Shown here: in pieces, positions 1 through 64,000 of the stretch | Position numbering within the stretch: position 1 is the first letter of the stretch | Layout: the number at the start of each line of letters is the position of its first letter | DNA from: an uncultured bacterium | GTDB lineage: Bacteria; Oederibacteriota; JAAXVQ01; JAUVAV01 | Direction: 5' to 3' | DNA length: 64,000 nucleotides | Assembly (NCBI GenBank): GCA_963710755.1 | Contig: CAVQBK010000013.1 | Coordinates: 384,001 to 448,000, forward strand | The notes under the pieces: model-generated | Databases searched by the model: none | Told to the model about the DNA's origin: nothing | The model's input: the letters and a program-made list of their open reading frames with translations, nothing else | Program-made: the position numbers and the translations under genes

Positions 1-932
1 CAAAACCAGGCGGACAAGGAAAATAGATTCTTCAGGGAAAGGTTGTCCTGCCCCCAAAATTCAGGACTGAAGGTAAAATCAAGGGCCATATTGATCCGGA
101 ATAATTTGAATTTCAAGCCCAGGCCGGCAGCACCATAAGCAGCCATGGTTTCCGTGGCCAGCTTCATGCCCAGACGGAGTACGATTTTCTTATCCATGGT
201 CAGTTCAGTGCCTAAATGCACTGATCCGATCTGGTCGGGCGTCAGATAACGGGTCTCCAAAGCTGCTTGCCAATCCATCTTGTCTTGCTGGTAAAGCAAT
301 ATATGCACCCCTGCAGCCAAGGTCAAGGGCAGCGGATCAGCGGCTTGGTTCCATTCAATCGGCGGACCGATATTTAAAATAGCCAAAGCCAGGCGCCAAT
401 GGTCGTCCAGCTGGTACTGCGCCCCCAAGTCAAAGGCCAAATCAGAGGCATTAACCGGCCCCAGCGTAAATAAAAGACTTTTACCTTGAACACCAATGGA
501 CAATTGTGGAGTCACCGGGATGCCCACCGCCAAACCCATCACGATATCATTAATATTCACGGGAGCATCGCTGGCCCCTTCATTATTAATAGCCGGGGCG
601 CTGCGGTAAAGCAACTGTAGCCCGACCGTACCCAACTCCGGCACGGGCACCGCCGCCACCAAAATTTCCGTAGCCATGGATTCAATGCCCGCCACATGGG
701 TGGCAATAATCTCATTATGCTCTTGCCAGGATAAGCCGGCTGGGTTGGCCATCAGCACATCAGCGCTCTTCTGCCAGGCGATGCCAGTACCGCCCAAGGC
801 CGTAAAACGGCTGCTTAAATCCTGGAGCAAAATGCCCGCACCACTGGTGCCGGTCTGAGCCATCACGGGCAGGCAGCTTCCCAGGAGGCCCAAGCCCAGA
901 ATGATTAGGAAATTAATTTTTCGATTGTTCAC
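1..932 (-). CDS. PorV/PorQ-family outer-membrane beta-barrel protein (310 aa; the stop codon is probably split by the window edge)
   Basis: Absent from the ORF track and translated by hand. GTG at 932 follows a GAGGTG RBS. Sequence: signal peptide MNNRKINFLIILGLGLLGSCLPVMA, then GTSGAGILLQDLSSRFTALGG...NPAGL, AFDLGAQY, NIGP...DPLPLTLAAG. It ends in SAWF followed by TG at the edge, with a C-terminal Phe typical of OM barrels. Confidence 0.8.
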   Translation of the reverse strand, partial: MNNRKINFLIILGLGLLGSCLPVMAQTGTSGAGILLQDLSSRFTALGGTGIAWQKSADVLMANPAGLSWQEHNEIIATHVAGIESMATEILVAAVPVPELGTVGLQLLYRSAPAINNEGASDAPVNINDIVMGLAVGIPVTPQLSIGVQGKSLLFTLGPVNASDLAFDLGAQYQLDDHWRLALAILNIGPPIEWNQAADPLPLTLAAGVHILLYQQDKMDWQAALETRYLTPDQIGSVHLGTELTMDKKIVLRLGMKLATETMAAYGAAGLGLKFKLFRINMALDFTFSPEFWGQDNLSLKNLFSLSAWF

Positions 933-1120
933 TATGTCACCTCAGGAAGACCTGTTGATACGAGTTGTATTTTACCAAATAACAGCAATTTTTCATCAAT
1001 TGTTTTCACACGACGTTAACGGCCGATAGGGATTGGACTGGAAAATTTTCATTACTAATGGACACCTATGGGAAGATCAGCTTTTTGCTAATAAATAGCC
1101 CGTTTTTTTTAAAAAAATGG

Positions 1121-1148
1121 TTGCCTTTCAAATCTTAATGACTATAAT
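1121..1148 (+). promoter_or_regulatory. Putative sigma70 promoter of fba
   Basis: TTGCCT-16 nt-TATAAT upstream of the fba RBS. Confidence 0.5.
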
Positions 1149-1150
1149 AA

Positions 1151-2140
<990 letters not shown>

Positions 2141-2173
2141 GGCAAGGTTCCGATTGCCACAGCGTAAGTAATC

Positions 2174-2215
2174 CCACCGGGCGCAGGTGCACAAGATCTT
2201 TTCTGCGCCCGGTGG
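2174..2215. terminator. GC-rich stem-loop downstream of fba (possible terminator or mRNA-stabilising hairpin)
   Basis: 13-bp perfect stem CCACCGGGCGCAG/CTGCGCCCGGTGG; no clear U-tract. Confidence 0.4.
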
Positions 2216-2459
2216 TGACTTGAAAGGTAAAAAAATAGATTGGCCCCGCCCTGGCCGCGGTCATATTGCAGCCGCGGGGTAATGAGATAACAAGACAGCA
2301 ATTTTTCATTTCCAACGTTTTCCCAACGTCCAAATCGACTTACCCCCGCAAAGTCGGCCGGGCTTGGTGCCGTTCCCGGTGCAGGCTTGGCAATAACGAT
2401 TGCCGTCTCTTTTGGCTGGTCTCGATTTTTCAATTTTAATAAAACACAGGTGAACACTC

Positions 2460-4637
2460 ATGGGACAATTACTGGATAAATTCAAAACCCTCAAACAAGA
2501 ACTGCTCAAGACCCATCATGTAGGTGAAGAAAATAAAATCATCATTCAGGTGGGTTCGGCCACTTGTGAAAATGCAGCTGGTGCGCAGGAGGTTCGACAG
2601 GAATTTGAAAAACTGATCTCCGCTTCCGGCCGCGAGGATATTCTGATCAAGCAAACCGGATGTACGGGCCGGTGCTCACGGGAACCCATTGTAGGTGTCT
2701 ATTTCCCCAATCAATTTCCCCTGAAATATGAAAAGGTCTCTCTGCCCAAAGTCAATGACATCTTTCAACAGCACGTGCTGGGCGGCCAGCCGGTGGTCTC
2801 GCTGATCCTGGACAAAAAAACCAGTCAAATGTATTCCCGAGTGGTGACCTTTGCCTCGCTCTCTACGGTCAGCACAGCTTCGGCTGAAAAATGGTCCAAA
2901 CTTTTTCAGGAACGACTTCAAGCTAAAAACTTGCCTCAAGGCTCGGTGCGCAGTTTTACCGGTGGCTGTCTGGGACTTTATCCCGCCGGCGAGGAAGGCA
3001 ACAAAGTGGGCATGCTGGTCTTCCCCGAAAAAGTGGTCTATGAGGTGGAAAACGTCGAGGAACTGGACCAGATCATCGACTCCCAGTTCGTCAATAGCAA
3101 AGTTTATGAACCCCACTTGGCCACTATCGACCCCATGATCAAACGCTTCTTTACCCTCTACGGCGATGTGGCTTTTTTCAATAAACAAACCCGACTGACC
3201 TTGCGCAACAGCGGCATCATTGATCCCGAGTCGCTTAAAGATTACCTGGCCAACGACGGCTTTGAAGCCTTGGCTCGCGTGCTCGATGAAAAGCAGCCGC
3301 AAAAAATCATCGATGCTGTCAAGGCGGCCGGCTTGCGCGGCCGTGGCGGCGGCGGCTTTCCCACCGGTACCAAATGGCAGATGATGGTGGACAACCCGGA
3401 CCCTATTAAATATGTTGTCTGCAATGCCGACGAAGGCGATCCGGGAGCTTACATGGACCGCAGCACTTTGGAAGGCGATCCCTTCAGCGTGATCCACGGC
3501 ATGGCTATTGGTGCTTATGGTATGGGCGCACACAAAGGTTATATTTATGTGCGGGCCGAATACCCCTTGGCCATTAAACGGCTGGAAATCGCCATTGACC
3601 AATGCCGGGAAGCAGGCCTCCTGGGCGATAACATCTTGGGCTCGGATTTCAGTTTCGACTTGGAAATCCGCCTGGGTGCGGGCGCCTTTGTATGCGGTGA
3701 AGAAACAGCACTCATGCTTTCCATCACCGGCCGGCGCGGCCAACCTCAAATCCGGCCGCCCTACCCAACGGAAAAAGGGCTGTGGGGTCATCCTACCGTC
3801 ATTAACAACGTGGAAACCTGGGCCAATATCCCGGTGATCATCCGCCACGGCGCCGATTGGTTTGCCCGTATCGGAACGGAAAAAAGCAAAGGCACCAAGG
3901 TGTTCGCCCTGGCCGGCAAGATTAAAAACTCCGGTCTGGTGGAAGTACCCATGGGCACTACCTTGCGTGAGATCATCTACGATATCGGCGGCGGGGTGGA
4001 AGACGGCCGTACACTCAAAGCCATCCAGACGGGCGGACCTTCGGGCGGCTGTATTCCTGCTTCTCTGGTGGACACGCCGGTTGATTATGATTCCCTCTCG
4101 CAAGCCGGATCCATCATGGGTTCCGGCGGCATGATCGTGCTTGACGACGAAGATTGCATGGTGGCCACTTCCAAATTCTTCCTCGAATTCACCCAGGAAG
4201 AATCATGCGGCAAATGCGTGCCCTGCCGGGAAGGAACCCTGCGCATGTTGGAAATCCTGGAACGCATTACCGAAGGTAACGGCACCCTGGAAGATTTGGA
4301 TAAATTGGAACGTTTGGGCAACATGATCAAAAAGACCTCGCTGTGCGGCCTGGGTCAGACCGCGCCCAATCCCGTGCTGAGCGCCCTTAATAATTTCCGT
4401 GATGAATTCGTGCAGCACGTGACGGAAAAGCGTTGTCCCACCCGCAAATGCGCCCAACTGATCCGCTATGAAATTGATCCGGAAAAATGCACCGGCTGTA
4501 CACTCTGCGCCCGTCGCTGTCCGGTTAATTGCATTGAAGGTCAGCCTCGGCAGGCCCATAGGATTATTCAGGAAAAATGTATTAAATGCGGCAACTGCTT
4601 TACGGTGTGCAAATTTGATGCGGTGCTGAAAAAGTAG
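2460..4637 (+). CDS. hydB: [FeFe]-hydrogenase diaphorase subunit (NuoF/HydB/HndC-like) with an extra N-terminal thioredoxin-like Fe-S domain
   Basis: [61 protein letters not shown], and two C-terminal CxxCxxCxxxC ferredoxin motifs. Confidence 0.92.
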
Positions 4638-4755
4638 GGGGTTGACATGTTGAACCCCTATTTGAATATACATTATACAAAAAGGACGCCGTCGGCAGCT
4701 TTGGCGAGTTGAATTATTGCTGACGCAGATTTTTTAAAAAGGACGTGAAGCCATC

Positions 4756-6513
4756 ATGAAACAAGTGACTTTAACTATTGATGATTCGATCATAACGGTG
4801 CCGGAGAAAACCACTATCATGCAGGCGGCTCAAACCATTGGTATTCATATTCCCCGTTTGTGTTATCATCCTGATTTGTCCATGGAAGGCGCCTGCCGTA
4901 TTTGTATCGTCGATGTGGAAGGATCGAGAACCTTTCAGACGTCTTGCTCCACCGAGGTGCGTGAAGGCATGAAGATCAAAACCAATTCTCCTGAGATCCG
5001 GCAAGCACGCCGTGATTTGGTGGAGCTGATTCTGGACAACCATCCCAAAGAATGCCAGACCTGCGAACGTGATGGGCAATGCGAATTGCAGGATCTGGCC
5101 TATGCTATGGGTGTGCGGGAACGGCTGTTCGAAGGCAAACGCAAGCGTTTCGAAAAGGATGACTCCAGCCTGTCCGTGGTGCGTGATTCGGAGAAATGCA
5201 TCCTCTGCCGTCGTTGCGTACGGGTCTGCAGTGAAATCCAGAGCGTCCACAATCTCCAACAGATGCATCGCGGCGTTAAAACCCTGGTAACCCCTGCTTA
5301 TGAAGCGGACATGAAGGATTCGGTCTGTATCAATTGCGGCCAATGTATTAATGTCTGTCCCACGGCCGCGTTTTTAGAAAAACGGGAGACGGACAACGTG
5401 TGGGCAGCCCTGGCTGATCCCAGCAAACATGTGGTGGTGCACATCGCGCCCTCCATTCGTGCGGCCATTGGTGAAGGGTTCGGCCTAGCGCCGGGAACAC
5501 CGGCCACCAAACAAACCGTGACCGCCCTGAGGCGTCTTGGGTTTGACCAGGTCTTTGATACTAATTTTGGAGCAGACCTGACTATTTTAGAAGAAGCGCA
5601 CGAATTTGCCCTGCGGCTTAAGGCTAATACCAAGCTGCCCCTGCTAACCTCCTGCTCGCCGGGATGGATTAAATTTCTGGAACATTTTTATCCTGAACTC
5701 ATTCCCAACGCCTCTTCCTGCAAGTCCCCCATGAGCATGCTTTCGGTCCTGCTCAAGACCTTTTACGCGGAAAAAAACAACCTCAAACCGGAAGATATTT
5801 ATGTGGTGGCCATCATGCCTTGCACGGCCAAAAAATACGAAGCCCAACGGCCGGAGCATCAAATGACCGAAAGCCTGCCCTATACAGATGCAGTGCTGAC
5901 CACCCGTGAGCTGGTGTGGATGATCAAGGCCTATGGCATTGACTTTACCCAACTGCCGGAAGAGGACTTTGACAATCCCCTGGGCTTTTCCTCCGGCGCG
6001 GCTGACATCTTCGGCACCACCGGCGGGGTTATGGAAGCTGCCTTGCGTACCGCCGCAGAGAAACTGACCGGCAAGCCGCTGACCCACCTCGATTTCAAAG
6101 AAGTGCGGGCTGTGGAAGGCCTGAAGGAAGCTTCCTTGGAAGTGGGCGGCACCACCCTGAACGTGGCCGTAGCCAACGGTCTGGGCAACGCCAAGAAAAT
6201 CCTGGACAAGGTCAAGAGTGGAGAAAAGCAATACCATCTTATCGAGATCATGGCCTGTCCCGGCGGCTGCATCGGCGGCGGCGGCCAGCCCTATCCGCCG
6301 GAAGGTCACTATGTATTGGATAAAGAGATTATTAAATTGCGCGCCCAGGCCCTGTACACCATTGACGAGAAGAAGCAGGTGCGTAAGTCTCATGAAAATC
6401 CCTATATCAAAGAACTGTACACCAACTTTTTAGGAGAACCGGGAGGAGAAAAGGCCCATCGTCTGCTTCATACCACCTATGCCCCCCGAGAACCGAGAGG
6501 TATCAACCAATGA
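4756..6513 (+). CDS. hydA: [FeFe]-hydrogenase catalytic subunit, group A3 type
   Basis: H-cluster motifs TSCSPGW, MPCTAKKYE and EIMACPGGCIGGGGQP; N-terminal 2Fe-2S, HxxxCxxC and two 4Fe-4S motifs. Confidence 0.95.
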   Translation: MKQVTLTIDDSIITVPEKTTIMQAAQTIGIHIPRLCYHPDLSMEGACRICIVDVEGSRTFQTSCSTEVREGMKIKTNSPEIRQARRDLVELILDNHPKECQTCERDGQCELQDLAYAMGVRERLFEGKRKRFEKDDSSLSVVRDSEKCILCRRCVRVCSEIQSVHNLQQMHRGVKTLVTPAYEADMKDSVCINCGQCINVCPTAAFLEKRETDNVWAALADPSKHVVVHIAPSIRAAIGEGFGLAPGTPATKQTVTALRRLGFDQVFDTNFGADLTILEEAHEFALRLKANTKLPLLTSCSPGWIKFLEHFYPELIPNASSCKSPMSMLSVLLKTFYAEKNNLKPEDIYVVAIMPCTAKKYEAQRPEHQMTESLPYTDAVLTTRELVWMIKAYGIDFTQLPEEDFDNPLGFSSGAADIFGTTGGVMEAALRTAAEKLTGKPLTHLDFKEVRAVEGLKEASLEVGGTTLNVAVANGLGNAKKILDKVKSGEKQYHLIEIMACPGGCIGGGGQPYPPEGHYVLDKEIIKLRAQALYTIDEKKQVRKSHENPYIKELYTNFLGEPGGEKAHRLLHTTYAPREPRGINQ

Positions 6514-7007
6514 GCAACCAATTGAAGAGCACCCTGGATCAATCTATTCTGGATTTTATTGACGAATGTTTGCAGCGGGAACATCCCCGCAGCTACTTGA
6601 TCTCCATTTTAAGCAAAATTCAGGAAAAGTACGGTTATCTTTCGCAGGAGCATATGAACGAGGTGGCTTATACCATGAACATCGCCACTTCCCGGGTTTA
6701 CGGGGTGGCCACCTTTTATCATTTTTTCAGGCTCACGCCGCAGGGCAAACACAAGATCTCCGTCTGCATGGGCACGGCTTGCTTTGTCAAAGGTTCGGAC
6801 CGCATTCTGGAGGCGTTCCGAAGTGAGCTGGGTATTGATTTTGGCGAGACCACTAAGGATGGCTTGTTCTCCCTGGATAACACGCGTTGTTTAGGCGTCT
6901 GTGGATTGGCTCCCGTGGTGACCATCAATGACAAGGTCTATGGTCATGTCACTCCGCAACAAGTACCCGATCTTATCAATAAAACCCTGGTGGAAGAATC
7001 TAAATAA
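6510..7007 (+). CDS. hydC: [FeFe]-hydrogenase 2Fe-2S subunit (NuoE/HydC/HndA-like)
   Basis: GVATFYHFF, VCMGTACFVKG, RCLGVCGLAP; 4-nt ATGA overlap with hydA. Confidence 0.92.
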   Translation: MSNQLKSTLDQSILDFIDECLQREHPRSYLISILSKIQEKYGYLSQEHMNEVAYTMNIATSRVYGVATFYHFFRLTPQGKHKISVCMGTACFVKGSDRILEAFRSELGIDFGETTKDGLFSLDNTRCLGVCGLAPVVTINDKVYGHVTPQQVPDLINKTLVEESK

Positions 7008-7059
7008 CCCCAAACGACACCCGTCATTGATTTCAAAGGCAATAGCGTGATAAAAATGG

Positions 7060-7091
7060 TTGTAGGGAACGGTCGCGACCGTTCCCTACAA
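7060..7091. repeat. REP-like perfect palindrome (GTAG family)
   Basis: TTGTAGGGAACGGTCGCGACCGTTCCCTACAA is self-complementary; related copies at 23234 and 60454. Confidence 0.85.
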
Positions 7092-7163
7092 AAGCAGATC
7101 ATAGGAATCTGTTAGCCAAGCAGTTAGGGCACGATAGTTTATTGCCAACCCTCTGGTTGGAAG

Positions 7164-7706
7164 TTACAAATCCCGCAGCCTGGGCCACTGTTGATCCTTA
7201 GGTGAAACCTGATACGGCCCCTCCAACTTGGGCCAGGTAATAGCAAGATCCGGATCATTCCAGCACAGACCAGCCTCAGCTTGCGGCGCATAGAACGCAC
7301 TCACCTTGTAGAGTACACCCGTCATATCGCTTAGAGCGCAAAACCCATGGGCAAAACCCTCGGGAACAAATAACTGAAGATGATTGTGCTCCGACAATTC
7401 CACCCCCAGCCATTGCCCGTAAGCGGGCGACTCTTTACGGATGTCCACCACGACATCATAAATGGCACCCCTGGCAACCCGCACCAGTTTAGCCTGGCCA
7501 TACGGCGGTGTTTGAAAATGCAGACCTCTGATGGTACCCCGCTGGGATTGACTGTAATTGTCCTGAACAAAGGGGATCGTCACACCGGCCTGACTGAATT
7601 TCTCTTGATGATAGCTCTCCATAAAAAAGCCGCGCTCATCTTGAAAAACATCAGGACTGATCAGTAGTACGCCTGCCAGGCTCTGAGGGGTTACGATCAT
7701 GGTCAC
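7164..7706 (-). CDS. rfbC: dTDP-4-dehydrorhamnose 3,5-epimerase
   Basis: DERGFFMES, FVQDN, RGLHFQ, QAKLVRV, DVVVDIR, VPEGFAHGF, WNDPDLAITWP. Confidence 0.95.
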   Translation of the reverse strand: MTMIVTPQSLAGVLLISPDVFQDERGFFMESYHQEKFSQAGVTIPFVQDNYSQSQRGTIRGLHFQTPPYGQAKLVRVARGAIYDVVVDIRKESPAYGQWLGVELSEHNHLQLFVPEGFAHGFCALSDMTGVLYKVSAFYAPQAEAGLCWNDPDLAITWPKLEGPYQVSPKDQQWPRLRDL

Positions 7707-8026
7707 GCCTCCTCACTGGCGGTTATCGCTTCATGCCAGTTTTCTTCCAAAGCTTCCAGAAACTCCAACCCGAAAAAATAGCTGTCCCCTTCCGTTTCCA
7801 CCCATACTACCCGGCCCTTACCTTCCCAGATCTGTTGCCGGCCGGGCTGGTAAAAGGCCAAGGATACCAGTTGTCCCTGGACCGGCCGGTGATCGCTTTG
7901 AATCATAGCCCCACCGGCGGACATGTTTTGCACTACGCCAAAAAAATCCACTTCCTCTTGCTGGCCCCGTTTTTTATCAGCAATCAAATAACATTCGTAT
8001 CGGGGATGTTGCCTGCGTTCTTCCAT
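7703..8026 (-). CDS. Single-domain PilZ protein (c-di-GMP receptor)
   Basis: ERRQHPR (RxxxR) and NMSAGG ([DN]xSxxG) motifs; GRVVW...GLEF. Confidence 0.85.
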   Translation of the reverse strand: MEERRQHPRYECYLIADKKRGQQEEVDFFGVVQNMSAGGAMIQSDHRPVQGQLVSLAFYQPGRQQIWEGKGRVVWVETEGDSYFFGLEFLEALEENWHEAITASEEA

Positions 8027-8348
8027 GATCCCTCCACGGTGCTAAGGTTATACGTGGCTGCGCTCCAGAACATTTGCACGCAGATAACCATCGCAAATAA
8101 AAACAACCATCAACAGCAGTCTTTTTTAACCATTGTTGCTACAAGTTTCGATAAAAGGTTATCTTGACTTTATGCACTCCTCAAACAGCCATTCAGCCTG
8201 GCTATTGGTCATTTTAGCATAACCCCAAACAACATCTTGATTTTTTTTGAGGCCCGAGGGCGCCTATGTTATACTGGCCCAATCCATCCCCGCGTATAGG
8301 CGCCAGGCCGGTCGATGAGGTTGTTGGGACCAATGCTCAAGGAGGCTG

Positions 8349-8963
8349 ATGTTGAATTTTGTTTGGCTCTTACTCATTGTGCTTGCTGTGATTACCGGAG
8401 GACTTACCCATCATATGGCCGATGTTTCCACTGCGGCTTTCACCAGTGCCAAGAGCGCTGTGGAACTTGCCATTGGCCTGATCGGTGTTATGGCCTTGTT
8501 TTTAGGATTAATGAAAATTGCCGAAGCCGCCGGCTTGGTGCAAGCTTTAGCCAGAGCCATGCGTCCGCTTTTTAAATGGCTCTTTCCCGGTGTGCCGGAT
8601 GATCACCCAGCCCTGGGCGCCATCGCCATGAATATGGGCGCCAACATGCTGGGCTTGGGAGATGCGGCCACGCCCATGGGCCTTAAAGCCATGCAGGAAC
8701 TGCAGGAGGTCAATCAGGACAAGGCTTCCGCCAGTGACGCCATGGTCACTTTCCTGGCGCTCAACTCCAGTTCGATTCAGCTCATCCCCGCCATGATGAT
8801 CGGATTGCGGGCCAGTGCCGGCTCTACCCATCCTTCGGAAATTATTCTGGCCACCTTGGTGGCCACCACCTGCTCCACCGTGGTGGCCGTGGCTGCAGCC
8901 AAAACTTTCTCCAAACTACCTTATTTCAAACGGCAACGCCAGGAGGTGGCGGCCAATGATTAA
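8349..8963 (+). CDS. spmA: SpmA/YjiH-like membrane protein (nucleoside-recognition Gate domain)
   Basis: MLNFVW start, GLMKIAE, ANMLGLGDAATPMGLKAMQEL, FLALNSSSIQLIP. Confidence 0.88.
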   Translation: MLNFVWLLLIVLAVITGGLTHHMADVSTAAFTSAKSAVELAIGLIGVMALFLGLMKIAEAAGLVQALARAMRPLFKWLFPGVPDDHPALGAIAMNMGANMLGLGDAATPMGLKAMQELQEVNQDKASASDAMVTFLALNSSSIQLIPAMMIGLRASAGSTHPSEIILATLVATTCSTVVAVAAAKTFSKLPYFKRQRQEVAAND

Positions 8964-9495
8964 AACCCTTTTTATTGAAGCCGGCCATTGGATCGTGCCT
9001 TTGTTAATCCTGGTTATTCCGGGGTATGCCTATTTTTTTAAAAAGGTCAATATCTATGCGGTTTTCGTGGAAGGGGCCAAGGAAGGTTTTTGGATTGGTG
9101 TAAAAATCATTCCGTACCTGGTAGCCATTTTGGTGGCTATTGGCATGTTTCGCGCCAGCGGCGCCATGCATCTGCTGGCTGCTCTGCTGGCACCGGTCAC
9201 TTCCTGGACAGGTTTTCCTGCTGAAGCCCTGCCGGTGGCCTTGCTGCGGCCGCTCTCAGGTTCAGGGACGTTGGGCCTGATTTCCAATATTTTTCAAGTT
9301 CATGGGCCTGATTCCTTCATCGGCCGTTTGGTCAGTGTTATGGAAGGCAGTACGGAAACCACCTTCTATGTGCTGGCCATTTATTTTGGATCCATTAGCA
9401 TTCGTCAAACCCGCCATGCTCTGCCTGCAGCTTTGCTGGGCGATGCTGCCGGTCTGACCGCGGCCTTTATCATTTGCCGCTTTTTATTCGGCTGA
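8956..9495 (+). CDS. spmB: SpmB/YjiG-like membrane protein
   Basis: ATG at 8956 after AGGAGG; FVEGAKEG, IPYLVAILVAIGMFRASGA, LRPLSGSG, GSTETTFYVLAIYFGS. Confidence 0.88.
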   Translation: MIKTLFIEAGHWIVPLLILVIPGYAYFFKKVNIYAVFVEGAKEGFWIGVKIIPYLVAILVAIGMFRASGAMHLLAALLAPVTSWTGFPAEALPVALLRPLSGSGTLGLISNIFQVHGPDSFIGRLVSVMEGSTETTFYVLAIYFGSISIRQTRHALPAALLGDAAGLTAAFIICRFLFG

Positions 9496-10415
9496 TGCGC
9501 TGGCTTACGCCTCCCCCGCTGGCCGTTGGCGATCAAGTAGCCCTCATTTCCCCTGCCTCCCCGGTTAAGGATGATAAGGCCCTGGAACGGGCCGCGCGCC
9601 ATTTGAAAAGTCTTGGCCTTAAAGTGCAGCTGGGCCGGCATGCCCGCAGCCGGCATTTTTATTTGGCCGGCAATGATGAGCAGCGTCGGACCGATTTTAT
9701 GGAAGCTCTGCAAAACCCAGCCATTCGGGGCCTAATTTGCAGCCGCGGCGGCTACGGTACCAGCCGCCTTTTAGCAGGATTCGATACTTCCCTGCTGCGC
9801 CGCTATCCGAAATTGCTGATGGGCTATTCCGATATCACGCAACTGCACCTGGCCTATGAACAACAAAAAGTCCATTCTTACTGGGGTCCCATGCCTGCCA
9901 GCCAGACCGGATTTTCCACTTATTCCAAAACCTGGTTTAAAACCTTGTGCATGGACGCATCGGCAGCTGTACCCATGCCCTTGTTTATTGCAGGGGATCG
10001 CATTGAAGTGCTGCTGCCAGGCCAGGCTCAGGGACGGTTAAGCGGTGGCACCCTGACATTGCTGGCCGCCAGCCTGGGAACGGCTGCTGAGTTCCATAGT
10101 CGCGGTAAACTGGTCTTTCTGGAGGACATCGATGAGCCCCCGTATAAATTGGACCGCATGCTGACCCAATTGCTTCTGGCCGGAAAACTCAAAGATGCCA
10201 AAGGCTTTGTACTCGGTCAGTTTCATTATAGTTCGGACACCCCTGACCGAGACCGGTCCGGCGCCCGAAGAGTACTCTTGGAACGGTTGGGGCCGTTAGG
10301 CCTGCCCATCGTGGCTCACTGTCCCCTGGGCCATGGCCAACGTCAGTTGGTGCTTCCTTACGGCCGTCAGGCCCGCCTGGATACGAAAATCAAGCAATTG
10401 TTTCTTTTGCCATGA
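9495..10415 (+). CDS. ldcA: LD-carboxypeptidase (peptidase S66, LdcA/MccF family)
   Basis: RGGYG, GYSDIT (catalytic Ser), FLEDIDE (Glu), PLGH (His); TGATG coupling to spmB. Confidence 0.88.
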   Translation: MRWLTPPPLAVGDQVALISPASPVKDDKALERAARHLKSLGLKVQLGRHARSRHFYLAGNDEQRRTDFMEALQNPAIRGLICSRGGYGTSRLLAGFDTSLLRRYPKLLMGYSDITQLHLAYEQQKVHSYWGPMPASQTGFSTYSKTWFKTLCMDASAAVPMPLFIAGDRIEVLLPGQAQGRLSGGTLTLLAASLGTAAEFHSRGKLVFLEDIDEPPYKLDRMLTQLLLAGKLKDAKGFVLGQFHYSSDTPDRDRSGARRVLLERLGPLGLPIVAHCPLGHGQRQLVLPYGRQARLDTKIKQLFLLP

Positions 10416-10423
10416 ACGGCCGG

Positions 10424-12604
10424 TCACGGCGCGCTCAGCGGAATGCGAAATTTAAAGCAACTGCCCTTTCCAGAACGACCTTCCACCCAAATCCTGCCTC
10501 CATGAAGTTCAATTATTTTTTTAGAGATGGCCAGGCCCAGCCCGGTCCCGGTCTTTTTACTCTGCACATCCCGAATTTGACTGAACCGTTCAAATATTTT
10601 TTGCCGTTGCCCCATCGGGATACCGTCACCCTCGTCGCTAACACTGCATTCCAGCCAGGGGTCAACCCGCTTCACCGTTACTGTAATCCGACTGCCCGCC
10701 GGTGAAAATTTAATGGCATTTCCCACAAGGTTGGTCACCACTTGGGTTAATCGGGAACGATCTCCCAGTGTACGCACCGGTTGCGGCAAGGTCACCTGCG
10801 TCAGGGTCATATTTTTTTCTTTCATCAGCGGTGTCAGCGTGTCCTGAACTGCACTGACAATTTCCTGAAGATCGACCAGTTCCATTTTCAGACTGGCTTG
10901 GGCGGCTTCCAGTTTGGAAAGGTCCAAAATATCGTTAATCAGTAAAATCAAGCGGTCAATGTTGCGGTTACTCATTTCCAACAAATGCCTGACCACCATG
11001 CCCACGTCTCCCTGCAATTGATATTCCAGGACCAGGGCGATGCCACCTTTAACGGCCGTCAGGGGCGTGCGCAATTCATGAGAGGCAATGGAGATAAATT
11101 CGGATTTCAATTTATCCAGATGTTTAAGCTGGCTTAACGCTTCCTGCAAATCCGCTGTTCGGACAGTCACCCGCTCCTCCAGGGTTTCATTGAGCCGTGT
11201 GACCTCGATCACCAGATTATTAACGTCCTGATACAATTGCGAATTCTTGATGGCCACGCCGATATCATGACGCACAATGGAGAGAAATTGCAGCTCTTCC
11301 AATCCGTAACCGTTGTCACCGGTTTTTTTACCCAGGTTGAGTACCCCCAGTAGGTTTTGATCAAAAACCAGGGGCACGGCCAATTCCGAACCCAGATAGT
11401 CAAAAAAGCACAAGGCTGATTCCCTAATTAGTTGATACTGGGGATCAAGGGTGATCTGCTCTTTAATCATGATCTGATTTTCGCGTTCTATAAAAGCGAT
11501 AAACCCCCGGCAGGATTTCAAGCCTTCGATGGGGCGCTGGTCCGGTGTTAACATGCACCCATCCGGATGAGGATCGCAGAGGATTAAACTGACCGCCTCA
11601 GCGTCCAAGCTTTGCCGCATAAAACGTTCAATATCAGCGGTCAGCTCCAACATGGGTTTCAGTTGGTTTAACGAACGGCTGAAAGCTTCGAGAAGACGGT
11701 TCATATTGAGTGCTTTGCGCCGTAGCAGGTGATCCAGCAAAGGTTTGACACTTTTAGAATACCCCCAGCAGACCAACAGGGCGACCACGGCCAGCACGGT
11801 AAGGGCGGCCGGATCATAGACAGGTATTAAGGATTGGCCCAGCGCCATGATGGTAAAGATCAGTCCCAACAGAAGCAGCCCATGCAAGGTCCATAAAAGC
11901 ACCCGACTGGCAAAAGCGGAGATATCTAAAGCATGATAGCGGATAATGGCATAGGCGGTAAAGCAGACCGTGATAATTGGGGTAATTTGCCCGAGAAAAA
12001 ATAATTGCCTCAGGCCCAAGCTGGGCAAAATAAACATAAAGAGCATGACAAAAATCAAGGTCACACTAATCCCCACCACCACATATTTAACTTTTTGCTT
12101 CTCCAGATGCAATTTTAACCGGCGATATTTTGTGGCCAGATTATAAATGACGTGAATGGCGCCGCCAAAAACATACACCACGAAAAGTAAATAGAGAGGT
12201 CCCAGCTCCGGCACGTACTGCATACCGTCAAAGTGGCCTGAGACCACGCACCAGGGGCTGAAGGCAGCCAGCACGATGATCAGGGCAATGGCGTAATTGA
12301 TTACAGTGAAACGGGTATTAAGACTTTTGGAAGGCACCGGGAAGTAAGCGGTAAAACTCATTAAATTGGTGATGACCAGGGTGGAACTGGCTACTCCCAT
12401 GCGATGAGTTAAGATGGGCAGGATATGGTGAGCAATCTGAAGGCGCCAAATGAACCCAATGCATACCCATAGGGCGATAAACAAACAAAACAGGGCAAAA
12501 CTGATATTAATGGGATTTGTCTTGTTGCGGGAATAGACCAGTAACCCGATCACGACAAAGAAAAATACATTGATGGCTTGAATAATGGAGATAATAATGA
12601 CCGT
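10424..12604 (-). CDS. Sensor histidine kinase: N-terminal multi-TM (HisKA_7TM-like), GAF, HisKA, HATPase. Start uncertain (GTG at 12553 or ACG at 12604).
   Basis: ASHELRTPL, QVVTNLVGNAIKF, DEGDGI, GTGLGLAISKKII; hydrophobic N-terminus. The frame stays open for 17 codons upstream of GTG 12553, reaching an ACG behind GGAGG. Confidence 0.88.
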   Translation of the reverse strand, partial: TVIIISIIQAINVFFFVVIGLLVYSRNKTNPINISFALFCLFIALWVCIGFIWRLQIAHHILPILTHRMGVASSTLVITNLMSFTAYFPVPSKSLNTRFTVINYAIALIIVLAAFSPWCVVSGHFDGMQYVPELGPLYLLFVVYVFGGAIHVIYNLATKYRRLKLHLEKQKVKYVVVGISVTLIFVMLFMFILPSLGLRQLFFLGQITPIITVCFTAYAIIRYHALDISAFASRVLLWTLHGLLLLGLIFTIMALGQSLIPVYDPAALTVLAVVALLVCWGYSKSVKPLLDHLLRRKALNMNRLLEAFSRSLNQLKPMLELTADIERFMRQSLDAEAVSLILCDPHPDGCMLTPDQRPIEGLKSCRGFIAFIERENQIMIKEQITLDPQYQLIRESALCFFDYLGSELAVPLVFDQNLLGVLNLGKKTGDNGYGLEELQFLSIVRHDIGVAIKNSQLYQDVNNLVIEVTRLNETLEERVTVRTADLQEALSQLKHLDKLKSEFISIASHELRTPLTAVKGGIALVLEYQLQGDVGMVVRHLLEMSNRNIDRLILLINDILDLSKLEAAQASLKMELVDLQEIVSAVQDTLTPLMKEKNMTLTQVTLPQPVRTLGDRSRLTQVVTNLVGNAIKFSPAGSRITVTVKRVDPWLECSVSDEGDGIPMGQRQKIFERFSQIRDVQSKKTGTGLGLAISKKIIELHGGRIWVEGRSGKGSCFKFRIPLSAP

Positions 12605-12644
12605 GCTCCCCTCCGACCTGGATGATCACCTATGGTGTGACCGG

Positions 12645-12869
12645 TCAGGGATTCCCGCGGTGCTGATGGTCGTCGTGGGTGCTGAAGTTAAACAAATCAT
12701 AAATGAAACAATGGCCGGCCAAAGCGGTCAGCAGCAGATAGGCCAACAAAAGTAAACCAGCCCACGTAAGCCCATCACGGCTGGTGCGTGAAAAAACCGG
12801 CACCGCAGCCACGGCCACCACAAATAACCGTAACCCTTTATCCCAGTCCCCCAAATTGCGTTTACTCAT
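12645..12869 (-). CDS. DUF2892/YgaP-like small membrane protein
   Basis: RNLGDWDKGLR...LLLTALAGHCFIYDLFNFST matches the family pattern N.G..DR..R...TA..G.C..Y..fG.ST. Confidence 0.75.
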   Translation of the reverse strand: MSKRNLGDWDKGLRLFVVAVAAVPVFSRTSRDGLTWAGLLLLAYLLLTALAGHCFIYDLFNFSTHDDHQHRGNP

Positions 12870-12882
12870 TGAACCCGCCCGG

Positions 12883-13302
12883 TCATTTGATCACCGCTAC
12901 TCTCAATCTTTTTTTAAGCCTTTTACCGTCTATTACCAGCACATATACGCCACTGGCCACCACTTGGCCGCTGTCGTTTTTGCCATCCCAGAGCGCTTCT
13001 TCCTGGGGCAAGGGCACATGCCGTTCCCACAGTCTTCTCACCCGGTAGCCGTCCTGACTATAAACGGTAATGGTGGTTTGCTCATATTTGGGTTGCAAGC
13101 CCACCACGACGACCTTTCCCTGCATCAGGGGGTTGAAGCGATTACGGTTAAGGGTTACCCGCACAGGAACCGTTTCCGTGGTGGTGAGAAGGGTAGGGGT
13201 GACCGTCACGGTGGCCGTGGGGGTGGGCGTGGCGTTCGCCAAGCCAGCCCAGAGAATGATCAGTATCAGGGCACCACTCTTTCGCCGCATGAGAACATTC
13301 AT
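12883..13302 (-). CDS. Small secreted protein with a short Thr/Pro linker and FlgD-Ig/T9SS-CTD-like domain
   Basis: AAGGAG RBS, signal peptide, TPTPTATVTVTPT, RNRFNP...ITVYSQDGYRVRRL...WDGKNDSGQVVASGVY...VAVIK. Confidence 0.78.
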   Translation of the reverse strand: MNVLMRRKSGALILIILWAGLANATPTPTATVTVTPTLLTTTETVPVRVTLNRNRFNPLMQGKVVVVGLQPKYEQTTITVYSQDGYRVRRLWERHVPLPQEEALWDGKNDSGQVVASGVYVLVIDGKRLKKRLRVAVIK

Positions 13303-13334
13303 GGTGATCTCCTTTGCCGGCACAGCGCCGGCGT

Positions 13335-14381
13335 TTATTCAATGGTCAGGTTTACCTGATATGTCTCTTGTTCCGAGCTTTCCCATTTTTCCTGATCCAC
13401 ATAGAAGCTATAGGCTTTGTCGGTGTGCAGGGACCCTTGCATGGGCAACCCTTTGGCCAGATCGAACTGCACCCGCCCTTGTATTTTATAATTCCCTTTT
13501 TGAAATGTCATTTTATTTAACGACTCCATGTCCAGAGTTTTCTGGAGCTCAGTTAATTCGTCGCCGGTAAACATTATGGCGCTGGTACAGTCGATAGAAG
13601 CCAGGTTCTGCTGCTGCTGGCGGAAGTAAAACCTGTTGGTTTGCCCCTCTTCCTCTCCCAGAACCATGGTGGGATCTTCGCTGGAGCTGGTCCAGCGGTC
13701 GCCCGGGCCGACGGCCTGGGGTGGAAAGACCGCCATCAGCAGCGGCGGCACCTTAAAGGCTTTAATGATTTTTTTCCCAATGACCCGGTTACGGCTGAGC
13801 AATTCCAGCAGGTCCAGATGGAGTCCCGTGCGTACGGTCTTTTCCTGGTTTTGAGTCAGCTGGTGTCCCTGCCGGTCGATGACGATCACGGCCAACGGCT
13901 GCGTCATTATTTTTTGATATTTTGCGTAAAGCTCCGGACCCAAATAGTCAGCCAGCGTCCATTCGTCATCATACCAGGTAAGCCTGCCTCCATCGGGACC
14001 CATCTCCAGCCGGCACTTCCCTTTTCCATCATGATTCAGCCGCAAACGTAACAATTTAAATTCAATTTGACATTCTTGTGGGTTGAGCGCCAGAGCCTGC
14101 ACCTGATAGGTAGCCTTGACGGCCAGATGGGCTTCTTCTTTGGCAAATTGTCTGTGGCCATGGAATTTTTCCAACCCGGAAAAGGTTTGGTAGGAAGTGG
14201 TAACGCGGTAAGTCTGACCGGGTACAAATTGATAACGCAGAATAGTCTTGGTGTTCGACGAGGCCGGCGCACAGGCAAGCAGATTGAAGCTTGCCAAAAT
14301 CAAAGCGCCCAGGCTGGTGCTGCACACCATTTTATGGATGAGGCGTCGTGTCAATATGTTTTTGAAAAAGGCAATGGGCAC
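13335..14381 (-). CDS. Hypothetical lipoprotein
   Basis: Lipobox-like LLAC, LRYQFVPGQTY, PPQAVGPGDRW, FDLAKG; beta-rich; start uncertain. Confidence 0.6.
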   Translation of the reverse strand: MPIAFFKNILTRRLIHKMVCSTSLGALILASFNLLACAPASSNTKTILRYQFVPGQTYRVTTSYQTFSGLEKFHGHRQFAKEEAHLAVKATYQVQALALNPQECQIEFKLLRLRLNHDGKGKCRLEMGPDGGRLTWYDDEWTLADYLGPELYAKYQKIMTQPLAVIVIDRQGHQLTQNQEKTVRTGLHLDLLELLSRNRVIGKKIIKAFKVPPLLMAVFPPQAVGPGDRWTSSSEDPTMVLGEEEGQTNRFYFRQQQQNLASIDCTSAIMFTGDELTELQKTLDMESLNKMTFQKGNYKIQGRVQFDLAKGLPMQGSLHTDKAYSFYVDQEKWESSEQETYQVNLTIE

Positions 14382-14600
14382 AATTTACTTCCTTAGCCAA
14401 ATAGGTTGAACATGCCGGTCCTTTGGATTTTTTCTCCCTGCGGGCATGGCTTAATACGTCCTCGCGAAGTCCCCGCAATTCATGGCCGAGTATTTTATTT
14501 TTCCATCAAAAGGACGGACCAACGCAGCCTTATTTTACCGGGAATCACAAAATCGTCAAGCGCTTTGGGTGGGATCCTGAAAAGCGTCTCCGAGGACGAC

Positions 14601-14987
14601 CTACGAATGGTCTTCGGTCTTGGAATTCAGGATGGTTTCGATTTCTTGGCCTAAATCATCAGGATCAAAAGGCTTGGTCAGATAGGCCGAAGCGCCCATG
14701 GCCATGCCTTTGGAGGCGTCTTGGGGACCGCTAAGCACGGTTAACATCACCACCGGGATGGATGAGGTTTCCGGATTGCGTTTAAGCATGTGACAAATGT
14801 CATATCCATTGATGCCGGGCATCATCACATCCAGCAGGATCAGGTCGGGTTTATTGTCCTTAAGAAAATCAAACATATCCTGTCCATCTTTGGCCTGAAA
14901 GATTTCATAGGTACCTTCACCCAATATTTTTTCGATCAAGCTGCGTATGTCCTTCTCATCATCAACGATCAGAATTTTCTTTTTCAT
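14601..14987 (-). CDS. Single-domain response regulator receiver
   Basis: ILIVDDE, LILLDVMMPGING, MLT, YLTKPF. Confidence 0.93.
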   Translation of the reverse strand: MKKKILIVDDEKDIRSLIEKILGEGTYEIFQAKDGQDMFDFLKDNKPDLILLDVMMPGINGYDICHMLKRNPETSSIPVVMLTVLSGPQDASKGMAMGASAYLTKPFDPDDLGQEIETILNSKTEDHS

Positions 14988-15052
14988 AGGAATCTCCCAG
15001 GTACAAGGGTATTTTAAAAAGCATCGGCTTTTCCCGGGCCGGCTTTAGGGTT

Positions 15053-15919
15053 TTAACACAAAATAATGCCCCATCCATCTGGTCCCAGATGAGCCCCCAC
15101 CACCGCTCCTATCCGGGCGCTTTGGAGGCGGTCAGCCAACCCGGTTTCCTTGAGCAACGGCAGAATGGCTGTTTCCAATTTATCATGATAGGATTTGACC
15201 CCAGCATAAATCAGCGCAATACCCTGTTGAATACCATGCTCGGCGATATGAGTTTTGGTCGTGCTTATCATGGCTTTGAGGGCGGCCTCGGTGGACAACA
15301 CTTTGCCTAATACCTCAATTTCCCCGGTGGCTCCGGCCATGGTCAGCAGAGGTTTAATACCCAGTAGTTTCCCCATCAGGGCCTGCGCCTTGCCGATTCG
15401 GCCTCCCTGGTGAAGGGCATCCAGGCTATCCACGGAAAATAGAATTTTGACCAGCGGTCGCCGGGCCCGTACTTGTTCCACCACGGTGGTAAAGGAAGCG
15501 CCACCATCCACCAGATCCTGCGCATAGGCCACCAGTAAGCCCAGCCCCAGACTGACGTAACAGGAATCTATTACCTCCACAGTCATACCGGAAACCATGG
15601 CCGATGCCTGACGGGCAGCCTGCAGCGTGCCCGACATTTTTTGGGAGATGTGGAGACTGAGTACGTGCGTGTACCCTTGAGTTTTGAGCATCTGATAATG
15701 TTTCAGAAAACGTCCCACCGGAGGCTGGGAGGTGGTGGGGTGATTAAGGGAGGTACTCAGTTTTTCATAAAACTGAGAGGTGCTTAAATCAATGCCATCC
15801 AGGTATTCTTCGTCGCCGAAGAAAACGCTTAGAGGAACCATTTCAATATGGCGTTGACGCAAATAGTCGAGACTTAAGTCACAAGTGCTGTCAGTAAGCA
15901 CCGCAATTTTTTCGGCCAT
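15053..15919 (-). CDS. DegV-family fatty-acid-binding protein (FakB-like)
   Basis: TDSTCDL, PTTSQP, ISQKMSGT, VIDS, GGRIGKA, IKPLL, GAVVGAHLGP. Confidence 0.92.
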   Translation of the reverse strand: MAEKIAVLTDSTCDLSLDYLRQRHIEMVPLSVFFGDEEYLDGIDLSTSQFYEKLSTSLNHPTTSQPPVGRFLKHYQMLKTQGYTHVLSLHISQKMSGTLQAARQASAMVSGMTVEVIDSCYVSLGLGLLVAYAQDLVDGGASFTTVVEQVRARRPLVKILFSVDSLDALHQGGRIGKAQALMGKLLGIKPLLTMAGATGEIEVLGKVLSTEAALKAMISTTKTHIAEHGIQQGIALIYAGVKSYHDKLETAILPLLKETGLADRLQSARIGAVVGAHLGPDGWGIILC

Positions 15920-15939
15920 GCCTGCTCCTTAGTGCTCGT

Positions 15940-16929
15940 TTATTCCGGTTTAAACTGGTGGTGATGTTGTTTCTCCATGTCATCCACCTTTTTCCAGGTA
16001 ATCATGCCCAACTGGGCGGCAGCTTGCAAAATCAGGGTGGCATCTTGGGCATGAATGTGGATTTTAAAAACGCCTTCCTCCCCTTGGGCCACCATCAGTT
16101 CTTCGCCCAGTGGCGCCAAATGGGATTTAATCTCGCGCAAGCCCCGGCCTGGTGCATGCAGTACCAATTCCGTGCAGTATTTAAAAGAGCTGAGGTGAAA
16201 GGCCTGGCGCGTTTGTTTGGCAGGACGTGGTTCCGGTGCCTCTGCGGCAGGTGGTTTTTCCAAGGATTGACCTTGACTGAAACGCACCATACCTTCCAGG
16301 AATACGGCCAGTCCCATCCCCCCGGCATCCACCACTTCATGCAGTTTCAAGAGTCGCATTTGCTCAGGCGTCCGTTTCAGTGCCTGTTGCGCGCCTTCCC
16401 AGGCCGCCTGCAGCACCTCTTGGTGTCCCCGTTTTTTTTGAGCTGCGGTCAACGCTGCCAAGGCGGCAGCTTCACCAACACTTAAAATCGTGCCCTCTTG
16501 CGGATCTTCCACCCGTTCCCGGGCCCGCAATGTTCCGACCTGAAACGCCCGCGCCAAATCCAAAGGACTTAAAAAGGAGCGGTCGCCCACGCCTTCAGCA
16601 AAGCCTCTGAAAAAACCAGAGAGAATCATACCGGAACAGCCTCGCCCACCCATTAAGGCGCCCCGGGCCGCAGCCCAGGCGATATCAGAAGCTTGGTTGC
16701 TATTGATACTTTCCAATTCATGAACCGCAGCTTTCAGGGTATGGATCATATTTTTTCCTGTATCCCCATCGGGTACTGGAAAAACATTCATGCTGTCAAT
16801 AGTGGCTTTAAAGTGCGAGAACCAGGTCATACCTGCCAGCAGGGCTTGTTTGACCCGCCGCCCAGTCAGTCTCAGCTGAGGGGTCGGCGGGTGCCCAGGC
16901 TTGCTTGGCTTGTGTTGCGATATGGTCAT
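15940..16929 (-). CDS. DAK2-domain fatty-acid kinase subunit (FakA-like, short form)
   Basis: MNVFPVPDGDTGKNM, GRGCSGMILS, PQEGTILSV, VVDAGGMG, YCTE, KIHIH, VDDMEKQ. Start placed at ATG 16929, although the frame is open to 17115. Confidence 0.85.
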   Translation of the reverse strand: MTISQHKPSKPGHPPTPQLRLTGRRVKQALLAGMTWFSHFKATIDSMNVFPVPDGDTGKNMIHTLKAAVHELESINSNQASDIAWAAARGALMGGRGCSGMILSGFFRGFAEGVGDRSFLSPLDLARAFQVGTLRARERVEDPQEGTILSVGEAAALAALTAAQKKRGHQEVLQAAWEGAQQALKRTPEQMRLLKLHEVVDAGGMGLAVFLEGMVRFSQGQSLEKPPAAEAPEPRPAKQTRQAFHLSSFKYCTELVLHAPGRGLREIKSHLAPLGEELMVAQGEEGVFKIHIHAQDATLILQAAAQLGMITWKKVDDMEKQHHHQFKPE

Positions 16930-17202
16930 TGCTTTTTGTTTTCTCCCCTTGTCATGGCACACCGCTACCGGCATGGCCCAACCACCGGCAGATCCTGCCC
17001 TTGCCGGAGCTGGAGACGAGTGCACAGGTATTGCCACAGCCTGCCAAGCCGTACTGTCCTGGATTGTACAATTCACAACGCTTGTTATTACTATGCTCTC
17101 GCTTCCTCCCCGCATTAAAATGCAGAGATGAAGCGAGGTTAAATAAAATAATAGTCTTGCTTTTGCATAAAATACTCCGCAATTCCTGGCGGTAAATTTT
17201 AT

Positions 17203-17361
17203 TTATTGCTTTTCAAAACTATCTTTGGTGGCCCCGCATTCTGGGCAGACATAGTCGGCGGGTAAACTTTCAAAGGAAGTACCCGGCTCGATTCCGTTAT
17301 CCGGTTCCCCGGCTTCCGGATCATATACATACCCACATACAGTGCAAACATATTTGTCCAT
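17203..17361 (-). CDS. Rubredoxin (52 aa, below the ORF-track cutoff)
   Basis: Hand translation [52 protein letters not shown]; AGGAG RBS. Confidence 0.96.
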
Positions 17362-17459
17362 AGTGATTTTTTCTCCTTTTCTTAATTTTAAAAAGCTTCA
17401 GCCTCTGAGACTGTGCTAGCCCATAATTAATCTTTGCCAGTTCGCCTTACGCTGACCGC

Positions 17460-18284
17460 TTATTTCCCCTTCAAGTTAATCAGCGGCACGCTGTCACCGC
17501 CGCCCAGCATGGTCTGCGGTAATTTGCCGTCCCATTTTTTAATCCATTCCACCGCCACAATGTCCTTGGTCAGTTGCAGACGGATCAACCGTTGCTTTTC
17601 GGCTTCAGCCTGCGCTTCCAAAATCACTTGTTGTTTGTGTTGCTCAGCCTGGCGTTTTTTATATTCGGCCGTCTTGATTTTTTGTTCTTCGATCTGCTTT
17701 TGCTCTACCACCCGGTTGAACTCTGGAGAGAAGGTAATATCCGTTAAATTGACATCCTCCACGTCAATGCCGTAAGGCTTTAGTTTTTCCGCCAGGCTGT
17801 CGGTGATGATTTTTTTCAGTTTGGGCCGTTCTACAATAATGCTTTCTACCGGGAACAGTGCTGTGCCTGCCTTTACGGCTTCCTGGATGGCCGGGTCGAT
17901 GATCTTGCGTTCATAATCCACGCCCACTTGCTGATACAACCGGGATACTTGCTTGCCGTCCAGGTGATAGTTTACCACGGTCCTGAGGTTCACTTCCTGC
18001 AGATCTTTGGAAGCACCTTGGCTTACACGTTCCAATTTTTTGGTTTTAATGTCAAATTTAACCACGTTTTCAATGGCAGGCAGCTTAAAATTCATACCTT
18101 CCATCAAGACCTGATGACGTACCCCGCTGATGCGGGAAAAAATCACACCCCGTTCGCCCGCTCCAATGATAACAATAGGATTGAGAACAAAAAAGAGGAT
18201 AATAATAAGCCCCGCCACGACCAAGCCGCCCAGTCCCTTCAAAGAGTCTTTGTTAAAAGATTTCTTCAATTCGTATTCTTCCAT
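17460..18284 (-). CDS. SPFH/prohibitin-family membrane protein
   Basis: N-terminal TM, GAGERGV, ASKDLQEV, IQEAVKA, FSPEFNRVVEQKQI, KWDGKLP. Confidence 0.9.
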   Translation of the reverse strand: MEEYELKKSFNKDSLKGLGGLVVAGLIIILFFVLNPIVIIGAGERGVIFSRISGVRHQVLMEGMNFKLPAIENVVKFDIKTKKLERVSQGASKDLQEVNLRTVVNYHLDGKQVSRLYQQVGVDYERKIIDPAIQEAVKAGTALFPVESIIVERPKLKKIITDSLAEKLKPYGIDVEDVNLTDITFSPEFNRVVEQKQIEEQKIKTAEYKKRQAEQHKQQVILEAQAEAEKQRLIRLQLTKDIVAVEWIKKWDGKLPQTMLGGGDSVPLINLKGK

Positions 18285-18546
18285 ACCGCCTCCAATTCAG
18301 GTTCTATTGAATGGTCATCTTACCATATCAGGCCGTTTAGTCAATTTGTTCGGGGGCTTTTTTTATTTGTTTTTTAAGGACTGTTGAAATCAAGCAGCAT
18401 ATGAATTCATTGAGGAGACGGTAAATGCCCTATCCCAGACATAGCCTAGCGCGTGGGCGATCATTTCACTTCTATCTTGGTGCCACCTCTCCGCTTTAGC
18501 ACTGGCTATTTGCATACCCGAAAATATTTTGTGAACTACTGGAAAC

Positions 18547-18586
18547 AAAAAAGCCGGGCTTTCCATCAAATCGGAAAGCCCGGCTT
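18547..18586 (-). terminator. Rho-independent terminator downstream of the CBM6 lipoprotein gene
   Basis: AAGCCGGGCTTTCC/GGAAAGCCCGGCTT stem followed by a T-run on the minus strand. Confidence 0.8.
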
Positions 18587-18701
18587 GGCTTCTTGCCCGC
18601 CCCACTATTGAATTGCATGTTTCAGTCCATGTTTACATTTCTTAAAATGCGGCCTAAGCGGCAACCCGAAACGTGGCAAGCCAGAAAAACCGGCTGCCGT
18701 C

Positions 18702-20132
18702 TTAAGGGGTCTTGACAAAACGGATGTCATCTATATAAACCGTGCTGTGAACCGGCATAAGCCTGTCAAACCAGGGTGCCGGATAAGAATCAAGGCCGGC
18801 ACGAAACAACACTTTAAATTCTTTCACTGAACTTTTATCTTGGGGCAGCGGCAGGTAGTACTCCGTCCAGACATGGGGCATACTCCCGTACCATTTGGCC
18901 ACAGGCACCGCAGTGTAATCCCAATGCCCATAGCGATAGAAGTAGCCATGATCACCGTGGCTATCCCGTATTTCAAACTCAATCCAGGGTAGATCGCCCG
19001 CGGAATAGGCTCTGAATTTGATGCCCTGATAAGCGCTGGCATCAAAGTCTTGCCCGCCATTAACCTGAACCCAGACCCCACACCATCCATCCCTCCCGTA
19101 AGCCTGAAAGCTTGTCACCAACCCCCGGTTATACCTGGAAAAAGTAATGGAAGAAGATCCGCCGTTCATCACGCCCGCCGCGGCCTTGGAATTAAAAATA
19201 TCATAGCTGTCGGGAACGGAAAATTGAAACCAATTGATATTAAAAAGTCCGCCGCCGCCACCCCTAAAAATCAAGTAGACGGGATGGAGCCCCTGCATGT
19301 TAACCACACTCGTTTCCATGGTAGCCCAGTTTTGCCAGCCACCGGTGGACGAAACCGTCAAGGTTCCGATTACCGGCCCGCTCTGGCTGTCCAGATGGAT
19401 TTCAATAGTCCCTCCTCCGCCATCGCTGGCCACACGTGCCTGAAACGCCAGCACACCGCTGCCAAAATCAACCTGGTCAAAAACAAGGTAGTTCCCATTG
19501 TTGATCCAGCCAATGTCCTGGCCACCTTCACGGCATACTTCGGTTTCCGTGCCGGATTTAAAGCTGAAGCCTTCGGCTTCAATACGGGAAAACGCGCTGA
19601 TAACGGTGGGAGAAAGGGAGTAAAACTTAAACCAATTGATATTGAACAACCCGCCCGTGCCGCCTTTGAAAACCAGATAAACATGTTGAAACCCATAGGT
19701 TTTTTGAATGTTGGTCTCCACTGTGGTCCAAAGCTGCCAGCCTCCGGTGTTGACAATAGCCACGGAACCGATGAGGGTTCCGCTGGTTGGGTTGCCCAGC
19801 CGAATTTCGATCGTGCCGCCGGCCGTGTCGCTGGCCACGCGCGCGCGAAAAACATCGGCCCCGTTCCCAAAGTTGATCTCGTACCCGAGCCAATCGCCGT
19901 TATCTATCCAACCAACGTCCTGTCCGCCTTCAGCGCAGGCTTCGGTTTGCGTACCCGAGTTATGACCAAAATTCTCGGCCTCAATAACCGCATTCACCGA
20001 GCTCGATTGGACACTCCTGATTGAAGAATTATGAGATTGATAGCCTGGTCTGGGAGCGGTCGGATTTTGGCCGCATGAGACCAGCAACATGGCACCTAGA
20101 GCAATGACGAGTATTTTGCTTTTTAAGATCAC
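18702..20132 (-). CDS. Lipoprotein with two CBM6 modules and a C-terminal CBM11/CIA30-like module
   Basis: Lipobox LLVSC; two copies of IEAE..GGQDxGWI.NG..L.....FG.G...F.ARVAS...GGTIEI.L..STGGWQ.W.T..LFNINWF.F; ends in VYIDDIRF. Confidence 0.85.
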   Translation of the reverse strand: MILKSKILVIALGAMLLVSCGQNPTAPRPGYQSHNSSIRSVQSSSVNAVIEAENFGHNSGTQTEACAEGGQDVGWIDNGDWLGYEINFGNGADVFRARVASDTAGGTIEIRLGNPTSGTLIGSVAIVNTGGWQLWTTVETNIQKTYGFQHVYLVFKGGTGGLFNINWFKFYSLSPTVISAFSRIEAEGFSFKSGTETEVCREGGQDIGWINNGNYLVFDQVDFGSGVLAFQARVASDGGGGTIEIHLDSQSGPVIGTLTVSSTGGWQNWATMETSVVNMQGLHPVYLIFRGGGGGLFNINWFQFSVPDSYDIFNSKAAAGVMNGGSSSITFSRYNRGLVTSFQAYGRDGWCGVWVQVNGGQDFDASAYQGIKFRAYSAGDLPWIEFEIRDSHGDHGYFYRYGHWDYTAVPVAKWYGSMPHVWTEYYLPLPQDKSSVKEFKVLFRAGLDSYPAPWFDRLMPVHSTVYIDDIRFVKTP

Positions 20133-20374
20133 AAGTTTCTCCTTTGGCCCTTTGGGGCTACGGTGGCTGTGGGTTGCGCCAATTGATTTTACCTCTCGCC
20201 TTTTTCACCAGCGAAACACCCTTGACGTCCTAACAATTAGACTGGTTAGACTGATTCGAATTTACATGGTGAAGACATTTTAATTCACCCGGCAGCAAGG
20301 TTTCATTTTTAAGTTTTTCTTAAAATGGGACTCTGCACTTATCTCGCCTATATTGGAATGCCGTCGCCGGACTT

Positions 20375-23098
20375 TCACTTCCCGCTATCCCCGGGCAAGG
20401 CCGGGCCGGCCACAGAAATCAGCCACTCCTGAGGATGAAGATAGCGTTGCGCAGCCTGCACCATATCCTTATAAGTCACAGCTTCAACGCTCTTGGGATA
20501 GGTGGTGAGGTAATCCCAGCCCAAATGATAATAGGCAATCTCGCGGTTGAGAAAAGCCAAGCCGTTGTTGGTTTCCAGGTGGATCACAAGCTGACCGGCC
20601 AGTTGGCTTTGGCTGTCTTGCAATTGCTGTTTGGATAATTTCGCCTCCTGCAGCTGCTTCACTTCTTCCTTGGTTAGGGCAATGGCCTGATCCACGCTTT
20701 TGGGGTCGGATTGGAACACCACCACCCAGGGCCGCTGGCCTTTGGATATTTTTAAGTAGGAATAGATGCCATAGCTAAGACCATGCTGATCACGCACGAC
20801 CCGCATAAGCTGGCTGGACAAGCCTGCCCCGCCCAGCACCTGGTTGGCCACCAAAAGGTTATAATAGTCCGGATCAAGCCGGCTGAGGCCTTCCTGCCCC
20901 AGTACGGCCATGCTTTCATGCTTGCCCTCCATGATTGTCAAATGACGTTCGGTTTTAGTCACTTTGGCCATATTAATCTCAGCCGTGGGCTGCGCCGAAC
21001 CCCGCTTCCAAGTTGAAAACAACTTTCTGGTCAAAGTCTTAACCACTTCCGGATCAAAGGCCCCGCTGATAGAAATAATGGTCCGTTCCGGTGTGATCAT
21101 ACGCCGGTGATAGGCCAGGAGGTCGTTTCGCGTAATCCCGGGAAGACCGGCGGCCGCGGTCAGGATGGAGCGCCGCATGGGATGACCCGCTGGATAAGCC
21201 AGATCATAAAACCCCTGCCATGCCTGCAGATTGGCGTTGTCCTCGGCCAACCGGCATTGGGCCAATAACTTTTCCCGAGCTTTGCTTAGTTCCTGCTTGG
21301 GAAAGACGGGAGCCATCAGACAATCAGCCAACGAGGTCATGAGCAACTTCAAATCGTCCGACAAGGCTTCGCCGTCAATATTCAAATATTCCAGTTGCGC
21401 CTGAAAGGTAAGGTCTGCGCCTTTGAATTCCAGCGCCTCGGCTAATTGATCGGCGCTCTGGCGGCTGGTACCCTTGGTAAGCATACGGCTGTGCAACAGG
21501 GCCAGCCCAGGTTTGTCGGCCGGCTCGTTGATCATGCCGGCATCCACCAGGCCCGAGATGACCAGCATGGGATTGCTGGGATTAACCTGCATGATGATGG
21601 TCAGGCCATTGGGCAGCACTAACTGTTTGCGCAGCGCGGTTTCGATAAACGCCGGATGACTTTGGGGTTGGCCACCCTGGCTCGCTCCGGGTATCCCTGT
21701 ATCGCGAAGGCTGTTTTGAAGAGGGCGCTGATAATGTTCCACCACACCGGCGTCGGGCAACACCGTACCTGCCCCGGCCGTAGGGGTGAGGGGAATAAAC
21801 TTGCCCATGGTCATAGTCGCCTGGGTCAGATAGGTTTGGGCTGCAGATTGAATTTGGGCCCGGGTCACTGCGGCCACTTTTTCGGGATAGGTATCAGCCC
21901 GCTCATAGTCACCAGCCACGGTTTCATAAAAGCCCAGCATCATGGCCTGGTCGGTCAGGCTGTCTTTGGCATACACGAATTGGGCCTTGGTCTTGTTGAC
22001 CACCCGCTGAAATTCTTCTTTTGTCAGCAGGCTTGTTTTGATTTTTTCAAATTCACTGAACAAGACTTTCTCAATGGCCTCCAGTGATGTTGGCGGCGTG
22101 GCCACCACGGAAAAAGACCAAACACCTTTGTCCACCATCTCCAGAGGATTGGCGGATACATTGCTGGCCATGCCTGTCTCCACCAAGGCCTTGTACAGCC
22201 GCGAGGTATGACCTGTGACCAGCGCCTCGTTGAGCAAGGTCAGGGCATAATGGGCATCACTGGTGGCAGGAGGAATTTTAAAATTAAAGCGCAACATCTT
22301 GGCCGGGCCGTTGTCATGCATCTCCAGCCGGACGTTCTGTGCATCCAGTTCTTCGAGAAACGTCATGGCCGGCGGTTGAGGTCCCCGGGGAATGGGCCCG
22401 AAATATTGTTTGATTTGTTTGAGCACGCTGTTCTTGGTCACATCCCCCACAATAACCAAGGTGGCGTTGTTGGGTTGATAAAAGTGATCATAAAAAGCTT
22501 TTAATTGGGCGGCGGTCAACTTGGCCACTTCATTTTTCCAACCGATTACCGGCCGCCGGTAAGGGTGGTTTTCCCAGGTATGGGCATTGACCAATTCGCG
22601 CAGCCGCACCTGAGGATGGTTGCGATTGCCGTCCAACTCGGAAAGAATAACGGTTTTTTCCGAGGCCACTTCTTTAACCTCAAGCAAGGCATGTCGCATG
22701 CGGTCTGATTCAATGTCCAGTGCCAAATTCAGCGCTGATTTGGGAACGGTTTCATAATAAGCGGTGTAGTCATAACTGGTGAAGGCGTTTTGCTGGCCAC
22801 CGGTACGGCCCACCAGACGGGCGATCTCGCCTTTGCCGAATTTCTTGCTACCCTTGAACATCATGTGCTCCAGAAAGTGAGCCAGTCCCGACTGTCCGGC
22901 CGGTTCATTACGGGCGCCAACTTTGTACCACACAAAAACCGAGACCACCGGTGCGGTGGGTACCGGTTTGATGATTACTTTCAATCCGTTTTTCAGGGTC
23001 AATGATTCAATAGTATTTTGCATGGCCGCCTCGCTTTTAGTTGAACTTATGATCAGGGCCAGCACAAAGGCCATGATCAAGGTTATGATTTTTTTCAT
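20375..23098 (-). CDS. Secreted M16 (pitrilysin/PqqL-like) zinc protease with fused halves
   Basis: GLAHFLEHMMFKGS (HxxEH), NAFTSYDYTAY, FYQPNNA; the second half lacks HxxEH but has VRDQHGLSY. Confidence 0.92.
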   Translation of the reverse strand: MKKIITLIMAFVLALIISSTKSEAAMQNTIESLTLKNGLKVIIKPVPTAPVVSVFVWYKVGARNEPAGQSGLAHFLEHMMFKGSKKFGKGEIARLVGRTGGQQNAFTSYDYTAYYETVPKSALNLALDIESDRMRHALLEVKEVASEKTVILSELDGNRNHPQVRLRELVNAHTWENHPYRRPVIGWKNEVAKLTAAQLKAFYDHFYQPNNATLVIVGDVTKNSVLKQIKQYFGPIPRGPQPPAMTFLEELDAQNVRLEMHDNGPAKMLRFNFKIPPATSDAHYALTLLNEALVTGHTSRLYKALVETGMASNVSANPLEMVDKGVWSFSVVATPPTSLEAIEKVLFSEFEKIKTSLLTKEEFQRVVNKTKAQFVYAKDSLTDQAMMLGFYETVAGDYERADTYPEKVAAVTRAQIQSAAQTYLTQATMTMGKFIPLTPTAGAGTVLPDAGVVEHYQRPLQNSLRDTGIPGASQGGQPQSHPAFIETALRKQLVLPNGLTIIMQVNPSNPMLVISGLVDAGMINEPADKPGLALLHSRMLTKGTSRQSADQLAEALEFKGADLTFQAQLEYLNIDGEALSDDLKLLMTSLADCLMAPVFPKQELSKAREKLLAQCRLAEDNANLQAWQGFYDLAYPAGHPMRRSILTAAAGLPGITRNDLLAYHRRMITPERTIISISGAFDPEVVKTLTRKLFSTWKRGSAQPTAEINMAKVTKTERHLTIMEGKHESMAVLGQEGLSRLDPDYYNLLVANQVLGGAGLSSQLMRVVRDQHGLSYGIYSYLKISKGQRPWVVVFQSDPKSVDQAIALTKEEVKQLQEAKLSKQQLQDSQSQLAGQLVIHLETNNGLAFLNREIAYYHLGWDYLTTYPKSVEAVTYKDMVQAAQRYLHPQEWLISVAGPALPGDSGK

Positions 23099-23233
23099 CA
23101 ATTTTCTCCTAATTGTAGTGATATCTCAGCTTTCCAGGAAAGAACAGAAACAGCCTCGTTGTCCCTATTTAGCTTCTTTATCCCCGGTATCTACGTTTTT
23201 CGGGTAGATACGGGGCTTTCCCTCCAACCCTGG

Positions 23234-23265
23234 TTGCAGAGAACGGTCGCGACTGTTCCCTGCAA
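23234..23265. repeat. REP-like palindrome, degenerate copy
   Basis: TTGCAGAGAACGGTCGCGACTGTTCCCTGCAA; a second GTAG-containing hairpin lies at 23182-23215. Confidence 0.75.
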
Positions 23266-23359
23266 ACGAAAAGAAGGATACAAAAAGCCGCAGAGCTACG
23301 CGGCCATGCTTTATTTCCGGCTTTGCATAAGCCATAGCCTTTATTTCAGGCTCTCCGGC

Positions 23360-24682
23360 TCAGGAAATGAGGTTAAGCTGAGGCGCTGAAAGCGTTCTCT
23401 TTTGAGCGCCGTTTTTTTCCTGGTCGGTAAATAAGCCTATCTTCCCGTAAACCCCATCATACCCGGGTTGAGCTTGCACCTGGCCCTGGCGCACCCGCTG
23501 CACGGCCTCGCGAATGCGGCTGCTGCTCAAAGCTTCAATGTCATTTAAAGGCGTGCGAATCAGCAATTCCAATTCACCGAGGTCATGGTCCAGCATGCGG
23601 TCCAATTGCAATTGGACTGCTTTGGACGCCGGCCGTTTGCCCATGGCTTCTGCGATTACTTCATCCAAAGGCACAAGATGCACACTGGGTAATGCAGCCT
23701 TAGGCCGATAACCTTCCGGACGATCGGCCAGCATTTCCAGGCGTGAGGCCACACCATTGGTCAGCGGGCGGTGGCAAACGGGACAGAGTCCTTCCAATTT
23801 CAAAAAATCAGCCGGTGAAACGGGCATCTTGCAGTTACTATGGCCGGGCCAATGGTACTTGCCTTCCTCCGGAAAAAATTCCACGGTGAACCGAAGCGTT
23901 GACTTGGCTTTTTCCCGCAAACTCATGCGCAATTTTTCCCAGGTCAAGGGATGGCTGAAAGCATTGCATTCCCTGCCCACCTTGGCCGGCGAATGAGCAT
24001 CGGAATTGGAGATAATGGTATAAGGATCAAGCTGGGATAAACGCCAATTCATTTCCGGATCTGACGACAACCCGGTTTCAATGGCGCTGATCATGTCCAG
24101 CTCCTCTTCAAAACATTCCTCCAAACTGTCAAAGCCCGATTTTTCGCCCAGCACGGAAAACCAAGGGGTCCAGATGTGGGCTGGAACCATAAGGGTGTGA
24201 TCATCAATATCGCGCACTAAGCGTACCAAGCCTTTTGCCGGCAAGCCCAGAATAGGACGACCGTCGGAAGCAATATTACCGCGCCGCGCCAGGGCGCGGT
24301 TGATTTCCTGGGCGCTTTCCAGAGAGCGTGCAATGGTGAGCATGTGTACCCGTCTGGTCTTGCCGCTTTGTTTATAAATATGTGAGGTCTCCACGGTAGG
24401 CACAAACAAGACACTGTCATCATAGCCGCGCACCTGGTAAAACCCGCTGGCATGAGGCTCCAGGTGGTCTTTTAATTCCTGAAAGTATTGGGGATGAGTA
24501 AAGTCACCGGTTCCCATGAGGCCTATGCCTTTGCGTTTGGCCCAATAATGCAGCGAGACGACGTCCATTTGCGGTGAGGTGGCCCGGGAATATTTGGAGT
24601 GAATGTGAAGATCCGCGAAGACCAGTTTTTCCCGGCCCAGCGCCAAGTCTTTAACGCAACCATAACGGTTCATTATTGTCAT
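23360..24682 (-). CDS. Endonuclease Q-family (PHP domain, TIGR00375-like) protein
   Basis: ADLHIHSKYSRATS, GTGDFTHP, DGRPILG, PAHIWTPWFS, ETGLSSDP, SNSDAHS, EEGKYH, CPVC, PGYDGVYG. Confidence 0.88.
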   Translation of the reverse strand: MTIMNRYGCVKDLALGREKLVFADLHIHSKYSRATSPQMDVVSLHYWAKRKGIGLMGTGDFTHPQYFQELKDHLEPHASGFYQVRGYDDSVLFVPTVETSHIYKQSGKTRRVHMLTIARSLESAQEINRALARRGNIASDGRPILGLPAKGLVRLVRDIDDHTLMVPAHIWTPWFSVLGEKSGFDSLEECFEEELDMISAIETGLSSDPEMNWRLSQLDPYTIISNSDAHSPAKVGRECNAFSHPLTWEKLRMSLREKAKSTLRFTVEFFPEEGKYHWPGHSNCKMPVSPADFLKLEGLCPVCHRPLTNGVASRLEMLADRPEGYRPKAALPSVHLVPLDEVIAEAMGKRPASKAVQLQLDRMLDHDLGELELLIRTPLNDIEALSSSRIREAVQRVRQGQVQAQPGYDGVYGKIGLFTDQEKNGAQKRTLSAPQLNLIS

Positions 24683-24717
24683 AAGAGCAAACCAAAACTT
24701 TCCTCTTCACCAATAGC

Positions 24718-25146
24718 TTAATTGACTGACGATTGCTGAAGATAGGGTTGATAGATTTTTTTATACCACAGGATGATGGCCTTGGCGATGGCGAAAAAAC
24801 CGGCTGCCCCGTAGGCGATGACTACGATCAAGGTGGAAATTTGAGCTATTTTAAAACTCATTTCGTTGCTGATAAATTTAAAGAAATATTTCTTTAACAG
24901 GGGCATGAGCCACCACGACCATAGCAGGATCCAGGTCCAACCGCCCCACAGATACCCAAAGAAGCGTTTGAGCAAGGACGTGGGCGCATCGGGCAGCTTA
25001 CCTACGCCCAACAGGTAGTACATGCCTTTGGCGCTGCCTTTCAGCCAGTCCACAAACGCGGTCCGCCATACCAGCACGACCATCACGGCCAGATACAACC
25101 AGATCAATATGGAAATCCCGTAATAGAATCCATCCCAAAAGGACAT
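24718..25146 (-). CDS. Hypothetical membrane protein (about 3 TM)
   Basis: TAAGGAG RBS before ATG 25146; hydrophobic and Trp-rich. Confidence 0.6.
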   Translation of the reverse strand: MSFWDGFYYGISILIWLYLAVMVVLVWRTAFVDWLKGSAKGMYYLLGVGKLPDAPTSLLKRFFGYLWGGWTWILLWSWWLMPLLKKYFFKFISNEMSFKIAQISTLIVVIAYGAAGFFAIAKAIILWYKKIYQPYLQQSSVN

Positions 25147-25210
25147 GATCAAACTCCTTATTTAAAATCACCGCAACTGTTTTGTGAAGAGACGCCCACT
25201 ATGGACCACG

Positions 25211-26188
25211 CTATAGAATCCCGTAAAAATCCGCCTGACATTTCGGACAATGATTGCCCTTAACATGAATATTCAAAATCCGGTAGCCGTGCCGTTCAAT
25301 CAGCAACTGGCCGCATTGGGCACAAAAGGTATTACCCTCGTCCCCGGGAATATTGCCCAGGTAAACCCACTTCAAATATTTTTTCGCAACCTCATAAGCC
25401 TGATGCATGAAGTCCACGTCCGTGGCCGCTTGGTCGTAATGGTATTGGGGATAATAGCGGGTTAAATGCAGTGGAATCGACGGCGAACAGGAGGCCAGCC
25501 ACTGCGCCAATTCCCGTACCTCATCAAGGGAGTGACGGGGGTCGGTCACCATCAAATGGGTGACTTCCACATGGCTGCTTTGGCTGACCCGCTTAATAGT
25601 GGCCTTCACCGGCTCCACTTGGCCGTGGCAGACCTCACGGTAAAAGCTGTCCTCCATGGATTTAAGGTCAATGTTCCAGGCATCGATCAAGGGAATAAGG
25701 TCCTCCAACGGACCTGGATTTATGTAGCCATTGCTGACCATGACATTGATCAGGCCTTTGGCCTTTATTTTCCTGGCGCAATCCAGGATATATTCAATAT
25801 TAATGATTGGTTCATTGTAGGTATAAGCCACCCCGCAGCTGTCAATAGCCGCGGCCTTTTGCGCCACCTCTTCGGGCAGCACTTCCATGGTGTCCGGGAT
25901 GACCTGGGAGATGTCCCAGTTTTGGCAAAAATCGCATTTAAAATTACAGCCACCCGATCCCAACGACAAGATAGCCCGGCCAGGTTTGACATGATAAAGA
26001 GGTTTTTTCTCGATAGGATCAAGATGACAAGCCGTCACCCGGCCGTACATGCTGGCCAGCAGCCGACCCTGGCGGTTTAAGCGGGCCTGGCATACCCCGG
26101 CTTTGCCCTCCTGGATAAGGCAATTCCAAGGGCAAAGGTCGCATCTAAGGCCGTGCGCTTCGGCATGCCAATACCGGGCTTCCTGCAT
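25211..26188 (-). CDS. amrS: AmmeMemoRadiSam system radical SAM enzyme
   Basis: CDLCPWNC, DPIEKKPLYH, GCNFKCDFCQNWDISQ, AYTYNEP, NIDLK, VYLGNI, C-terminal CxxC pairs. Confidence 0.92.
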   Translation of the reverse strand: MQEARYWHAEAHGLRCDLCPWNCLIQEGKAGVCQARLNRQGRLLASMYGRVTACHLDPIEKKPLYHVKPGRAILSLGSGGCNFKCDFCQNWDISQVIPDTMEVLPEEVAQKAAAIDSCGVAYTYNEPIINIEYILDCARKIKAKGLINVMVSNGYINPGPLEDLIPLIDAWNIDLKSMEDSFYREVCHGQVEPVKATIKRVSQSSHVEVTHLMVTDPRHSLDEVRELAQWLASCSPSIPLHLTRYYPQYHYDQAATDVDFMHQAYEVAKKYLKWVYLGNIPGDEGNTFCAQCGQLLIERHGYRILNIHVKGNHCPKCQADFYGIL

Positions 26189-26192
26189 GGGC

Positions 26193-26663
26193 TTATCCTT
26201 TGTTCATGGTTTGTTCCGCTAATATAATCTTCAATTCATCCATAAAGGCATTGATATCCTTAAACTGGCGGTACACGGAGGCAAATCGCACATAGGCCAC
26301 TTCGTCCATCTCGGCCAGTCTGCGCATGACCAGTTCCCCGATTTCATTGGCCTGGATTTCTTTTTCCATGCGGTTTTGGATAACTTTTTCAATTTCATCC
26401 ACCGCGGCTTCCAACTGTTCCGTGGAAATTGGTCTTTTTTCACAGGCTTTACGCATACCGGACACAATTTTAAAGCGGTCGAAAGGTTCACGGCGGTTGT
26501 CTTTCTTAACCACCATGGGCAGCACTTCCTCTACCTGTTCATAGGTGGTAAAGCGTTTGGTGCACTGCAGGCATTCCCGGCGGCGGCGGATGGCCAAGCC
26601 GTTTTTACTGGTGCGCGAATCCACCACTTTATCTTCCTGGTAACCGCAAAATGGGCATTTCAT
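26193..26663 (-). CDS. nrdR: Transcriptional repressor NrdR
   Basis: MKCPFC...VVDSR...RRRREC..C..RFTTYE; ATP-cone; [10 protein letters not shown]. Confidence 0.97.
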
Positions 26664-26664
26664 A

Positions 26665-28926
26665 CTAGGGCTTTCCTCCTTGTAGGCGTGCGATACGTTG
26701 TTCCAATTCAGCCACCCGCCTAGAATGCGGCGCCTGGCTGATGATGGTTTGATACTCGCGAACCGCCAGTTCCGCCCGGCCCAGACGTTCCAGTATCAAG
26801 CCTTTATTATAGCGGGCTTCAAGATTTCCTGGTTGCAAGGACAGGGATTCATCAAAAGCCTGCAGCGCCCCTTCCAGCTCATTAAAGCGCACCCGCACGA
26901 TACCCAAATTACTGAGCGTTGAGGCCCGGGTTAAAATATCGCCGCGCCAATTTTTTTCAGAAGCCAAAGTCAGGTTGCGTTTGGCTTTTTGCATATTGTT
27001 TTCCATCAACCCCACATACCCCAGATAGGCATAGGGCATGGCAAAATCAGGAAACAATTCAATCAGGTGCCGGGCTGTTTTTTCCACTTTGTCCCATTGG
27101 TGCAATGATATCAGAACCGAGGCCAGATCCAAATTAAAATACGCATTATAAGGATCAAGGGTTACGGCTTCTTGACAGGCCTTTTCTGCATCCTGCAGTT
27201 TTTGCTTATCCAACAGCTCTCCCCAATACTTGTACACCCTTCCCAGATTGTTATAGTTGTAGCCGTTGAGCGGATTCATGGCCAAGGTGTGGAGATGGAT
27301 GGCTTCGGCTTTGCGCAGGTAGGATAGTTTGTCGGAGGCCTGTTTGGCCATCCCTTCCAGGGCAATGCCTTCTTTCACCCAATAAATTTCCCGCCAGGGA
27401 TTGATAGCCACAGCCCGGTGCAGATCAGGCAGGGACCGCTCCACCTGTCCCTGAGTCATAAGGATAATACCCCGCTTGAAAAACACATCGGCAGACCACA
27501 ACCGCAGCGACCAGAACATTAATCCAACTGCTGCCACTACCGCCGAGCCCACCAGAACCCACTGCCGGGCAGACCATTGGCCGGGCAGCAGGGGCTTATC
27601 CGGCGTCAGGCGCACCGGATCCTCTTGACGGCTTAACGCCGGCCCTAAAGCGAGAAAGAACCAGAACAGAGCTCCGTAAGCCACCACGGTAAAGTTGAAT
27701 TGGTTCTGCACCAAAAAGCCTATTTGGGCCAAGGCAATGGCTGCGGCCAGATGGCGACGGTTCCCTTCCAAGTGGCGCAATTGCTTATAGACAATGGCAA
27801 AATAGGTAATCAGCAGCCACAGCCAGGCGCCGAGTCCCAGCAGGCCGGTGGTGGCGCCGATTTGCAGAAAGAAGTTGTGCGCTTTTTCCGGAGTGCCGTT
27901 CCATTCCAATTCCCAATATAAGGGTAGCCGGTACTTGGGAAAGGTGATTTGGAACGTATCCAACCCGCTGCCCCATAGAGGCTTATCCTTAATCATTTTC
28001 AAGGCACTTTTCCAGATGTAAAGGCGGGGCGTCATTTTAATTTCCGATACCTTGAGGGTGGCCAGGGTACGGTGGACAGTGGTTTTTACGGTCTGCCTGA
28101 CCTGAGGCGCCAGCAGAGTTAAGCAGGCCATGACGGCAAAAACTATCAGCCAGCGTTTGTTTTCGCGCGCCAGACGTCCTGAACGCAGGTGGTCATAAAT
28201 CAAATAAGCGCCAAAGGCCAGCATTTCCACGGCCAGGCCATAAACAGCGCCTCGGCTTTTGGTAAAAAAAATGGCCACGGCCATGGTCACGGTCATCAAC
28301 AAAAAAAGTAACTTAGAGGAGACGCGCTGATTGATAATGAAAAACATCCAGGCAATAGGCAGAGTCATCAGGCCGTAAGCTGCCAAAAAATTGGGATTGC
28401 CCAGGGACCCGAACATGCGGCTGGCCGAATAGGTGGTGGGATTCCATCGAATAAAATCGATGCCATAATTTTGCGCAATGCCATAAGCCGTGGCCAAGGT
28501 TCCGGCAATGACCACCATGTACAGATATTTTTTAACGTCCTGAAACGTGGTGGTGGTTTGGTGCACCAATACCCAAAGCATAAGGTAAGCGGCAATGATG
28601 ATAATGCCTTCGTAATCTTCATAAACCCCAAACACACTGGTGAGTATATTGTTGCTCAGGAGCGTGGACAACAGCGCGCTCAGACCCACCGCCGCCATCG
28701 GCGCCCAAAGCGGTGAGGGCCGCCACCTCCAGCCATGATTGACCGTTTTGTAAACAAGCAAGGCCGCAAAGGCCGGCAGCAGCAGCAATTGAAACGACGT
28801 AACTTTGTTCATCTCAAACACATCATGGGTGCGGATGTAAAATATCAGCGGCACGATAAAGATCATGGCCAAGAGCGAGAGCCTAATGGTTTTTTCCAAG
28901 GTGAGGTTTAATTGATTGACGGTCAT
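26665..28926 (-). CDS. O-antigen ligase/oligosaccharyltransferase-family membrane protein with C-terminal TPRs
   Basis: [38 protein letters not shown]; TPR-like helices at the C-terminus. Confidence 0.88.
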
Positions 28927-28980
28927 TTAAAACTCCTATGCAGGGTAACCCCCGGCGGACTTAATCATGTAAAAACGACA

Positions 28981-30117
28981 TCAGCTTCGGAAAGGCCGCG
29001 GTCGCCGGGGTTGATGCCCGCTGATCCACAAAAGCGCCGCCTCGATACGCGCGGCCGCCCGGCCATCTCCAAAAGGACAGACTTTCCGGCCTGGTCGGCC
29101 CGTAGGCTTGAGCAGCGCCAGAGCCTGGCGCTTGATGGCTTCCCGCGCCGGCGGCACGAGCACCGCTCCAGCACTAATGGCCTCAGGCCGTTCGGTAACA
29201 TGACGGCATATTATGGTGCGGATGCCCAGGGCCGTGGCTTCTTCCTGAATGCCGCCGGAATCGGTTATGACCAAGCGGGCATGGGCCAGCAAATTGACGA
29301 AAACATTATAAGCCATGGGCGCCTGCAGACCTAGATTTTTCAAAGGTTTTTTAAAAACCATTTGTACGGCCTGTCGCACACTGGGATTGGGATGGACGGG
29401 GAAAATAAACCCCAGCTCCGGGTTGAGCCGGGCCAGATCCAGAATAGCTTGAAGCATGGCTTTGAGCTCAGGTCCAAAACTTTCCCGGCGGTGCAGGGTG
29501 ATGATTACATAGTCCTCAAATTGGTTAGTCCAGGGCCGATGGTCAAATCCGGTCTTAACCGTGGCCTGCAGTGCATCCACCACTGTATTGCCGGTTACAA
29601 AAATGTTCTGTTTGGCCACACCCTCCTCAAGCAGGTGCTGAGCTGCGCCGGAGGTAGGTGCAAAATGCCAGGACGCCAGCAGACTGATCGTGCGGCGATG
29701 CATTTCTTCGGGAAACGGGTTCATGGGTTGATAGGTGCGCAGCCCTGCCTCCAGATGGCCCACAGGAATTTTCTCATAAAAGCCGGCCCAGGCGCCGGCC
29801 AAGGCTGTGCTGGTATCCCCTTGCACCATGACCAAATGAGGCCTGCGCGCCTTAATCAGGGGGGCTAATTTTTCCAAAGCTGCTGCCGTAAACGCTGCCG
29901 GCGTAGACTTGGAAGCCATTAAATGTAAATGGTCATCAGGTGTCATCGCCCAGTGGGCGAGCATGGGCTCCAACAAATCCCGGTGCTGACCGGTTGTCAC
30001 CACGGTGGTTTTGAAATGGGAAGACCGGGCTTTAAGGGCTTGGATCACGGGCGCGCACTTAATCACTTCCGGTCTGGTACCCATAATCACCAGAACATGG
30101 TATCGGTTCACAACCAT
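28981..30117 (-). CDS. wecB: UDP-N-acetylglucosamine 2-epimerase (non-hydrolysing)
   Basis: GTRPEVIK, TGQH, VQGDT, HLEAGLRT, PFPEE, TGNTVVDAL, TLHRRE, TDSGGIQEEA. Confidence 0.95.
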   Translation of the reverse strand: MVVNRYHVLVIMGTRPEVIKCAPVIQALKARSSHFKTTVVTTGQHRDLLEPMLAHWAMTPDDHLHLMASKSTPAAFTAAALEKLAPLIKARRPHLVMVQGDTSTALAGAWAGFYEKIPVGHLEAGLRTYQPMNPFPEEMHRRTISLLASWHFAPTSGAAQHLLEEGVAKQNIFVTGNTVVDALQATVKTGFDHRPWTNQFEDYVIITLHRRESFGPELKAMLQAILDLARLNPELGFIFPVHPNPSVRQAVQMVFKKPLKNLGLQAPMAYNVFVNLLAHARLVITDSGGIQEEATALGIRTIICRHVTERPEAISAGAVLVPPAREAIKRQALALLKPTGRPGRKVCPFGDGRAAARIEAALLWISGHQPRRPRPFRS

Positions 30118-31151
30118 AATAACCCCAATCCCAGCGCCGACAAGAAAATGGAAATCATATTGATGAAGGCTACAGTCGCGGTCTTGGTGAATCCCCGCTT
30201 TTGCAGCTCATGGTGCCAGTGCCGGTTGTCAGCCTTGGAAATTGGTTCTCCCCGCCGCCAGCGTCTGAAAATAACCTGCACTGTATCCAACATGGGCCAG
30301 GCTAATATTAAAATCACCGTCCACGGTGCCGCGGCGGTGGGCGCCTGCCCCATAATTAAGATGCCTGCCAAACACAAGGTAAACCCGAACAGGCTGGACC
30401 CGGCATCACCTAAAAACAAACCGGCAGGCCAACGGTTGAAACGGTAAAACCCCAGGGCAGCGCCGGCACTGGCTGAAGCGATCAATGCCCCCAAGCGGCT
30501 TTGATAAGCGGCCAATAAGTTATCACTCTGCGCAGCGGCCACTACCCCGCCAATGCTCAAGGCCAAGCCGGCGATAAAGGTTTGACTGGCGGCCAGACCG
30601 TCTACCCCATCGATAAAATTAAAGGCATTAACCATGAAAAGCATCCACAGACAACTTAACATGAGACCAGCCAGAGGCCAGAGCCAAATAACCCCCTCCG
30701 AACCGGGGGCTCGGAACCCATGGAAATAAAAACCGGCAAAGACGACCAGCAAAACCGCTACAATTTGGGTGAGAAGCTTAACTTTGGGCGGTAAGACCAT
30801 CTTATCATCCACCAGGCCGGCCACGGTAATGATGAGAAACGCCAGGCCCACGATCCACAGCCTCTGACCCAGAAAGTCGCCGTGATAGCTCAACCAGAGC
30901 TGGACCTGTGGCAAACGAACTGCCATTAGCCAGGCGGTCGTCAAGCCCAAGGCCACGGCCAGGCCGCCCCATAAGGGCACCAACCGACGGTGGCGTTTGC
31001 GCTTGCGGTCCGGCTTATCGATTACATCATAATGGCGGGCCAGACGTTTAACCCAGGGGGTGGTCAAAAAGGTGATCACCCCGGCCGTGGCCATGATGAT
31101 CAGGTTGGTCAGCATAAGGATCCCCTGACTGGGAAGATCACTTCCCTTCAA
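30108..31151 (-). CDS. Undecaprenyl-phosphate GlcNAc-1-phosphate transferase (WecA/TagO, MraY family)
   Basis: [36 protein letters not shown]. Confidence 0.88.
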
Positions 31152-31629
31152 GCTGTTCGAAATGCACCAGGGCCACGCCGGCCTCTTCCAGCATTTCCAG
31201 GGATAATTGATCGGGGTAATGGCCTTCGTAAATTATTTTCTTGATACCGGCATTGATGATCATCTTGGTGCAGATCACACAGGGTTGGGTGGTGCAATAG
31301 AGCGTGGCACCGGCAATGGAACTGCCGTGGACGGCAGCTTGAATAATGGCATTTTGTTCACCATGCAGGCCGCGGCAGATTTCATGCCGTTCCCCTGAGG
31401 GAATATTGAGCTTGCTTCTCAAGCATCCCACCTCAGCACAGTGTCTGAGGCCCTTGGGTGGTCCATTATAGCCGGTGGCGATGATATGTTTATCTTTAAC
31501 CAATATAGCGCCCACCGACCGCCGGGTACAGGTGGAGCGCTTGGCTACGACCTTGGTAATCTCCATAAAATAGTGATCCCAACTGGGACGTTGGTTCCCG
31601 GGTTGAGGTTGGTTTGCTGCTGTTGTCAT
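31138..31629 (-). CDS. dCMP deaminase (ComEB-like)
   Basis: [37 protein letters not shown]. Confidence 0.92.
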
Positions 31630-31842
31630 TAGATTCTATGTCTCCAAGATCTAGGTTTTTTGCGCAGCCGGCGGCGTCCCTACATAATAATATCTTAACC
31701 GGTCGGGCTAGATAATTTTTTCCGGCTGTGCCCTTACGTCAAAGAAGATCGCAAAGAAGGACAAACCCTAGGCAACAAAACTTTAACTTTGCGTCCTTTG
31801 CGGCTTGCCATGAAAAATAATATTTTTTCCCGCTTTGCCAGT

Positions 31843-33084
31843 TCAGTCCTCTTTGAAATCCGGAAATTGCCGGCACAGGGCATTGACCTCTTGACGAATA
31901 CTGGCCAAAGCCTCGGTAGTACCGGAACTATGCACCACTCGGTGAACAAAACCGGCAATGGTCTTCATTTCTTCTTCTTTCATCCCCCGGGTGGTGACGG
32001 CTGATACGCCCAAACGCACACCGGAGGTAACCCTCGGACCGAGTGGATCATTGGGGATACCGTTTTTATTGGCCACGATACCGGCTTGTTCCAGACGCTC
32101 GGCAATGTCGGCGCCGGTCTTGTTCAGCCGTCTCAAGTCCAACAGAATCAGATGATTGTCCGTACCGCCGGTGACCAAATCAAAGTCAAAGCGCAACAGT
32201 TCTTCGGCCAGCGTCTTGGCATTGGCAATAATCTGTTCTGCGTAGCGCTTAAAACTATCACCGGCAGCTTCCTTGAACGCCACGGCTTTGGCGGCGATAA
32301 CATGCATCAAGGGACCGCCTTGCAGTCCTGGAAAAACAGCGCTGTCAATTTTTTTGGCGTACTCGCTCCGTGAGAGCACAAACCCGCTGCGCGGTCCGCG
32401 CAGGGTTTTATGAGTGGTGGAGGTCACCACATCCGCGAAGGGCACAGGCGAAGGGTGTACTCCGCCGGCAATCAACCCGGCGATGTGAGCGATATCCACC
32501 ATCAAATAAGCCCCCACGCTGTCGCAAATTTCACGGAATTTGGGAAAGTCAATGACACGGGGATAGGCTGAAGCCCCGGCAATGATTAAGGCCGGCCGAA
32601 AAGCTTTGGCCTGGTCGGCCAAGGCATCATAATCAATAAGATGGGTTTTTTCGTTCACTTTATAACTGTCCGACTGATATAGTTTCCCGGAAAAATTAAA
32701 CTTGGCGCCATGGGTCAGATGGCCGCCATCAGCCAAATCCATACCCAGGATTTTATCCCCCGGTTTGAGCAGCGCCATATAGGCTGCCATATTGGCGGTG
32801 CTGCCGGAATGGGGCTGCACATTGGCATGTTCCGCGCCGAACAGGGTTTTAAGTCTGTCGATGGCCAGCTGTTCGATGTCATCGGCCGGTCCGCATCCCT
32901 GATAATAACGGGCGCGGGGATAACCTTCGGCGTATTTGTTGGTAAAGAGGCTGCCCTGGGCTTCCAGAACCGCCGCGGAGGTATAATTTTCGGAAGCAAT
33001 CATCTGCAGGCGCGTATGCTCGCGCTCTACCTCCGCTTCAATGATTTGATAAACTTCCTGATCGCTTTGACTTAAGGGTTTCAA
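31843..33084 (-). CDS. glyA: Serine hydroxymethyltransferase
   Basis: [50 protein letters not shown]. Confidence 0.97.
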
Positions 33085-33098
33085 TGTCTGGCCTCTCT

Positions 33099-33557
33099 TT
33101 ATTTGGATATGAAATATTTATTTTCAATTTCCTTGATTTTATCCAGCCGCCGCTGATGGCGATCACCGGAAAAGCGGGCATGCAGCCAGGCTTTGATCAT
33201 GGCCATGGCCATGTCCTTGCCGATCACCCGGCCCGGCAACACCAGGATATTGGCATTATTGTGTTCCCGTGCATATTGGGCCACATAGGTGTTGTAGGCC
33301 AAGGCCGCCCGCACACCGGGCACTTTGTTGGCTGCGATGGACATGCCCACGCCGGTACCGCAGATTAAAATCCCCAGATGGTCTTCCCCTTCCTGCGCCA
33401 CCGCCTCGGCCACCTTCAAGCCGATATCAGGATAATCACAAGACTCTTCCGTGGAGGTGCCGAAATCCTTAAAGGCCAATCCTTCCTTGGTCAAGGCGTT
33501 GATAATGTTTTCTTTTAATTCATAACCTGCATGATCACTGCCAATATAAAGTTGCAT
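33099..33557 (-). CDS. rpiB: Ribose-5-phosphate isomerase B
   Basis: [42 protein letters not shown]. Confidence 0.96.
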
Positions 33558-33642
33558 ACTTCCCCCTTGAACGTACCAGACGCGCTTCGGCCTGTCATGG
33601 CTAAAGACGGCATCATTCGGTGATTAAAAAAGTTTAACCCGG

Positions 33643-33651
33643 ATTATACCA
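33643..33651 (-). promoter_or_regulatory. Extended -10 promoter upstream of the rpiB-glyA run
   Basis: TGGTATAAT on the minus strand. Confidence 0.5.
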
Positions 33652-33695
33652 CAGGTGTCATGGCTGAAGGGACAAAATGTTTTATACCAATGGAT

Positions 33696-35258
33696 TTATA
33701 CGGAAACGGCTTTCATCCCGGTCACCCGGTAGACGGAGACTTGATCCCGCTTGCCCTTGACCGTAATGGGTGATAATTTTTCGCAGAGCACATGGTTTTT
33801 AACAGCCTGGTAGGTGGTTTCCGAAATCAACACGCTGCCGCCTTCGGCAATCGCTTCCAAGCGGGCCGCCAAATTAACGGCATCGCCGATCACGGTATAG
33901 TCCATTTTTTGGGCCGAGCCCATATTGCCTGAAACCACATCGCCTGTATTGACCCCAATGCCGATGGTGACGGTCTTAAGACCTTCATTTTTACGGCGAT
34001 GGTTCAATGCTTTAATGGCTTCCTGGATTTCCACGCCTGTTCTTACGGCCCGTACCACGTCGTCCTCCATGGGCAGGGGCACGCCGTAGACTGCCATAAC
34101 GCAGTCACCGACAAACTTGTCCAGCATGCCGCCATTACGCAGCACAATTTCGGTCTGGACGGAAAGGTATTCATTGATCACCGAGACCACGGCCTCAGGC
34201 TCCAGGGTTTCCGACATGGACGTAAAGCCCCGGATGTCGGTGAACAGCATTGTGGCCCGTTTACGGGCACCGCCAAGCGCCAATTTGCCGGGATCTTTCA
34301 GAACTTCTTCCATCACTTGGCTGGACACGTAGGTACAAAAAGCACCTTTAATTTGTTCCTTCTCCCGTAACGAGGCCGCCATCTGGTTGAAGGCCGCCGT
34401 CAGCTCACCCAACTCATCATTCCTGCTGATTTTAATCTCCTGGTTGAGGTCACCGCCGGCAATGGCCAATACACCGGCCACCAGATTTTTAAGAGGTTGG
34501 GTCATGAAGTGCGCCAGAAAAATGGCCGCAATCGTTCCCAACAGCAGCATAATGCCGGTGACCACCAGCAACTTGACGGCTGCCTGTTTAACGGTGATAT
34601 CCACCAGTTTTTGGGACATGCCCAAATGAACCACGCCGATTTGTTTGCCCCCCAACTTACCCAGCCGGTTAACTAAGATGGGAATGGCGATATCGAACCG
34701 GCGCTCTCCGTTGGCGGTCGTATAAGGCTGAACCAATAGCGATTCCCCCGCATAAGGCTTGACGCCTTGAGGCGGTACGTAAGGCTGGGAGACTTTGCGG
34801 ATGTCATTATGGGCCACGATGGTGCCGCTTGAATCGGTCATTAGGATTTCCACTACACCGGCATTACGTTTGATATTCTGAGTATATGCTTTTTGCTGGC
34901 CAAAAATATCTCCTCGCAAGGAAAGAAAAATGCTTTTAAAGGTAACCTCGGGCATGGCCGCAGCACGGGCATCGGGCATGGTTTCATGAATTAAAGCAGC
35001 GCACACTAAATCATTAAGTACAGCTTCGGCTGCCGAGGAAGCCAGGCTGCGGGCAATAGTAGCGCCCCGTTTCACAACTTCCTCACGCAGCGATTTTTGC
35101 TGCTGCCGATAAGTCAGGATAGTCGTCAGCACCATAATGGTTCCTACGGTGAGCACCACGAAGAAAGTGAATTGCAACCTGATAGGAATACGCAATCCTT
35201 TTTTTTTAATCTTTTGCGCTTGCGGTTTCTGCGCCAATGCTGCCGTTGGCTTACTCAC
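33696..35258 (-). CDS. Membrane class III adenylate cyclase (TM, Cache-like sensor, TM, HAMP, cyclase)
   Basis: LFTDIRGFT, DKFVGD, GIGVNTG, YTVIGDAVNLAARLE; the Lys/Thr substrate-specifying pair indicates ATP. Confidence 0.92.
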   Translation of the reverse strand: MSKPTAALAQKPQAQKIKKKGLRIPIRLQFTFFVVLTVGTIMVLTTILTYRQQQKSLREEVVKRGATIARSLASSAAEAVLNDLVCAALIHETMPDARAAAMPEVTFKSIFLSLRGDIFGQQKAYTQNIKRNAGVVEILMTDSSGTIVAHNDIRKVSQPYVPPQGVKPYAGESLLVQPYTTANGERRFDIAIPILVNRLGKLGGKQIGVVHLGMSQKLVDITVKQAAVKLLVVTGIMLLLGTIAAIFLAHFMTQPLKNLVAGVLAIAGGDLNQEIKISRNDELGELTAAFNQMAASLREKEQIKGAFCTYVSSQVMEEVLKDPGKLALGGARKRATMLFTDIRGFTSMSETLEPEAVVSVINEYLSVQTEIVLRNGGMLDKFVGDCVMAVYGVPLPMEDDVVRAVRTGVEIQEAIKALNHRRKNEGLKTVTIGIGVNTGDVVSGNMGSAQKMDYTVIGDAVNLAARLEAIAEGGSVLISETTYQAVKNHVLCEKLSPITVKGKRDQVSVYRVTGMKAVSV

Positions 35259-36544
35259 GATCCGCTTTCCTCCTGTTGCTTTTCCAGCATGACCACAAAG
35301 GCACCCACCAATTCAGGATCCAACTGGGTCCCGGCATTCCTTTTAAGTTCTTCCATGGCATCACGCCGGCTGATGGGAGCGCGGTGTTTTTGTTCCGAGG
35401 TCATGGCGTCAAAAGCATCGGCTACAGCCAGAATACGTGCGCCCAGGGGAATAGTCTTGCCTGACAGCCCCTGGGGATAACCCTTGCCGTCATAGCGTTC
35501 ATGATGATGCATCACCAAGGGCACGACCCCACGCAAGGCTTCGATTTGTTTCAAGATGTCGGCGCCCACCAACGTATGCTGCTTCATTGTTTCGTATTCT
35601 TCCGCCGTCAATTTCCCGGTCTTTTCTAAAATCACGTCGGGTACGGCAATATGACCGATGTTCTGGACCTGACCGGCCAGATGAATGTTAGCGATCTCTT
35701 CCTGATCCAGACCGATATGTACCGCCAAATTAGCCGCATATTCCGATACGCGCTGGTCATGGCCGCCTACAAATTTGTCGCGGTGCTCCAGTGCTTTGGC
35801 CATGGCGCGCAGCACGCCGATGTAAAGTTCTTTTAAATTATCGGCCATTTCATTGAATGCATTAGCCAAAATGGCCAGCTCGCTTTTACCCTTGATATTA
35901 ATTTTAAAATTAAGATTGCCGGCGCCGATTTCATGCACCCCGCGCATCAATTCGCTCACAGGCTTCATCATAATATTGGTGACAAAAACCGCGATGATAA
36001 TGCCAATCAATAATAAGGCCGCGGCAATGGACAATGATTCCCGAAAGGCTTGACCGACATGCTCGGTAACCGATTTCTGAGACATGCCCACATGCACACT
36101 GCCTATTTGAACGCCGTTACGAAGATTGATGGGAATAGCAATATCGGTTAGGGCATGGTCATCCTGGTTCTTGAAAGATTGAATGAGAATCTCTTCATTG
36201 GTGAGCGGTCTTAAGCCAACCGGTTCCACGTACTCCTTACCTATATTGGCGATCTTGCTATGGGCCAAAATTTTTCCCTTATCATCGAGAATCATGGCAT
36301 AAGCCACGCCCTCGTTTTTCATAACACTGGTGACGAAAGTGGCCAAAGATAACCGATCGCCGTTGATTAAGGCATCGGTGCTGATGGTGGCCAAATTCCG
36401 GGTAATGGTGGATCCTCTTCTGGTCATTTCCCGCAGCAGGACTTCCCTTTCCTGCTGGGTGAAAAAATAAGTGGAGCCAAAAACTGTAACCGCTACCAGG
36501 GTAACGGTCATCAGGATGAATTGAAATTTCAGACCAGCACGCAT
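35255..36544 (-). CDS. Membrane HD-GYP-domain protein with degenerate HD motif (TM, Cache-like sensor, TM, HAMP, HD-GYP)
   Basis: ATG 36544 after GGAGG. HHERYDGKGYP and ARILAVADAFDAM are present, but LHDIGK is replaced by VQNIGH. Confidence 0.88.
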   Translation of the reverse strand: MRAGLKFQFILMTVTLVAVTVFGSTYFFTQQEREVLLREMTRRGSTITRNLATISTDALINGDRLSLATFVTSVMKNEGVAYAMILDDKGKILAHSKIANIGKEYVEPVGLRPLTNEEILIQSFKNQDDHALTDIAIPINLRNGVQIGSVHVGMSQKSVTEHVGQAFRESLSIAAALLLIGIIIAVFVTNIMMKPVSELMRGVHEIGAGNLNFKINIKGKSELAILANAFNEMADNLKELYIGVLRAMAKALEHRDKFVGGHDQRVSEYAANLAVHIGLDQEEIANIHLAGQVQNIGHIAVPDVILEKTGKLTAEEYETMKQHTLVGADILKQIEALRGVVPLVMHHHERYDGKGYPQGLSGKTIPLGARILAVADAFDAMTSEQKHRAPISRRDAMEELKRNAGTQLDPELVGAFVVMLEKQQEESGS

Positions 36545-36719
36545 AGGAACCTCCGAGACTCCCACCAAAAATGGACCACCGCAAGGCTGGCAGCAGTCCA
36601 CCTTAGGGAGCATATGGTTATTTATTTATTCATTCTATATCAGCTAAACGTTGCCCTGCCTGCTGGGCGACAGGCGTCATGGGATTGATTAATTATCGGC
36701 AGGTTTACAATTGGTCGAC

Positions 36720-36801
36720 AGTTTAGCAAGTGAAAATCTTGGTTGTCAAGGATAAAGCCCGGGCTTTATCCTTGACAAATTCCCGAAATATCCTTTAAAA
36801 T
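36720..36801. promoter_or_regulatory. Back-to-back divergent sigma70 promoters built on a perfect 36-bp palindrome (36743-36778)
   Basis: Plus strand: TTGACA(36772)-18 nt-TAAAAT. Minus strand: TTGACA(36749)-18 nt-TAAACT. Confidence 0.7.
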
Positions 36802-36909
36802 TCTATAAAAATTCACAAGGAGGCAAGAAGCGTCGCGCCCTGGGCATAATCGGCAAAAGCACAGACCAACGCTTCCCTAACTTCCCTTGGCCTACACCTG
36901 GTTAACCCT

Positions 36910-38805
36910 ATGACAAATACATCTCGATTCAACCTCCCACGCCTCGGACTGGTATTGGGCCTGGTTTGCTTGGCCGCTCTTTCGATCATTGGTTGCCGAA
37001 AAAATACCCCCCCGGCACCTGCGCCCACGGTTATCGCCACGCCCATCACGCATAATGAACAACTGGTCTATACATCGTCCGGTCAATTATTCACTACCGA
37101 CTTGTCCGGTGAAAAAATAGGCAAATTGGAAAATACGGGGAAAAACAATTGGTTCCCTTCCATGGCGCCGGACCAACAGACTCTGGCTTACTGGTCTGAT
37201 CAAAGCGGCAGCCATGAACTCTGGCTCTATAATTTTAAGACTGCAAGCGCCACCCGTTTGACCTTCTTCAATTCCTCGGAAAATGATCCTGCTGCTCAAA
37301 ATTTCAATATACACGATGCACCCACTTGGTCGCCCAACAGCCAGGAAATCGCCTTTTCCCGCATGGGACAAATTTGGCTGATTGACCGTGAGGGCTATAA
37401 TTTGGAAACCGTGGTAAGAGAGGGTAATAATTATAGTCCCAGCTGGTCACCCGATGGCAAGCTGCTGGCCTACATCAGCCTGCAACATCAATCCCAAAAC
37501 CTTTATTTGCGCCGTATCAAAACCGGAGAAGAATGGGCCATCACCACTTTTCCTGCTACCCACCATGCAGGTGGTCCATCCTGGTCACCGGATGGCAAAA
37601 AAATTGCGTTTTCCCTTTCCATATATGAAACCGTAGATATCTGGATTATCAACAATGACGGCACCGACCTTAAGCGTCTCACCAAGGACGGGGCCAGCAA
37701 CGCTCCGGTTTGGTCCTGGGACGGGAAAAAAATAGCTTTTTCCTCCGGACGTCAGGATCCATATCATTGGGAAATCTGGGTCATGAACAGTGATGGCAGC
37801 GGCCAGTTTGCAGTAAGCCGCAATGGTGGTTTTTCGCCAACGTGGAGAAATTTGGAAACGGCCGTCCCGAACCCGGCCTTACCTGCAATGGCCACAGCTC
37901 AACCGAACGCTGTAGCCAAGGCCACCATCAGCCCTGTACCGACATCCAAACCTACTACCAAACCAACACCTATTCCTACCGTTCCGCCAGCCAAAATAAA
38001 AACCATACCTACGGCTGTACCCAAAGCAACACCTGTTCCGCCTTCATCAGATAACGCGGAATTGCTGGAAGATTTGGAGGCTTTGGAGGAAGAAGCCCCT
38101 GCGGAAAAACCCACGCCCAAGCCCATGCCTACCAAAAAGCCCACGCTGGTGCCGACGATGGAACCTACACCCAACCCCACACCAATGCCAACCAAGGCTG
38201 CGACCAACCCACAATCTTCCGTCAAATCCCCGTCCGCGCCTGTGCAGAAAGAGGAGTATTTTGATGAAATGGGCGACCTTACCGACGAGCCTCTTCCGGA
38301 AGAACCGCCGGCCGTCAAAACAACACCTGCACCTTCCCGGCAGCCTTTGGCGAAAGCCACAGCCGAACAAAAAAACAACGAAGAAGAATCTTATGCTGAG
38401 TTCGAGGAATACGCTGATGAAGATGCTGTGGTTCTGAAAAATGAAAATAAAAACGGCGGCCAGACCTTGCCTGGCAATGTGATTACCTTTGAACCGGAAA
38501 TACAATTTTATTTTGCCAAGGATTTAATTAAAGCTTCTTCACTGACAGAATTGGATAAACTGGCCAAGCAGATCGAAGCCTATCCCGATTCTCCTTTGAT
38601 CATAAAAGCCATGATCAAAGGGCCCAAATGGCTCCCCTTGCTCAGAACCCTGGCCCGGGCCAGAGCCAACAGCGTGTTGCGACACTTGATTGTCAATGAG
38701 AATATCCGTCAAATCAATGTCACCGCAATTGCAGAAGGTGATCCTTATCCCGACCTGAGCGATCAGGTTGAAGACCTGCCGATTTTATTGGTGGTGATTA
38801 AATAA
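36910..38805 (+). CDS. Lipoprotein: TolB-like PD40 beta-propeller, Pro/Thr/acidic linker, degenerate OmpA/Pal-like C-terminal domain
   Basis: Lipobox IIGC; repeated PxWSPDGKKIAF; linker rich in PT/KPT; C-terminal IQFYFAKDLIK...LARARANSV. Confidence 0.82.
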   Translation: MTNTSRFNLPRLGLVLGLVCLAALSIIGCRKNTPPAPAPTVIATPITHNEQLVYTSSGQLFTTDLSGEKIGKLENTGKNNWFPSMAPDQQTLAYWSDQSGSHELWLYNFKTASATRLTFFNSSENDPAAQNFNIHDAPTWSPNSQEIAFSRMGQIWLIDREGYNLETVVREGNNYSPSWSPDGKLLAYISLQHQSQNLYLRRIKTGEEWAITTFPATHHAGGPSWSPDGKKIAFSLSIYETVDIWIINNDGTDLKRLTKDGASNAPVWSWDGKKIAFSSGRQDPYHWEIWVMNSDGSGQFAVSRNGGFSPTWRNLETAVPNPALPAMATAQPNAVAKATISPVPTSKPTTKPTPIPTVPPAKIKTIPTAVPKATPVPPSSDNAELLEDLEALEEEAPAEKPTPKPMPTKKPTLVPTMEPTPNPTPMPTKAATNPQSSVKSPSAPVQKEEYFDEMGDLTDEPLPEEPPAVKTTPAPSRQPLAKATAEQKNNEEESYAEFEEYADEDAVVLKNENKNGGQTLPGNVITFEPEIQFYFAKDLIKASSLTELDKLAKQIEAYPDSPLIIKAMIKGPKWLPLLRTLARARANSVLRHLIVNENIRQINVTAIAEGDPYPDLSDQVEDLPILLVVIK

Positions 38806-38846
38806 GTGTTGGTGCGCAAAGGCAGAAGCACCCGTAGGTCGTGTCC

Positions 38847-38874
38847 GTAGGGAACAGGCATGCCTGTTCCCTGC
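38847..38874. repeat. REP-like palindrome (GTAG family, CAGGCATGCCTG core)
   Basis: GTAGGGAACAGGCATGCCTGTTCCCTGC between convergent genes. Confidence 0.75.
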
Positions 38875-38964
38875 CAATGCGTTTTTTCTCTCCGCGCTCT
38901 GTTCGGTAAAGCGCCATCCGCCAAGGACAAGATCGCGCCCATTTCCATGATAAGCGGGTGATGA

Positions 38965-40899
38965 TCACCAGCCAGTAGGTAAGGCCTTTCGGGCCGCTTC
39001 CTTTTGTTCACACTCTTTCTTTAATTTTTCCAGATTTGGAAACAGGGCTTCCGCCATGGCAATGGTATTAACATAATCGCCTTGCTGTAATTTGGTTTTC
39101 ACCACCACCAGATGGTTTTTCATTTTTTGATAGCGTTCCGGAAAATAAGTGTCGCCTTTCTTTTGATCGATCTCGATCATCAATTTAACCGCCCGTCCGT
39201 AAGCCCCCCGGGCCCGTCGTCTTTCCTTTTTTTGCTCATCAACTTTTTTGAGCACATGCTGCCGTTGTTGGGCTGGTTTAACGGCAGGGGCTGCCTGCGG
39301 AGGAATCTTCTCTGAAATGGGTTTGGTACTAAGTGTGGGTCTGTTCTCCATTTTTCTGGCCATCGCTTTGGCTTTGATCGCAGCCCGTTCCCCCAGGCGT
39401 TTGATATCATTGATAATGGAAACTGATTGGTCATTGGCAGCCTCATAATCCCGCTGACGGTAGGCGGCTTTAGCCGCTTGCAAGTCATCGCTCAGCTTCC
39501 TCCAGGCCTCTTTAAAGTAGCGCTGTATATCGTCGCGCCGTTGGCTTTGGGTGACCAGGCGGTTGGCCTCCGTAAGATTGGTAACAGCGGTTGCTTTAAT
39601 TTCCCTATTAACTTTGCGGGCCCGAGCCTTTTTCTTCTTTCGCTCTTCTTTGTCCATGGTCTGCTGTTCTTTCTTGACCCGGTTCCAGGCGCGATTCACC
39701 TCATCATCTTCCGGAATAATGTCCAGAGCCTTCCGGTAGGCTTTGGCAGCATTGGTCCAGTCCTGCTTGGTTTCGTAATTTTCTGCCTGTGTTTTATAAA
39801 TTTCGAATTTAGAATGTTTGTCTACTTCGTCTTGTAGAGATAACAAGGCTTCCGCCAACTGTTCATCATCGGGCAGGTATTCCACTGCTTCTTCCCAGGC
39901 ATCCAATGCTCGCTGGTTATCCCCTTTATCTAAAGCGGCTTGGCCTATGATTTTCAGGCGCATGCCTTCCTGTTCCAGGGGGGTCAGACGATTGCGGCCA
40001 AAATGCCATGCCAGACCGAGGTAATGGCTGGACCCTAAATTTAATTGTTCTCCCATGGGCAACACAAAGCCATAATCCAGTTGCAGGGCCCATTGCGACT
40101 GCATGATATTAAAGCCCAGACCTGCCGTTAATTCCTGCAGTCCATCATTGTCAAGCGCCATACCGGCCCGGGTAGCCAACAAACGGTGGAACCACCAGTA
40201 CTCCCCGCCCAGGGATAAACGATAGGTGTTTCCGAACTGCCACCAATCCAGACTGCCGTCAAGTGTATCATTCTGATAGGCTAATCCGGCTCGCAATTGC
40301 ATAGGCAACAAAACCGGTTCATCAAAAAGAGCGACATTGGGACGGTTGACATTGGCTGCAGACAAGCCGATGGTCCAATGCGGCAGCGGGGTGTAAAGGA
40401 CGCCGGCATCGACAGCCGCAGTCAGCAAGGAGGAATGGGTTCTGAGAAAGTCATCCTGGGCAAGAGCTTGGTCATCGGTGTATTGAAGCATTAAGAGATT
40501 TACCACAGCTCCGACTTCCCAGCTTTTATTCTGGTCCAAAGCCTGTCCATAACCCAGACTAATTCTACTTTCCTGATATAGACCAAAAAGATTGCGCTGG
40601 TGCCACAAGAGGCCGAGAGCCGCAGGAATGGTCAATGGATAGGTAAAGGCCAATTGACTTTCCGTCAATTGGCCGTCATCCAACCCAGCATACAATTTGG
40701 CCCAACCGGTAGACAGACAGGCTTCCTGCAGGCCGGCAAGGCCGGCGGGATTATAAAGCAGGGCATCATTGTCATCAGCCAAGGCCGTAAAGGCACCGGC
40801 CATGCCGACCGCCCGGGCACCGGGCCGTTCCAATTCAAAGGCGGTGTGGCCAGCCTTGGCCAAAGTCAACAACAGCATCAAACTCAATATCTTTTTCAT
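38965..40899 (-). CDS. PorV/PorP-SprF-like beta-barrel fused to TPR and coiled-coil C-terminus
   Basis: Signal peptide, GARAVGMAGAFTALADD...YNPAGL, AVDAGVLY, NVNRP, LPMQLRAG, GGEYW, LDYGF, then TPR-like helices. Confidence 0.8.
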   Translation of the reverse strand: MKKILSLMLLLTLAKAGHTAFELERPGARAVGMAGAFTALADDNDALLYNPAGLAGLQEACLSTGWAKLYAGLDDGQLTESQLAFTYPLTIPAALGLLWHQRNLFGLYQESRISLGYGQALDQNKSWEVGAVVNLLMLQYTDDQALAQDDFLRTHSSLLTAAVDAGVLYTPLPHWTIGLSAANVNRPNVALFDEPVLLPMQLRAGLAYQNDTLDGSLDWWQFGNTYRLSLGGEYWWFHRLLATRAGMALDNDGLQELTAGLGFNIMQSQWALQLDYGFVLPMGEQLNLGSSHYLGLAWHFGRNRLTPLEQEGMRLKIIGQAALDKGDNQRALDAWEEAVEYLPDDEQLAEALLSLQDEVDKHSKFEIYKTQAENYETKQDWTNAAKAYRKALDIIPEDDEVNRAWNRVKKEQQTMDKEERKKKKARARKVNREIKATAVTNLTEANRLVTQSQRRDDIQRYFKEAWRKLSDDLQAAKAAYRQRDYEAANDQSVSIINDIKRLGERAAIKAKAMARKMENRPTLSTKPISEKIPPQAAPAVKPAQQRQHVLKKVDEQKKERRRARGAYGRAVKLMIEIDQKKGDTYFPERYQKMKNHLVVVKTKLQQGDYVNTIAMAEALFPNLEKLKKECEQKEAARKALPTGW

Positions 40900-41903
40900 C
40901 GTACCACGACCAGGGCGCCACGATAATGTACCTGCCCAGCAGTGATTAGATATAGGTAGGCCCCCGGTGCCACCAAACGGTCCTGCTCATCTCGACCGTT
41001 CCATCGGGCACTGTAAAAAGGACTGCTGCCCTGAAGGGACAAGGTTTTGATCAGCCGTCCATTGAGATTATAAGTAGCAACCTTGATCTCATCCGGTTTG
41101 AGATCGGATTCAAAAGTAACTTGCCACTGTTGCTGATAAGAGGCTCCTGGCGCAAAGGTCCGGCGATTGGTCTGTACGTTAACCAGCGGCCCCTGAACCG
41201 GATTCGAGGTCTCTGTGCTCGTGGGCGTAGAGGTCATGGTGACTATGGGTGTGGGGCTAAAGGTAGGCGTGATCGTCAACGTGGGCGTCACCGTCGCGCT
41301 GGGGGAACCGGTTGGCGTTACGGTATAGGTAGCACTGATGGTGGCCGTGGCCGAAATTGTGGGTGTGGACGTCATGGTGACAAAAGGTGTAGGGCTAAAG
41401 GTAGACGTGATGGTCAAGGTAGGTGTCACCGTCGCGCTGGGCGTGTACGTTACTGACTCCGTGGGGGTAGTGGTTGGTGTAGCTGTTGGTGTTATGGTAG
41501 CACTAGGTGTAAAGGTCACGGATTCCGTAGGTGTTTCAGTGAGGGTGTCGGTAAGGGTAACGGATGGCGTTGGTGTATAGGTGACGGATTCCGTGGGCGT
41601 TTCGGTAGGCGTAACCGTATAAGTAATCGTAGCTGTAGGCGTGAACGTAGCTGATTCCGTTGGCGTTTCGGTAGGAGTCTCCGTTAAAGTGATGGTACTG
41701 GTTGGCGTAAAAGTAGCAGATTCCGTTAGGGTTTGCGTGAGCGTGGCCGTAAGCGTAATGGTTGGAGTAGGTGTAAAGGTTGCTGATTCTGTTGGCGTTT
41801 CAGTGAAGGTAGGGGTGGGGGATTCACTCCAGACAAGATTACCCTGCACCAGACCCAGGGTCAATGCCATCATTCCGATTGCCAGCCCTTGTTTATACGT
41901 CAC
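40896..41903 (-). CDS. Secreted Thr/Pro-stalk protein with C-terminal FlgD-Ig/T9SS-CTD-like domain
   Basis: Signal peptide; about 200 aa of alternating T-x; C-terminal RTFAP...YNLNGRLIKTL...WNGRDEQDRLVAPGAYLY...GALVVVR. Confidence 0.82.
   Translation of the reverse strand: MTYKQGLAIGMMALTLGLVQGNLVWSESPTPTFTETPTESATFTPTPTITLTATLTQTLTESATFTPTSTITLTETPTETPTESATFTPTATITYTVTPTETPTESVTYTPTPSVTLTDTLTETPTESVTFTPSATITPTATPTTTPTESVTYTPSATVTPTLTITSTFSPTPFVTMTSTPTISATATISATYTVTPTGSPSATVTPTLTITPTFSPTPIVTMTSTPTSTETSNPVQGPLVNVQTNRRTFAPGASYQQQWQVTFESDLKPDEIKVATYNLNGRLIKTLSLQGSSPFYSARWNGRDEQDRLVAPGAYLYLITAGQVHYRGALVVVR
41430..41795 (-). repeat. 66-bp (22-aa) tandem repeat inside the Thr/Pro stalk, about 5.5 copies
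   Basis: TES codons recur at 41785, 41719, 41653, 41587, 41521 and 41455 (66-nt spacing). Confidence 0.8.
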
Positions 41904-41931
41904 TTAGCCCCCTTAAAAACCGAATAATTCA

Positions 41932-41960
41932 ATTATATAGAGAGGCTGGGTATTCGTCAA
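41932..41960 (-). promoter_or_regulatory. sigma70 promoter of the stalk-protein/PorV-like operon
   Basis: TTGACG-17 nt-TATAAT on the minus strand. Confidence 0.7.
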
Positions 41961-42042
41961 TATGGAGCTTTGAGAAGTGGATCAAAGGAACTGCGCGCAG
42001 CCGGTCACTTTCAGGATCAGAGGATGACTTGAATGCTGCTGT

Positions 42043-42411
42043 TTAGGCCGCAGGTTTTGAGGCCAAGGTAATTTTTTTCCAATACCAGTAATAGGCTAGA
42101 ACCACCAGAACACCTGCCCCCAGCACGGATGCCATAGAGATAGTTTTAAAAACATACATGGTAATTAACAACTGGTGGGATTGATTGAGCATATACAGGG
42201 GTGAGAGAAAACGGTAGACCACGAAATGGTTGATGGCACACAGGCACAAAAGTATACCCGCTGCCAGAGGACCGATCCACAACGGCGGGTGCTGCATAGC
42301 CTGATTAATTTTGCGATAGGCCAAACTACCATAGATCAAAGCCAAGCCGAATACAATAAAGCTGATCTCATATAAATAAAAGCTGGCTCGGTACATAATG
42401 TTTTGCATCAC
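42043..42411 (-). CDS. Small 3-TM hypothetical membrane protein
   Basis: Three hydrophobic helices; 4-nt overlap with the upstream gene. Confidence 0.7.
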   Translation of the reverse strand: MMQNIMYRASFYLYEISFIVFGLALIYGSLAYRKINQAMQHPPLWIGPLAAGILLCLCAINHFVVYRFLSPLYMLNQSHQLLITMYVFKTISMASVLGAGVLVVLAYYWYWKKITLASKPAA

Positions 42412-42761
42412 TGAAAATCCTGTTCCATTTTAATGATGTGCCGGTAAAAGTGTATTCCTGCCCACAGGCAAAGGCCGGCGGACCAAGTCAGAAAAGTATA
42501 ACCGATCCATAGTTCCAACACACCCATATTTTGATGGCGCAAGGTGGCAACGGTTTGCATGATAAGGTAAACCACCAATCCCAGAGGAGCAATCATTTGC
42601 ATCAACCAGTAAGTCGCTACCCCAAAGGTTTGTTCATAACGGCGTGCGATCAGACCCATGAGCACAAAACCCGCCCACAAGGTAAGTCCTCCGAAAACAG
42701 CCATAAAGCTGGTTAAATTGACGAATAAGAGGTATTGCCCGGCGGTCAGCACTTTTTCCAT
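42408..42761 (-). CDS. Small 3-TM hypothetical membrane protein
   Basis: Three hydrophobic helices, IARRYEQTFG motif; starts immediately after the stop of the upstream gene. Confidence 0.7.
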   Translation of the reverse strand: MEKVLTAGQYLLFVNLTSFMAVFGGLTLWAGFVLMGLIARRYEQTFGVATYWLMQMIAPLGLVVYLIMQTVATLRHQNMGVLELWIGYTFLTWSAGLCLWAGIHFYRHIIKMEQDFQ

Positions 42762-45056
42762 TTAGACCTCGTCCTCCATATCGTCTCTAAGATCATTCTC
42801 GATTTGGGCAATGATTTTGACATCTGCAATGGCTGTTGCATTTTTTAAAATACGTTTAACCATGGCCCGCGATTGTGCCCTGCTTATCGGCCGGCCGGTC
42901 GCCTGGGTTTGTTCTTGTTCCATGCGAAATAAAGCTTGGCCTAGAAATCCCATCTCTGCTTTAAAAATGGCCATGGCCCGTATAAGAAAATGATCGGGTG
43001 AATTTCCGGCAGAACCCACTTGCCCAGGCGGTACGGTCTCCGGGACGGTTGTGCTGGCCTCATCTTCCTCAATGCCCTCTCCAATGGAGACAGCTTCAGA
43101 CAGCGAAGATGGCTGTAGCGTCCCAGCCTTTCCAACATCAGTTCCGCTGGGGGCTGCGGAGGCCATCGATGATGGACGCAGCGTCCCTTTCCTTCCAATA
43201 TCTTCTCCAGTCGGGGCTGCAGAGGGCATCGAAGATGGCCGCAGCGTCCCAGCCTTTCCAACATCTTCTCCAGTCGGGGCTGCCGAAGGCGGTCTTGGCG
43301 CCTGAGGCGTCCCTTTCCCATCTATATCCTTACCGGTCGGGGCTGCGGAGGCCATCGAAGTTGGACGAGGCGTCCCAGCCTTTCCAACATCAGTTCCACT
43401 GGGGGCTGCGGAGGCCATCGATGATGGACGCAGCGTCCCTTTCCTTCCAATATCTTCTCCAGTCGGGGCTGCGGAGGCCATCGAAGTTGGACGAGGCGTC
43501 CCAGCCTTTCCAACATCTTCTCCAGTCGGGGCTGCCGAAGGCGGTCTTGGCGCCTGAGGCGTCCCTTTCCCATCTATATCCTTACCGGTCGGGGCTGCGG
43601 AGGCCATCGATGATGGACGCAGCGTCCCTTTCCTTCCAATATCTTCTCCAGTTGGGGCTGCCGAAGGCGGTCTTGGCGCCTGAGGCGTCCCTTTCCCATC
43701 TATATCCTTACCGGTCGGGGCTGCGGAGGCCATCGAAGATGGACGCAGCGTCCCTTTCCTTCCAATATCTTCTCCAGTCGGGGCTGCCGAAGGCGGTCTT
43801 GGCGCCTGAGGCGTCCCTTTCCCATCTATATCCTTACCGGTCGGGGCTGCGGAGGCCATCGAAGTTGGACGAAGCGTCCCAGCCTTTCCAACATCAGTTC
43901 CGCTGGGGGCTGCGGAGGCCATCGAAGTTGGACGAAGCGTCCCAGCCTTTCCAACATCTTCTCCAGTCGGGGCTGCCGAAGAGGTCACTTTCTTTCCGCT
44001 ATTTTTATCGGTCGACACCACATCTTGTTGGCTTTGATTAACCTGTTTGAGATCAGATTCAGCCGGTGTGCTTTCAAGGATCAGGTCATCGGCTTTTAAG
44101 CTTAAGGTTTCTTCAGCAATTTCTCTAATTACACTTTGGGCTGGCGAGCGTTTTTCCTGTTGCACCACTGGTTCACGCTTCAACAACGGCTTGACGGCGA
44201 TCGGCTTTTTTTTGCCTTCAATAGATTCCTGAGCTTGTAATACACGCTCAATGGTCACTGGCATGGGCAGATGGCTGTCAATAATATCCATTAAAATTTC
44301 CCAGCCCCCGCTGACCCAGTCCAGCACTTTCTGAAGATTGGTGATCAAAATGCCATTGTCCTGAGAATATCCGCCAAAGAATCGACCTTGGTAAAAAACC
44401 ACAATGGCCAATTCGATATCCGACCCTTTGCGGGTATAAGATTGCCGGTCCAGGGCATCTTCCAACTCGGACGGTGCGATGGCGCCAATCTCCACCAAAG
44501 CATCCCCCAGTCTTTTGGCGCCGGCTTGGGATAGTTGCAGGCGTACAGCCTCTTTAAGTTGTTCCGGAGAGATTTTGTTCATGCGCAGCAGAAGGTTACC
44601 GAGACGCGTATTATTGCGAATGCGGTAAAAACGGAGAACGCCGGAGAATTTTTTTTGAGCCAGGGTCTCCACTAATTTGTGCATATCGAGGAAGGAGCTT
44701 TCCAGTTCGCGTTGTACGGCCGGCGGTGTTTCCAGAGCACTAAGGGCTTCAATGATTTCTGAGGGCAAGTTATAAATATTGATGACTGTATCGCGTTCTC
44801 TGGTTTCGCTCTGGAGAAAATGACGGATGATTTGTTCTTTGGTGAGATTTAATTCATCAGTGCCTTCATAGTAACAGGACAATACCCGTCCTTGAACAAA
44901 AACAATCAGGCCTTTTTCATGCAAGGCCAGGATTTCCACATAACCGCTGAAAGACTCCTCCATCAATCCTCGGATCAAGGCAGTCATATCAGTGGCACGA
45001 TAATTTAAGTTTTCAGCTTTTACTTCGCCTTTAGGCAAGTAAAGTAAGGGCCACAA
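42762..45056 (-). CDS. Cytoplasmic protein: tandem PATAN/DUF2226-like repeats, inserted MshEN module, 21-aa tandem-repeat linker, small helical C-terminal domain
   Basis: Two FSG-containing repeats (FSGYVEI...VFVQG; FSGVLRF...VFYQG); RLGNLLL...RLGDALV...LDRQ; 14 SAAP repeats. Confidence 0.7.
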   Translation of the reverse strand: MWPLLYLPKGEVKAENLNYRATDMTALIRGLMEESFSGYVEILALHEKGLIVFVQGRVLSCYYEGTDELNLTKEQIIRHFLQSETRERDTVINIYNLPSEIIEALSALETPPAVQRELESSFLDMHKLVETLAQKKFSGVLRFYRIRNNTRLGNLLLRMNKISPEQLKEAVRLQLSQAGAKRLGDALVEIGAIAPSELEDALDRQSYTRKGSDIELAIVVFYQGRFFGGYSQDNGILITNLQKVLDWVSGGWEILMDIIDSHLPMPVTIERVLQAQESIEGKKKPIAVKPLLKREPVVQQEKRSPAQSVIREIAEETLSLKADDLILESTPAESDLKQVNQSQQDVVSTDKNSGKKVTSSAAPTGEDVGKAGTLRPTSMASAAPSGTDVGKAGTLRPTSMASAAPTGKDIDGKGTPQAPRPPSAAPTGEDIGRKGTLRPSSMASAAPTGKDIDGKGTPQAPRPPSAAPTGEDIGRKGTLRPSSMASAAPTGKDIDGKGTPQAPRPPSAAPTGEDVGKAGTPRPTSMASAAPTGEDIGRKGTLRPSSMASAAPSGTDVGKAGTPRPTSMASAAPTGKDIDGKGTPQAPRPPSAAPTGEDVGKAGTLRPSSMPSAAPTGEDIGRKGTLRPSSMASAAPSGTDVGKAGTLQPSSLSEAVSIGEGIEEDEASTTVPETVPPGQVGSAGNSPDHFLIRAMAIFKAEMGFLGQALFRMEQEQTQATGRPISRAQSRAMVKRILKNATAIADVKIIAQIENDLRDDMEDEV
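43098..43979 (-). repeat. Intragenic 63-bp tandem repeat, 14 copies, four unit types
   Basis: Units begin SAAP(T/S)G; order A B C D C D C A D B C A D B; copies nearly identical at DNA level. Confidence 0.95.
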
Positions 45057-45115
45057 TGGTTTTGCTCCAAAAGTTGGAATATAGGCCAGCGGTCAAGACT
45101 AAATAAGCGGGTTTA

Positions 45116-45145
45116 ATGATACCACCGGTAAAAAGCGATCGTCAA
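45116..45145 (-). promoter_or_regulatory. sigma70 promoter of the MshEN/membrane-pair operon
   Basis: TTGACG-18 nt-(TGG)TATCAT on the minus strand. Confidence 0.55.
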
Positions 45146-45284
45146 CAGGTAATGGCCTGGAACGTGGGCAGGCGCGCTGTTTTTTTTTGGTATTTTCATG
45201 GTAAACGGTTGATCTTGTGACAGTTGGCCTTTAGACCCAGTAGAGGGTGGCAATAATGGCGTCCACTATTGGCGCTATTTTTTG

Positions 45285-48200
45285 TTAGGCAGCTGTATTG
45301 AGAGAACGCAGCAAACGTTGTTGGCGTTTGTGCATCTTTTCCTCGTCATTGGCAAGCAAATGATGGAGGCGTCGGCTCAAGCTTGGATTTGCCCATAACC
45401 ATCGAGGCATGGAGATAAATCCCACCCCTTTAATATAACGATTTTGACGCAGGGCTTTAAGATCACCCAACATCAGCATCAGTAGCTGAACCCCTTGCTG
45501 CCGGCTTCGGACGTCCTTAGCCGCCTCCAAAACATCCAGCCAGTCGCTGACAAAGCTGTCAAGCTGCCCCCATTCTTCCCATTGTTTCAGATCATTTTTC
45601 TGAAGCCAAAAGCTTTGGGCCAGCGTGCGTACTAGCGGCGTGAGCGGCTGACTTCCAAAAAAGAGGTGCAACTTTGACTGCCAAGTCCCTGCGCCGTAAA
45701 TCAGAAGCAATTGCCGGCGCCAGTGGATGAAGCTGCCGCCAAGACGGCTGGTTTGCCAATTCAAGCGTAACCGGGTCACCCAGCTTAAGTTGGAGCGGTC
45801 GGCGGCAAGTGTGATGTTCAAGTGTTGATAGTCTAAAATAGCTTTAATGACGCCTTTTTTATCAGCTGCCTTGTCAAGTGATGGATCAAGGCTGACTTTA
45901 TCAATAGGTGCTTTCCGGCCAGGTTTAAAAGCTTGATCCCAAATCATTAACCCTACTGCGACAATGCCTGTACCTATAAGTACCGCGCCTAAAACAGGCG
46001 CTGTGACTGCTGTACCAAAAGCCAAGGTTATAATTCCTGCCACCGCCAGAAGCAATGAAGAAAGACCCAACAACAATTGTGGTGACGCGATGAATCCGTC
46101 TTGTTTTTTTGTTTTCCCATTCAATTGGTTATTATTCATGCTGGGGACAATCCCATTTTGAATCATCTGATCAATAAGTATTTCCTTGATTCGCCGGAAA
46201 GTTGCCTCTTGTTTGTTTTTCCAAAAAGCTTGCGGAAAGGTAACTGCTTCAAATGTTCTTGGTAAAGACCGCTCTTGCTCATGGCGAAACAGTACCGTTG
46301 TTTCCACATCCCAAAGAGGGGTCAATTCGGTGAGCTCTTGCGGCGTACCCATAATGATAACCCGTTTATCCTTGAATAGTTTAAAATATTCCTTGACCAA
46401 GGATTTGCCTGCCTGCAAATCGGCAATTTTATCGATTATTTCAGTTGGTACCTGCTGACTTAAATTATTTAATTCCCCATACAAATCGTGCGGTGTGATT
46501 TGCCGGATATCCCTCGATTTAACATCCCCCTTATCGAGGTCCGATGTTTTTTCAATCTTAACCTTAATGGCCAAGGCAATTAGTTTAAAAACATCTTTAA
46601 TATTGATGGCGTGAGCACTGTGTAGGGAAGCCTGATTTTTTATAAAGTCTCGCATTGACTGTTCGTCATCGGAATCAACTTCATTAAAGGCAATCTTCAC
46701 TGACCAAGGAATGGTATCCAAAACATTTTGTTTCATTATGGTGTAGGCCGGCCTGGTACTGTATTCGCCAATCATATCGGGCAAAACCGTAATTTCAACC
46801 GTGTACGGCCTGTCATCAATTATACTTGGTGCAATTTTCAAAGTATATTTATAATAATCAGCAAACTGTTCAGGATTAAGCGGGTCAGTTTGTATCTTCA
46901 TGCTGATCAATTTGCCGTGCGTATCCCTTTGACCATCGATATGAAAGAACTTCTTTTCAACTTGACATTGATCGCCAGAACAAAAAGTTTCTTCCAAAGC
47001 TTGAATGGTTTTTTGAAATTCCTCCCAATTTCCCGTTACCAGCCGGAGACCAATAACATCATCAGTAATAGCATTGATGGCTTTCTCAGTATAAATTTTT
47101 GGATCTCCAAGCGGAGGCGGATTTTCCGCCCACGGCTTATATCGAGTCCATTTGGTTCTATTCGCCATATTCATAAGAATGGAAAAGGCTTCTTTTATCC
47201 TGCCTTCTATGGTCACTGAGTTCAAATCGTGGTCGTGCAACATGGTACTTAAGCGATTTTGATTATCGACCAAATTTCTTTTCCTACTGGGATAATCAAC
47301 TGCTGTTGTAATAGCACTTAAAACCACATGGGCGTCGATTTCAGGATGGTCTTCAAAAAATTGTTGTTGTATGGCTTGGCTATTTTGAGTTCCATACAAT
47401 TGATTTAAGATTTCCAAAATAGCCGTTGTTTCCTGCTCCAGCTTTGTTCCAGAAGCATGCCTCTCCTGTAAAGCGATAGTTTTGGCATACCAAAAGGCTG
47501 TGGCCAATTGTTCGGGTTCCATATTTTTAAGTGTTTCCATATTGTCCTGCAATAAAAATACCAATTTAGGAATTCTCTGACGCCGCTGCGCAGGGTTCAT
47601 GTTATAAACCTGTTCAATGGTGCTTAAAAACCAATCTTGAAATAATGCTTCATATCTATTCATAAGAATGGAGGCTCTGGGAATCCCCATGGCCATTTCC
47701 TTGTCCCATTGGGTTGTTACATCCTTTTCCGCCGCCTTTTGCATTCCCAATAGGTTTAGGGAGGCACGTTTCGCTTTTATCACTAAATGGCTGCTTTGGC
47801 GGCGAGCTTCTCGAAGTGCTTCCAAAGCAGCAGCCTTAAGGTCTGGTAATTGCTTGGTTTCAAAACCGCCAGCAATGCCAAAAGAAATCCGTGGTACAGG
47901 GATATAATTATTATTGAATCCAGGGATATCCCCGATTTGTCCTTGGACATCCGCGAGGGTTTGATTTTGTTCAAGAAATCTATTGCTTTTTAAATAACTT
48001 TCTATTTTCTTCATTTGTACATAATTTTTAATATCAACCATCACTTGAGCCAAAGGTTTGCCATTAACGCTCTCACCAATACCAATAACAGCATTTTCCT
48101 CGAATATGGTTATCCCGCCAAGGAGTTTCTCCCATTCTTTCCGTTCTTGCGCGCTCAGTTTTTGGGGGATGGCAAAGGTCATCAACCGGTAACGGTGGTG

Positions 48201-51200
48201 GATATCAGCATGCAACTGAAATTGGATATCTTGTAAGAGTTCTTGAACCTTCTTAACCGAATTAGAATTTACGGCAAAGCCAATATACCCGTGCTCACTG
48301 TTTTCTGCATAAACGGTAACAGTTTTCTGCTGACTCTTGGTCTGCGTGGTCAACTCGTTAATTTTTTTCAAAACAATCTTATAGTAGTCTTGGGCGATTT
48401 CTTCCCCATATAGGTCCTTGATCAAGGGAAAGGAATCGATTTCTATGATGGTATAAATCACCTTCTCCGATCTTTTCAACAACTTGCGCAATTTAGCTTC
48501 CGCATTTGCTCTAGCCTGCAAAGGAGGTGTTGCTGTTCCAGCAACATTTTTCATGGTTCCCAAGGCGGCAAAGCTTATAGTGCCAAAAAGAATATTGTTT
48601 AACCACGCTGTCATATCTGGTGTTTGGGCAGCCATTTGTTTAAGCGTTTCAGTTGCTGTGGCGGCTGCGGCCGGGCCTGGTAAAACCATAAGGCTGGCTA
48701 GCACACTAATAATTAATATACCCACAATGGCTGGACCAATAGGTTTAAATGGTGCCACCAGGTGACTTACAACTCCTGGTAAATTCAGTAATAGCTGCCA
48801 AATCCGCTCAAACGGATTTTTCAGATGATGGCCTTGGGCCGTGAGCAGTGGACGGAGGCGGAGTACATTGACCGCACTGTGAAGCATGACCGATAAAGCA
48901 AACCCAACGATCGCGCTGAAGGGCGTTAGTCCCAGGAGAAGTGCCGGTAAGATCATGACAGCACCTAATAATGTACCCACAGCGCTTAATCCCAACTTTC
49001 CCCCAAAACTGCGGCCAGGATGAAGCATGGCAAAGACCACAGCATTGATGCTGATGAGCCCCGCCAAAGTGGGCACAGCTACTCCAAAAAAGAGACCCAA
49101 CACTATCGGCGTAAAGATGACCGTTTCCCAAACAGGCGCGCGGAGAAATGGTTCCCCAAGCCAGGCTTTGAGCCGCCCCAAACGGCTGGAAGGCTTTTGG
49201 TCAAAACTGTTTAAAAAAGCGGTAAAGAAAATAACTGCTGGTTGAGGTTGTTGGGTCAAAAGGTTGTTTATTAAATTCCCAACCATTCTACTGACTTCAT
49301 GGGCATTTAAGATGCGGTTGCTTTTAATTTCTTTACGCTCATTAAAGGACATACTAGGAAGTTTTTCAAAAGGAATTTCCAAGTAAGTCGCAAATATTTT
49401 CATAAAGGTTTCACCCAGAGAACCATTCCATGTGGAAGGCTGTTGTAAGATATCCAGTGAGGCTTTGAGCAAGCGGGAATGAATAAGTTCCATAAATGTC
49501 CGGCGCTGGGCCAATTCTTTTTGGGCTGTCTTTTTCTTGGATCCCAAAATATTCTGGATCTCTATCGAGGTCGTCTCACCTGAAATCCGCTCTTTCAACA
49601 AGGTCAGCGCTTGCTGGAAATAAACTTCCTGAGCCCTGGCGCCCTCATGAACTTCTTTGGCCAAGGTCTCTAGCCGGCCAACCACGCTGGCGGCCTGTTC
49701 AAAACTTAAAGCAGACTCGATATTCTCCCCTGACAATTTGTAGCGTTCTCCAAAGACTCGCATAAAACGATCGGCCAACCATTCGTGGAGCAAACCGGTC
49801 ATGAAATGCCAATAGCGGTCGACCCCCCTATTTTCCAAAATATTATGTCCGTGTTCATGAGCCAAAAGATAAAATAATATTTCCGCTTGATTGGTGGCTT
49901 TGCGTAAAAGTTGACCACCCATTTGATAAGCACTGTTGAAGGTATTAGAGTAAGGTTCTGCCCGGGCCTGCTTGATCTTGCGGGCAATGGAAAAGACGTC
50001 CTGTTGACTTATTACCGGCTGATCAAGGTGCTGGCTATAGTTGATCGCATCCAACCAGGAGGCTGTGGCAAATATCTGGGCTTTGAGATCAGCCAGCGGC
50101 TCCTGCCCCGCATAAACCTGAGCTACCCACTGTTGGTTATTATTGATCAGATGCTGGATATAACGCTCAATCATAGACTTACCGTGGTGGCCATTTAATC
50201 CCTGTAGAAGACCATTAAACTCTTTCGATTTTTTCGCTCGTTCGGTCTCATCCATCTGGTTCCATGCCGGCTGCAGGTTCAGATACTCCAACATGGCCAT
50301 CAATCTTAATTCAAAATAGTCTACTTTTTTACTAGGATCCCGGGGCTGCTGCTGATCCATAATAAGGTCTTTAAGCAAGGCTTCCCGGCCAAGTGCAGCC
50401 TGCCGTTCGAGGATAAGTAATGCTATATTTTTATCATACCCTTCATGCTCCCCACGCAAATAAGCTTTAACCGTGTTAACCTCTGCCGAAGGGTAGAATA
50501 GGTTTTTTACCGTTTTTTTTATTTTGGATTGTTTTGTAAGATCGTCAATATCGCGGCCAACCCAGGCGTTAATGAAATTATCTTCTATCCCCGGAAGACT
50601 GATGATCTTGGCCGCAGTATTAATAACATTGGTTGCATAGGATAAAGAAGGATTCTGGAGTGCAAAGGTCAAGACGGTTGACAACTTACTGTCTGAAAAT
50701 GGTTGTTGGACTCCCGTAAAATCTGCACAATAGCCTAACAAGGCCAGTCTCCTTGTGACGGCTTCACTTTCATTATGCAGAGCGTTTTCCAGCGCGTTGA
50801 TCGACTCGTTATAAGAAGTTTGGTCAGAAAAGTATTTTTCCAGTACAGACTTAATACTACTTCGGTAATAGGTTGACGATTTAAGGGTCTTCCGCAATTG
50901 TCGGAACTGATCATGTTGTTTGGCAAGATTCAAAGCCAATGTTAATTCTTCCAAACGCAGGAAATGAGCTCGCCAATCGGTTTGTTGGTAAACAAAGTTT
51001 TCCCAACGTTTCCGCCGTTGATTGTCCATCCCGTAAAATGCTGGTGCGTTTTCTACCATGGCTTGCAACAGCCGCTCTTGATATTGCGCAATGGCAAGGC
51101 GTCTTTCGGCACTTTTTTCGACTTTTTTCAAATCGGCGAATTGTCCATACAAATTACCGGCCACCGTCACCATTTTTTTATCTACATCAGAGACTGATAA

Positions 51201-54200
51201 GATATTATTTGAAGCTGACAAAGTTGTCACTAAGGACGCCTTATAGTACAAATTACCGGTTCTATCCGTTTCCACCATGTTTACTATTGGTTCCATAAAA
51301 GTCCCACGGCGATCCAAACGGTTAAAAACAGCTACTAAAGGCAGTACATTTTTCTGATAGCGGCCCTGAATAAAAGCTTGGATCTTAGGCGTCATCATTT
51401 TTAAAAACGAAGTTAAAAAATCATTTTGATTTTCAGCACCATTGTTCACCTTGGTTAGATAGCGTTCTATATAAGCTAAATCATCCAGATCTCTCACTGA
51501 TAAATCAGCATCTCGCTCCAGCAACCTTGCGCTCACCTCTGACACAACGAGCATCCCCAGCTTTTGGGTTTCCAGCTCAGCTAAAAGGCTCCAGATCATT
51601 TCTTGAACTGAATAATTTTCAGCAACAGGGCCGGTTAAAAAGTCAGCCAATTCTTGCCTGACGATTTCCAGGTTAAACCCTTCAAGCTGTTTTATCAAGC
51701 GCCGGGCTTGCGCCTTGGCTTCTTCGCGCTTGAGCGGTAATTTTTCCAAAGAATCAAGATCTAGTTTTTTTACAGCACTAAAAAGCTGGCTGATGATTTG
51801 ACGCTGGACCGATTCGTCCAGACGCTGCAGGTTCTTTTCTTTTTGTAATTCCATGATCTCCAAGGGCACCGTAGTTTCCGGTGCCACCAAGGCTGAAAAC
51901 CAGCTCAAGCCGCTTGAAGTATATTTTTGATCAGGAAATAGATAAATCCTCAGCGTGCCTGTGGTAGGTTCCAAGTGAGCCAAACTTCCAATTTCTTTAG
52001 CCACCTCTTGTTTAGACTGGTCGAGGTGGGCTTTGGCTTTCAGATTCACAAACTCAATCTTTTTTAATTGGTAGGATTGACCTTCAATGGTGACCTCCAA
52101 GCCTTCCGGCTGGGACACCATGGTAGTGAAATGGTCTTTTAAGCGGGTGATATCTTGCGGCGAAGTGGGTGAACTGCGATTTGTTTTAGCTTCTTGTTCT
52201 GCTGCTATCAGACCTACGCTAAGATAGGCTTCTGCAGCCATGGTCGACTCCGGCTTATACCCCAGATAATCGGCAAACTGCTTCACTTCTTCTTGAGACC
52301 AATCTTTGAAAAAGCTTCCCACCAACTGCTCGCTAGTTTTAGTCTGAGATAATAATCGTGACCATATGGTTTTTGATCTAAGATAACCCTTTACCTGGTT
52401 GATGAGCGCCAGCTTCGATCTCGACCAACTTTCATCTGACCTCATACCCATAGTCATGCCCACCATGCCAACCATGGCCAACGTCACTTCTTGGAAACCC
52501 GGGGCATGATTGAGCACCCCTGCTGCCCCATGATGGGCCAGTTCCATCAGGCCGGCAGTCGCCGGTCCGGGTAAAAATATTCCAAAAGCCATGCCAAATA
52601 GGGTCGTGGCTAAAATGACGGCCATGACGCCCAGCCAAAGGCGGCCATTAGGCGAAGCCTGTTGATAAAGGGCCGATTGATCAAGTTTTGATGTCATTTG
52701 CGTATAAAGCCACTGACTTCCCGGCCAGGCAAGCATGAATGCCAGTAAGAACGATTTTAAAGTTGCCCCGGTAAAGTCATTTATTTTAACTACATTCAAA
52801 GCTGTTGTTTTTTTAATATTTTTAGTTTTAACTTCCTCACTGACAGCTTTCTGGATAGGTGCAATGGGAAGCAGCCCAATTAAACCTTTGCGGGTGGTGA
52901 AAGCCCGATAATTGTCCTGATCTTTTGGAGTAAATTTCCCAGGCAAATAGTGAACTATCTTGTTTGTCTTTCTTTCCGGCAGAACAGCAGCCTTATCCAC
53001 GCCGGCAAACATGGCACCTATTTGGGCCTCATAGGTATTCATCTCCATCCAGGTAATACGAGGTTCCATGGCCAACCCCTCAGCCTGAATGGATACATTT
53101 AATTCCCTTTCCAATTGCCCTCTAAAAGTTTCAATGACCGTTGCGGTCTCAGCGTGGGGATCATTCAATTCTTTTAATATTGATAAAAGGTCATTTTTTC
53201 CCCGGTTATCAAGCTTGGTCAATAAATGGGGCAATGCAATAAGGTCGTCAGCAGCGCCGTGGCCATAAATGGTATTAATCGTCTTAAAGCCTTTGAGTTG
53301 ATCTCCCAAATGTTCAATTCGATAATCAGGTTCCACGATAAACAAATAGGTTTTCGTACGAGAAATAGCCACAATTTCCATCTTATCAGGACCACGGGAT
53401 GGCGGTGCCCGTCCTACTAAAATAAGGACTTCGGGAAGACCGGCTGGCCCTGGCTTTCGGTACTTTTCTAGATACTCCTGAACTTCAGCATAGAGGCCGG
53501 CATGGGAAAATTGCCAGGGGGCATGGGGATCAAACTTGGGAACCGATGGGCGGTCAAGGGTATCGGACATTTCCGTTTTTTGGGAGACTATGGCCCAAAA
53601 GGTTTTCAGACCCAAGACAAGACGGCTAAAAAATTTCTTGCCCGCCAAATTTACGTTTTCTAAACTTTCCATGACAGGTGACATGGGCACCTGCTCGTCC
53701 TTATGGAGGGCGAATGTTTCTTGTTCTGCGATTAACTGTTCCATTATTTCCGGTTTTAATAAATTCCCATGATCCTCTTTTTCAACCTCCGGAATATCCA
53801 CCCCCAGGACCACTTGGTTCCTCCCCTGGTCCTTAGCCTTTTCCAAATACTCATCGGCCCATTTCAGCAGGTCCGTCGCCATATGCTCAGCATTCAAGTT
53901 CTTATGCTGGTCTTGGGGATTAAAAATCATGGCACCAATGGAAATAGTAGGTGTGGTGATATAATCCTTCCTTAAATGCTGAATATCCACCGCACTATTC
54001 ATGGCCGATGCAACCTCTGATTTGGCTTGATCATCCAAACCGGGTTCGCTTCCCTCCACGGACTTCTTATTCAGTGCAACCAGTTGCTTGTAATAACTAA
54101 CGCTTTTCAGGTTGACCCCTTGCCCTAGACCGGCATTAATTTGGTTCTTTAATTGCTCTAGAATTTTGGTATTCGAACCGACTTTAACCAACAATCTGGG

Positions 54201-56918
54201 TCCATAAATGGGGTCATCAGCCAGGCGGGCAAAATGGTTGTCTTTTTTGTTCTTTGCGAGTTTGGTGATCGTTTCCTTTAATTTTTTCATTTGGTCATTG
54301 CCCAACACCAGGACAGAACCATCAGGATTCCTCAAATCAAAGGCTTTAAACTTCTCATGCATATTGACCATGACTTGTCGGCGAATAAAATTTAAAATCT
54401 TCTTTCGACTATCCCCATCCAATTGCCCTGGAATTAACAACATACCCTCATCGCCGCCATAGCGAATGACGGTAACTTCTTCACGGATGCCGGATGTTTT
54501 AAGTACGTCCGTCACCGGAGACATATGCGCCGCGCGGTGAACAAGTTCCAGCAAGTCATCCAGCAGAAAATCAGTCAGGGCTTTTCCAAAAAAATCATTA
54601 ATCCCTGACAATTTGTCCAGATCCGTGAAGGCCAGCGCAAAGGGCTCGCGGTTGGCAATATAGGCTTCAATTTTTTTCCGGCCCTGGTGAAGGGACAAGA
54701 CTCCGGGGATTTTGACCCGTCTTCCTTTTTGCGCAGCCTCGAACAACCCCAAGGGCACCAATACCATCAACCAAAAGGGCCATTCCGGGAGCATGGCAAT
54801 TAACTGCTCATGCCACAATTCAGACCCCCAGAGTACCGAAGGAAACAAGAAAGCCATCACCATTATGGTTTTGGCCACACCGGCTAACCCGGACTTGCTC
54901 TCGTAGGTTTGCGCCAATTGCACCGCTGCTCGTTGCCACCGCTTCAAAATTGTTAACATCCATGACCTTAAGTCTTTCACTTGACCGTAAATGGCCTCTC
55001 GCCGTTGCAGCAGATCAAATTTTTCTACTTGAGTACGTACAATTTGATTCCATTGCTTCCATTGGCTTACCCAAGGGCTTTGGGCATCTCCCTCTAAAAG
55101 GCCATCCCACTTATTTTTATCCACCACTTTGAAAGTGCCTTCCTCCAAACGGACACCTGCTTGGCCGGGGGTCAACAGTTCAAATTGAACCTTGTTCTCC
55201 AAACTTTCCCCAACCACTGCCGCTGAGGGATGACCCGGTTTCTTTTGGTCACGACGTAGGACCAGCACAAAGTTTTCCCCATCAATTTGTGCAGCATAAA
55301 CTACGCCTCGTGCGCTGCTTAATAGCGGCTTAGAAGACAACTGCAACGAGCCCTTCAACCCCTTAACTTCAGCAAAGTGCTGCAAGGCCTCGTCTTGGTT
55401 GGCATTAGGGTGGTCAAACACCCGGTAAGCTCGGGATGTAATCCGGGTGATAAGGTCGAGGTACTTATTAAAAAGAGGGTCCGCAAAGCGTGTCCAGAGA
55501 TTAAAGAGGGTTTCTTTTTTGGAAAGCAGTTTTTCAATAGGTGATTGTTTGCCTTGCAGAAGTGAAAAGTAGGGATTGACTTGATCCAAAGCTGTAACCC
55601 GCGGCTTGAGGGTGACAAAGGAAATTCGATTGATTTTCAAAAGTGCTTCCACATAGGGCATGTGGAAACCACCGGTAATCATGACAGCCACAGCTTGGTG
55701 CTTCTGTTTCATTAGCGCATTTAAATTGTCCACAAACTTCTCGGACCGTCGATTGACCAATTGATAAAAAAATGCAGCTTGCTCTATCCGTTCTTCCAGA
55801 TCCAAGACATCGTCATAAAGCAAGGACGCCACCCCAACCCGCCGGGCCATATTCTCCAGGGCAGCCACAAAATGAGCTACCTTAAATTCAGCCCGATGCT
55901 TAAGAAAATAATTAAGCTGTACCGGGGAAGCGGTGATGTTGGTCATGGCTTCGATGATGTTGAGTTGTTCCTGGTAATGATCGAGCAAGCGTTGGTCTTC
56001 CGTCGTATAGATCGCTTCACGCAGGGCATGCTCCATCACCTGGGTCTGTTCCGCCACACCGTCCAGATCCTCGGGCTGTTTAGCCAATACCTTGCCCTCA
56101 GCAGCGTAGGCTAGTAACGATGTGGACGGACTATAATTGATTTTTAACTGTGATACCTGCTGCAGCAAAAAGCGAAGGTAGGCTTGCAGGGACTCTTTCC
56201 CCAGTTGATAAGCGGTCTTTTTTTCATCAAGCGTCAATAACGCCTGGTGATACACCTTTGGTTTAAGAGCATTAAGGACCGTGCGTAAATCTTCGCACCA
56301 GCCCTGGGTCTGGGCATTAAAAAACCGATGCAATACCGACGCGCTCTGATCATAAAGCGGCTTGGACTCAAGACCGTGCAACCGAAGACCTTGATCATTA
56401 ACTGCAGCCGCATATTCCGCACCGGTAATAAGACCGCGGCGCAGGAAATACTTACCCACCCGTTCACGCACCACCTCCACGGGAATGGCAGCCAGTGGGC
56501 TGACATCAATATCCTGACTGGCGCCTTCCACGGCCACTAACCTCAGATCATGCTTTTCAGAAAGGGTGTGAATCAGGTCAGCAATATTGCTTTGAACTTC
56601 GTAATTGCAGTGGAAATCTTCTATGCATACCACGGTTACGGGGCTGCCAGCTTGATAACTGCTGGTTACTCTGGCCAGATCTTGCGAAAAAGTAAGTTTT
56701 TTGCCTTGGATTTCAAAGGGTGTGTAGCCATAAACCCCCGGGACTTCCACTGGATAGGGTGCTGCTGTAAAGGCAAAACCAAGGTAAGGAAATAGAAAAG
56801 AAAGAGATACAAACAAGGCTATAATTTTCACCCCCAAAGGGGACCAAGATTGTATCCTTTGAAATAAACGAGCCTGCTGATGGTGGTTGTCACTGCCAAC
56901 CGAATAGTTCCTGATCAT
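45285..56918 (-). CDS. Giant (3877 aa) multi-domain membrane-associated protein with GGDEF, HExxH peptidase, CPBP-like and RelA/SpoT-like modules
   Basis: Single 11.6-kb ORF; EDFHCNYEVQ/VAVEGA/TGGFH, FTDLDKLSGIND...RYGGDEG...KAKDQGRNQV, HEHGH...HEWLAD, EGRIKEAFSI...DDVIGLRLV; several TM clusters. Confidence 0.85.
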   Translation of the reverse strand: MIRNYSVGSDNHHQQARLFQRIQSWSPLGVKIIALFVSLSFLFPYLGFAFTAAPYPVEVPGVYGYTPFEIQGKKLTFSQDLARVTSSYQAGSPVTVVCIEDFHCNYEVQSNIADLIHTLSEKHDLRLVAVEGASQDIDVSPLAAIPVEVVRERVGKYFLRRGLITGAEYAAAVNDQGLRLHGLESKPLYDQSASVLHRFFNAQTQGWCEDLRTVLNALKPKVYHQALLTLDEKKTAYQLGKESLQAYLRFLLQQVSQLKINYSPSTSLLAYAAEGKVLAKQPEDLDGVAEQTQVMEHALREAIYTTEDQRLLDHYQEQLNIIEAMTNITASPVQLNYFLKHRAEFKVAHFVAALENMARRVGVASLLYDDVLDLEERIEQAAFFYQLVNRRSEKFVDNLNALMKQKHQAVAVMITGGFHMPYVEALLKINRISFVTLKPRVTALDQVNPYFSLLQGKQSPIEKLLSKKETLFNLWTRFADPLFNKYLDLITRITSRAYRVFDHPNANQDEALQHFAEVKGLKGSLQLSSKPLLSSARGVVYAAQIDGENFVLVLRRDQKKPGHPSAAVVGESLENKVQFELLTPGQAGVRLEEGTFKVVDKNKWDGLLEGDAQSPWVSQWKQWNQIVRTQVEKFDLLQRREAIYGQVKDLRSWMLTILKRWQRAAVQLAQTYESKSGLAGVAKTIMVMAFLFPSVLWGSELWHEQLIAMLPEWPFWLMVLVPLGLFEAAQKGRRVKIPGVLSLHQGRKKIEAYIANREPFALAFTDLDKLSGINDFFGKALTDFLLDDLLELVHRAAHMSPVTDVLKTSGIREEVTVIRYGGDEGMLLIPGQLDGDSRKKILNFIRRQVMVNMHEKFKAFDLRNPDGSVLVLGNDQMKKLKETITKLAKNKKDNHFARLADDPIYGPRLLVKVGSNTKILEQLKNQINAGLGQGVNLKSVSYYKQLVALNKKSVEGSEPGLDDQAKSEVASAMNSAVDIQHLRKDYITTPTISIGAMIFNPQDQHKNLNAEHMATDLLKWADEYLEKAKDQGRNQVVLGVDIPEVEKEDHGNLLKPEIMEQLIAEQETFALHKDEQVPMSPVMESLENVNLAGKKFFSRLVLGLKTFWAIVSQKTEMSDTLDRPSVPKFDPHAPWQFSHAGLYAEVQEYLEKYRKPGPAGLPEVLILVGRAPPSRGPDKMEIVAISRTKTYLFIVEPDYRIEHLGDQLKGFKTINTIYGHGAADDLIALPHLLTKLDNRGKNDLLSILKELNDPHAETATVIETFRGQLERELNVSIQAEGLAMEPRITWMEMNTYEAQIGAMFAGVDKAAVLPERKTNKIVHYLPGKFTPKDQDNYRAFTTRKGLIGLLPIAPIQKAVSEEVKTKNIKKTTALNVVKINDFTGATLKSFLLAFMLAWPGSQWLYTQMTSKLDQSALYQQASPNGRLWLGVMAVILATTLFGMAFGIFLPGPATAGLMELAHHGAAGVLNHAPGFQEVTLAMVGMVGMTMGMRSDESWSRSKLALINQVKGYLRSKTIWSRLLSQTKTSEQLVGSFFKDWSQEEVKQFADYLGYKPESTMAAEAYLSVGLIAAEQEAKTNRSSPTSPQDITRLKDHFTTMVSQPEGLEVTIEGQSYQLKKIEFVNLKAKAHLDQSKQEVAKEIGSLAHLEPTTGTLRIYLFPDQKYTSSGLSWFSALVAPETTVPLEIMELQKEKNLQRLDESVQRQIISQLFSAVKKLDLDSLEKLPLKREEAKAQARRLIKQLEGFNLEIVRQELADFLTGPVAENYSVQEMIWSLLAELETQKLGMLVVSEVSARLLERDADLSVRDLDDLAYIERYLTKVNNGAENQNDFLTSFLKMMTPKIQAFIQGRYQKNVLPLVAVFNRLDRRGTFMEPIVNMVETDRTGNLYYKASLVTTLSASNNILSVSDVDKKMVTVAGNLYGQFADLKKVEKSAERRLAIAQYQERLLQAMVENAPAFYGMDNQRRKRWENFVYQQTDWRAHFLRLEELTLALNLAKQHDQFRQLRKTLKSSTYYRSSIKSVLEKYFSDQTSYNESINALENALHNESEAVTRRLALLGYCADFTGVQQPFSDSKLSTVLTFALQNPSLSYATNVINTAAKIISLPGIEDNFINAWVGRDIDDLTKQSKIKKTVKNLFYPSAEVNTVKAYLRGEHEGYDKNIALLILERQAALGREALLKDLIMDQQQPRDPSKKVDYFELRLMAMLEYLNLQPAWNQMDETERAKKSKEFNGLLQGLNGHHGKSMIERYIQHLINNNQQWVAQVYAGQEPLADLKAQIFATASWLDAINYSQHLDQPVISQQDVFSIARKIKQARAEPYSNTFNSAYQMGGQLLRKATNQAEILFYLLAHEHGHNILENRGVDRYWHFMTGLLHEWLADRFMRVFGERYKLSGENIESALSFEQAASVVGRLETLAKEVHEGARAQEVYFQQALTLLKERISGETTSIEIQNILGSKKKTAQKELAQRRTFMELIHSRLLKASLDILQQPSTWNGSLGETFMKIFATYLEIPFEKLPSMSFNERKEIKSNRILNAHEVSRMVGNLINNLLTQQPQPAVIFFTAFLNSFDQKPSSRLGRLKAWLGEPFLRAPVWETVIFTPIVLGLFFGVAVPTLAGLISINAVVFAMLHPGRSFGGKLGLSAVGTLLGAVMILPALLLGLTPFSAIVGFALSVMLHSAVNVLRLRPLLTAQGHHLKNPFERIWQLLLNLPGVVSHLVAPFKPIGPAIVGILIISVLASLMVLPGPAAAATATETLKQMAAQTPDMTAWLNNILFGTISFAALGTMKNVAGTATPPLQARANAEAKLRKLLKRSEKVIYTIIEIDSFPLIKDLYGEEIAQDYYKIVLKKINELTTQTKSQQKTVTVYAENSEHGYIGFAVNSNSVKKVQELLQDIQFQLHADIHHRYRLMTFAIPQKLSAQERKEWEKLLGGITIFEENAVIGIGESVNGKPLAQVMVDIKNYVQMKKIESYLKSNRFLEQNQTLADVQGQIGDIPGFNNNYIPVPRISFGIAGGFETKQLPDLKAAALEALREARRQSSHLVIKAKRASLNLLGMQKAAEKDVTTQWDKEMAMGIPRASILMNRYEALFQDWFLSTIEQVYNMNPAQRRQRIPKLVFLLQDNMETLKNMEPEQLATAFWYAKTIALQERHASGTKLEQETTAILEILNQLYGTQNSQAIQQQFFEDHPEIDAHVVLSAITTAVDYPSRKRNLVDNQNRLSTMLHDHDLNSVTIEGRIKEAFSILMNMANRTKWTRYKPWAENPPPLGDPKIYTEKAINAITDDVIGLRLVTGNWEEFQKTIQALEETFCSGDQCQVEKKFFHIDGQRDTHGKLISMKIQTDPLNPEQFADYYKYTLKIAPSIIDDRPYTVEITVLPDMIGEYSTRPAYTIMKQNVLDTIPWSVKIAFNEVDSDDEQSMRDFIKNQASLHSAHAINIKDVFKLIALAIKVKIEKTSDLDKGDVKSRDIRQITPHDLYGELNNLSQQVPTEIIDKIADLQAGKSLVKEYFKLFKDKRVIIMGTPQELTELTPLWDVETTVLFRHEQERSLPRTFEAVTFPQAFWKNKQEATFRRIKEILIDQMIQNGIVPSMNNNQLNGKTKKQDGFIASPQLLLGLSSLLLAVAGIITLAFGTAVTAPVLGAVLIGTGIVAVGLMIWDQAFKPGRKAPIDKVSLDPSLDKAADKKGVIKAILDYQHLNITLAADRSNLSWVTRLRLNWQTSRLGGSFIHWRRQLLLIYGAGTWQSKLHLFFGSQPLTPLVRTLAQSFWLQKNDLKQWEEWGQLDSFVSDWLDVLEAAKDVRSRQQGVQLLMLMLGDLKALRQNRYIKGVGFISMPRWLWANPSLSRRLHHLLANDEEKMHKRQQRLLRSLNTAA

Positions 56919-56942
56919 GGCCTACCTAGTTTATAGTTAATG

Positions 56943-56978
56943 CTGGTATGACTATACCAGAGGATTTCCCATTTGCAA
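56943..56978 (-). promoter_or_regulatory. Promoter of the giant gene with an inverted repeat overlapping the -10
   Basis: TTGCAA-16 nt-(TGG)TATAGT; CTGGTAT-N4-ATACCAG inverted repeat at 56943-56960. Confidence 0.5.
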
Positions 56979-57420
56979 GAACGCTTGTTTAATTTTTGTT
57001 TTATTTTAAATAGTTATGTTACGATCGTGCCATTTTGAAACGTTTTTAATTTGATTTTTTTATTTTATTCGATTAAAAATTATTTTGAATATAGTTTAAT
57101 TTTTTAAGGAGTTAATAATATTTTATTCTTATTATTTAAGCCTAATAATATTTATTCCCAAATTTATATTAAACGATCAGCAGACCAATAATTTATTTTT
57201 CAAAGTATAGCCCAGTTTTTAACAAAAGTAAAATTAAATGTTCATTAGTTCCATTTTTTTAGGCATTTGTGGATAACTAAAAATTGACTGATTGAGGATA
57301 CGTTGATTTATAGGGATGTTTTGGTTTTAAAAAAAGGATATAAGAATAATGAACTTTAAAGGTCAGACGCCAAAGAAATCTGAAGCATGGTTAACTAATC
57401 TGCAACCGGTTCCTTTGGGA

Positions 57421-60366
57421 TTAAGTGGACAAGTGCAGCTGCTCCTGTAAGCGCACATTCCAATCGAGCGGGATTTTAATAATCTCACCTTGACGTTCAT
57501 ATAGAAGGTAGCCATAGCGGAGCGCAAAGAAAAATAAATCCTTGGTGAGAGCTACGTCAGCCTGGCAATAAGCCTCCAATAAATCCCATTGACTCTGCTC
57601 AAACCAGGCAATGGCCTGCAAGCCTTCTGCGGTTTTGCCCTGCCCCAAGGTGTGTTTGGCCAAAGCATCGAGGGACAAGCGGTGAGTGAGTACTTTCTTT
57701 ATTTCCGGCAACATATCAAAGGTTTTGATACGGTTCACATACCGGCTATAATAAGAAAGTACCTGCAGGTCAAAGTGATCAATATTAAAGCCCACCACCA
57801 TGTCGGCTGAGAGTAAATGCTGAATCAATTCCTGAACCTGTTCTTCCCGGTAAGTGGTATAAGAACGGTCGCTGTGGTCGTACACCACGCCCAGCGACAT
57901 TCGCATCAGATCACTGTGATGCCAGCCCCCGACCTGAGCAGCGCTTTTTTGAGTTTCCAAGTCAAACACCAGCAGGTTAAAGTCTTTGTTGACTATCATG
58001 GGCAGCTCTTCTCTTTTAATCACCGGTGGTGCCTGGCGCGTGGAAAGAGGATAAGCTTCTTTAACCAGCGCAGCGGTTGATGGTCCGGGCTTAAATCGGA
58101 GGGTCTGAACGCCTTCCTTGTCCAGAGCATTAAAGAGCATTTCACAAGCCTGCTTATCCAACGGCTGATTGCGACTGCCGCATTTGGGGGAATGAATACA
58201 AGCCGGGCAACCGGATTCGCAATCGCAGGCACGCACCATTTCCCCGGCCGTGGCTATCCAGGCGGTGATAATCTCCAAACCCTTGGCCGCCAAGCCCACC
58301 CCTCCGGGAAAGCCGTCATAAACAAAAATGCAGGATTGAGTTACCTGGGGATGGCTGATGGTGGAAAGCCCGCCTAAATCCCAGCGGTCGCACAAAATCT
58401 CAACCGGCAAAGCAGCGATTAAGGTATGCTCCACCGCATGAATCCCCCCGCCAAAATCCATCCCGAATTCCAGGCACCGTTTTCGCCAAAGATCAGGGAT
58501 AGTGAGCAGTACGGCTTGGGTTTCAAAAACCCGGGGCGGCAGCGTCAGTTTATGTTCCGAGAGCAGGGATTGATCCTTGACGCGACGGCGTTCATAGGAC
58601 ACCACCCGTTCGGTGACACGCACTTGCACCAGCCCGGCTTCAAAAGCCCGTGCGGAAGCGCGAAGCGTCTGCCCTGGTGCCAGGTCCATAATCTCCACCT
58701 CTTCCGAGCTGGTGTACTGGGTATACCAATCCCCTTTAAATCGTTTAACCAGGATCAGTTTTTGGTCAAAATCCAACAGCGTGACCTCATATTGGCCACC
58801 GGCATGGAGGTAAATGGCGCCGGGGTGGCATTCCTTAAAGGCCCGGCTGGAGTCAATCTTGCCCATCAAGGTTTGACTCATTTCTTCTTTAATCACATAC
58901 TGCTCCCCCACAGAACGAATGTCCACATGACGATGAGGAACTTTGCGTGTGGAAAACCATTGATTCCCAGCAGCTTGCTCCTTGAGTTCGCCCGAATTCA
59001 CCAAGGCTTTAACCACTTCCCAGGCTTCAGGTGTAAATAGGGCTTGATCGTCCAGGGTCAATGGTTTCTCCTGGGCTGCGCAAGGCAAATGTTTGGCCAG
59101 CAAGTAGGGATTGGCTGCATCGAGCACACAATTTTCAAAAGTGGCATTAAAAAAACTTTCGGGATGGCGCAGGAAATATTGATCCAAGGCATCGGGTAGG
59201 GCAATGAGCACCATCATCGCTTCCCGGGTGCCACGTCCGGCGCGGCCCACGCGCTGCCAGGTGCTGATCATGGTGCCCGGATAACCCACCAAAATGGCCG
59301 CATCCAGACCGCCCACATCAATACCCGCTTCCAGGGCGCTGGTGCTGATCACGGCAGCCAAATCATTTTTAAACAGCCGTCTTTCAATGGCACGCCTTTC
59401 TTCCGGCAGATAGCCGCTGCGATAGGCCGCAATTTTATTCACGTATTCCGGAGCACCTTCCTGCACCCACATGGTGATCAGCTCCGTAATTTTTCGGGAT
59501 TTGGTAAACACAATGGTTTTGACATCATGATCCAGACATTTTTCCAGCAATCCGGCGGCTTCTGAATAAGGACTGCCCACGGGATTGACCAACACCACAT
59601 GCCGACCCTGCTGAGGGGCCCCGCTTTTATCAACAATGGTAAAGTCAAACCCCGTTAATTGATGGAGAAACTCCGCGGCATTGGCCATGGTGGCCGAACT
59701 GGCGGCTATGGTGGGCAGATGATTACCCAACAGGCGCCATAACCGGCGCAAGATCAAGGCCACATGCGACCCGAATACGCCCCGGTAAGTATGGGCTTCA
59801 TCAATGATAATAAATTTCAAATGCTTAAAAAAATGATCCCAGCTCTCCGGGTAGGCCAACAGTCCGTAATGAAGCATGTCCGGATTGGTAAATATGACCC
59901 GCGGTGGTTTCTTTTTGATTTTGGCGCGTTGGCCGGCTGGCGTATCGCCGTCATAAATATCGGCGCTCAACTGGGACGCGCCGCTCTTCTCAAAAAAGAT
60001 TTTTAAATTATTTATCTGGTCCTGAGCCAGGGCTTTCAGCGGAAAGAGATACAGCGCATAAGCTTCAGGATCCTGCAACAAGGCATCGGTAACCGCCAGA
60101 TTGTAGATAAGGGTCTTTCCTGAAGCTGTGGGCGTGATGACCCCCGTATGCCGGCCTTGGCGCAACAGATCCACTGCCCGGGCTTGATGACTGAAAAGTT
60201 TGTGAATACCCAGTGCTTCCAAGGCATGTTCAATGGGAGCAGGCCAGGGCAGGCTGGGGGTTCTGTATATCGCTTTTTTAGGCGGCAAATAGCGATAATC
60301 CGCTACCCGATTGCTCCAATCAGCGTGTTTGGTAAGCTCCTCAATAAGTGCTATTAATTCAGACAT
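57421..60366 (-). CDS. DEAH helicase of YprA/MrfA (DUF1998) type fused to a C-terminal DEDD RNase H-like exonuclease
   Basis: TPTASGKT, PLKALAQDQ, DGDTP, TNPDMLH, DEAH, SATMAN, QRVGRAGR, CDCESGCPAC; C-terminal FDLETQ, GFNIDHFD, YCQADV. Confidence 0.92.
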   Translation of the reverse strand: MSELIALIEELTKHADWSNRVADYRYLPPKKAIYRTPSLPWPAPIEHALEALGIHKLFSHQARAVDLLRQGRHTGVITPTASGKTLIYNLAVTDALLQDPEAYALYLFPLKALAQDQINNLKIFFEKSGASQLSADIYDGDTPAGQRAKIKKKPPRVIFTNPDMLHYGLLAYPESWDHFFKHLKFIIIDEAHTYRGVFGSHVALILRRLWRLLGNHLPTIAASSATMANAAEFLHQLTGFDFTIVDKSGAPQQGRHVVLVNPVGSPYSEAAGLLEKCLDHDVKTIVFTKSRKITELITMWVQEGAPEYVNKIAAYRSGYLPEERRAIERRLFKNDLAAVISTSALEAGIDVGGLDAAILVGYPGTMISTWQRVGRAGRGTREAMMVLIALPDALDQYFLRHPESFFNATFENCVLDAANPYLLAKHLPCAAQEKPLTLDDQALFTPEAWEVVKALVNSGELKEQAAGNQWFSTRKVPHRHVDIRSVGEQYVIKEEMSQTLMGKIDSSRAFKECHPGAIYLHAGGQYEVTLLDFDQKLILVKRFKGDWYTQYTSSEEVEIMDLAPGQTLRASARAFEAGLVQVRVTERVVSYERRRVKDQSLLSEHKLTLPPRVFETQAVLLTIPDLWRKRCLEFGMDFGGGIHAVEHTLIAALPVEILCDRWDLGGLSTISHPQVTQSCIFVYDGFPGGVGLAAKGLEIITAWIATAGEMVRACDCESGCPACIHSPKCGSRNQPLDKQACEMLFNALDKEGVQTLRFKPGPSTAALVKEAYPLSTRQAPPVIKREELPMIVNKDFNLLVFDLETQKSAAQVGGWHHSDLMRMSLGVVYDHSDRSYTTYREEQVQELIQHLLSADMVVGFNIDHFDLQVLSYYSRYVNRIKTFDMLPEIKKVLTHRLSLDALAKHTLGQGKTAEGLQAIAWFEQSQWDLLEAYCQADVALTKDLFFFALRYGYLLYERQGEIIKIPLDWNVRLQEQLHLST

Positions 60367-60453
60367 GATCTACCCTTCAGCCCGAGGACTTTAAAATAAT
60401 CATCATAGGCTGCCAGCCCGGCTTTTGTAAATTTAATAATAAAACACAGTATG

Positions 60454-60485
60454 TGGTTGGGAACGGTCGCGACCGTTCCCAACCA
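60454..60485. repeat. REP-like perfect palindrome, same core as 7060
   Basis: TGGTTGGGAACGGTCGCGACCGTTCCCAACCA. Confidence 0.85.
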
Positions 60486-60561
60486 AGGCCATAATTCGTG
60501 AATACAAGGTCATAAAAAAACAATCCGGTAAGGAAGGCTTCGGTTTTGCTTAACTTTGGTT

Positions 60562-61563
60562 TTAAGGCACTATAATTTTGATATGCAAAGTGGCAAAAGT
60601 CTGGTCCGGCTGTACTTGGAAGCGGAGGGTTTGTAGTCTCTGATGCAGGGCTTGCCTCCAGGCTTGCTGATCCAACTGAGTACCGGAAAAACGGCTGTCC
60701 GCGACACGGCCCTGACGATCAATTTTTAAAACCAAATCAATAGCCCCGTGGTAACCGGAGGCGCGAAGAGAAGCACTGATTAATCGGCCAAATCTATTAA
60801 TTTCCTTTTGGACTTGATGATGGTCCTCAAACCCTCTGGCTGATAAGACCATAACCGACACCGGTGGCACGTCTGCCCGGGACGAGCGCTGTGGGGCGCT
60901 AGGTTGTAAAGACCGCGCGGCCTGCTTACGTTCAGCAGCCGCCATAGGCGCTGCATCGCCAAGTGCAGCGCGACCCGGAACTTGAGCGGGCTTACTGACA
61001 CGGCGCTTCGCCTGGGCTGGAGGATGGGCGGATGAGGCCCTATGCTGTTTATAGGGCATGGCTTCGGTCCATTGATTAACTTCCGTCTTGTGTGCCCCGG
61101 TTACGGGTTTGATCTTTTTCTTGGCCACAGATTTGTTAACCGTCTTGAGAGCAGGTTGATCCACGCGCTTCGCCTGTGCAGGTCCCATCACAGGTGCTGC
61201 AGGGCCAGGAGTTGCGGCCGTGGTGGTTCGCAGGACGTCTTCTCTGACCATTCGTCCCGGCTCCAGCCGGACCATTAAAATTAGCATGACCAATGCCAGT
61301 GCGCCAGGCAGCAGCCATACAGGTACATTAACTTTGGCTTTGGGGATGGTCTTGAGATTGGCCAACACTTTGGCGCGCAGATAATCAGGCACATCTTCTT
61401 CATAGGCCTGATGAAGCAGGTCGGCTGCCTGTTGGTGCTGCTTTAAAACAGCCTGGCAATGACGGCACGTGGCCAGATGACGCTTCACCTTGGCTTGAGC
61501 ACGACCGGTTAACAGATTCAAGGCATAAGCCTCCAGTTGCCTTTCCACGTCTTTACAGGACAT
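60562..61563 (-). CDS. Zinc-binding anti-sigma factor (zf-HC2) with TM, low-complexity linker and TonB-C-like C-terminus
   Basis: MSCKDV...HLATCRHC; single TM; C-terminal GAIDLVLKIDRQGRV. Confidence 0.8.
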   Translation of the reverse strand: MSCKDVERQLEAYALNLLTGRAQAKVKRHLATCRHCQAVLKQHQQAADLLHQAYEEDVPDYLRAKVLANLKTIPKAKVNVPVWLLPGALALVMLILMVRLEPGRMVREDVLRTTTAATPGPAAPVMGPAQAKRVDQPALKTVNKSVAKKKIKPVTGAHKTEVNQWTEAMPYKQHRASSAHPPAQAKRRVSKPAQVPGRAALGDAAPMAAAERKQAARSLQPSAPQRSSRADVPPVSVMVLSARGFEDHHQVQKEINRFGRLISASLRASGYHGAIDLVLKIDRQGRVADSRFSGTQLDQQAWRQALHQRLQTLRFQVQPDQTFATLHIKIIVP

Positions 61564-62134
61564 CAGCATCACCTCCAATCTCCTGGAAGGCGGTTTCAAA
61601 TGCTTTCAGCCCCCGGCAGAGCCTGACCTTGGCCGCGCTTAGACTGATGTTCAGACTTTGGGCGATTTCCTTGACACTCATGGTGGAGGAAAAGCGTAAG
61701 GCCAGCACCTCCCGGTAGACCGGCCTCACCAAGGCCATAGCCTGCCAGACCTTCTTTTTAAGCTCCTCATTTTCCAACTGACGATCTGCTTGGGGCGCCA
61801 CCGCAGGCTCCTGGATGTGCTGGTCATCCAGCGGCATCTCCCGACGACGCCGCAAACGATCACGCCCCAAATTGGCCGCCACCTGAAACAACCATGGCTT
61901 TAATGGTTTGGCGGGATTAAACCGGTGTCTTTTTTCAAAACAGCGTATAAATACATCATGACAGAAATCAGCGGCAGCTTCCCGGCTGGCAAACAACCTC
62001 AAGCCCAGGTGATAAATGCCGCGCTCATGCAGGGCCATGAGTTCCTCCATGGCCGACATCTCTCCGGCCGCAAATCGCGCCTCCAGGCGGTTACTATCCA
62101 CAGCGTCGGCTTTGAATAAATTGGCTATGCCCAT
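61553..62134 (-). CDS. ECF RNA polymerase sigma factor
   Basis: AADFCHDVF, PWLFQVAANLGRDRLRRR (region 2); YREVLALRF...EIAQSLNISLSAAKVRLCRG (region 4). Confidence 0.9.
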   Translation of the reverse strand: MGIANLFKADAVDSNRLEARFAAGEMSAMEELMALHERGIYHLGLRLFASREAAADFCHDVFIRCFEKRHRFNPAKPLKPWLFQVAANLGRDRLRRRREMPLDDQHIQEPAVAPQADRQLENEELKKKVWQAMALVRPVYREVLALRFSSTMSVKEIAQSLNISLSAAKVRLCRGLKAFETAFQEIGGDADVL

Positions 62135-62282
62135 GATGGCCTCATTAGTTTTTGGTCATCCTCGTTCAGATCAGGAACATTTGTGCCTGCTCTGTTTCTT
62201 CTAATGGTTATTACGGCCGGACCTGGCAAAAGGTTACAATTTAGATCTGTTGTGGAAAAACGTTCTTGCATACAGGCCTGTG

Positions 62283-62312
62283 TGTCGAGGCACGTCGTGT
62301 CGTGCCTCGACA
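62283..62312. repeat. REP-like palindrome, divergent variant
   Basis: TGTCGAGGCACG-TCGTGT-CGTGCCTCGACA. Confidence 0.6.
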
Positions 62313-62433
62313 TCGTCCTTTTTGATTTAAAATATTTCATTTATAGAGCATAACCAGTGCGTATCTATAGCTGAAAATAAATTATTCCGCAACAAAATCT
62401 CGCCCATAGTCCCGAGGACCATGTTTTCACACC

Positions 62434-63228
62434 TCAAATGTTATCCCCGTCCAATAAGCGCCCCAAGCCGCCCAGAACAGACCCTTCCCCTTTGTCCTTG
62501 CCTCCCACTTTGGGCGCATATTGAATAACCCTATCCGCCAAGCGGGAAAAAGGCAGACTTTGCAAATACACCGTACCCTTGCCTTTGAGGGTCGCCAGAA
62601 ACAAGCCCTCCCCACCGAAAAACATGGACCGTAATCCCCGGACTTGCTCGATGTTGTAGTCAATACCCTGGGAAAAGCCCACGATACAGCCCGTGTCCAC
62701 ACGCAAAATGTCCTGGTTCAGTTCTTTTTTCACCACCGTGCCGCCGGCATGGACAAAAGCTTTTCCATCGCCCCGCAATCGCTGCAAAATGAACCCCTCA
62801 CCCCCAAAAAAGCCGGTGCCCAGTTTTTTGGCAAAAGCAATAGTCACTTCTGTCCCCAAGGCAGCGCATAAAAAGGCATCCTTCTGACATATCAATTCGC
62901 CGCCGATTTCATTCAGATCAACAGCAATGATCTTACCCGGGTAGGGTGCCCCAAAGGCTACGCGTTTTTTACCAGTCCCGCCATTGGTGAAATGAGTCAT
63001 GAACAAAGACTCCCCGGTCAATGCCCGTTGCCCCATTTTCCATAACTTACCCAGCACCCCTTGGTTGGGGTTGGAACCATCACCCATTTTGGCCTCAAAT
63101 AGTATACCGTCTTCCATCCAGTTCATAGCACCGGCTTCTGCGATCACCACTTCGCCGGGATCCAATTCCACTTCCACGGTTTGCAGATCGTCTCCATGAA
63201 TTTCATAATCCACTTCATGACTTTTCAT
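62434..63228 (-). CDS. TIGR00266/AIM24-family protein
   Basis: ATG 63228; [64 protein letters not shown]. Confidence 0.9.
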
Positions 63229-63323
63229 TATCCAGTCTCCTTCGTGTGTATTAATGCTGGGGTGGCGGCCACGCGAAAGAAGCAAGTGCCGCTTGTGCCG
63301 ACATGTTAATCGTCAAATAATTA

Positions 63324-63351
63324 GTAAGGTACAGGCATGCCTGCACGCTAC
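63324..63351. repeat. REP-like palindrome, degenerate (CAGGCATGCCTG core)
   Basis: Minus strand reads GTAGCGTGCAGGCATGCCTGTACCTTAC. Confidence 0.6.
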
Positions 63352-63479
63352 ACTGAAAACAGCCAATAAACAAAGAATGATAAAATACGCCCTCCGCGAC
63401 AAAAACCAGTGACCTTGACAATTTTAAGCAGATTGACTTAAGGTAGGCCGCATCATTATAGCGCTTGAAAACAGCGGGG

Positions 63480-64000
63480 TTATTTAATCTTAAATTCTAC
63501 CACTAGGTTGCGGATGCTCTGAGCGTTTTCGCTTAATTCCTGAATAGCCGTGGAAATCTGTTCAAAAGAGGCGGTCTGTTCTTCAATGGAAGCAGCTACG
63601 GATTGAGCGGCTTCAAAATTGCTTTTCACCAAGGTTTTAACGCTCTCCACTTGCTTAATCATGGATTGCAGAGACGTGGACTGGGCCACCAGATTGGTGG
63701 AGATATCCCCCGTGACCAGCGCCGAGTGTTCAGCGCTCTGCATGATAGTGGTCAGGGACTGTCCGGCTTTATTGACCATGCTGGCACCTTCATTCACTAC
63801 GGTGATGCCCTGCTTGGTGGCCTCATTGGTGCCCTTGACTTCCACTTGAATCTTGTCAATCAAGCTCTGAACTTTTTCTGATGCCCGCGATGAATCCTCG
63901 GCCAATTTCCGGACCTCCTCGGCTACCACGGAAAAACCGCGGCCTGCTTCTCCTGCGCGGGCAGCTTCAATAGCTGCATTCAAAGCCAGCAAGTTGGTTT
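63480..64000 (-). CDS. Methyl-accepting chemotaxis protein, C-terminal part (5' end outside the window)
   Basis: [34 protein letters not shown]. Confidence 0.95.

Follow-up and report, generated by a model that had tools for sequence, protein, structure and literature searches.

What is a bacterial protein of 3877 residues that places second-messenger-type and protease-like modules behind an export-like N-terminus? The question is raised by a reading frame, P0001, in a stretch of 64,000 nucleotides from an uncultured bacterium (contig CAVQBK010000013.1, positions 384,001 to 448,000; this whole stretch is referred to as the window). Uncultured bacteria are already known to encode giant membrane proteins with many enzyme domains, which are so far unexplained. 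The original prediction likened P0001 to MARTX toxins, with a conserved head and tail carrying a payload into another cell. Its starting point, one unbroken giant frame, is sound: the 3877 codons contain no internal stop, and the C-terminal end LNTAA was confirmed in the translation. The GC content of the frame is 0.41-0.47, against ~0.52 in the flanks. A promoter-like site lies within the ~500-nt AT-rich spacer upstream of P0001 (GC 0.25), and no upstream motif common to the genes of the family was found. The frame, its upstream site and its N-terminal part are laid out as follows.

45285..56918, minus strand: whole frame P0001, 3877 aa plus stop codon, a single open frame with the C-terminal end LNTAA
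56951..56978, minus strand: promoter-like site TTGCAA-16-(TG)TATAGT, a consensus match only
56772..56918, minus strand: signal-peptide-like N-terminus, aa 1-49, with a basic n-region, a 12-aa hydrophobic core and the c-region P-Y-L-G-F-A↓F
55509..56756, minus strand: conserved head, aa 55-470, a predicted alpha/beta core into which ~220 aa of helices are inserted, with the putative TIKI/EreA/ChaN-like active site D101, H103, E131, E184, R391 and H419
54891..55478, minus strand: post-head region, aa 481-676, which belongs to the conserved N-terminal module (profile matches of relatives extend to ~600-640)

The export-like segment proposed for the N-terminus shows the n-region, core and c-region of a signal peptide and is kept across paralogues. 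The predicted c-region of P0001, LFPYLGFA↓F, has Pro at -6, Gly at -3 and Ala at -1, a pattern common to the paralogues, which share a predicted classical signal peptide that ends in a motif resembling (S/T)-W-A-F-(E/D). By regular expression, a motif of the (S/T/G)-(W/F)-A-F-(E/D) type occurs in 136 of 160 family proteins.

The conserved head, a domain of ~420 aa, was recovered across the paralogues of the genome and in public clusters. Its predicted structure (pLDDT 85.9, pTM 0.82) best matches HopBA1, EreC, Bcr135-type proteins and ChaN, and the top five Foldseek rows all belong to the erythromycin-esterase family (E 0.011-0.051, TM-scores 0.20-0.27). In the model, every conserved acid or histidine directly follows a predicted beta strand. 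Across 190 heads, these residues are nearly invariant (D101 in 187, H103 in 189, E131 in 190, and E184, R391 and H419 in 188 each). The defining features of the TIKI superfamily are a core of parallel beta strands, a 2His/2Glu set and one basic residue that is conserved (PMC6254334). D101-x-H103, E131, (E184), R391 and H419 fit the 2His/2Glu and basic-residue criterion, the match being one of order and position rather than of superposition. The head shares a predicted parallel-beta core and an acid-x-His, Glu, Arg and His set with TIKI, EreA-C, Bcr135/136, ChaN, TraB-PrgY, HopBA1 and RRSP; it differs from the superfamily by its ~220-aa helical insert, the thousands of residues fused to it and the lack of a sequence-family match. 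The head matched no family in Pfam or NCBIfam, the superfamily's own families PF01963, PF04187 and PF05139 were absent at E<=10 from tiles of P0001, and a PF01963 search of the genome gave no matches and retrieved none of the heads. An hhalign comparison with one TraB-family sequence (probability 0.2%) found nothing, and the head profile yielded nothing useful against PDB sequences. With moderate confidence, the predicted fold and the near-invariant residue set point to a putative hydrolase of the TIKI/EreA/ChaN superfamily.

Behind the head, soluble blocks alternate with hydrophobic clusters, as had been described. Kyte-Doolittle analysis gives ~12 strongly hydrophobic helices in P0001, with counts that differ from paralogue to paralogue.

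54744..54890, minus strand: first hydrophobic region, aa 677-725, made up of a strong and a weak segment, with KGRRVK behind them
53805..54680, minus strand: GGDEF domain, aa 747-1038, interrupted by an insert (aa 853-963) and carrying the motif R-Y-G-G-D-E-G at aa 819-825
52749..53804, minus strand: remainder of module M1, aa 1039-1390, which accompanies GGDEF in the giants P0018, P0019, P0020 and P0072
52419..52748, minus strand: hydrophobic cluster B, aa 1391-1500, in which LPGPATAG comes immediately after a transmembrane (TM) helix
49149..52418, minus strand: module M2, aa 1501-2590, unmatched in Pfam
49770..49859, minus strand: zincin-like motif H2354-E-H-G-H2358 ... E2379-W-L-A-D2383, found in 7/7 aligned homologous blocks
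48534..49148, minus strand: hydrophobic cluster C, aa 2591-2795, ~5-6 helices with E2598, F-x3-H2633 and H2680-x3-N2684, and LPGPAAAA past a helix
46119..48533, minus strand: cassette M3, aa 2796-3600, with a degenerate GGDEF-like stretch at aa 2802-2859, a divergent, putative RelA/SpoT-like nucleotidyltransferase region and a decayed CMP-kinase-like remnant
45924..46118, minus strand: TM hairpin, aa 3601-3665, missing from the orthologue along with M3

The GGDEF domain is secure by profile, with PF00990 reaching 54.4 bits over two stretches (curated cut-off 23.8) and TIGR00254 reaching 41.9 (cut-off 37.4). The two stretches, separated by ~110 aa, are complementary: aa 756-849 cover profile positions 29-107 and aa 964-1035 cover positions 97-161. 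They are therefore one domain split by an insert, and what had been counted as a second GGDEF fragment is the other half of the first. A further stretch, aa 1151-1400, resembles GGDEF by eye (FKTINTIYGHG) and was rejected, having no Pfam GGDEF match at E<=10. The domain in P0001 is strongly divergent, each half scoring 22-24 bits where nine canonical copies elsewhere in the genome reach 108-177 bits, and its motif, RYGGDEG, has Gly in place of Phe at the fifth position. Its DLD, IND and GRNQ motifs, the candidates for GTP and metal binding, align with those of the solved cyclases 5m3c and 6zxm, and GGDE is retained in 6/6 homologous modules. At the position where an RxxD I-site normally lies, P0001 shows none.

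Module M2 has a counterpart in the 2043-aa protein P0013, where it directly follows that protein's own head (36% identity). The HExxH motif reported for this part is present as HEHGH at aa 2354-2358, and an HExxAD motif lies 21 residues on; both recur in 7/7 homologous blocks. The putative zincin HExxH and its candidate downstream Glu ligand (ExxxD) would be analogous to those of thermolysin, of the gluzincin type. The block matched nothing in Pfam or among PDB sequences, and a search of PDB sequences with aa 2001-2600 gave nothing useful. In the adjoining cluster C, the E/H/H-N residues described earlier are indeed in place (E2598, H2633 and H2680-x3-N2684), and the match to the Rce1-like Pfam family is not significant (PF02517, CPBP/Rce1-like; E 4.3-6.8, 7.5-8.1 bits, cut-off 22.4). 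Of the CPBP-like motifs, FAMLH and HSAVN are present and the first, EExxxR, is reduced to W-E-T; the region is conserved in the orthologue P0002.

Within cassette M3 the domain assignments are tentative. Its stretch at aa 2802-2859 had been called a third, degenerate GGDEF; it scores 17 bits (E 0.004-0.02), which lies below the cut-off. The RelA/SpoT-like domain is likewise a candidate. PF04607 has no match there at E<=10, and in a six-frame search of the genome it found only the canonical gene, on contig C5. The hhalign comparison of six M3 homologues with ten canonical RelA/SpoT domains gave a probability of 54.9% (E 1.2e-4), and at loose settings the alignment is colinear through EIKILP/EIQIRT. 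The colinear motifs of canonical synthetases are GRxKxxxSI, DxxGxR, GYxSxH and EIQIRT. The candidate motifs are GRIKEAFS at 3239, DDVIG at 3286 and VEITVLP at 3374. GR.K..FS, the Asp of DDV and the Glu are invariant in 6/6 M3 homologues; DxxGxR has lost its Arg to substitution, and EIQIRT its Q and R. Against the PDB, aa 2801-3600 gave one chance-level match, and the M3 profile recovered only a CMP-kinase P-loop that is present in relatives and lost in P0001. A word-index search with aa 2800-3620 returned only the query itself, and one alignment of a short query with a 6130-aa protein was scattered and set aside.

The chain closes on a tail whose C-terminal signature is, like the head, a constant part of the family.

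45288..45923, minus strand: tail domain, aa 3666-3877, which also forms the very end of P0002, P0014, P0016, P0018, P0019, P0020, P0023, P0029 and the paralogue G01
45288..45341, minus strand: C-terminal signature ...KRQQRLLRSLNTAA-COOH, family consensus R-R-R-x-x-R-[ST]-hydrophobic-x-[SQGN]-[AS]-A

This domain of ~215 aa is terminal in relatives of 1125-6244 aa. An [AS]A end is found in 19 of 31 family frames and in 33 of 2141 other frames of at least 200 aa; the looser [ASG][AV] end marks 124 of 161 family proteins of at least 1000 aa, against 3 of 37 that are shorter and probably truncated. The shared parts of the family are thus the predicted signal peptide with its unusually conserved c-region, the ~420-aa head and a basic C-terminus ending in [SQGN]-[AS]-A. 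Between these ends, the blocks bounded by helices are gained, lost and shuffled. For example, the orthologue P0002 is colinear with P0001 over aa 4-2807 and again in the tail; this same-genus protein lacks the 793-aa third cassette, M3, and its TM hairpin. M3 itself has homologous blocks, with its motifs retained, within giant frames from five other genomes, and its junctions with M2 and with the tail were seen in this genome alone. The P0001 arrangement also occurs in the same-genus genome G023, on contig C30. Paralogues with a common head and tail and a differing middle had been expected, and this is what was seen: 31 head-bearing frames in this genome, the ~215-aa tail in relatives, a universal C-terminal signature, shuffled modules and a cassette present in one orthologue and absent from the other. 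The constant head and tail with a swappable middle therefore hold.

The family is large. In the window's own genome, the head occurs in 33 stretches within 31 open frames of 619-9,465 aa, which total 80,562 aa, or 7.0% of the 3.44-Mb genome, and it is present in 21 of the 34 frames of at least 2000 aa. In public data, 6978, 4546 and 819 representative clusters match the head at E<=1e-3, 1e-10 and 1e-30, respectively; among the best 150 matches, which range from 390 to 7768 aa, the head is N-terminal in every one. Within the phylum set, 15 of 99 genomes carry it: 10/10 of family f1, 4/4 of f2 and the window's own genome, with 0/84 in the other families. The largest head-bearing frame of that set has 13,678 aa. 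For at least ten paralogues, the head is closer to foreign orthologues (48-88% identity) than to paralogues of the same genome (36-49%), which indicates that the copies are old and maintained. The family is also divergent and partly decayed, and the genome holds split members; the heads without a tail in G15 and G23 each have a tail-bearing frame directly following them.

What such a protein does can be approached from its layout. P0001 is one of a large and so far unnamed superfamily of modular giants, probably located in the envelope, and we see roughly an even chance that it works as a membrane enzyme array with an exported head. Under this proposal, P0001 would be inserted co-translationally into the producer's inner membrane, with the head on the periplasmic side and the nucleotide-using modules and arginine-rich tail in the cytoplasm, held by the helix clusters. 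As an array of enzyme and signalling modules fixed in the membrane, it would not be a delivered toxin. Its modules run in the order GGDEF; zincin-like HExxH...ExxxD block; CPBP-like helix cluster; and a cassette with degenerate GGDEF, RelA/SpoT-like region and hairpin. The head might be an ecto-hydrolase or a sensor, the first output would be c-di-GMP and the tail may mark the chain for an AAA+ protease or adaptor in the cytoplasm. TIKI and PrgY run from signal peptide to ecto-domain to membrane helix, and the predicted order in P0001 is alike. Sensor diguanylate cyclases offer a second parallel, with the outside domain, the membrane helix and then GGDEF; P0001 likewise has an exported N-terminal domain and a hydrophobic helix with GGDEF ~20 aa on. 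It keeps their D-x-D, I-N-D, R-x-GGDE and GRNQ motifs, and differs by the Gly at the fifth residue, a 110-aa insert and 2,800 trailing residues.

The oddity that started the inquiry, cytoplasm-type nucleotide enzymes behind a predicted classical signal peptide, is real, and several observations count against the layout proposed above. Lys and Arg around the first helix show no bias (47 isolated helices: 18 with more after, 22 with more before, 7 equal). No hydrophobic segment falls between aa 480 and 900 in 37 of 154 family proteins of at least 1000 aa, and some members would place cytoplasm-type domains on the side of the head (LMWPc in G25, a STAND-like P-loop in G09). In favour of residence in the membrane, gain or loss of M3 with its hairpin keeps the helix number even, so the tail would stay on an unchanged side of the membrane. 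An earlier idea of head-tail binding was dropped, since the signal peptide and the arginine-rich tail would put the two on opposite membrane sides.

The embedded protease-like modules raise the possibility of a bacterial polyprotein, a chain cut into separate membrane-anchored enzymes by the head, the zincin- and CPBP-like modules and/or signal peptidase I, the last acting at signal-like helices inside the chain. We hold this to be possible, if unlikely. Flavivirus-type polyproteins thread through a membrane, where signal peptidase and proteases of their own cleave them. P0001 resembles them in alternating soluble blocks with TM helices, in its embedded protease-like modules and in two internal sites of helix plus PGPAxA; it differs in being cellular, and no family-wide cleavage site was found. 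A head with a predicted protease/esterase-type fold and a near-invariant catalytic set would suit such processing, as would the two further protease-like motifs in P0001 and an M50-like stretch in the paralogue G17 (25.4 bits, below its cut-off of 27.2). LPGPATAG and LPGPAAAA each directly follow a TM helix and are kept in the orthologue P0002, but the PGPAxA-type pattern is confined to 2 of the 31 paralogues, with three sites in total, two of them in P0001. A looser pattern, an internal hydrophobic core followed by a P..A.A-like sequence, occurs at 13/117 in the family against 70/1488 in other frames, a modest enrichment. The junction motif R-[SAP]-E-x-R is repeated 6-11 times in 5 of 168 head-family proteins, the distant giants P0006, P0007, P0009, P0010 and P0012; however, it is absent from P0001 and occurs three times in the 80,562 aa of the 31 paralogues, where 2.6 are expected, and no other enriched short junction motif was found in this lineage. 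A broader scheme, which we think unlikely, has the head and tail unite the TM-punctuated giants of FCPU426-like bacteria with the R-S-E-x-R-punctuated giants of Omnitrophota. Both would be polyproteins, an 'operon in one ORF', in which the head serves as a processing or maturation hydrolase, [AS]-A as a hand-off or turnover tag, and helix-bounded cassettes are exchanged.

Delivery into a host, prey or competitor, the reading first put forward, is improbable. MARTX toxins and P0001 are alike in being one large chain with enzyme modules between constant ends, and a fixed head and tail around a variable middle, a predicted classical signal peptide ahead of cytoplasm-type enzymes, and a family that is large, divergent and partly decayed, like conflict systems, would all be in keeping with it. 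RRSP, a member of the TIKI family, is a MARTX effector (PMC6254334), and one preprint suggests a predatory role for giant proteins in related phyla (bioRxiv 10.1101/2023.11.21.568195). In MARTX toxins, however, the TIKI fold of RRSP is payload, whereas the TIKI-like part of P0001 is the constant head. MARTX toxins carry glycine-rich repeats and an inositol-phosphate-activated cysteine protease domain and leave by type I secretion. Pfam searches of the whole protein and its tiles found no RTX or glycine-rich repeats, no C80 cysteine autoprotease and no type I signal; P0001 instead has a predicted Sec-type signal and TM helices. With ~12 strongly hydrophobic helices, the chain would be expected to stay in the membrane of the producer. 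The payloads are divergent extra copies of housekeeping-type enzymes rather than toxin families, and the apparent surface proteins of the genome carry another C-terminal domain. In the 4 kb around each of the 31 copies, no gene for secretion, immunity or an accessory function turns up repeatedly, and the only two rows that PADLOC gave are at chance level (E 0.018 and 0.032). The C-terminus is constant and there is no recurrent neighbour in those 4 kb, which departs from the polymorphic toxin/immunity layout of a variable C-terminal toxin with its small immunity gene behind it.

It is highly improbable that the frame is an artefact, either a wrong assembly of paralogues into one frame or a functionless gene in decay. 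In favour of one, the M2-M3 and M3-tail junctions are limited to this genome, the third-position GC of M3 and the adjoining hairpin (0.41 and 0.35, M3 being the lowest among soluble blocks) lies below that of the head and tail (0.50 and 0.54), split members exist elsewhere in the family, and three public DNA runs of one soil study yielded only identical contigs of 150-579 nt, none across a junction and two 'joints' resting on ~18-nt matches. On the other side, 3877 codons run without a stop, colinearity with an independent assembly extends over aa 4-2807 and through the tail, M3 homologues with kept motifs lie inside giant frames of five other genomes, both junctions fall at helix clusters with the frame preserved, and catalytic-type residues are conserved.

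The closest company for a membrane enzyme array of this kind is the giant transmembrane multi-enzyme proteins of Omnitrophota, both of the 'Archaeovorin' type (West-Roberts et al. 2023, bioRxiv 10.1101/2023.11.21.568195) and of the 'multi-enzyme' class (Nielsen and Lui 2026, bioRxiv 10.64898/2026.06.07.730766). As far as the available portions of these preprints describe them, the Omnitrophota giants share with the P0001 family very long chains, signal-peptide-bearing or TM-rich, of divergent cytoplasm-type enzymes (GGDEF, PPDK_N, NUDIX, PGM/PMM and methyltransferase domains), as well as N-terminal regions without an annotated domain. P0001 is far shorter (3.9 kaa), and SecA_DEAD and C39, features of those giants, were not found by Pfam in the whole protein or its tiles. 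The main texts of both preprints, in the form available, mention no Tiki, ChaN, erythromycin esterase, TraB or shared C-terminal signature. One head-bearing relative, P0012, is named as Omnitrophota; the nearest records to the lineage of P0001 are candidate division FCPU426, Firestonebacteria and Goldiibacteriota rather than Omnitrophota.

Annotation of these proteins stands to gain directly. One 6130-aa relative is publicly named '(d)CMP kinase' from its single recognised domain, and the head and tail features provide a family marker with which annotators can replace such names. The predicted signal peptide, the TIKI-like head with its intact putative catalytic set and the [AS]-A signature are searchable markers that link thousands of giants across candidate phyla, and they make unexplained giants approachable at the bench. 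For the organism itself, the family amounts to 7% of the genome, and the middle of its giants is a site of helix-bounded cassette exchange.

The giant ORF, a single minus-strand frame of 3877 aa (56918 to 45285), has a modular architecture, conserved residues, a family of relatives and, between orthologues, an indel of a whole cassette. Compared with the 3.44-Mb genome, its conserved N-terminal module, the head (aa 55-480), gives 33 matching stretches spread over 31 open frames, with identities of 30-43%. These frames are 619-9465 aa long and total 80,562 aa, or 7.0% of the genome, and 21 of the 34 ORFs of at least 2000 aa carry the head. Three of the frames (G04-G06) may be assembly variants, since their starts are near-identical and two of them lie on 9-kb contigs. 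At cut-offs of E<=1e-3, 1e-10 and 1e-30, the head has 6978, 4546 and 819 clusters, respectively, among 1.84 billion representatives, and it is N-terminal in all of the 150 best representative matches. No named sequence family is matched by the head, which is therefore classed as TIKI-like by predicted fold and motif. In its account of the TIKI superfamily, PMC6254334 includes HopBA1, Bcr135, ChaN and a toxin, and gives as the family definition a parallel beta core, a set of 2His/2Glu close to the ends of strands, and a basic residue that is conserved. D101, H103, E131, E184, R391 and H419 are each kept in 187-190 of 190 heads, and every acid or His of the set falls just after a predicted strand.

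Both ends of the chain are conserved as well. At the N-terminus of the paralogues, basic residues precede a hydrophobic core of ~12 residues; a Pro lies near -6, and (S/T)-W-A leads directly into F-(E/D). A regular expression finds this motif in 136/160 stored members. Cleavage by signal peptidase I follows the -3/-1 rule, which these predicted signal peptides fit. An [AS]A C-terminus closes 19 of the 31 family ORFs compared with 33 of 2141 other ORFs of at least 200 aa, and the same ending with a basic cluster is found in 17/31 and 16/2141, respectively. For members of at least 1000 aa, the tail consensus is R-R-R-x-x-R-[ST]-hydrophobic-x-[SQGN]-[AS]-A, and 124 of 161 stored and local proteins end in [ASG][AV]; among shorter members, which are probably truncated, the figure is only 3 of 37. 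The ending is [ASNQ]-A in each of the ten distant giants related through the head alone. The closest subgroup and paralogue G01 have in common a larger tail domain of ~215 aa, invariably as the last part of proteins of 1125-6244 aa. AAA+ protease tags are the basis for a comparison, and by that analogy the tail may be tag-like. The tag encoded by the tmRNA of this genome has LAA as its last residues.

Between these ends lie several putative enzyme blocks. GGDEF is the sole Pfam family in the whole giant protein (54.4 bits), matched in two complementary stretches (profile positions 29-107 at aa 756-849 and 97-161 at aa 964-1035); the two are halves of one predicted domain, split by an insert of ~110 aa. 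It aligns with solved cyclases via DLD, IND, RYGGDEG and GRNQ, and R-x-GGDE is kept in 6/6 homologous modules of relatives. A second GGDEF-like stretch (aa 2802-2859) scores 17 bits, under the cut-off, and Pfam gave no significant RelA_SpoT, peptidase or CPBP match in the giant protein. In the M2 block (aa 1501-2590), HEHGH (aa 2354-2358) and E2379-x3-D2383 are conserved in 7/7 homologous blocks, and judged by these residues the arrangement is a zincin pattern. Of the three CPBP motifs, two are present in a helix cluster at aa 2594-2690. In M3, a cassette at aa 2796-3600 with GGDEF-like and RelA/SpoT-like parts and its own TM hairpin, the core elements GR.K..FS, an Asp and E-I-x-[IV]-L-P are unchanged in 6/6 homologues; the core aligns with canonical RelA/SpoT domains at a probability of 54.9%. 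In relatives (loci L121-L125 of genomes G032, G031, G030, G019 and G024), the RelA/SpoT-like block is directly followed by an intact cytidylate-kinase P-loop, GPSGTGK. The giant protein has NEVDSDDEQS at that place, so its cytidylate-kinase partner domain has decayed.

Relatives combine these blocks differently. The nearest, P0002 (2921 aa, 51% identity), is colinear with the giant over aa 4-2807 and the last 246 aa, and by pairwise alignment it has no counterpart of aa 1391-1431, of M3 (aa 2794-3586) or of a two-helix hairpin (aa 3599-3678). A same-genus genome (G023) has the same shorter form, adjoining the same downstream gene. Homologues of M3 occur in 5 of the 98 other phylum-set genomes, always within frames of 3848-12,659 aa, and a 6130-aa protein carries a copy at 24% identity. 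The GGDEF block (aa ~745-1310) is reused in four proteins of 5.6-6.2 kaa, at residues 3057-3524, 2686-3113, 4080-4644 and 3457-4028 (one each), and the block of aa 1470-2748 stands directly behind the head in a 2043-aa relative.

From these features we infer how the chain may be placed across the membrane: (i) the signal peptide would export the head; (ii) the first helix would bring the chain back to the cytoplasm; (iii) helix clusters would hold the GGDEF block, both M2 and M3, and the basic tail inside the cell. The indel of M3 plus hairpin leaves the helix count even, so that the tail would be on one side in both orthologues. This reading would make the first third of the giant a sensor-cyclase-like unit, and beside the c-di-GMP reading we note the following neighbour, whose adjacency is limited to the genus:

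42762-45056, minus strand: gene for a 764-aa protein with DUF4388 and a c-di-GMP-binding motif related to MshE (NF053729; 43.8 bits vs cut-off 38), separated from the giant ORF by 228 nt on its downstream side

Against the proposed topology, hydropathy counts vary between paralogues and some members would set cytoplasm-type domains beside the head; against its inside/outside assignment, Lys/Arg counts in the family show no charge bias around the first helix. A serious rival is that the giant is a polyprotein, cut into parts. Two sites in the chain, each directly after a strongly hydrophobic helix and kept in the orthologue, resemble signal-peptidase c-regions:

52590-52613, minus strand: LPGPATAG, aa 1449-1456
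48699-48722, minus strand: LPGPAAAA, aa 2746-2753

The strict PGPAxA-type pattern occurs only three times in total among the 31 paralogues. Delivery of the payload in the manner of MARTX toxins, the analogy drawn in the original prediction, is unlikely: with some 12 strongly hydrophobic helices the chain would stay in the membrane of its producer, and Pfam finds neither RTX repeats nor a C80 protease domain in it.

The gene also differs in composition from its surroundings, with a GC of 0.41-0.47 vs ~0.52 in the flanks. By block, GC3 is lowest in the M3 hairpin (0.35) and M3 (0.41), compared with 0.50 for the head and 0.54 for the tail. A spacer of ~500 nt (GC 0.25) with a promoter-like site lies 5' of the ORF. 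The neighbours of the ORF show no relation to it and encode an MrfA/Hrq1-type helicase, an ECF sigma/anti-sigma pair, AIM24 and the DUF4388 protein. The DUF4388 gene holds a 63-nt tandem array of ~13 copies encoding 21-aa repeats. Its order after the giant ORF recurs in G023, and in four other genomes of the family the gene is present with no M2 block of the giant detected next to it. Elsewhere in the window, a Pro/Thr-rich repeat protein (40896-41903, minus strand) has an FlgD_ig-like C-terminal domain and a weak match to the T9SS type A sorting domain (TIGR04183, 17.7 bits vs 23). A K-[IV]-x-[IV]-[IV]-K/R strand closes numerous further large ORFs in this genome (at least 20 of at least 1000 aa) and is apparently a second C-terminal signature that differs from the giant family's. 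Two adjoining genes at 33696-36613 (minus strand) share similar N-terminal sensor regions and HAMP-like linkers; read from the translations, one C-terminus is adenylate/guanylate-cyclase-like and the other HD-GYP-like.

Split and headless members occur in the same genome. At C13:366376-383030, a short way before the window begins, and at C3:409620-423666, the tail-less head ORFs G15 (3456 aa) and G23 (1070 aa), respectively, are each directly followed by a headless, tail-bearing ORF, of 2119 and 3630 aa, respectively, and are thus taken to be split genes; frameshift, decay or assembly error could account for the splits. An 8125-aa ORF (C4:21455-45832, plus strand), just upstream of the paralogues G01 and G28, has a signal-like start and the family tail signature, and the head profile found no head in it. 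The giant ORF, with its unbroken frame and colinear orthologue, is unlikely to be an artefact.

The head is present in 15 of 99 phylum-set genomes, namely every genome of families f1 and f2 and 0/84 others, with several copies each and frames of up to 13,678 aa. Among named records, the closest are MAGs assigned to candidate division FCPU426, Firestonebacteria and Goldiibacteriota, and one distant member carries the name Omnitrophota; public names are 'hypothetical' or taken from one embedded domain. Of the 30 other paralogues, 14 have Pfam matches and 16 have none; the families are HD, NUDIX, NTP_transferase, PPDK_N with PEP-utilizers, transglutaminase core, GNAT, GH77, alpha-amylase, trehalose synthase/GT1, LMW phosphatase, cytidylate kinase and an M50-like stretch. 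Stand-alone normal cmk, GH77 and PPDK and ~10 canonical GGDEF genes of the genome score far higher, so the family's embedded enzyme copies are extra and divergent. R-S-E-x-R (counted as R-[SAP]-E-x-R) is present in 6-11 copies in 5/168 stored head-family proteins, the first soon after the head; it is not enriched in the 31 paralogues (3 in 80,562 aa vs 2.6 expected), nor is any other short motif. Head and tail thus unite motif-punctuated and helix-punctuated variants. With eight apparent foreign matches at >=99% identity left out as the genome's own proteins, the heads of at least 10 paralogues match foreign orthologues at 48-88% identity, and the closest paralogue within the genome at 36-49%; these copies are therefore old and kept.
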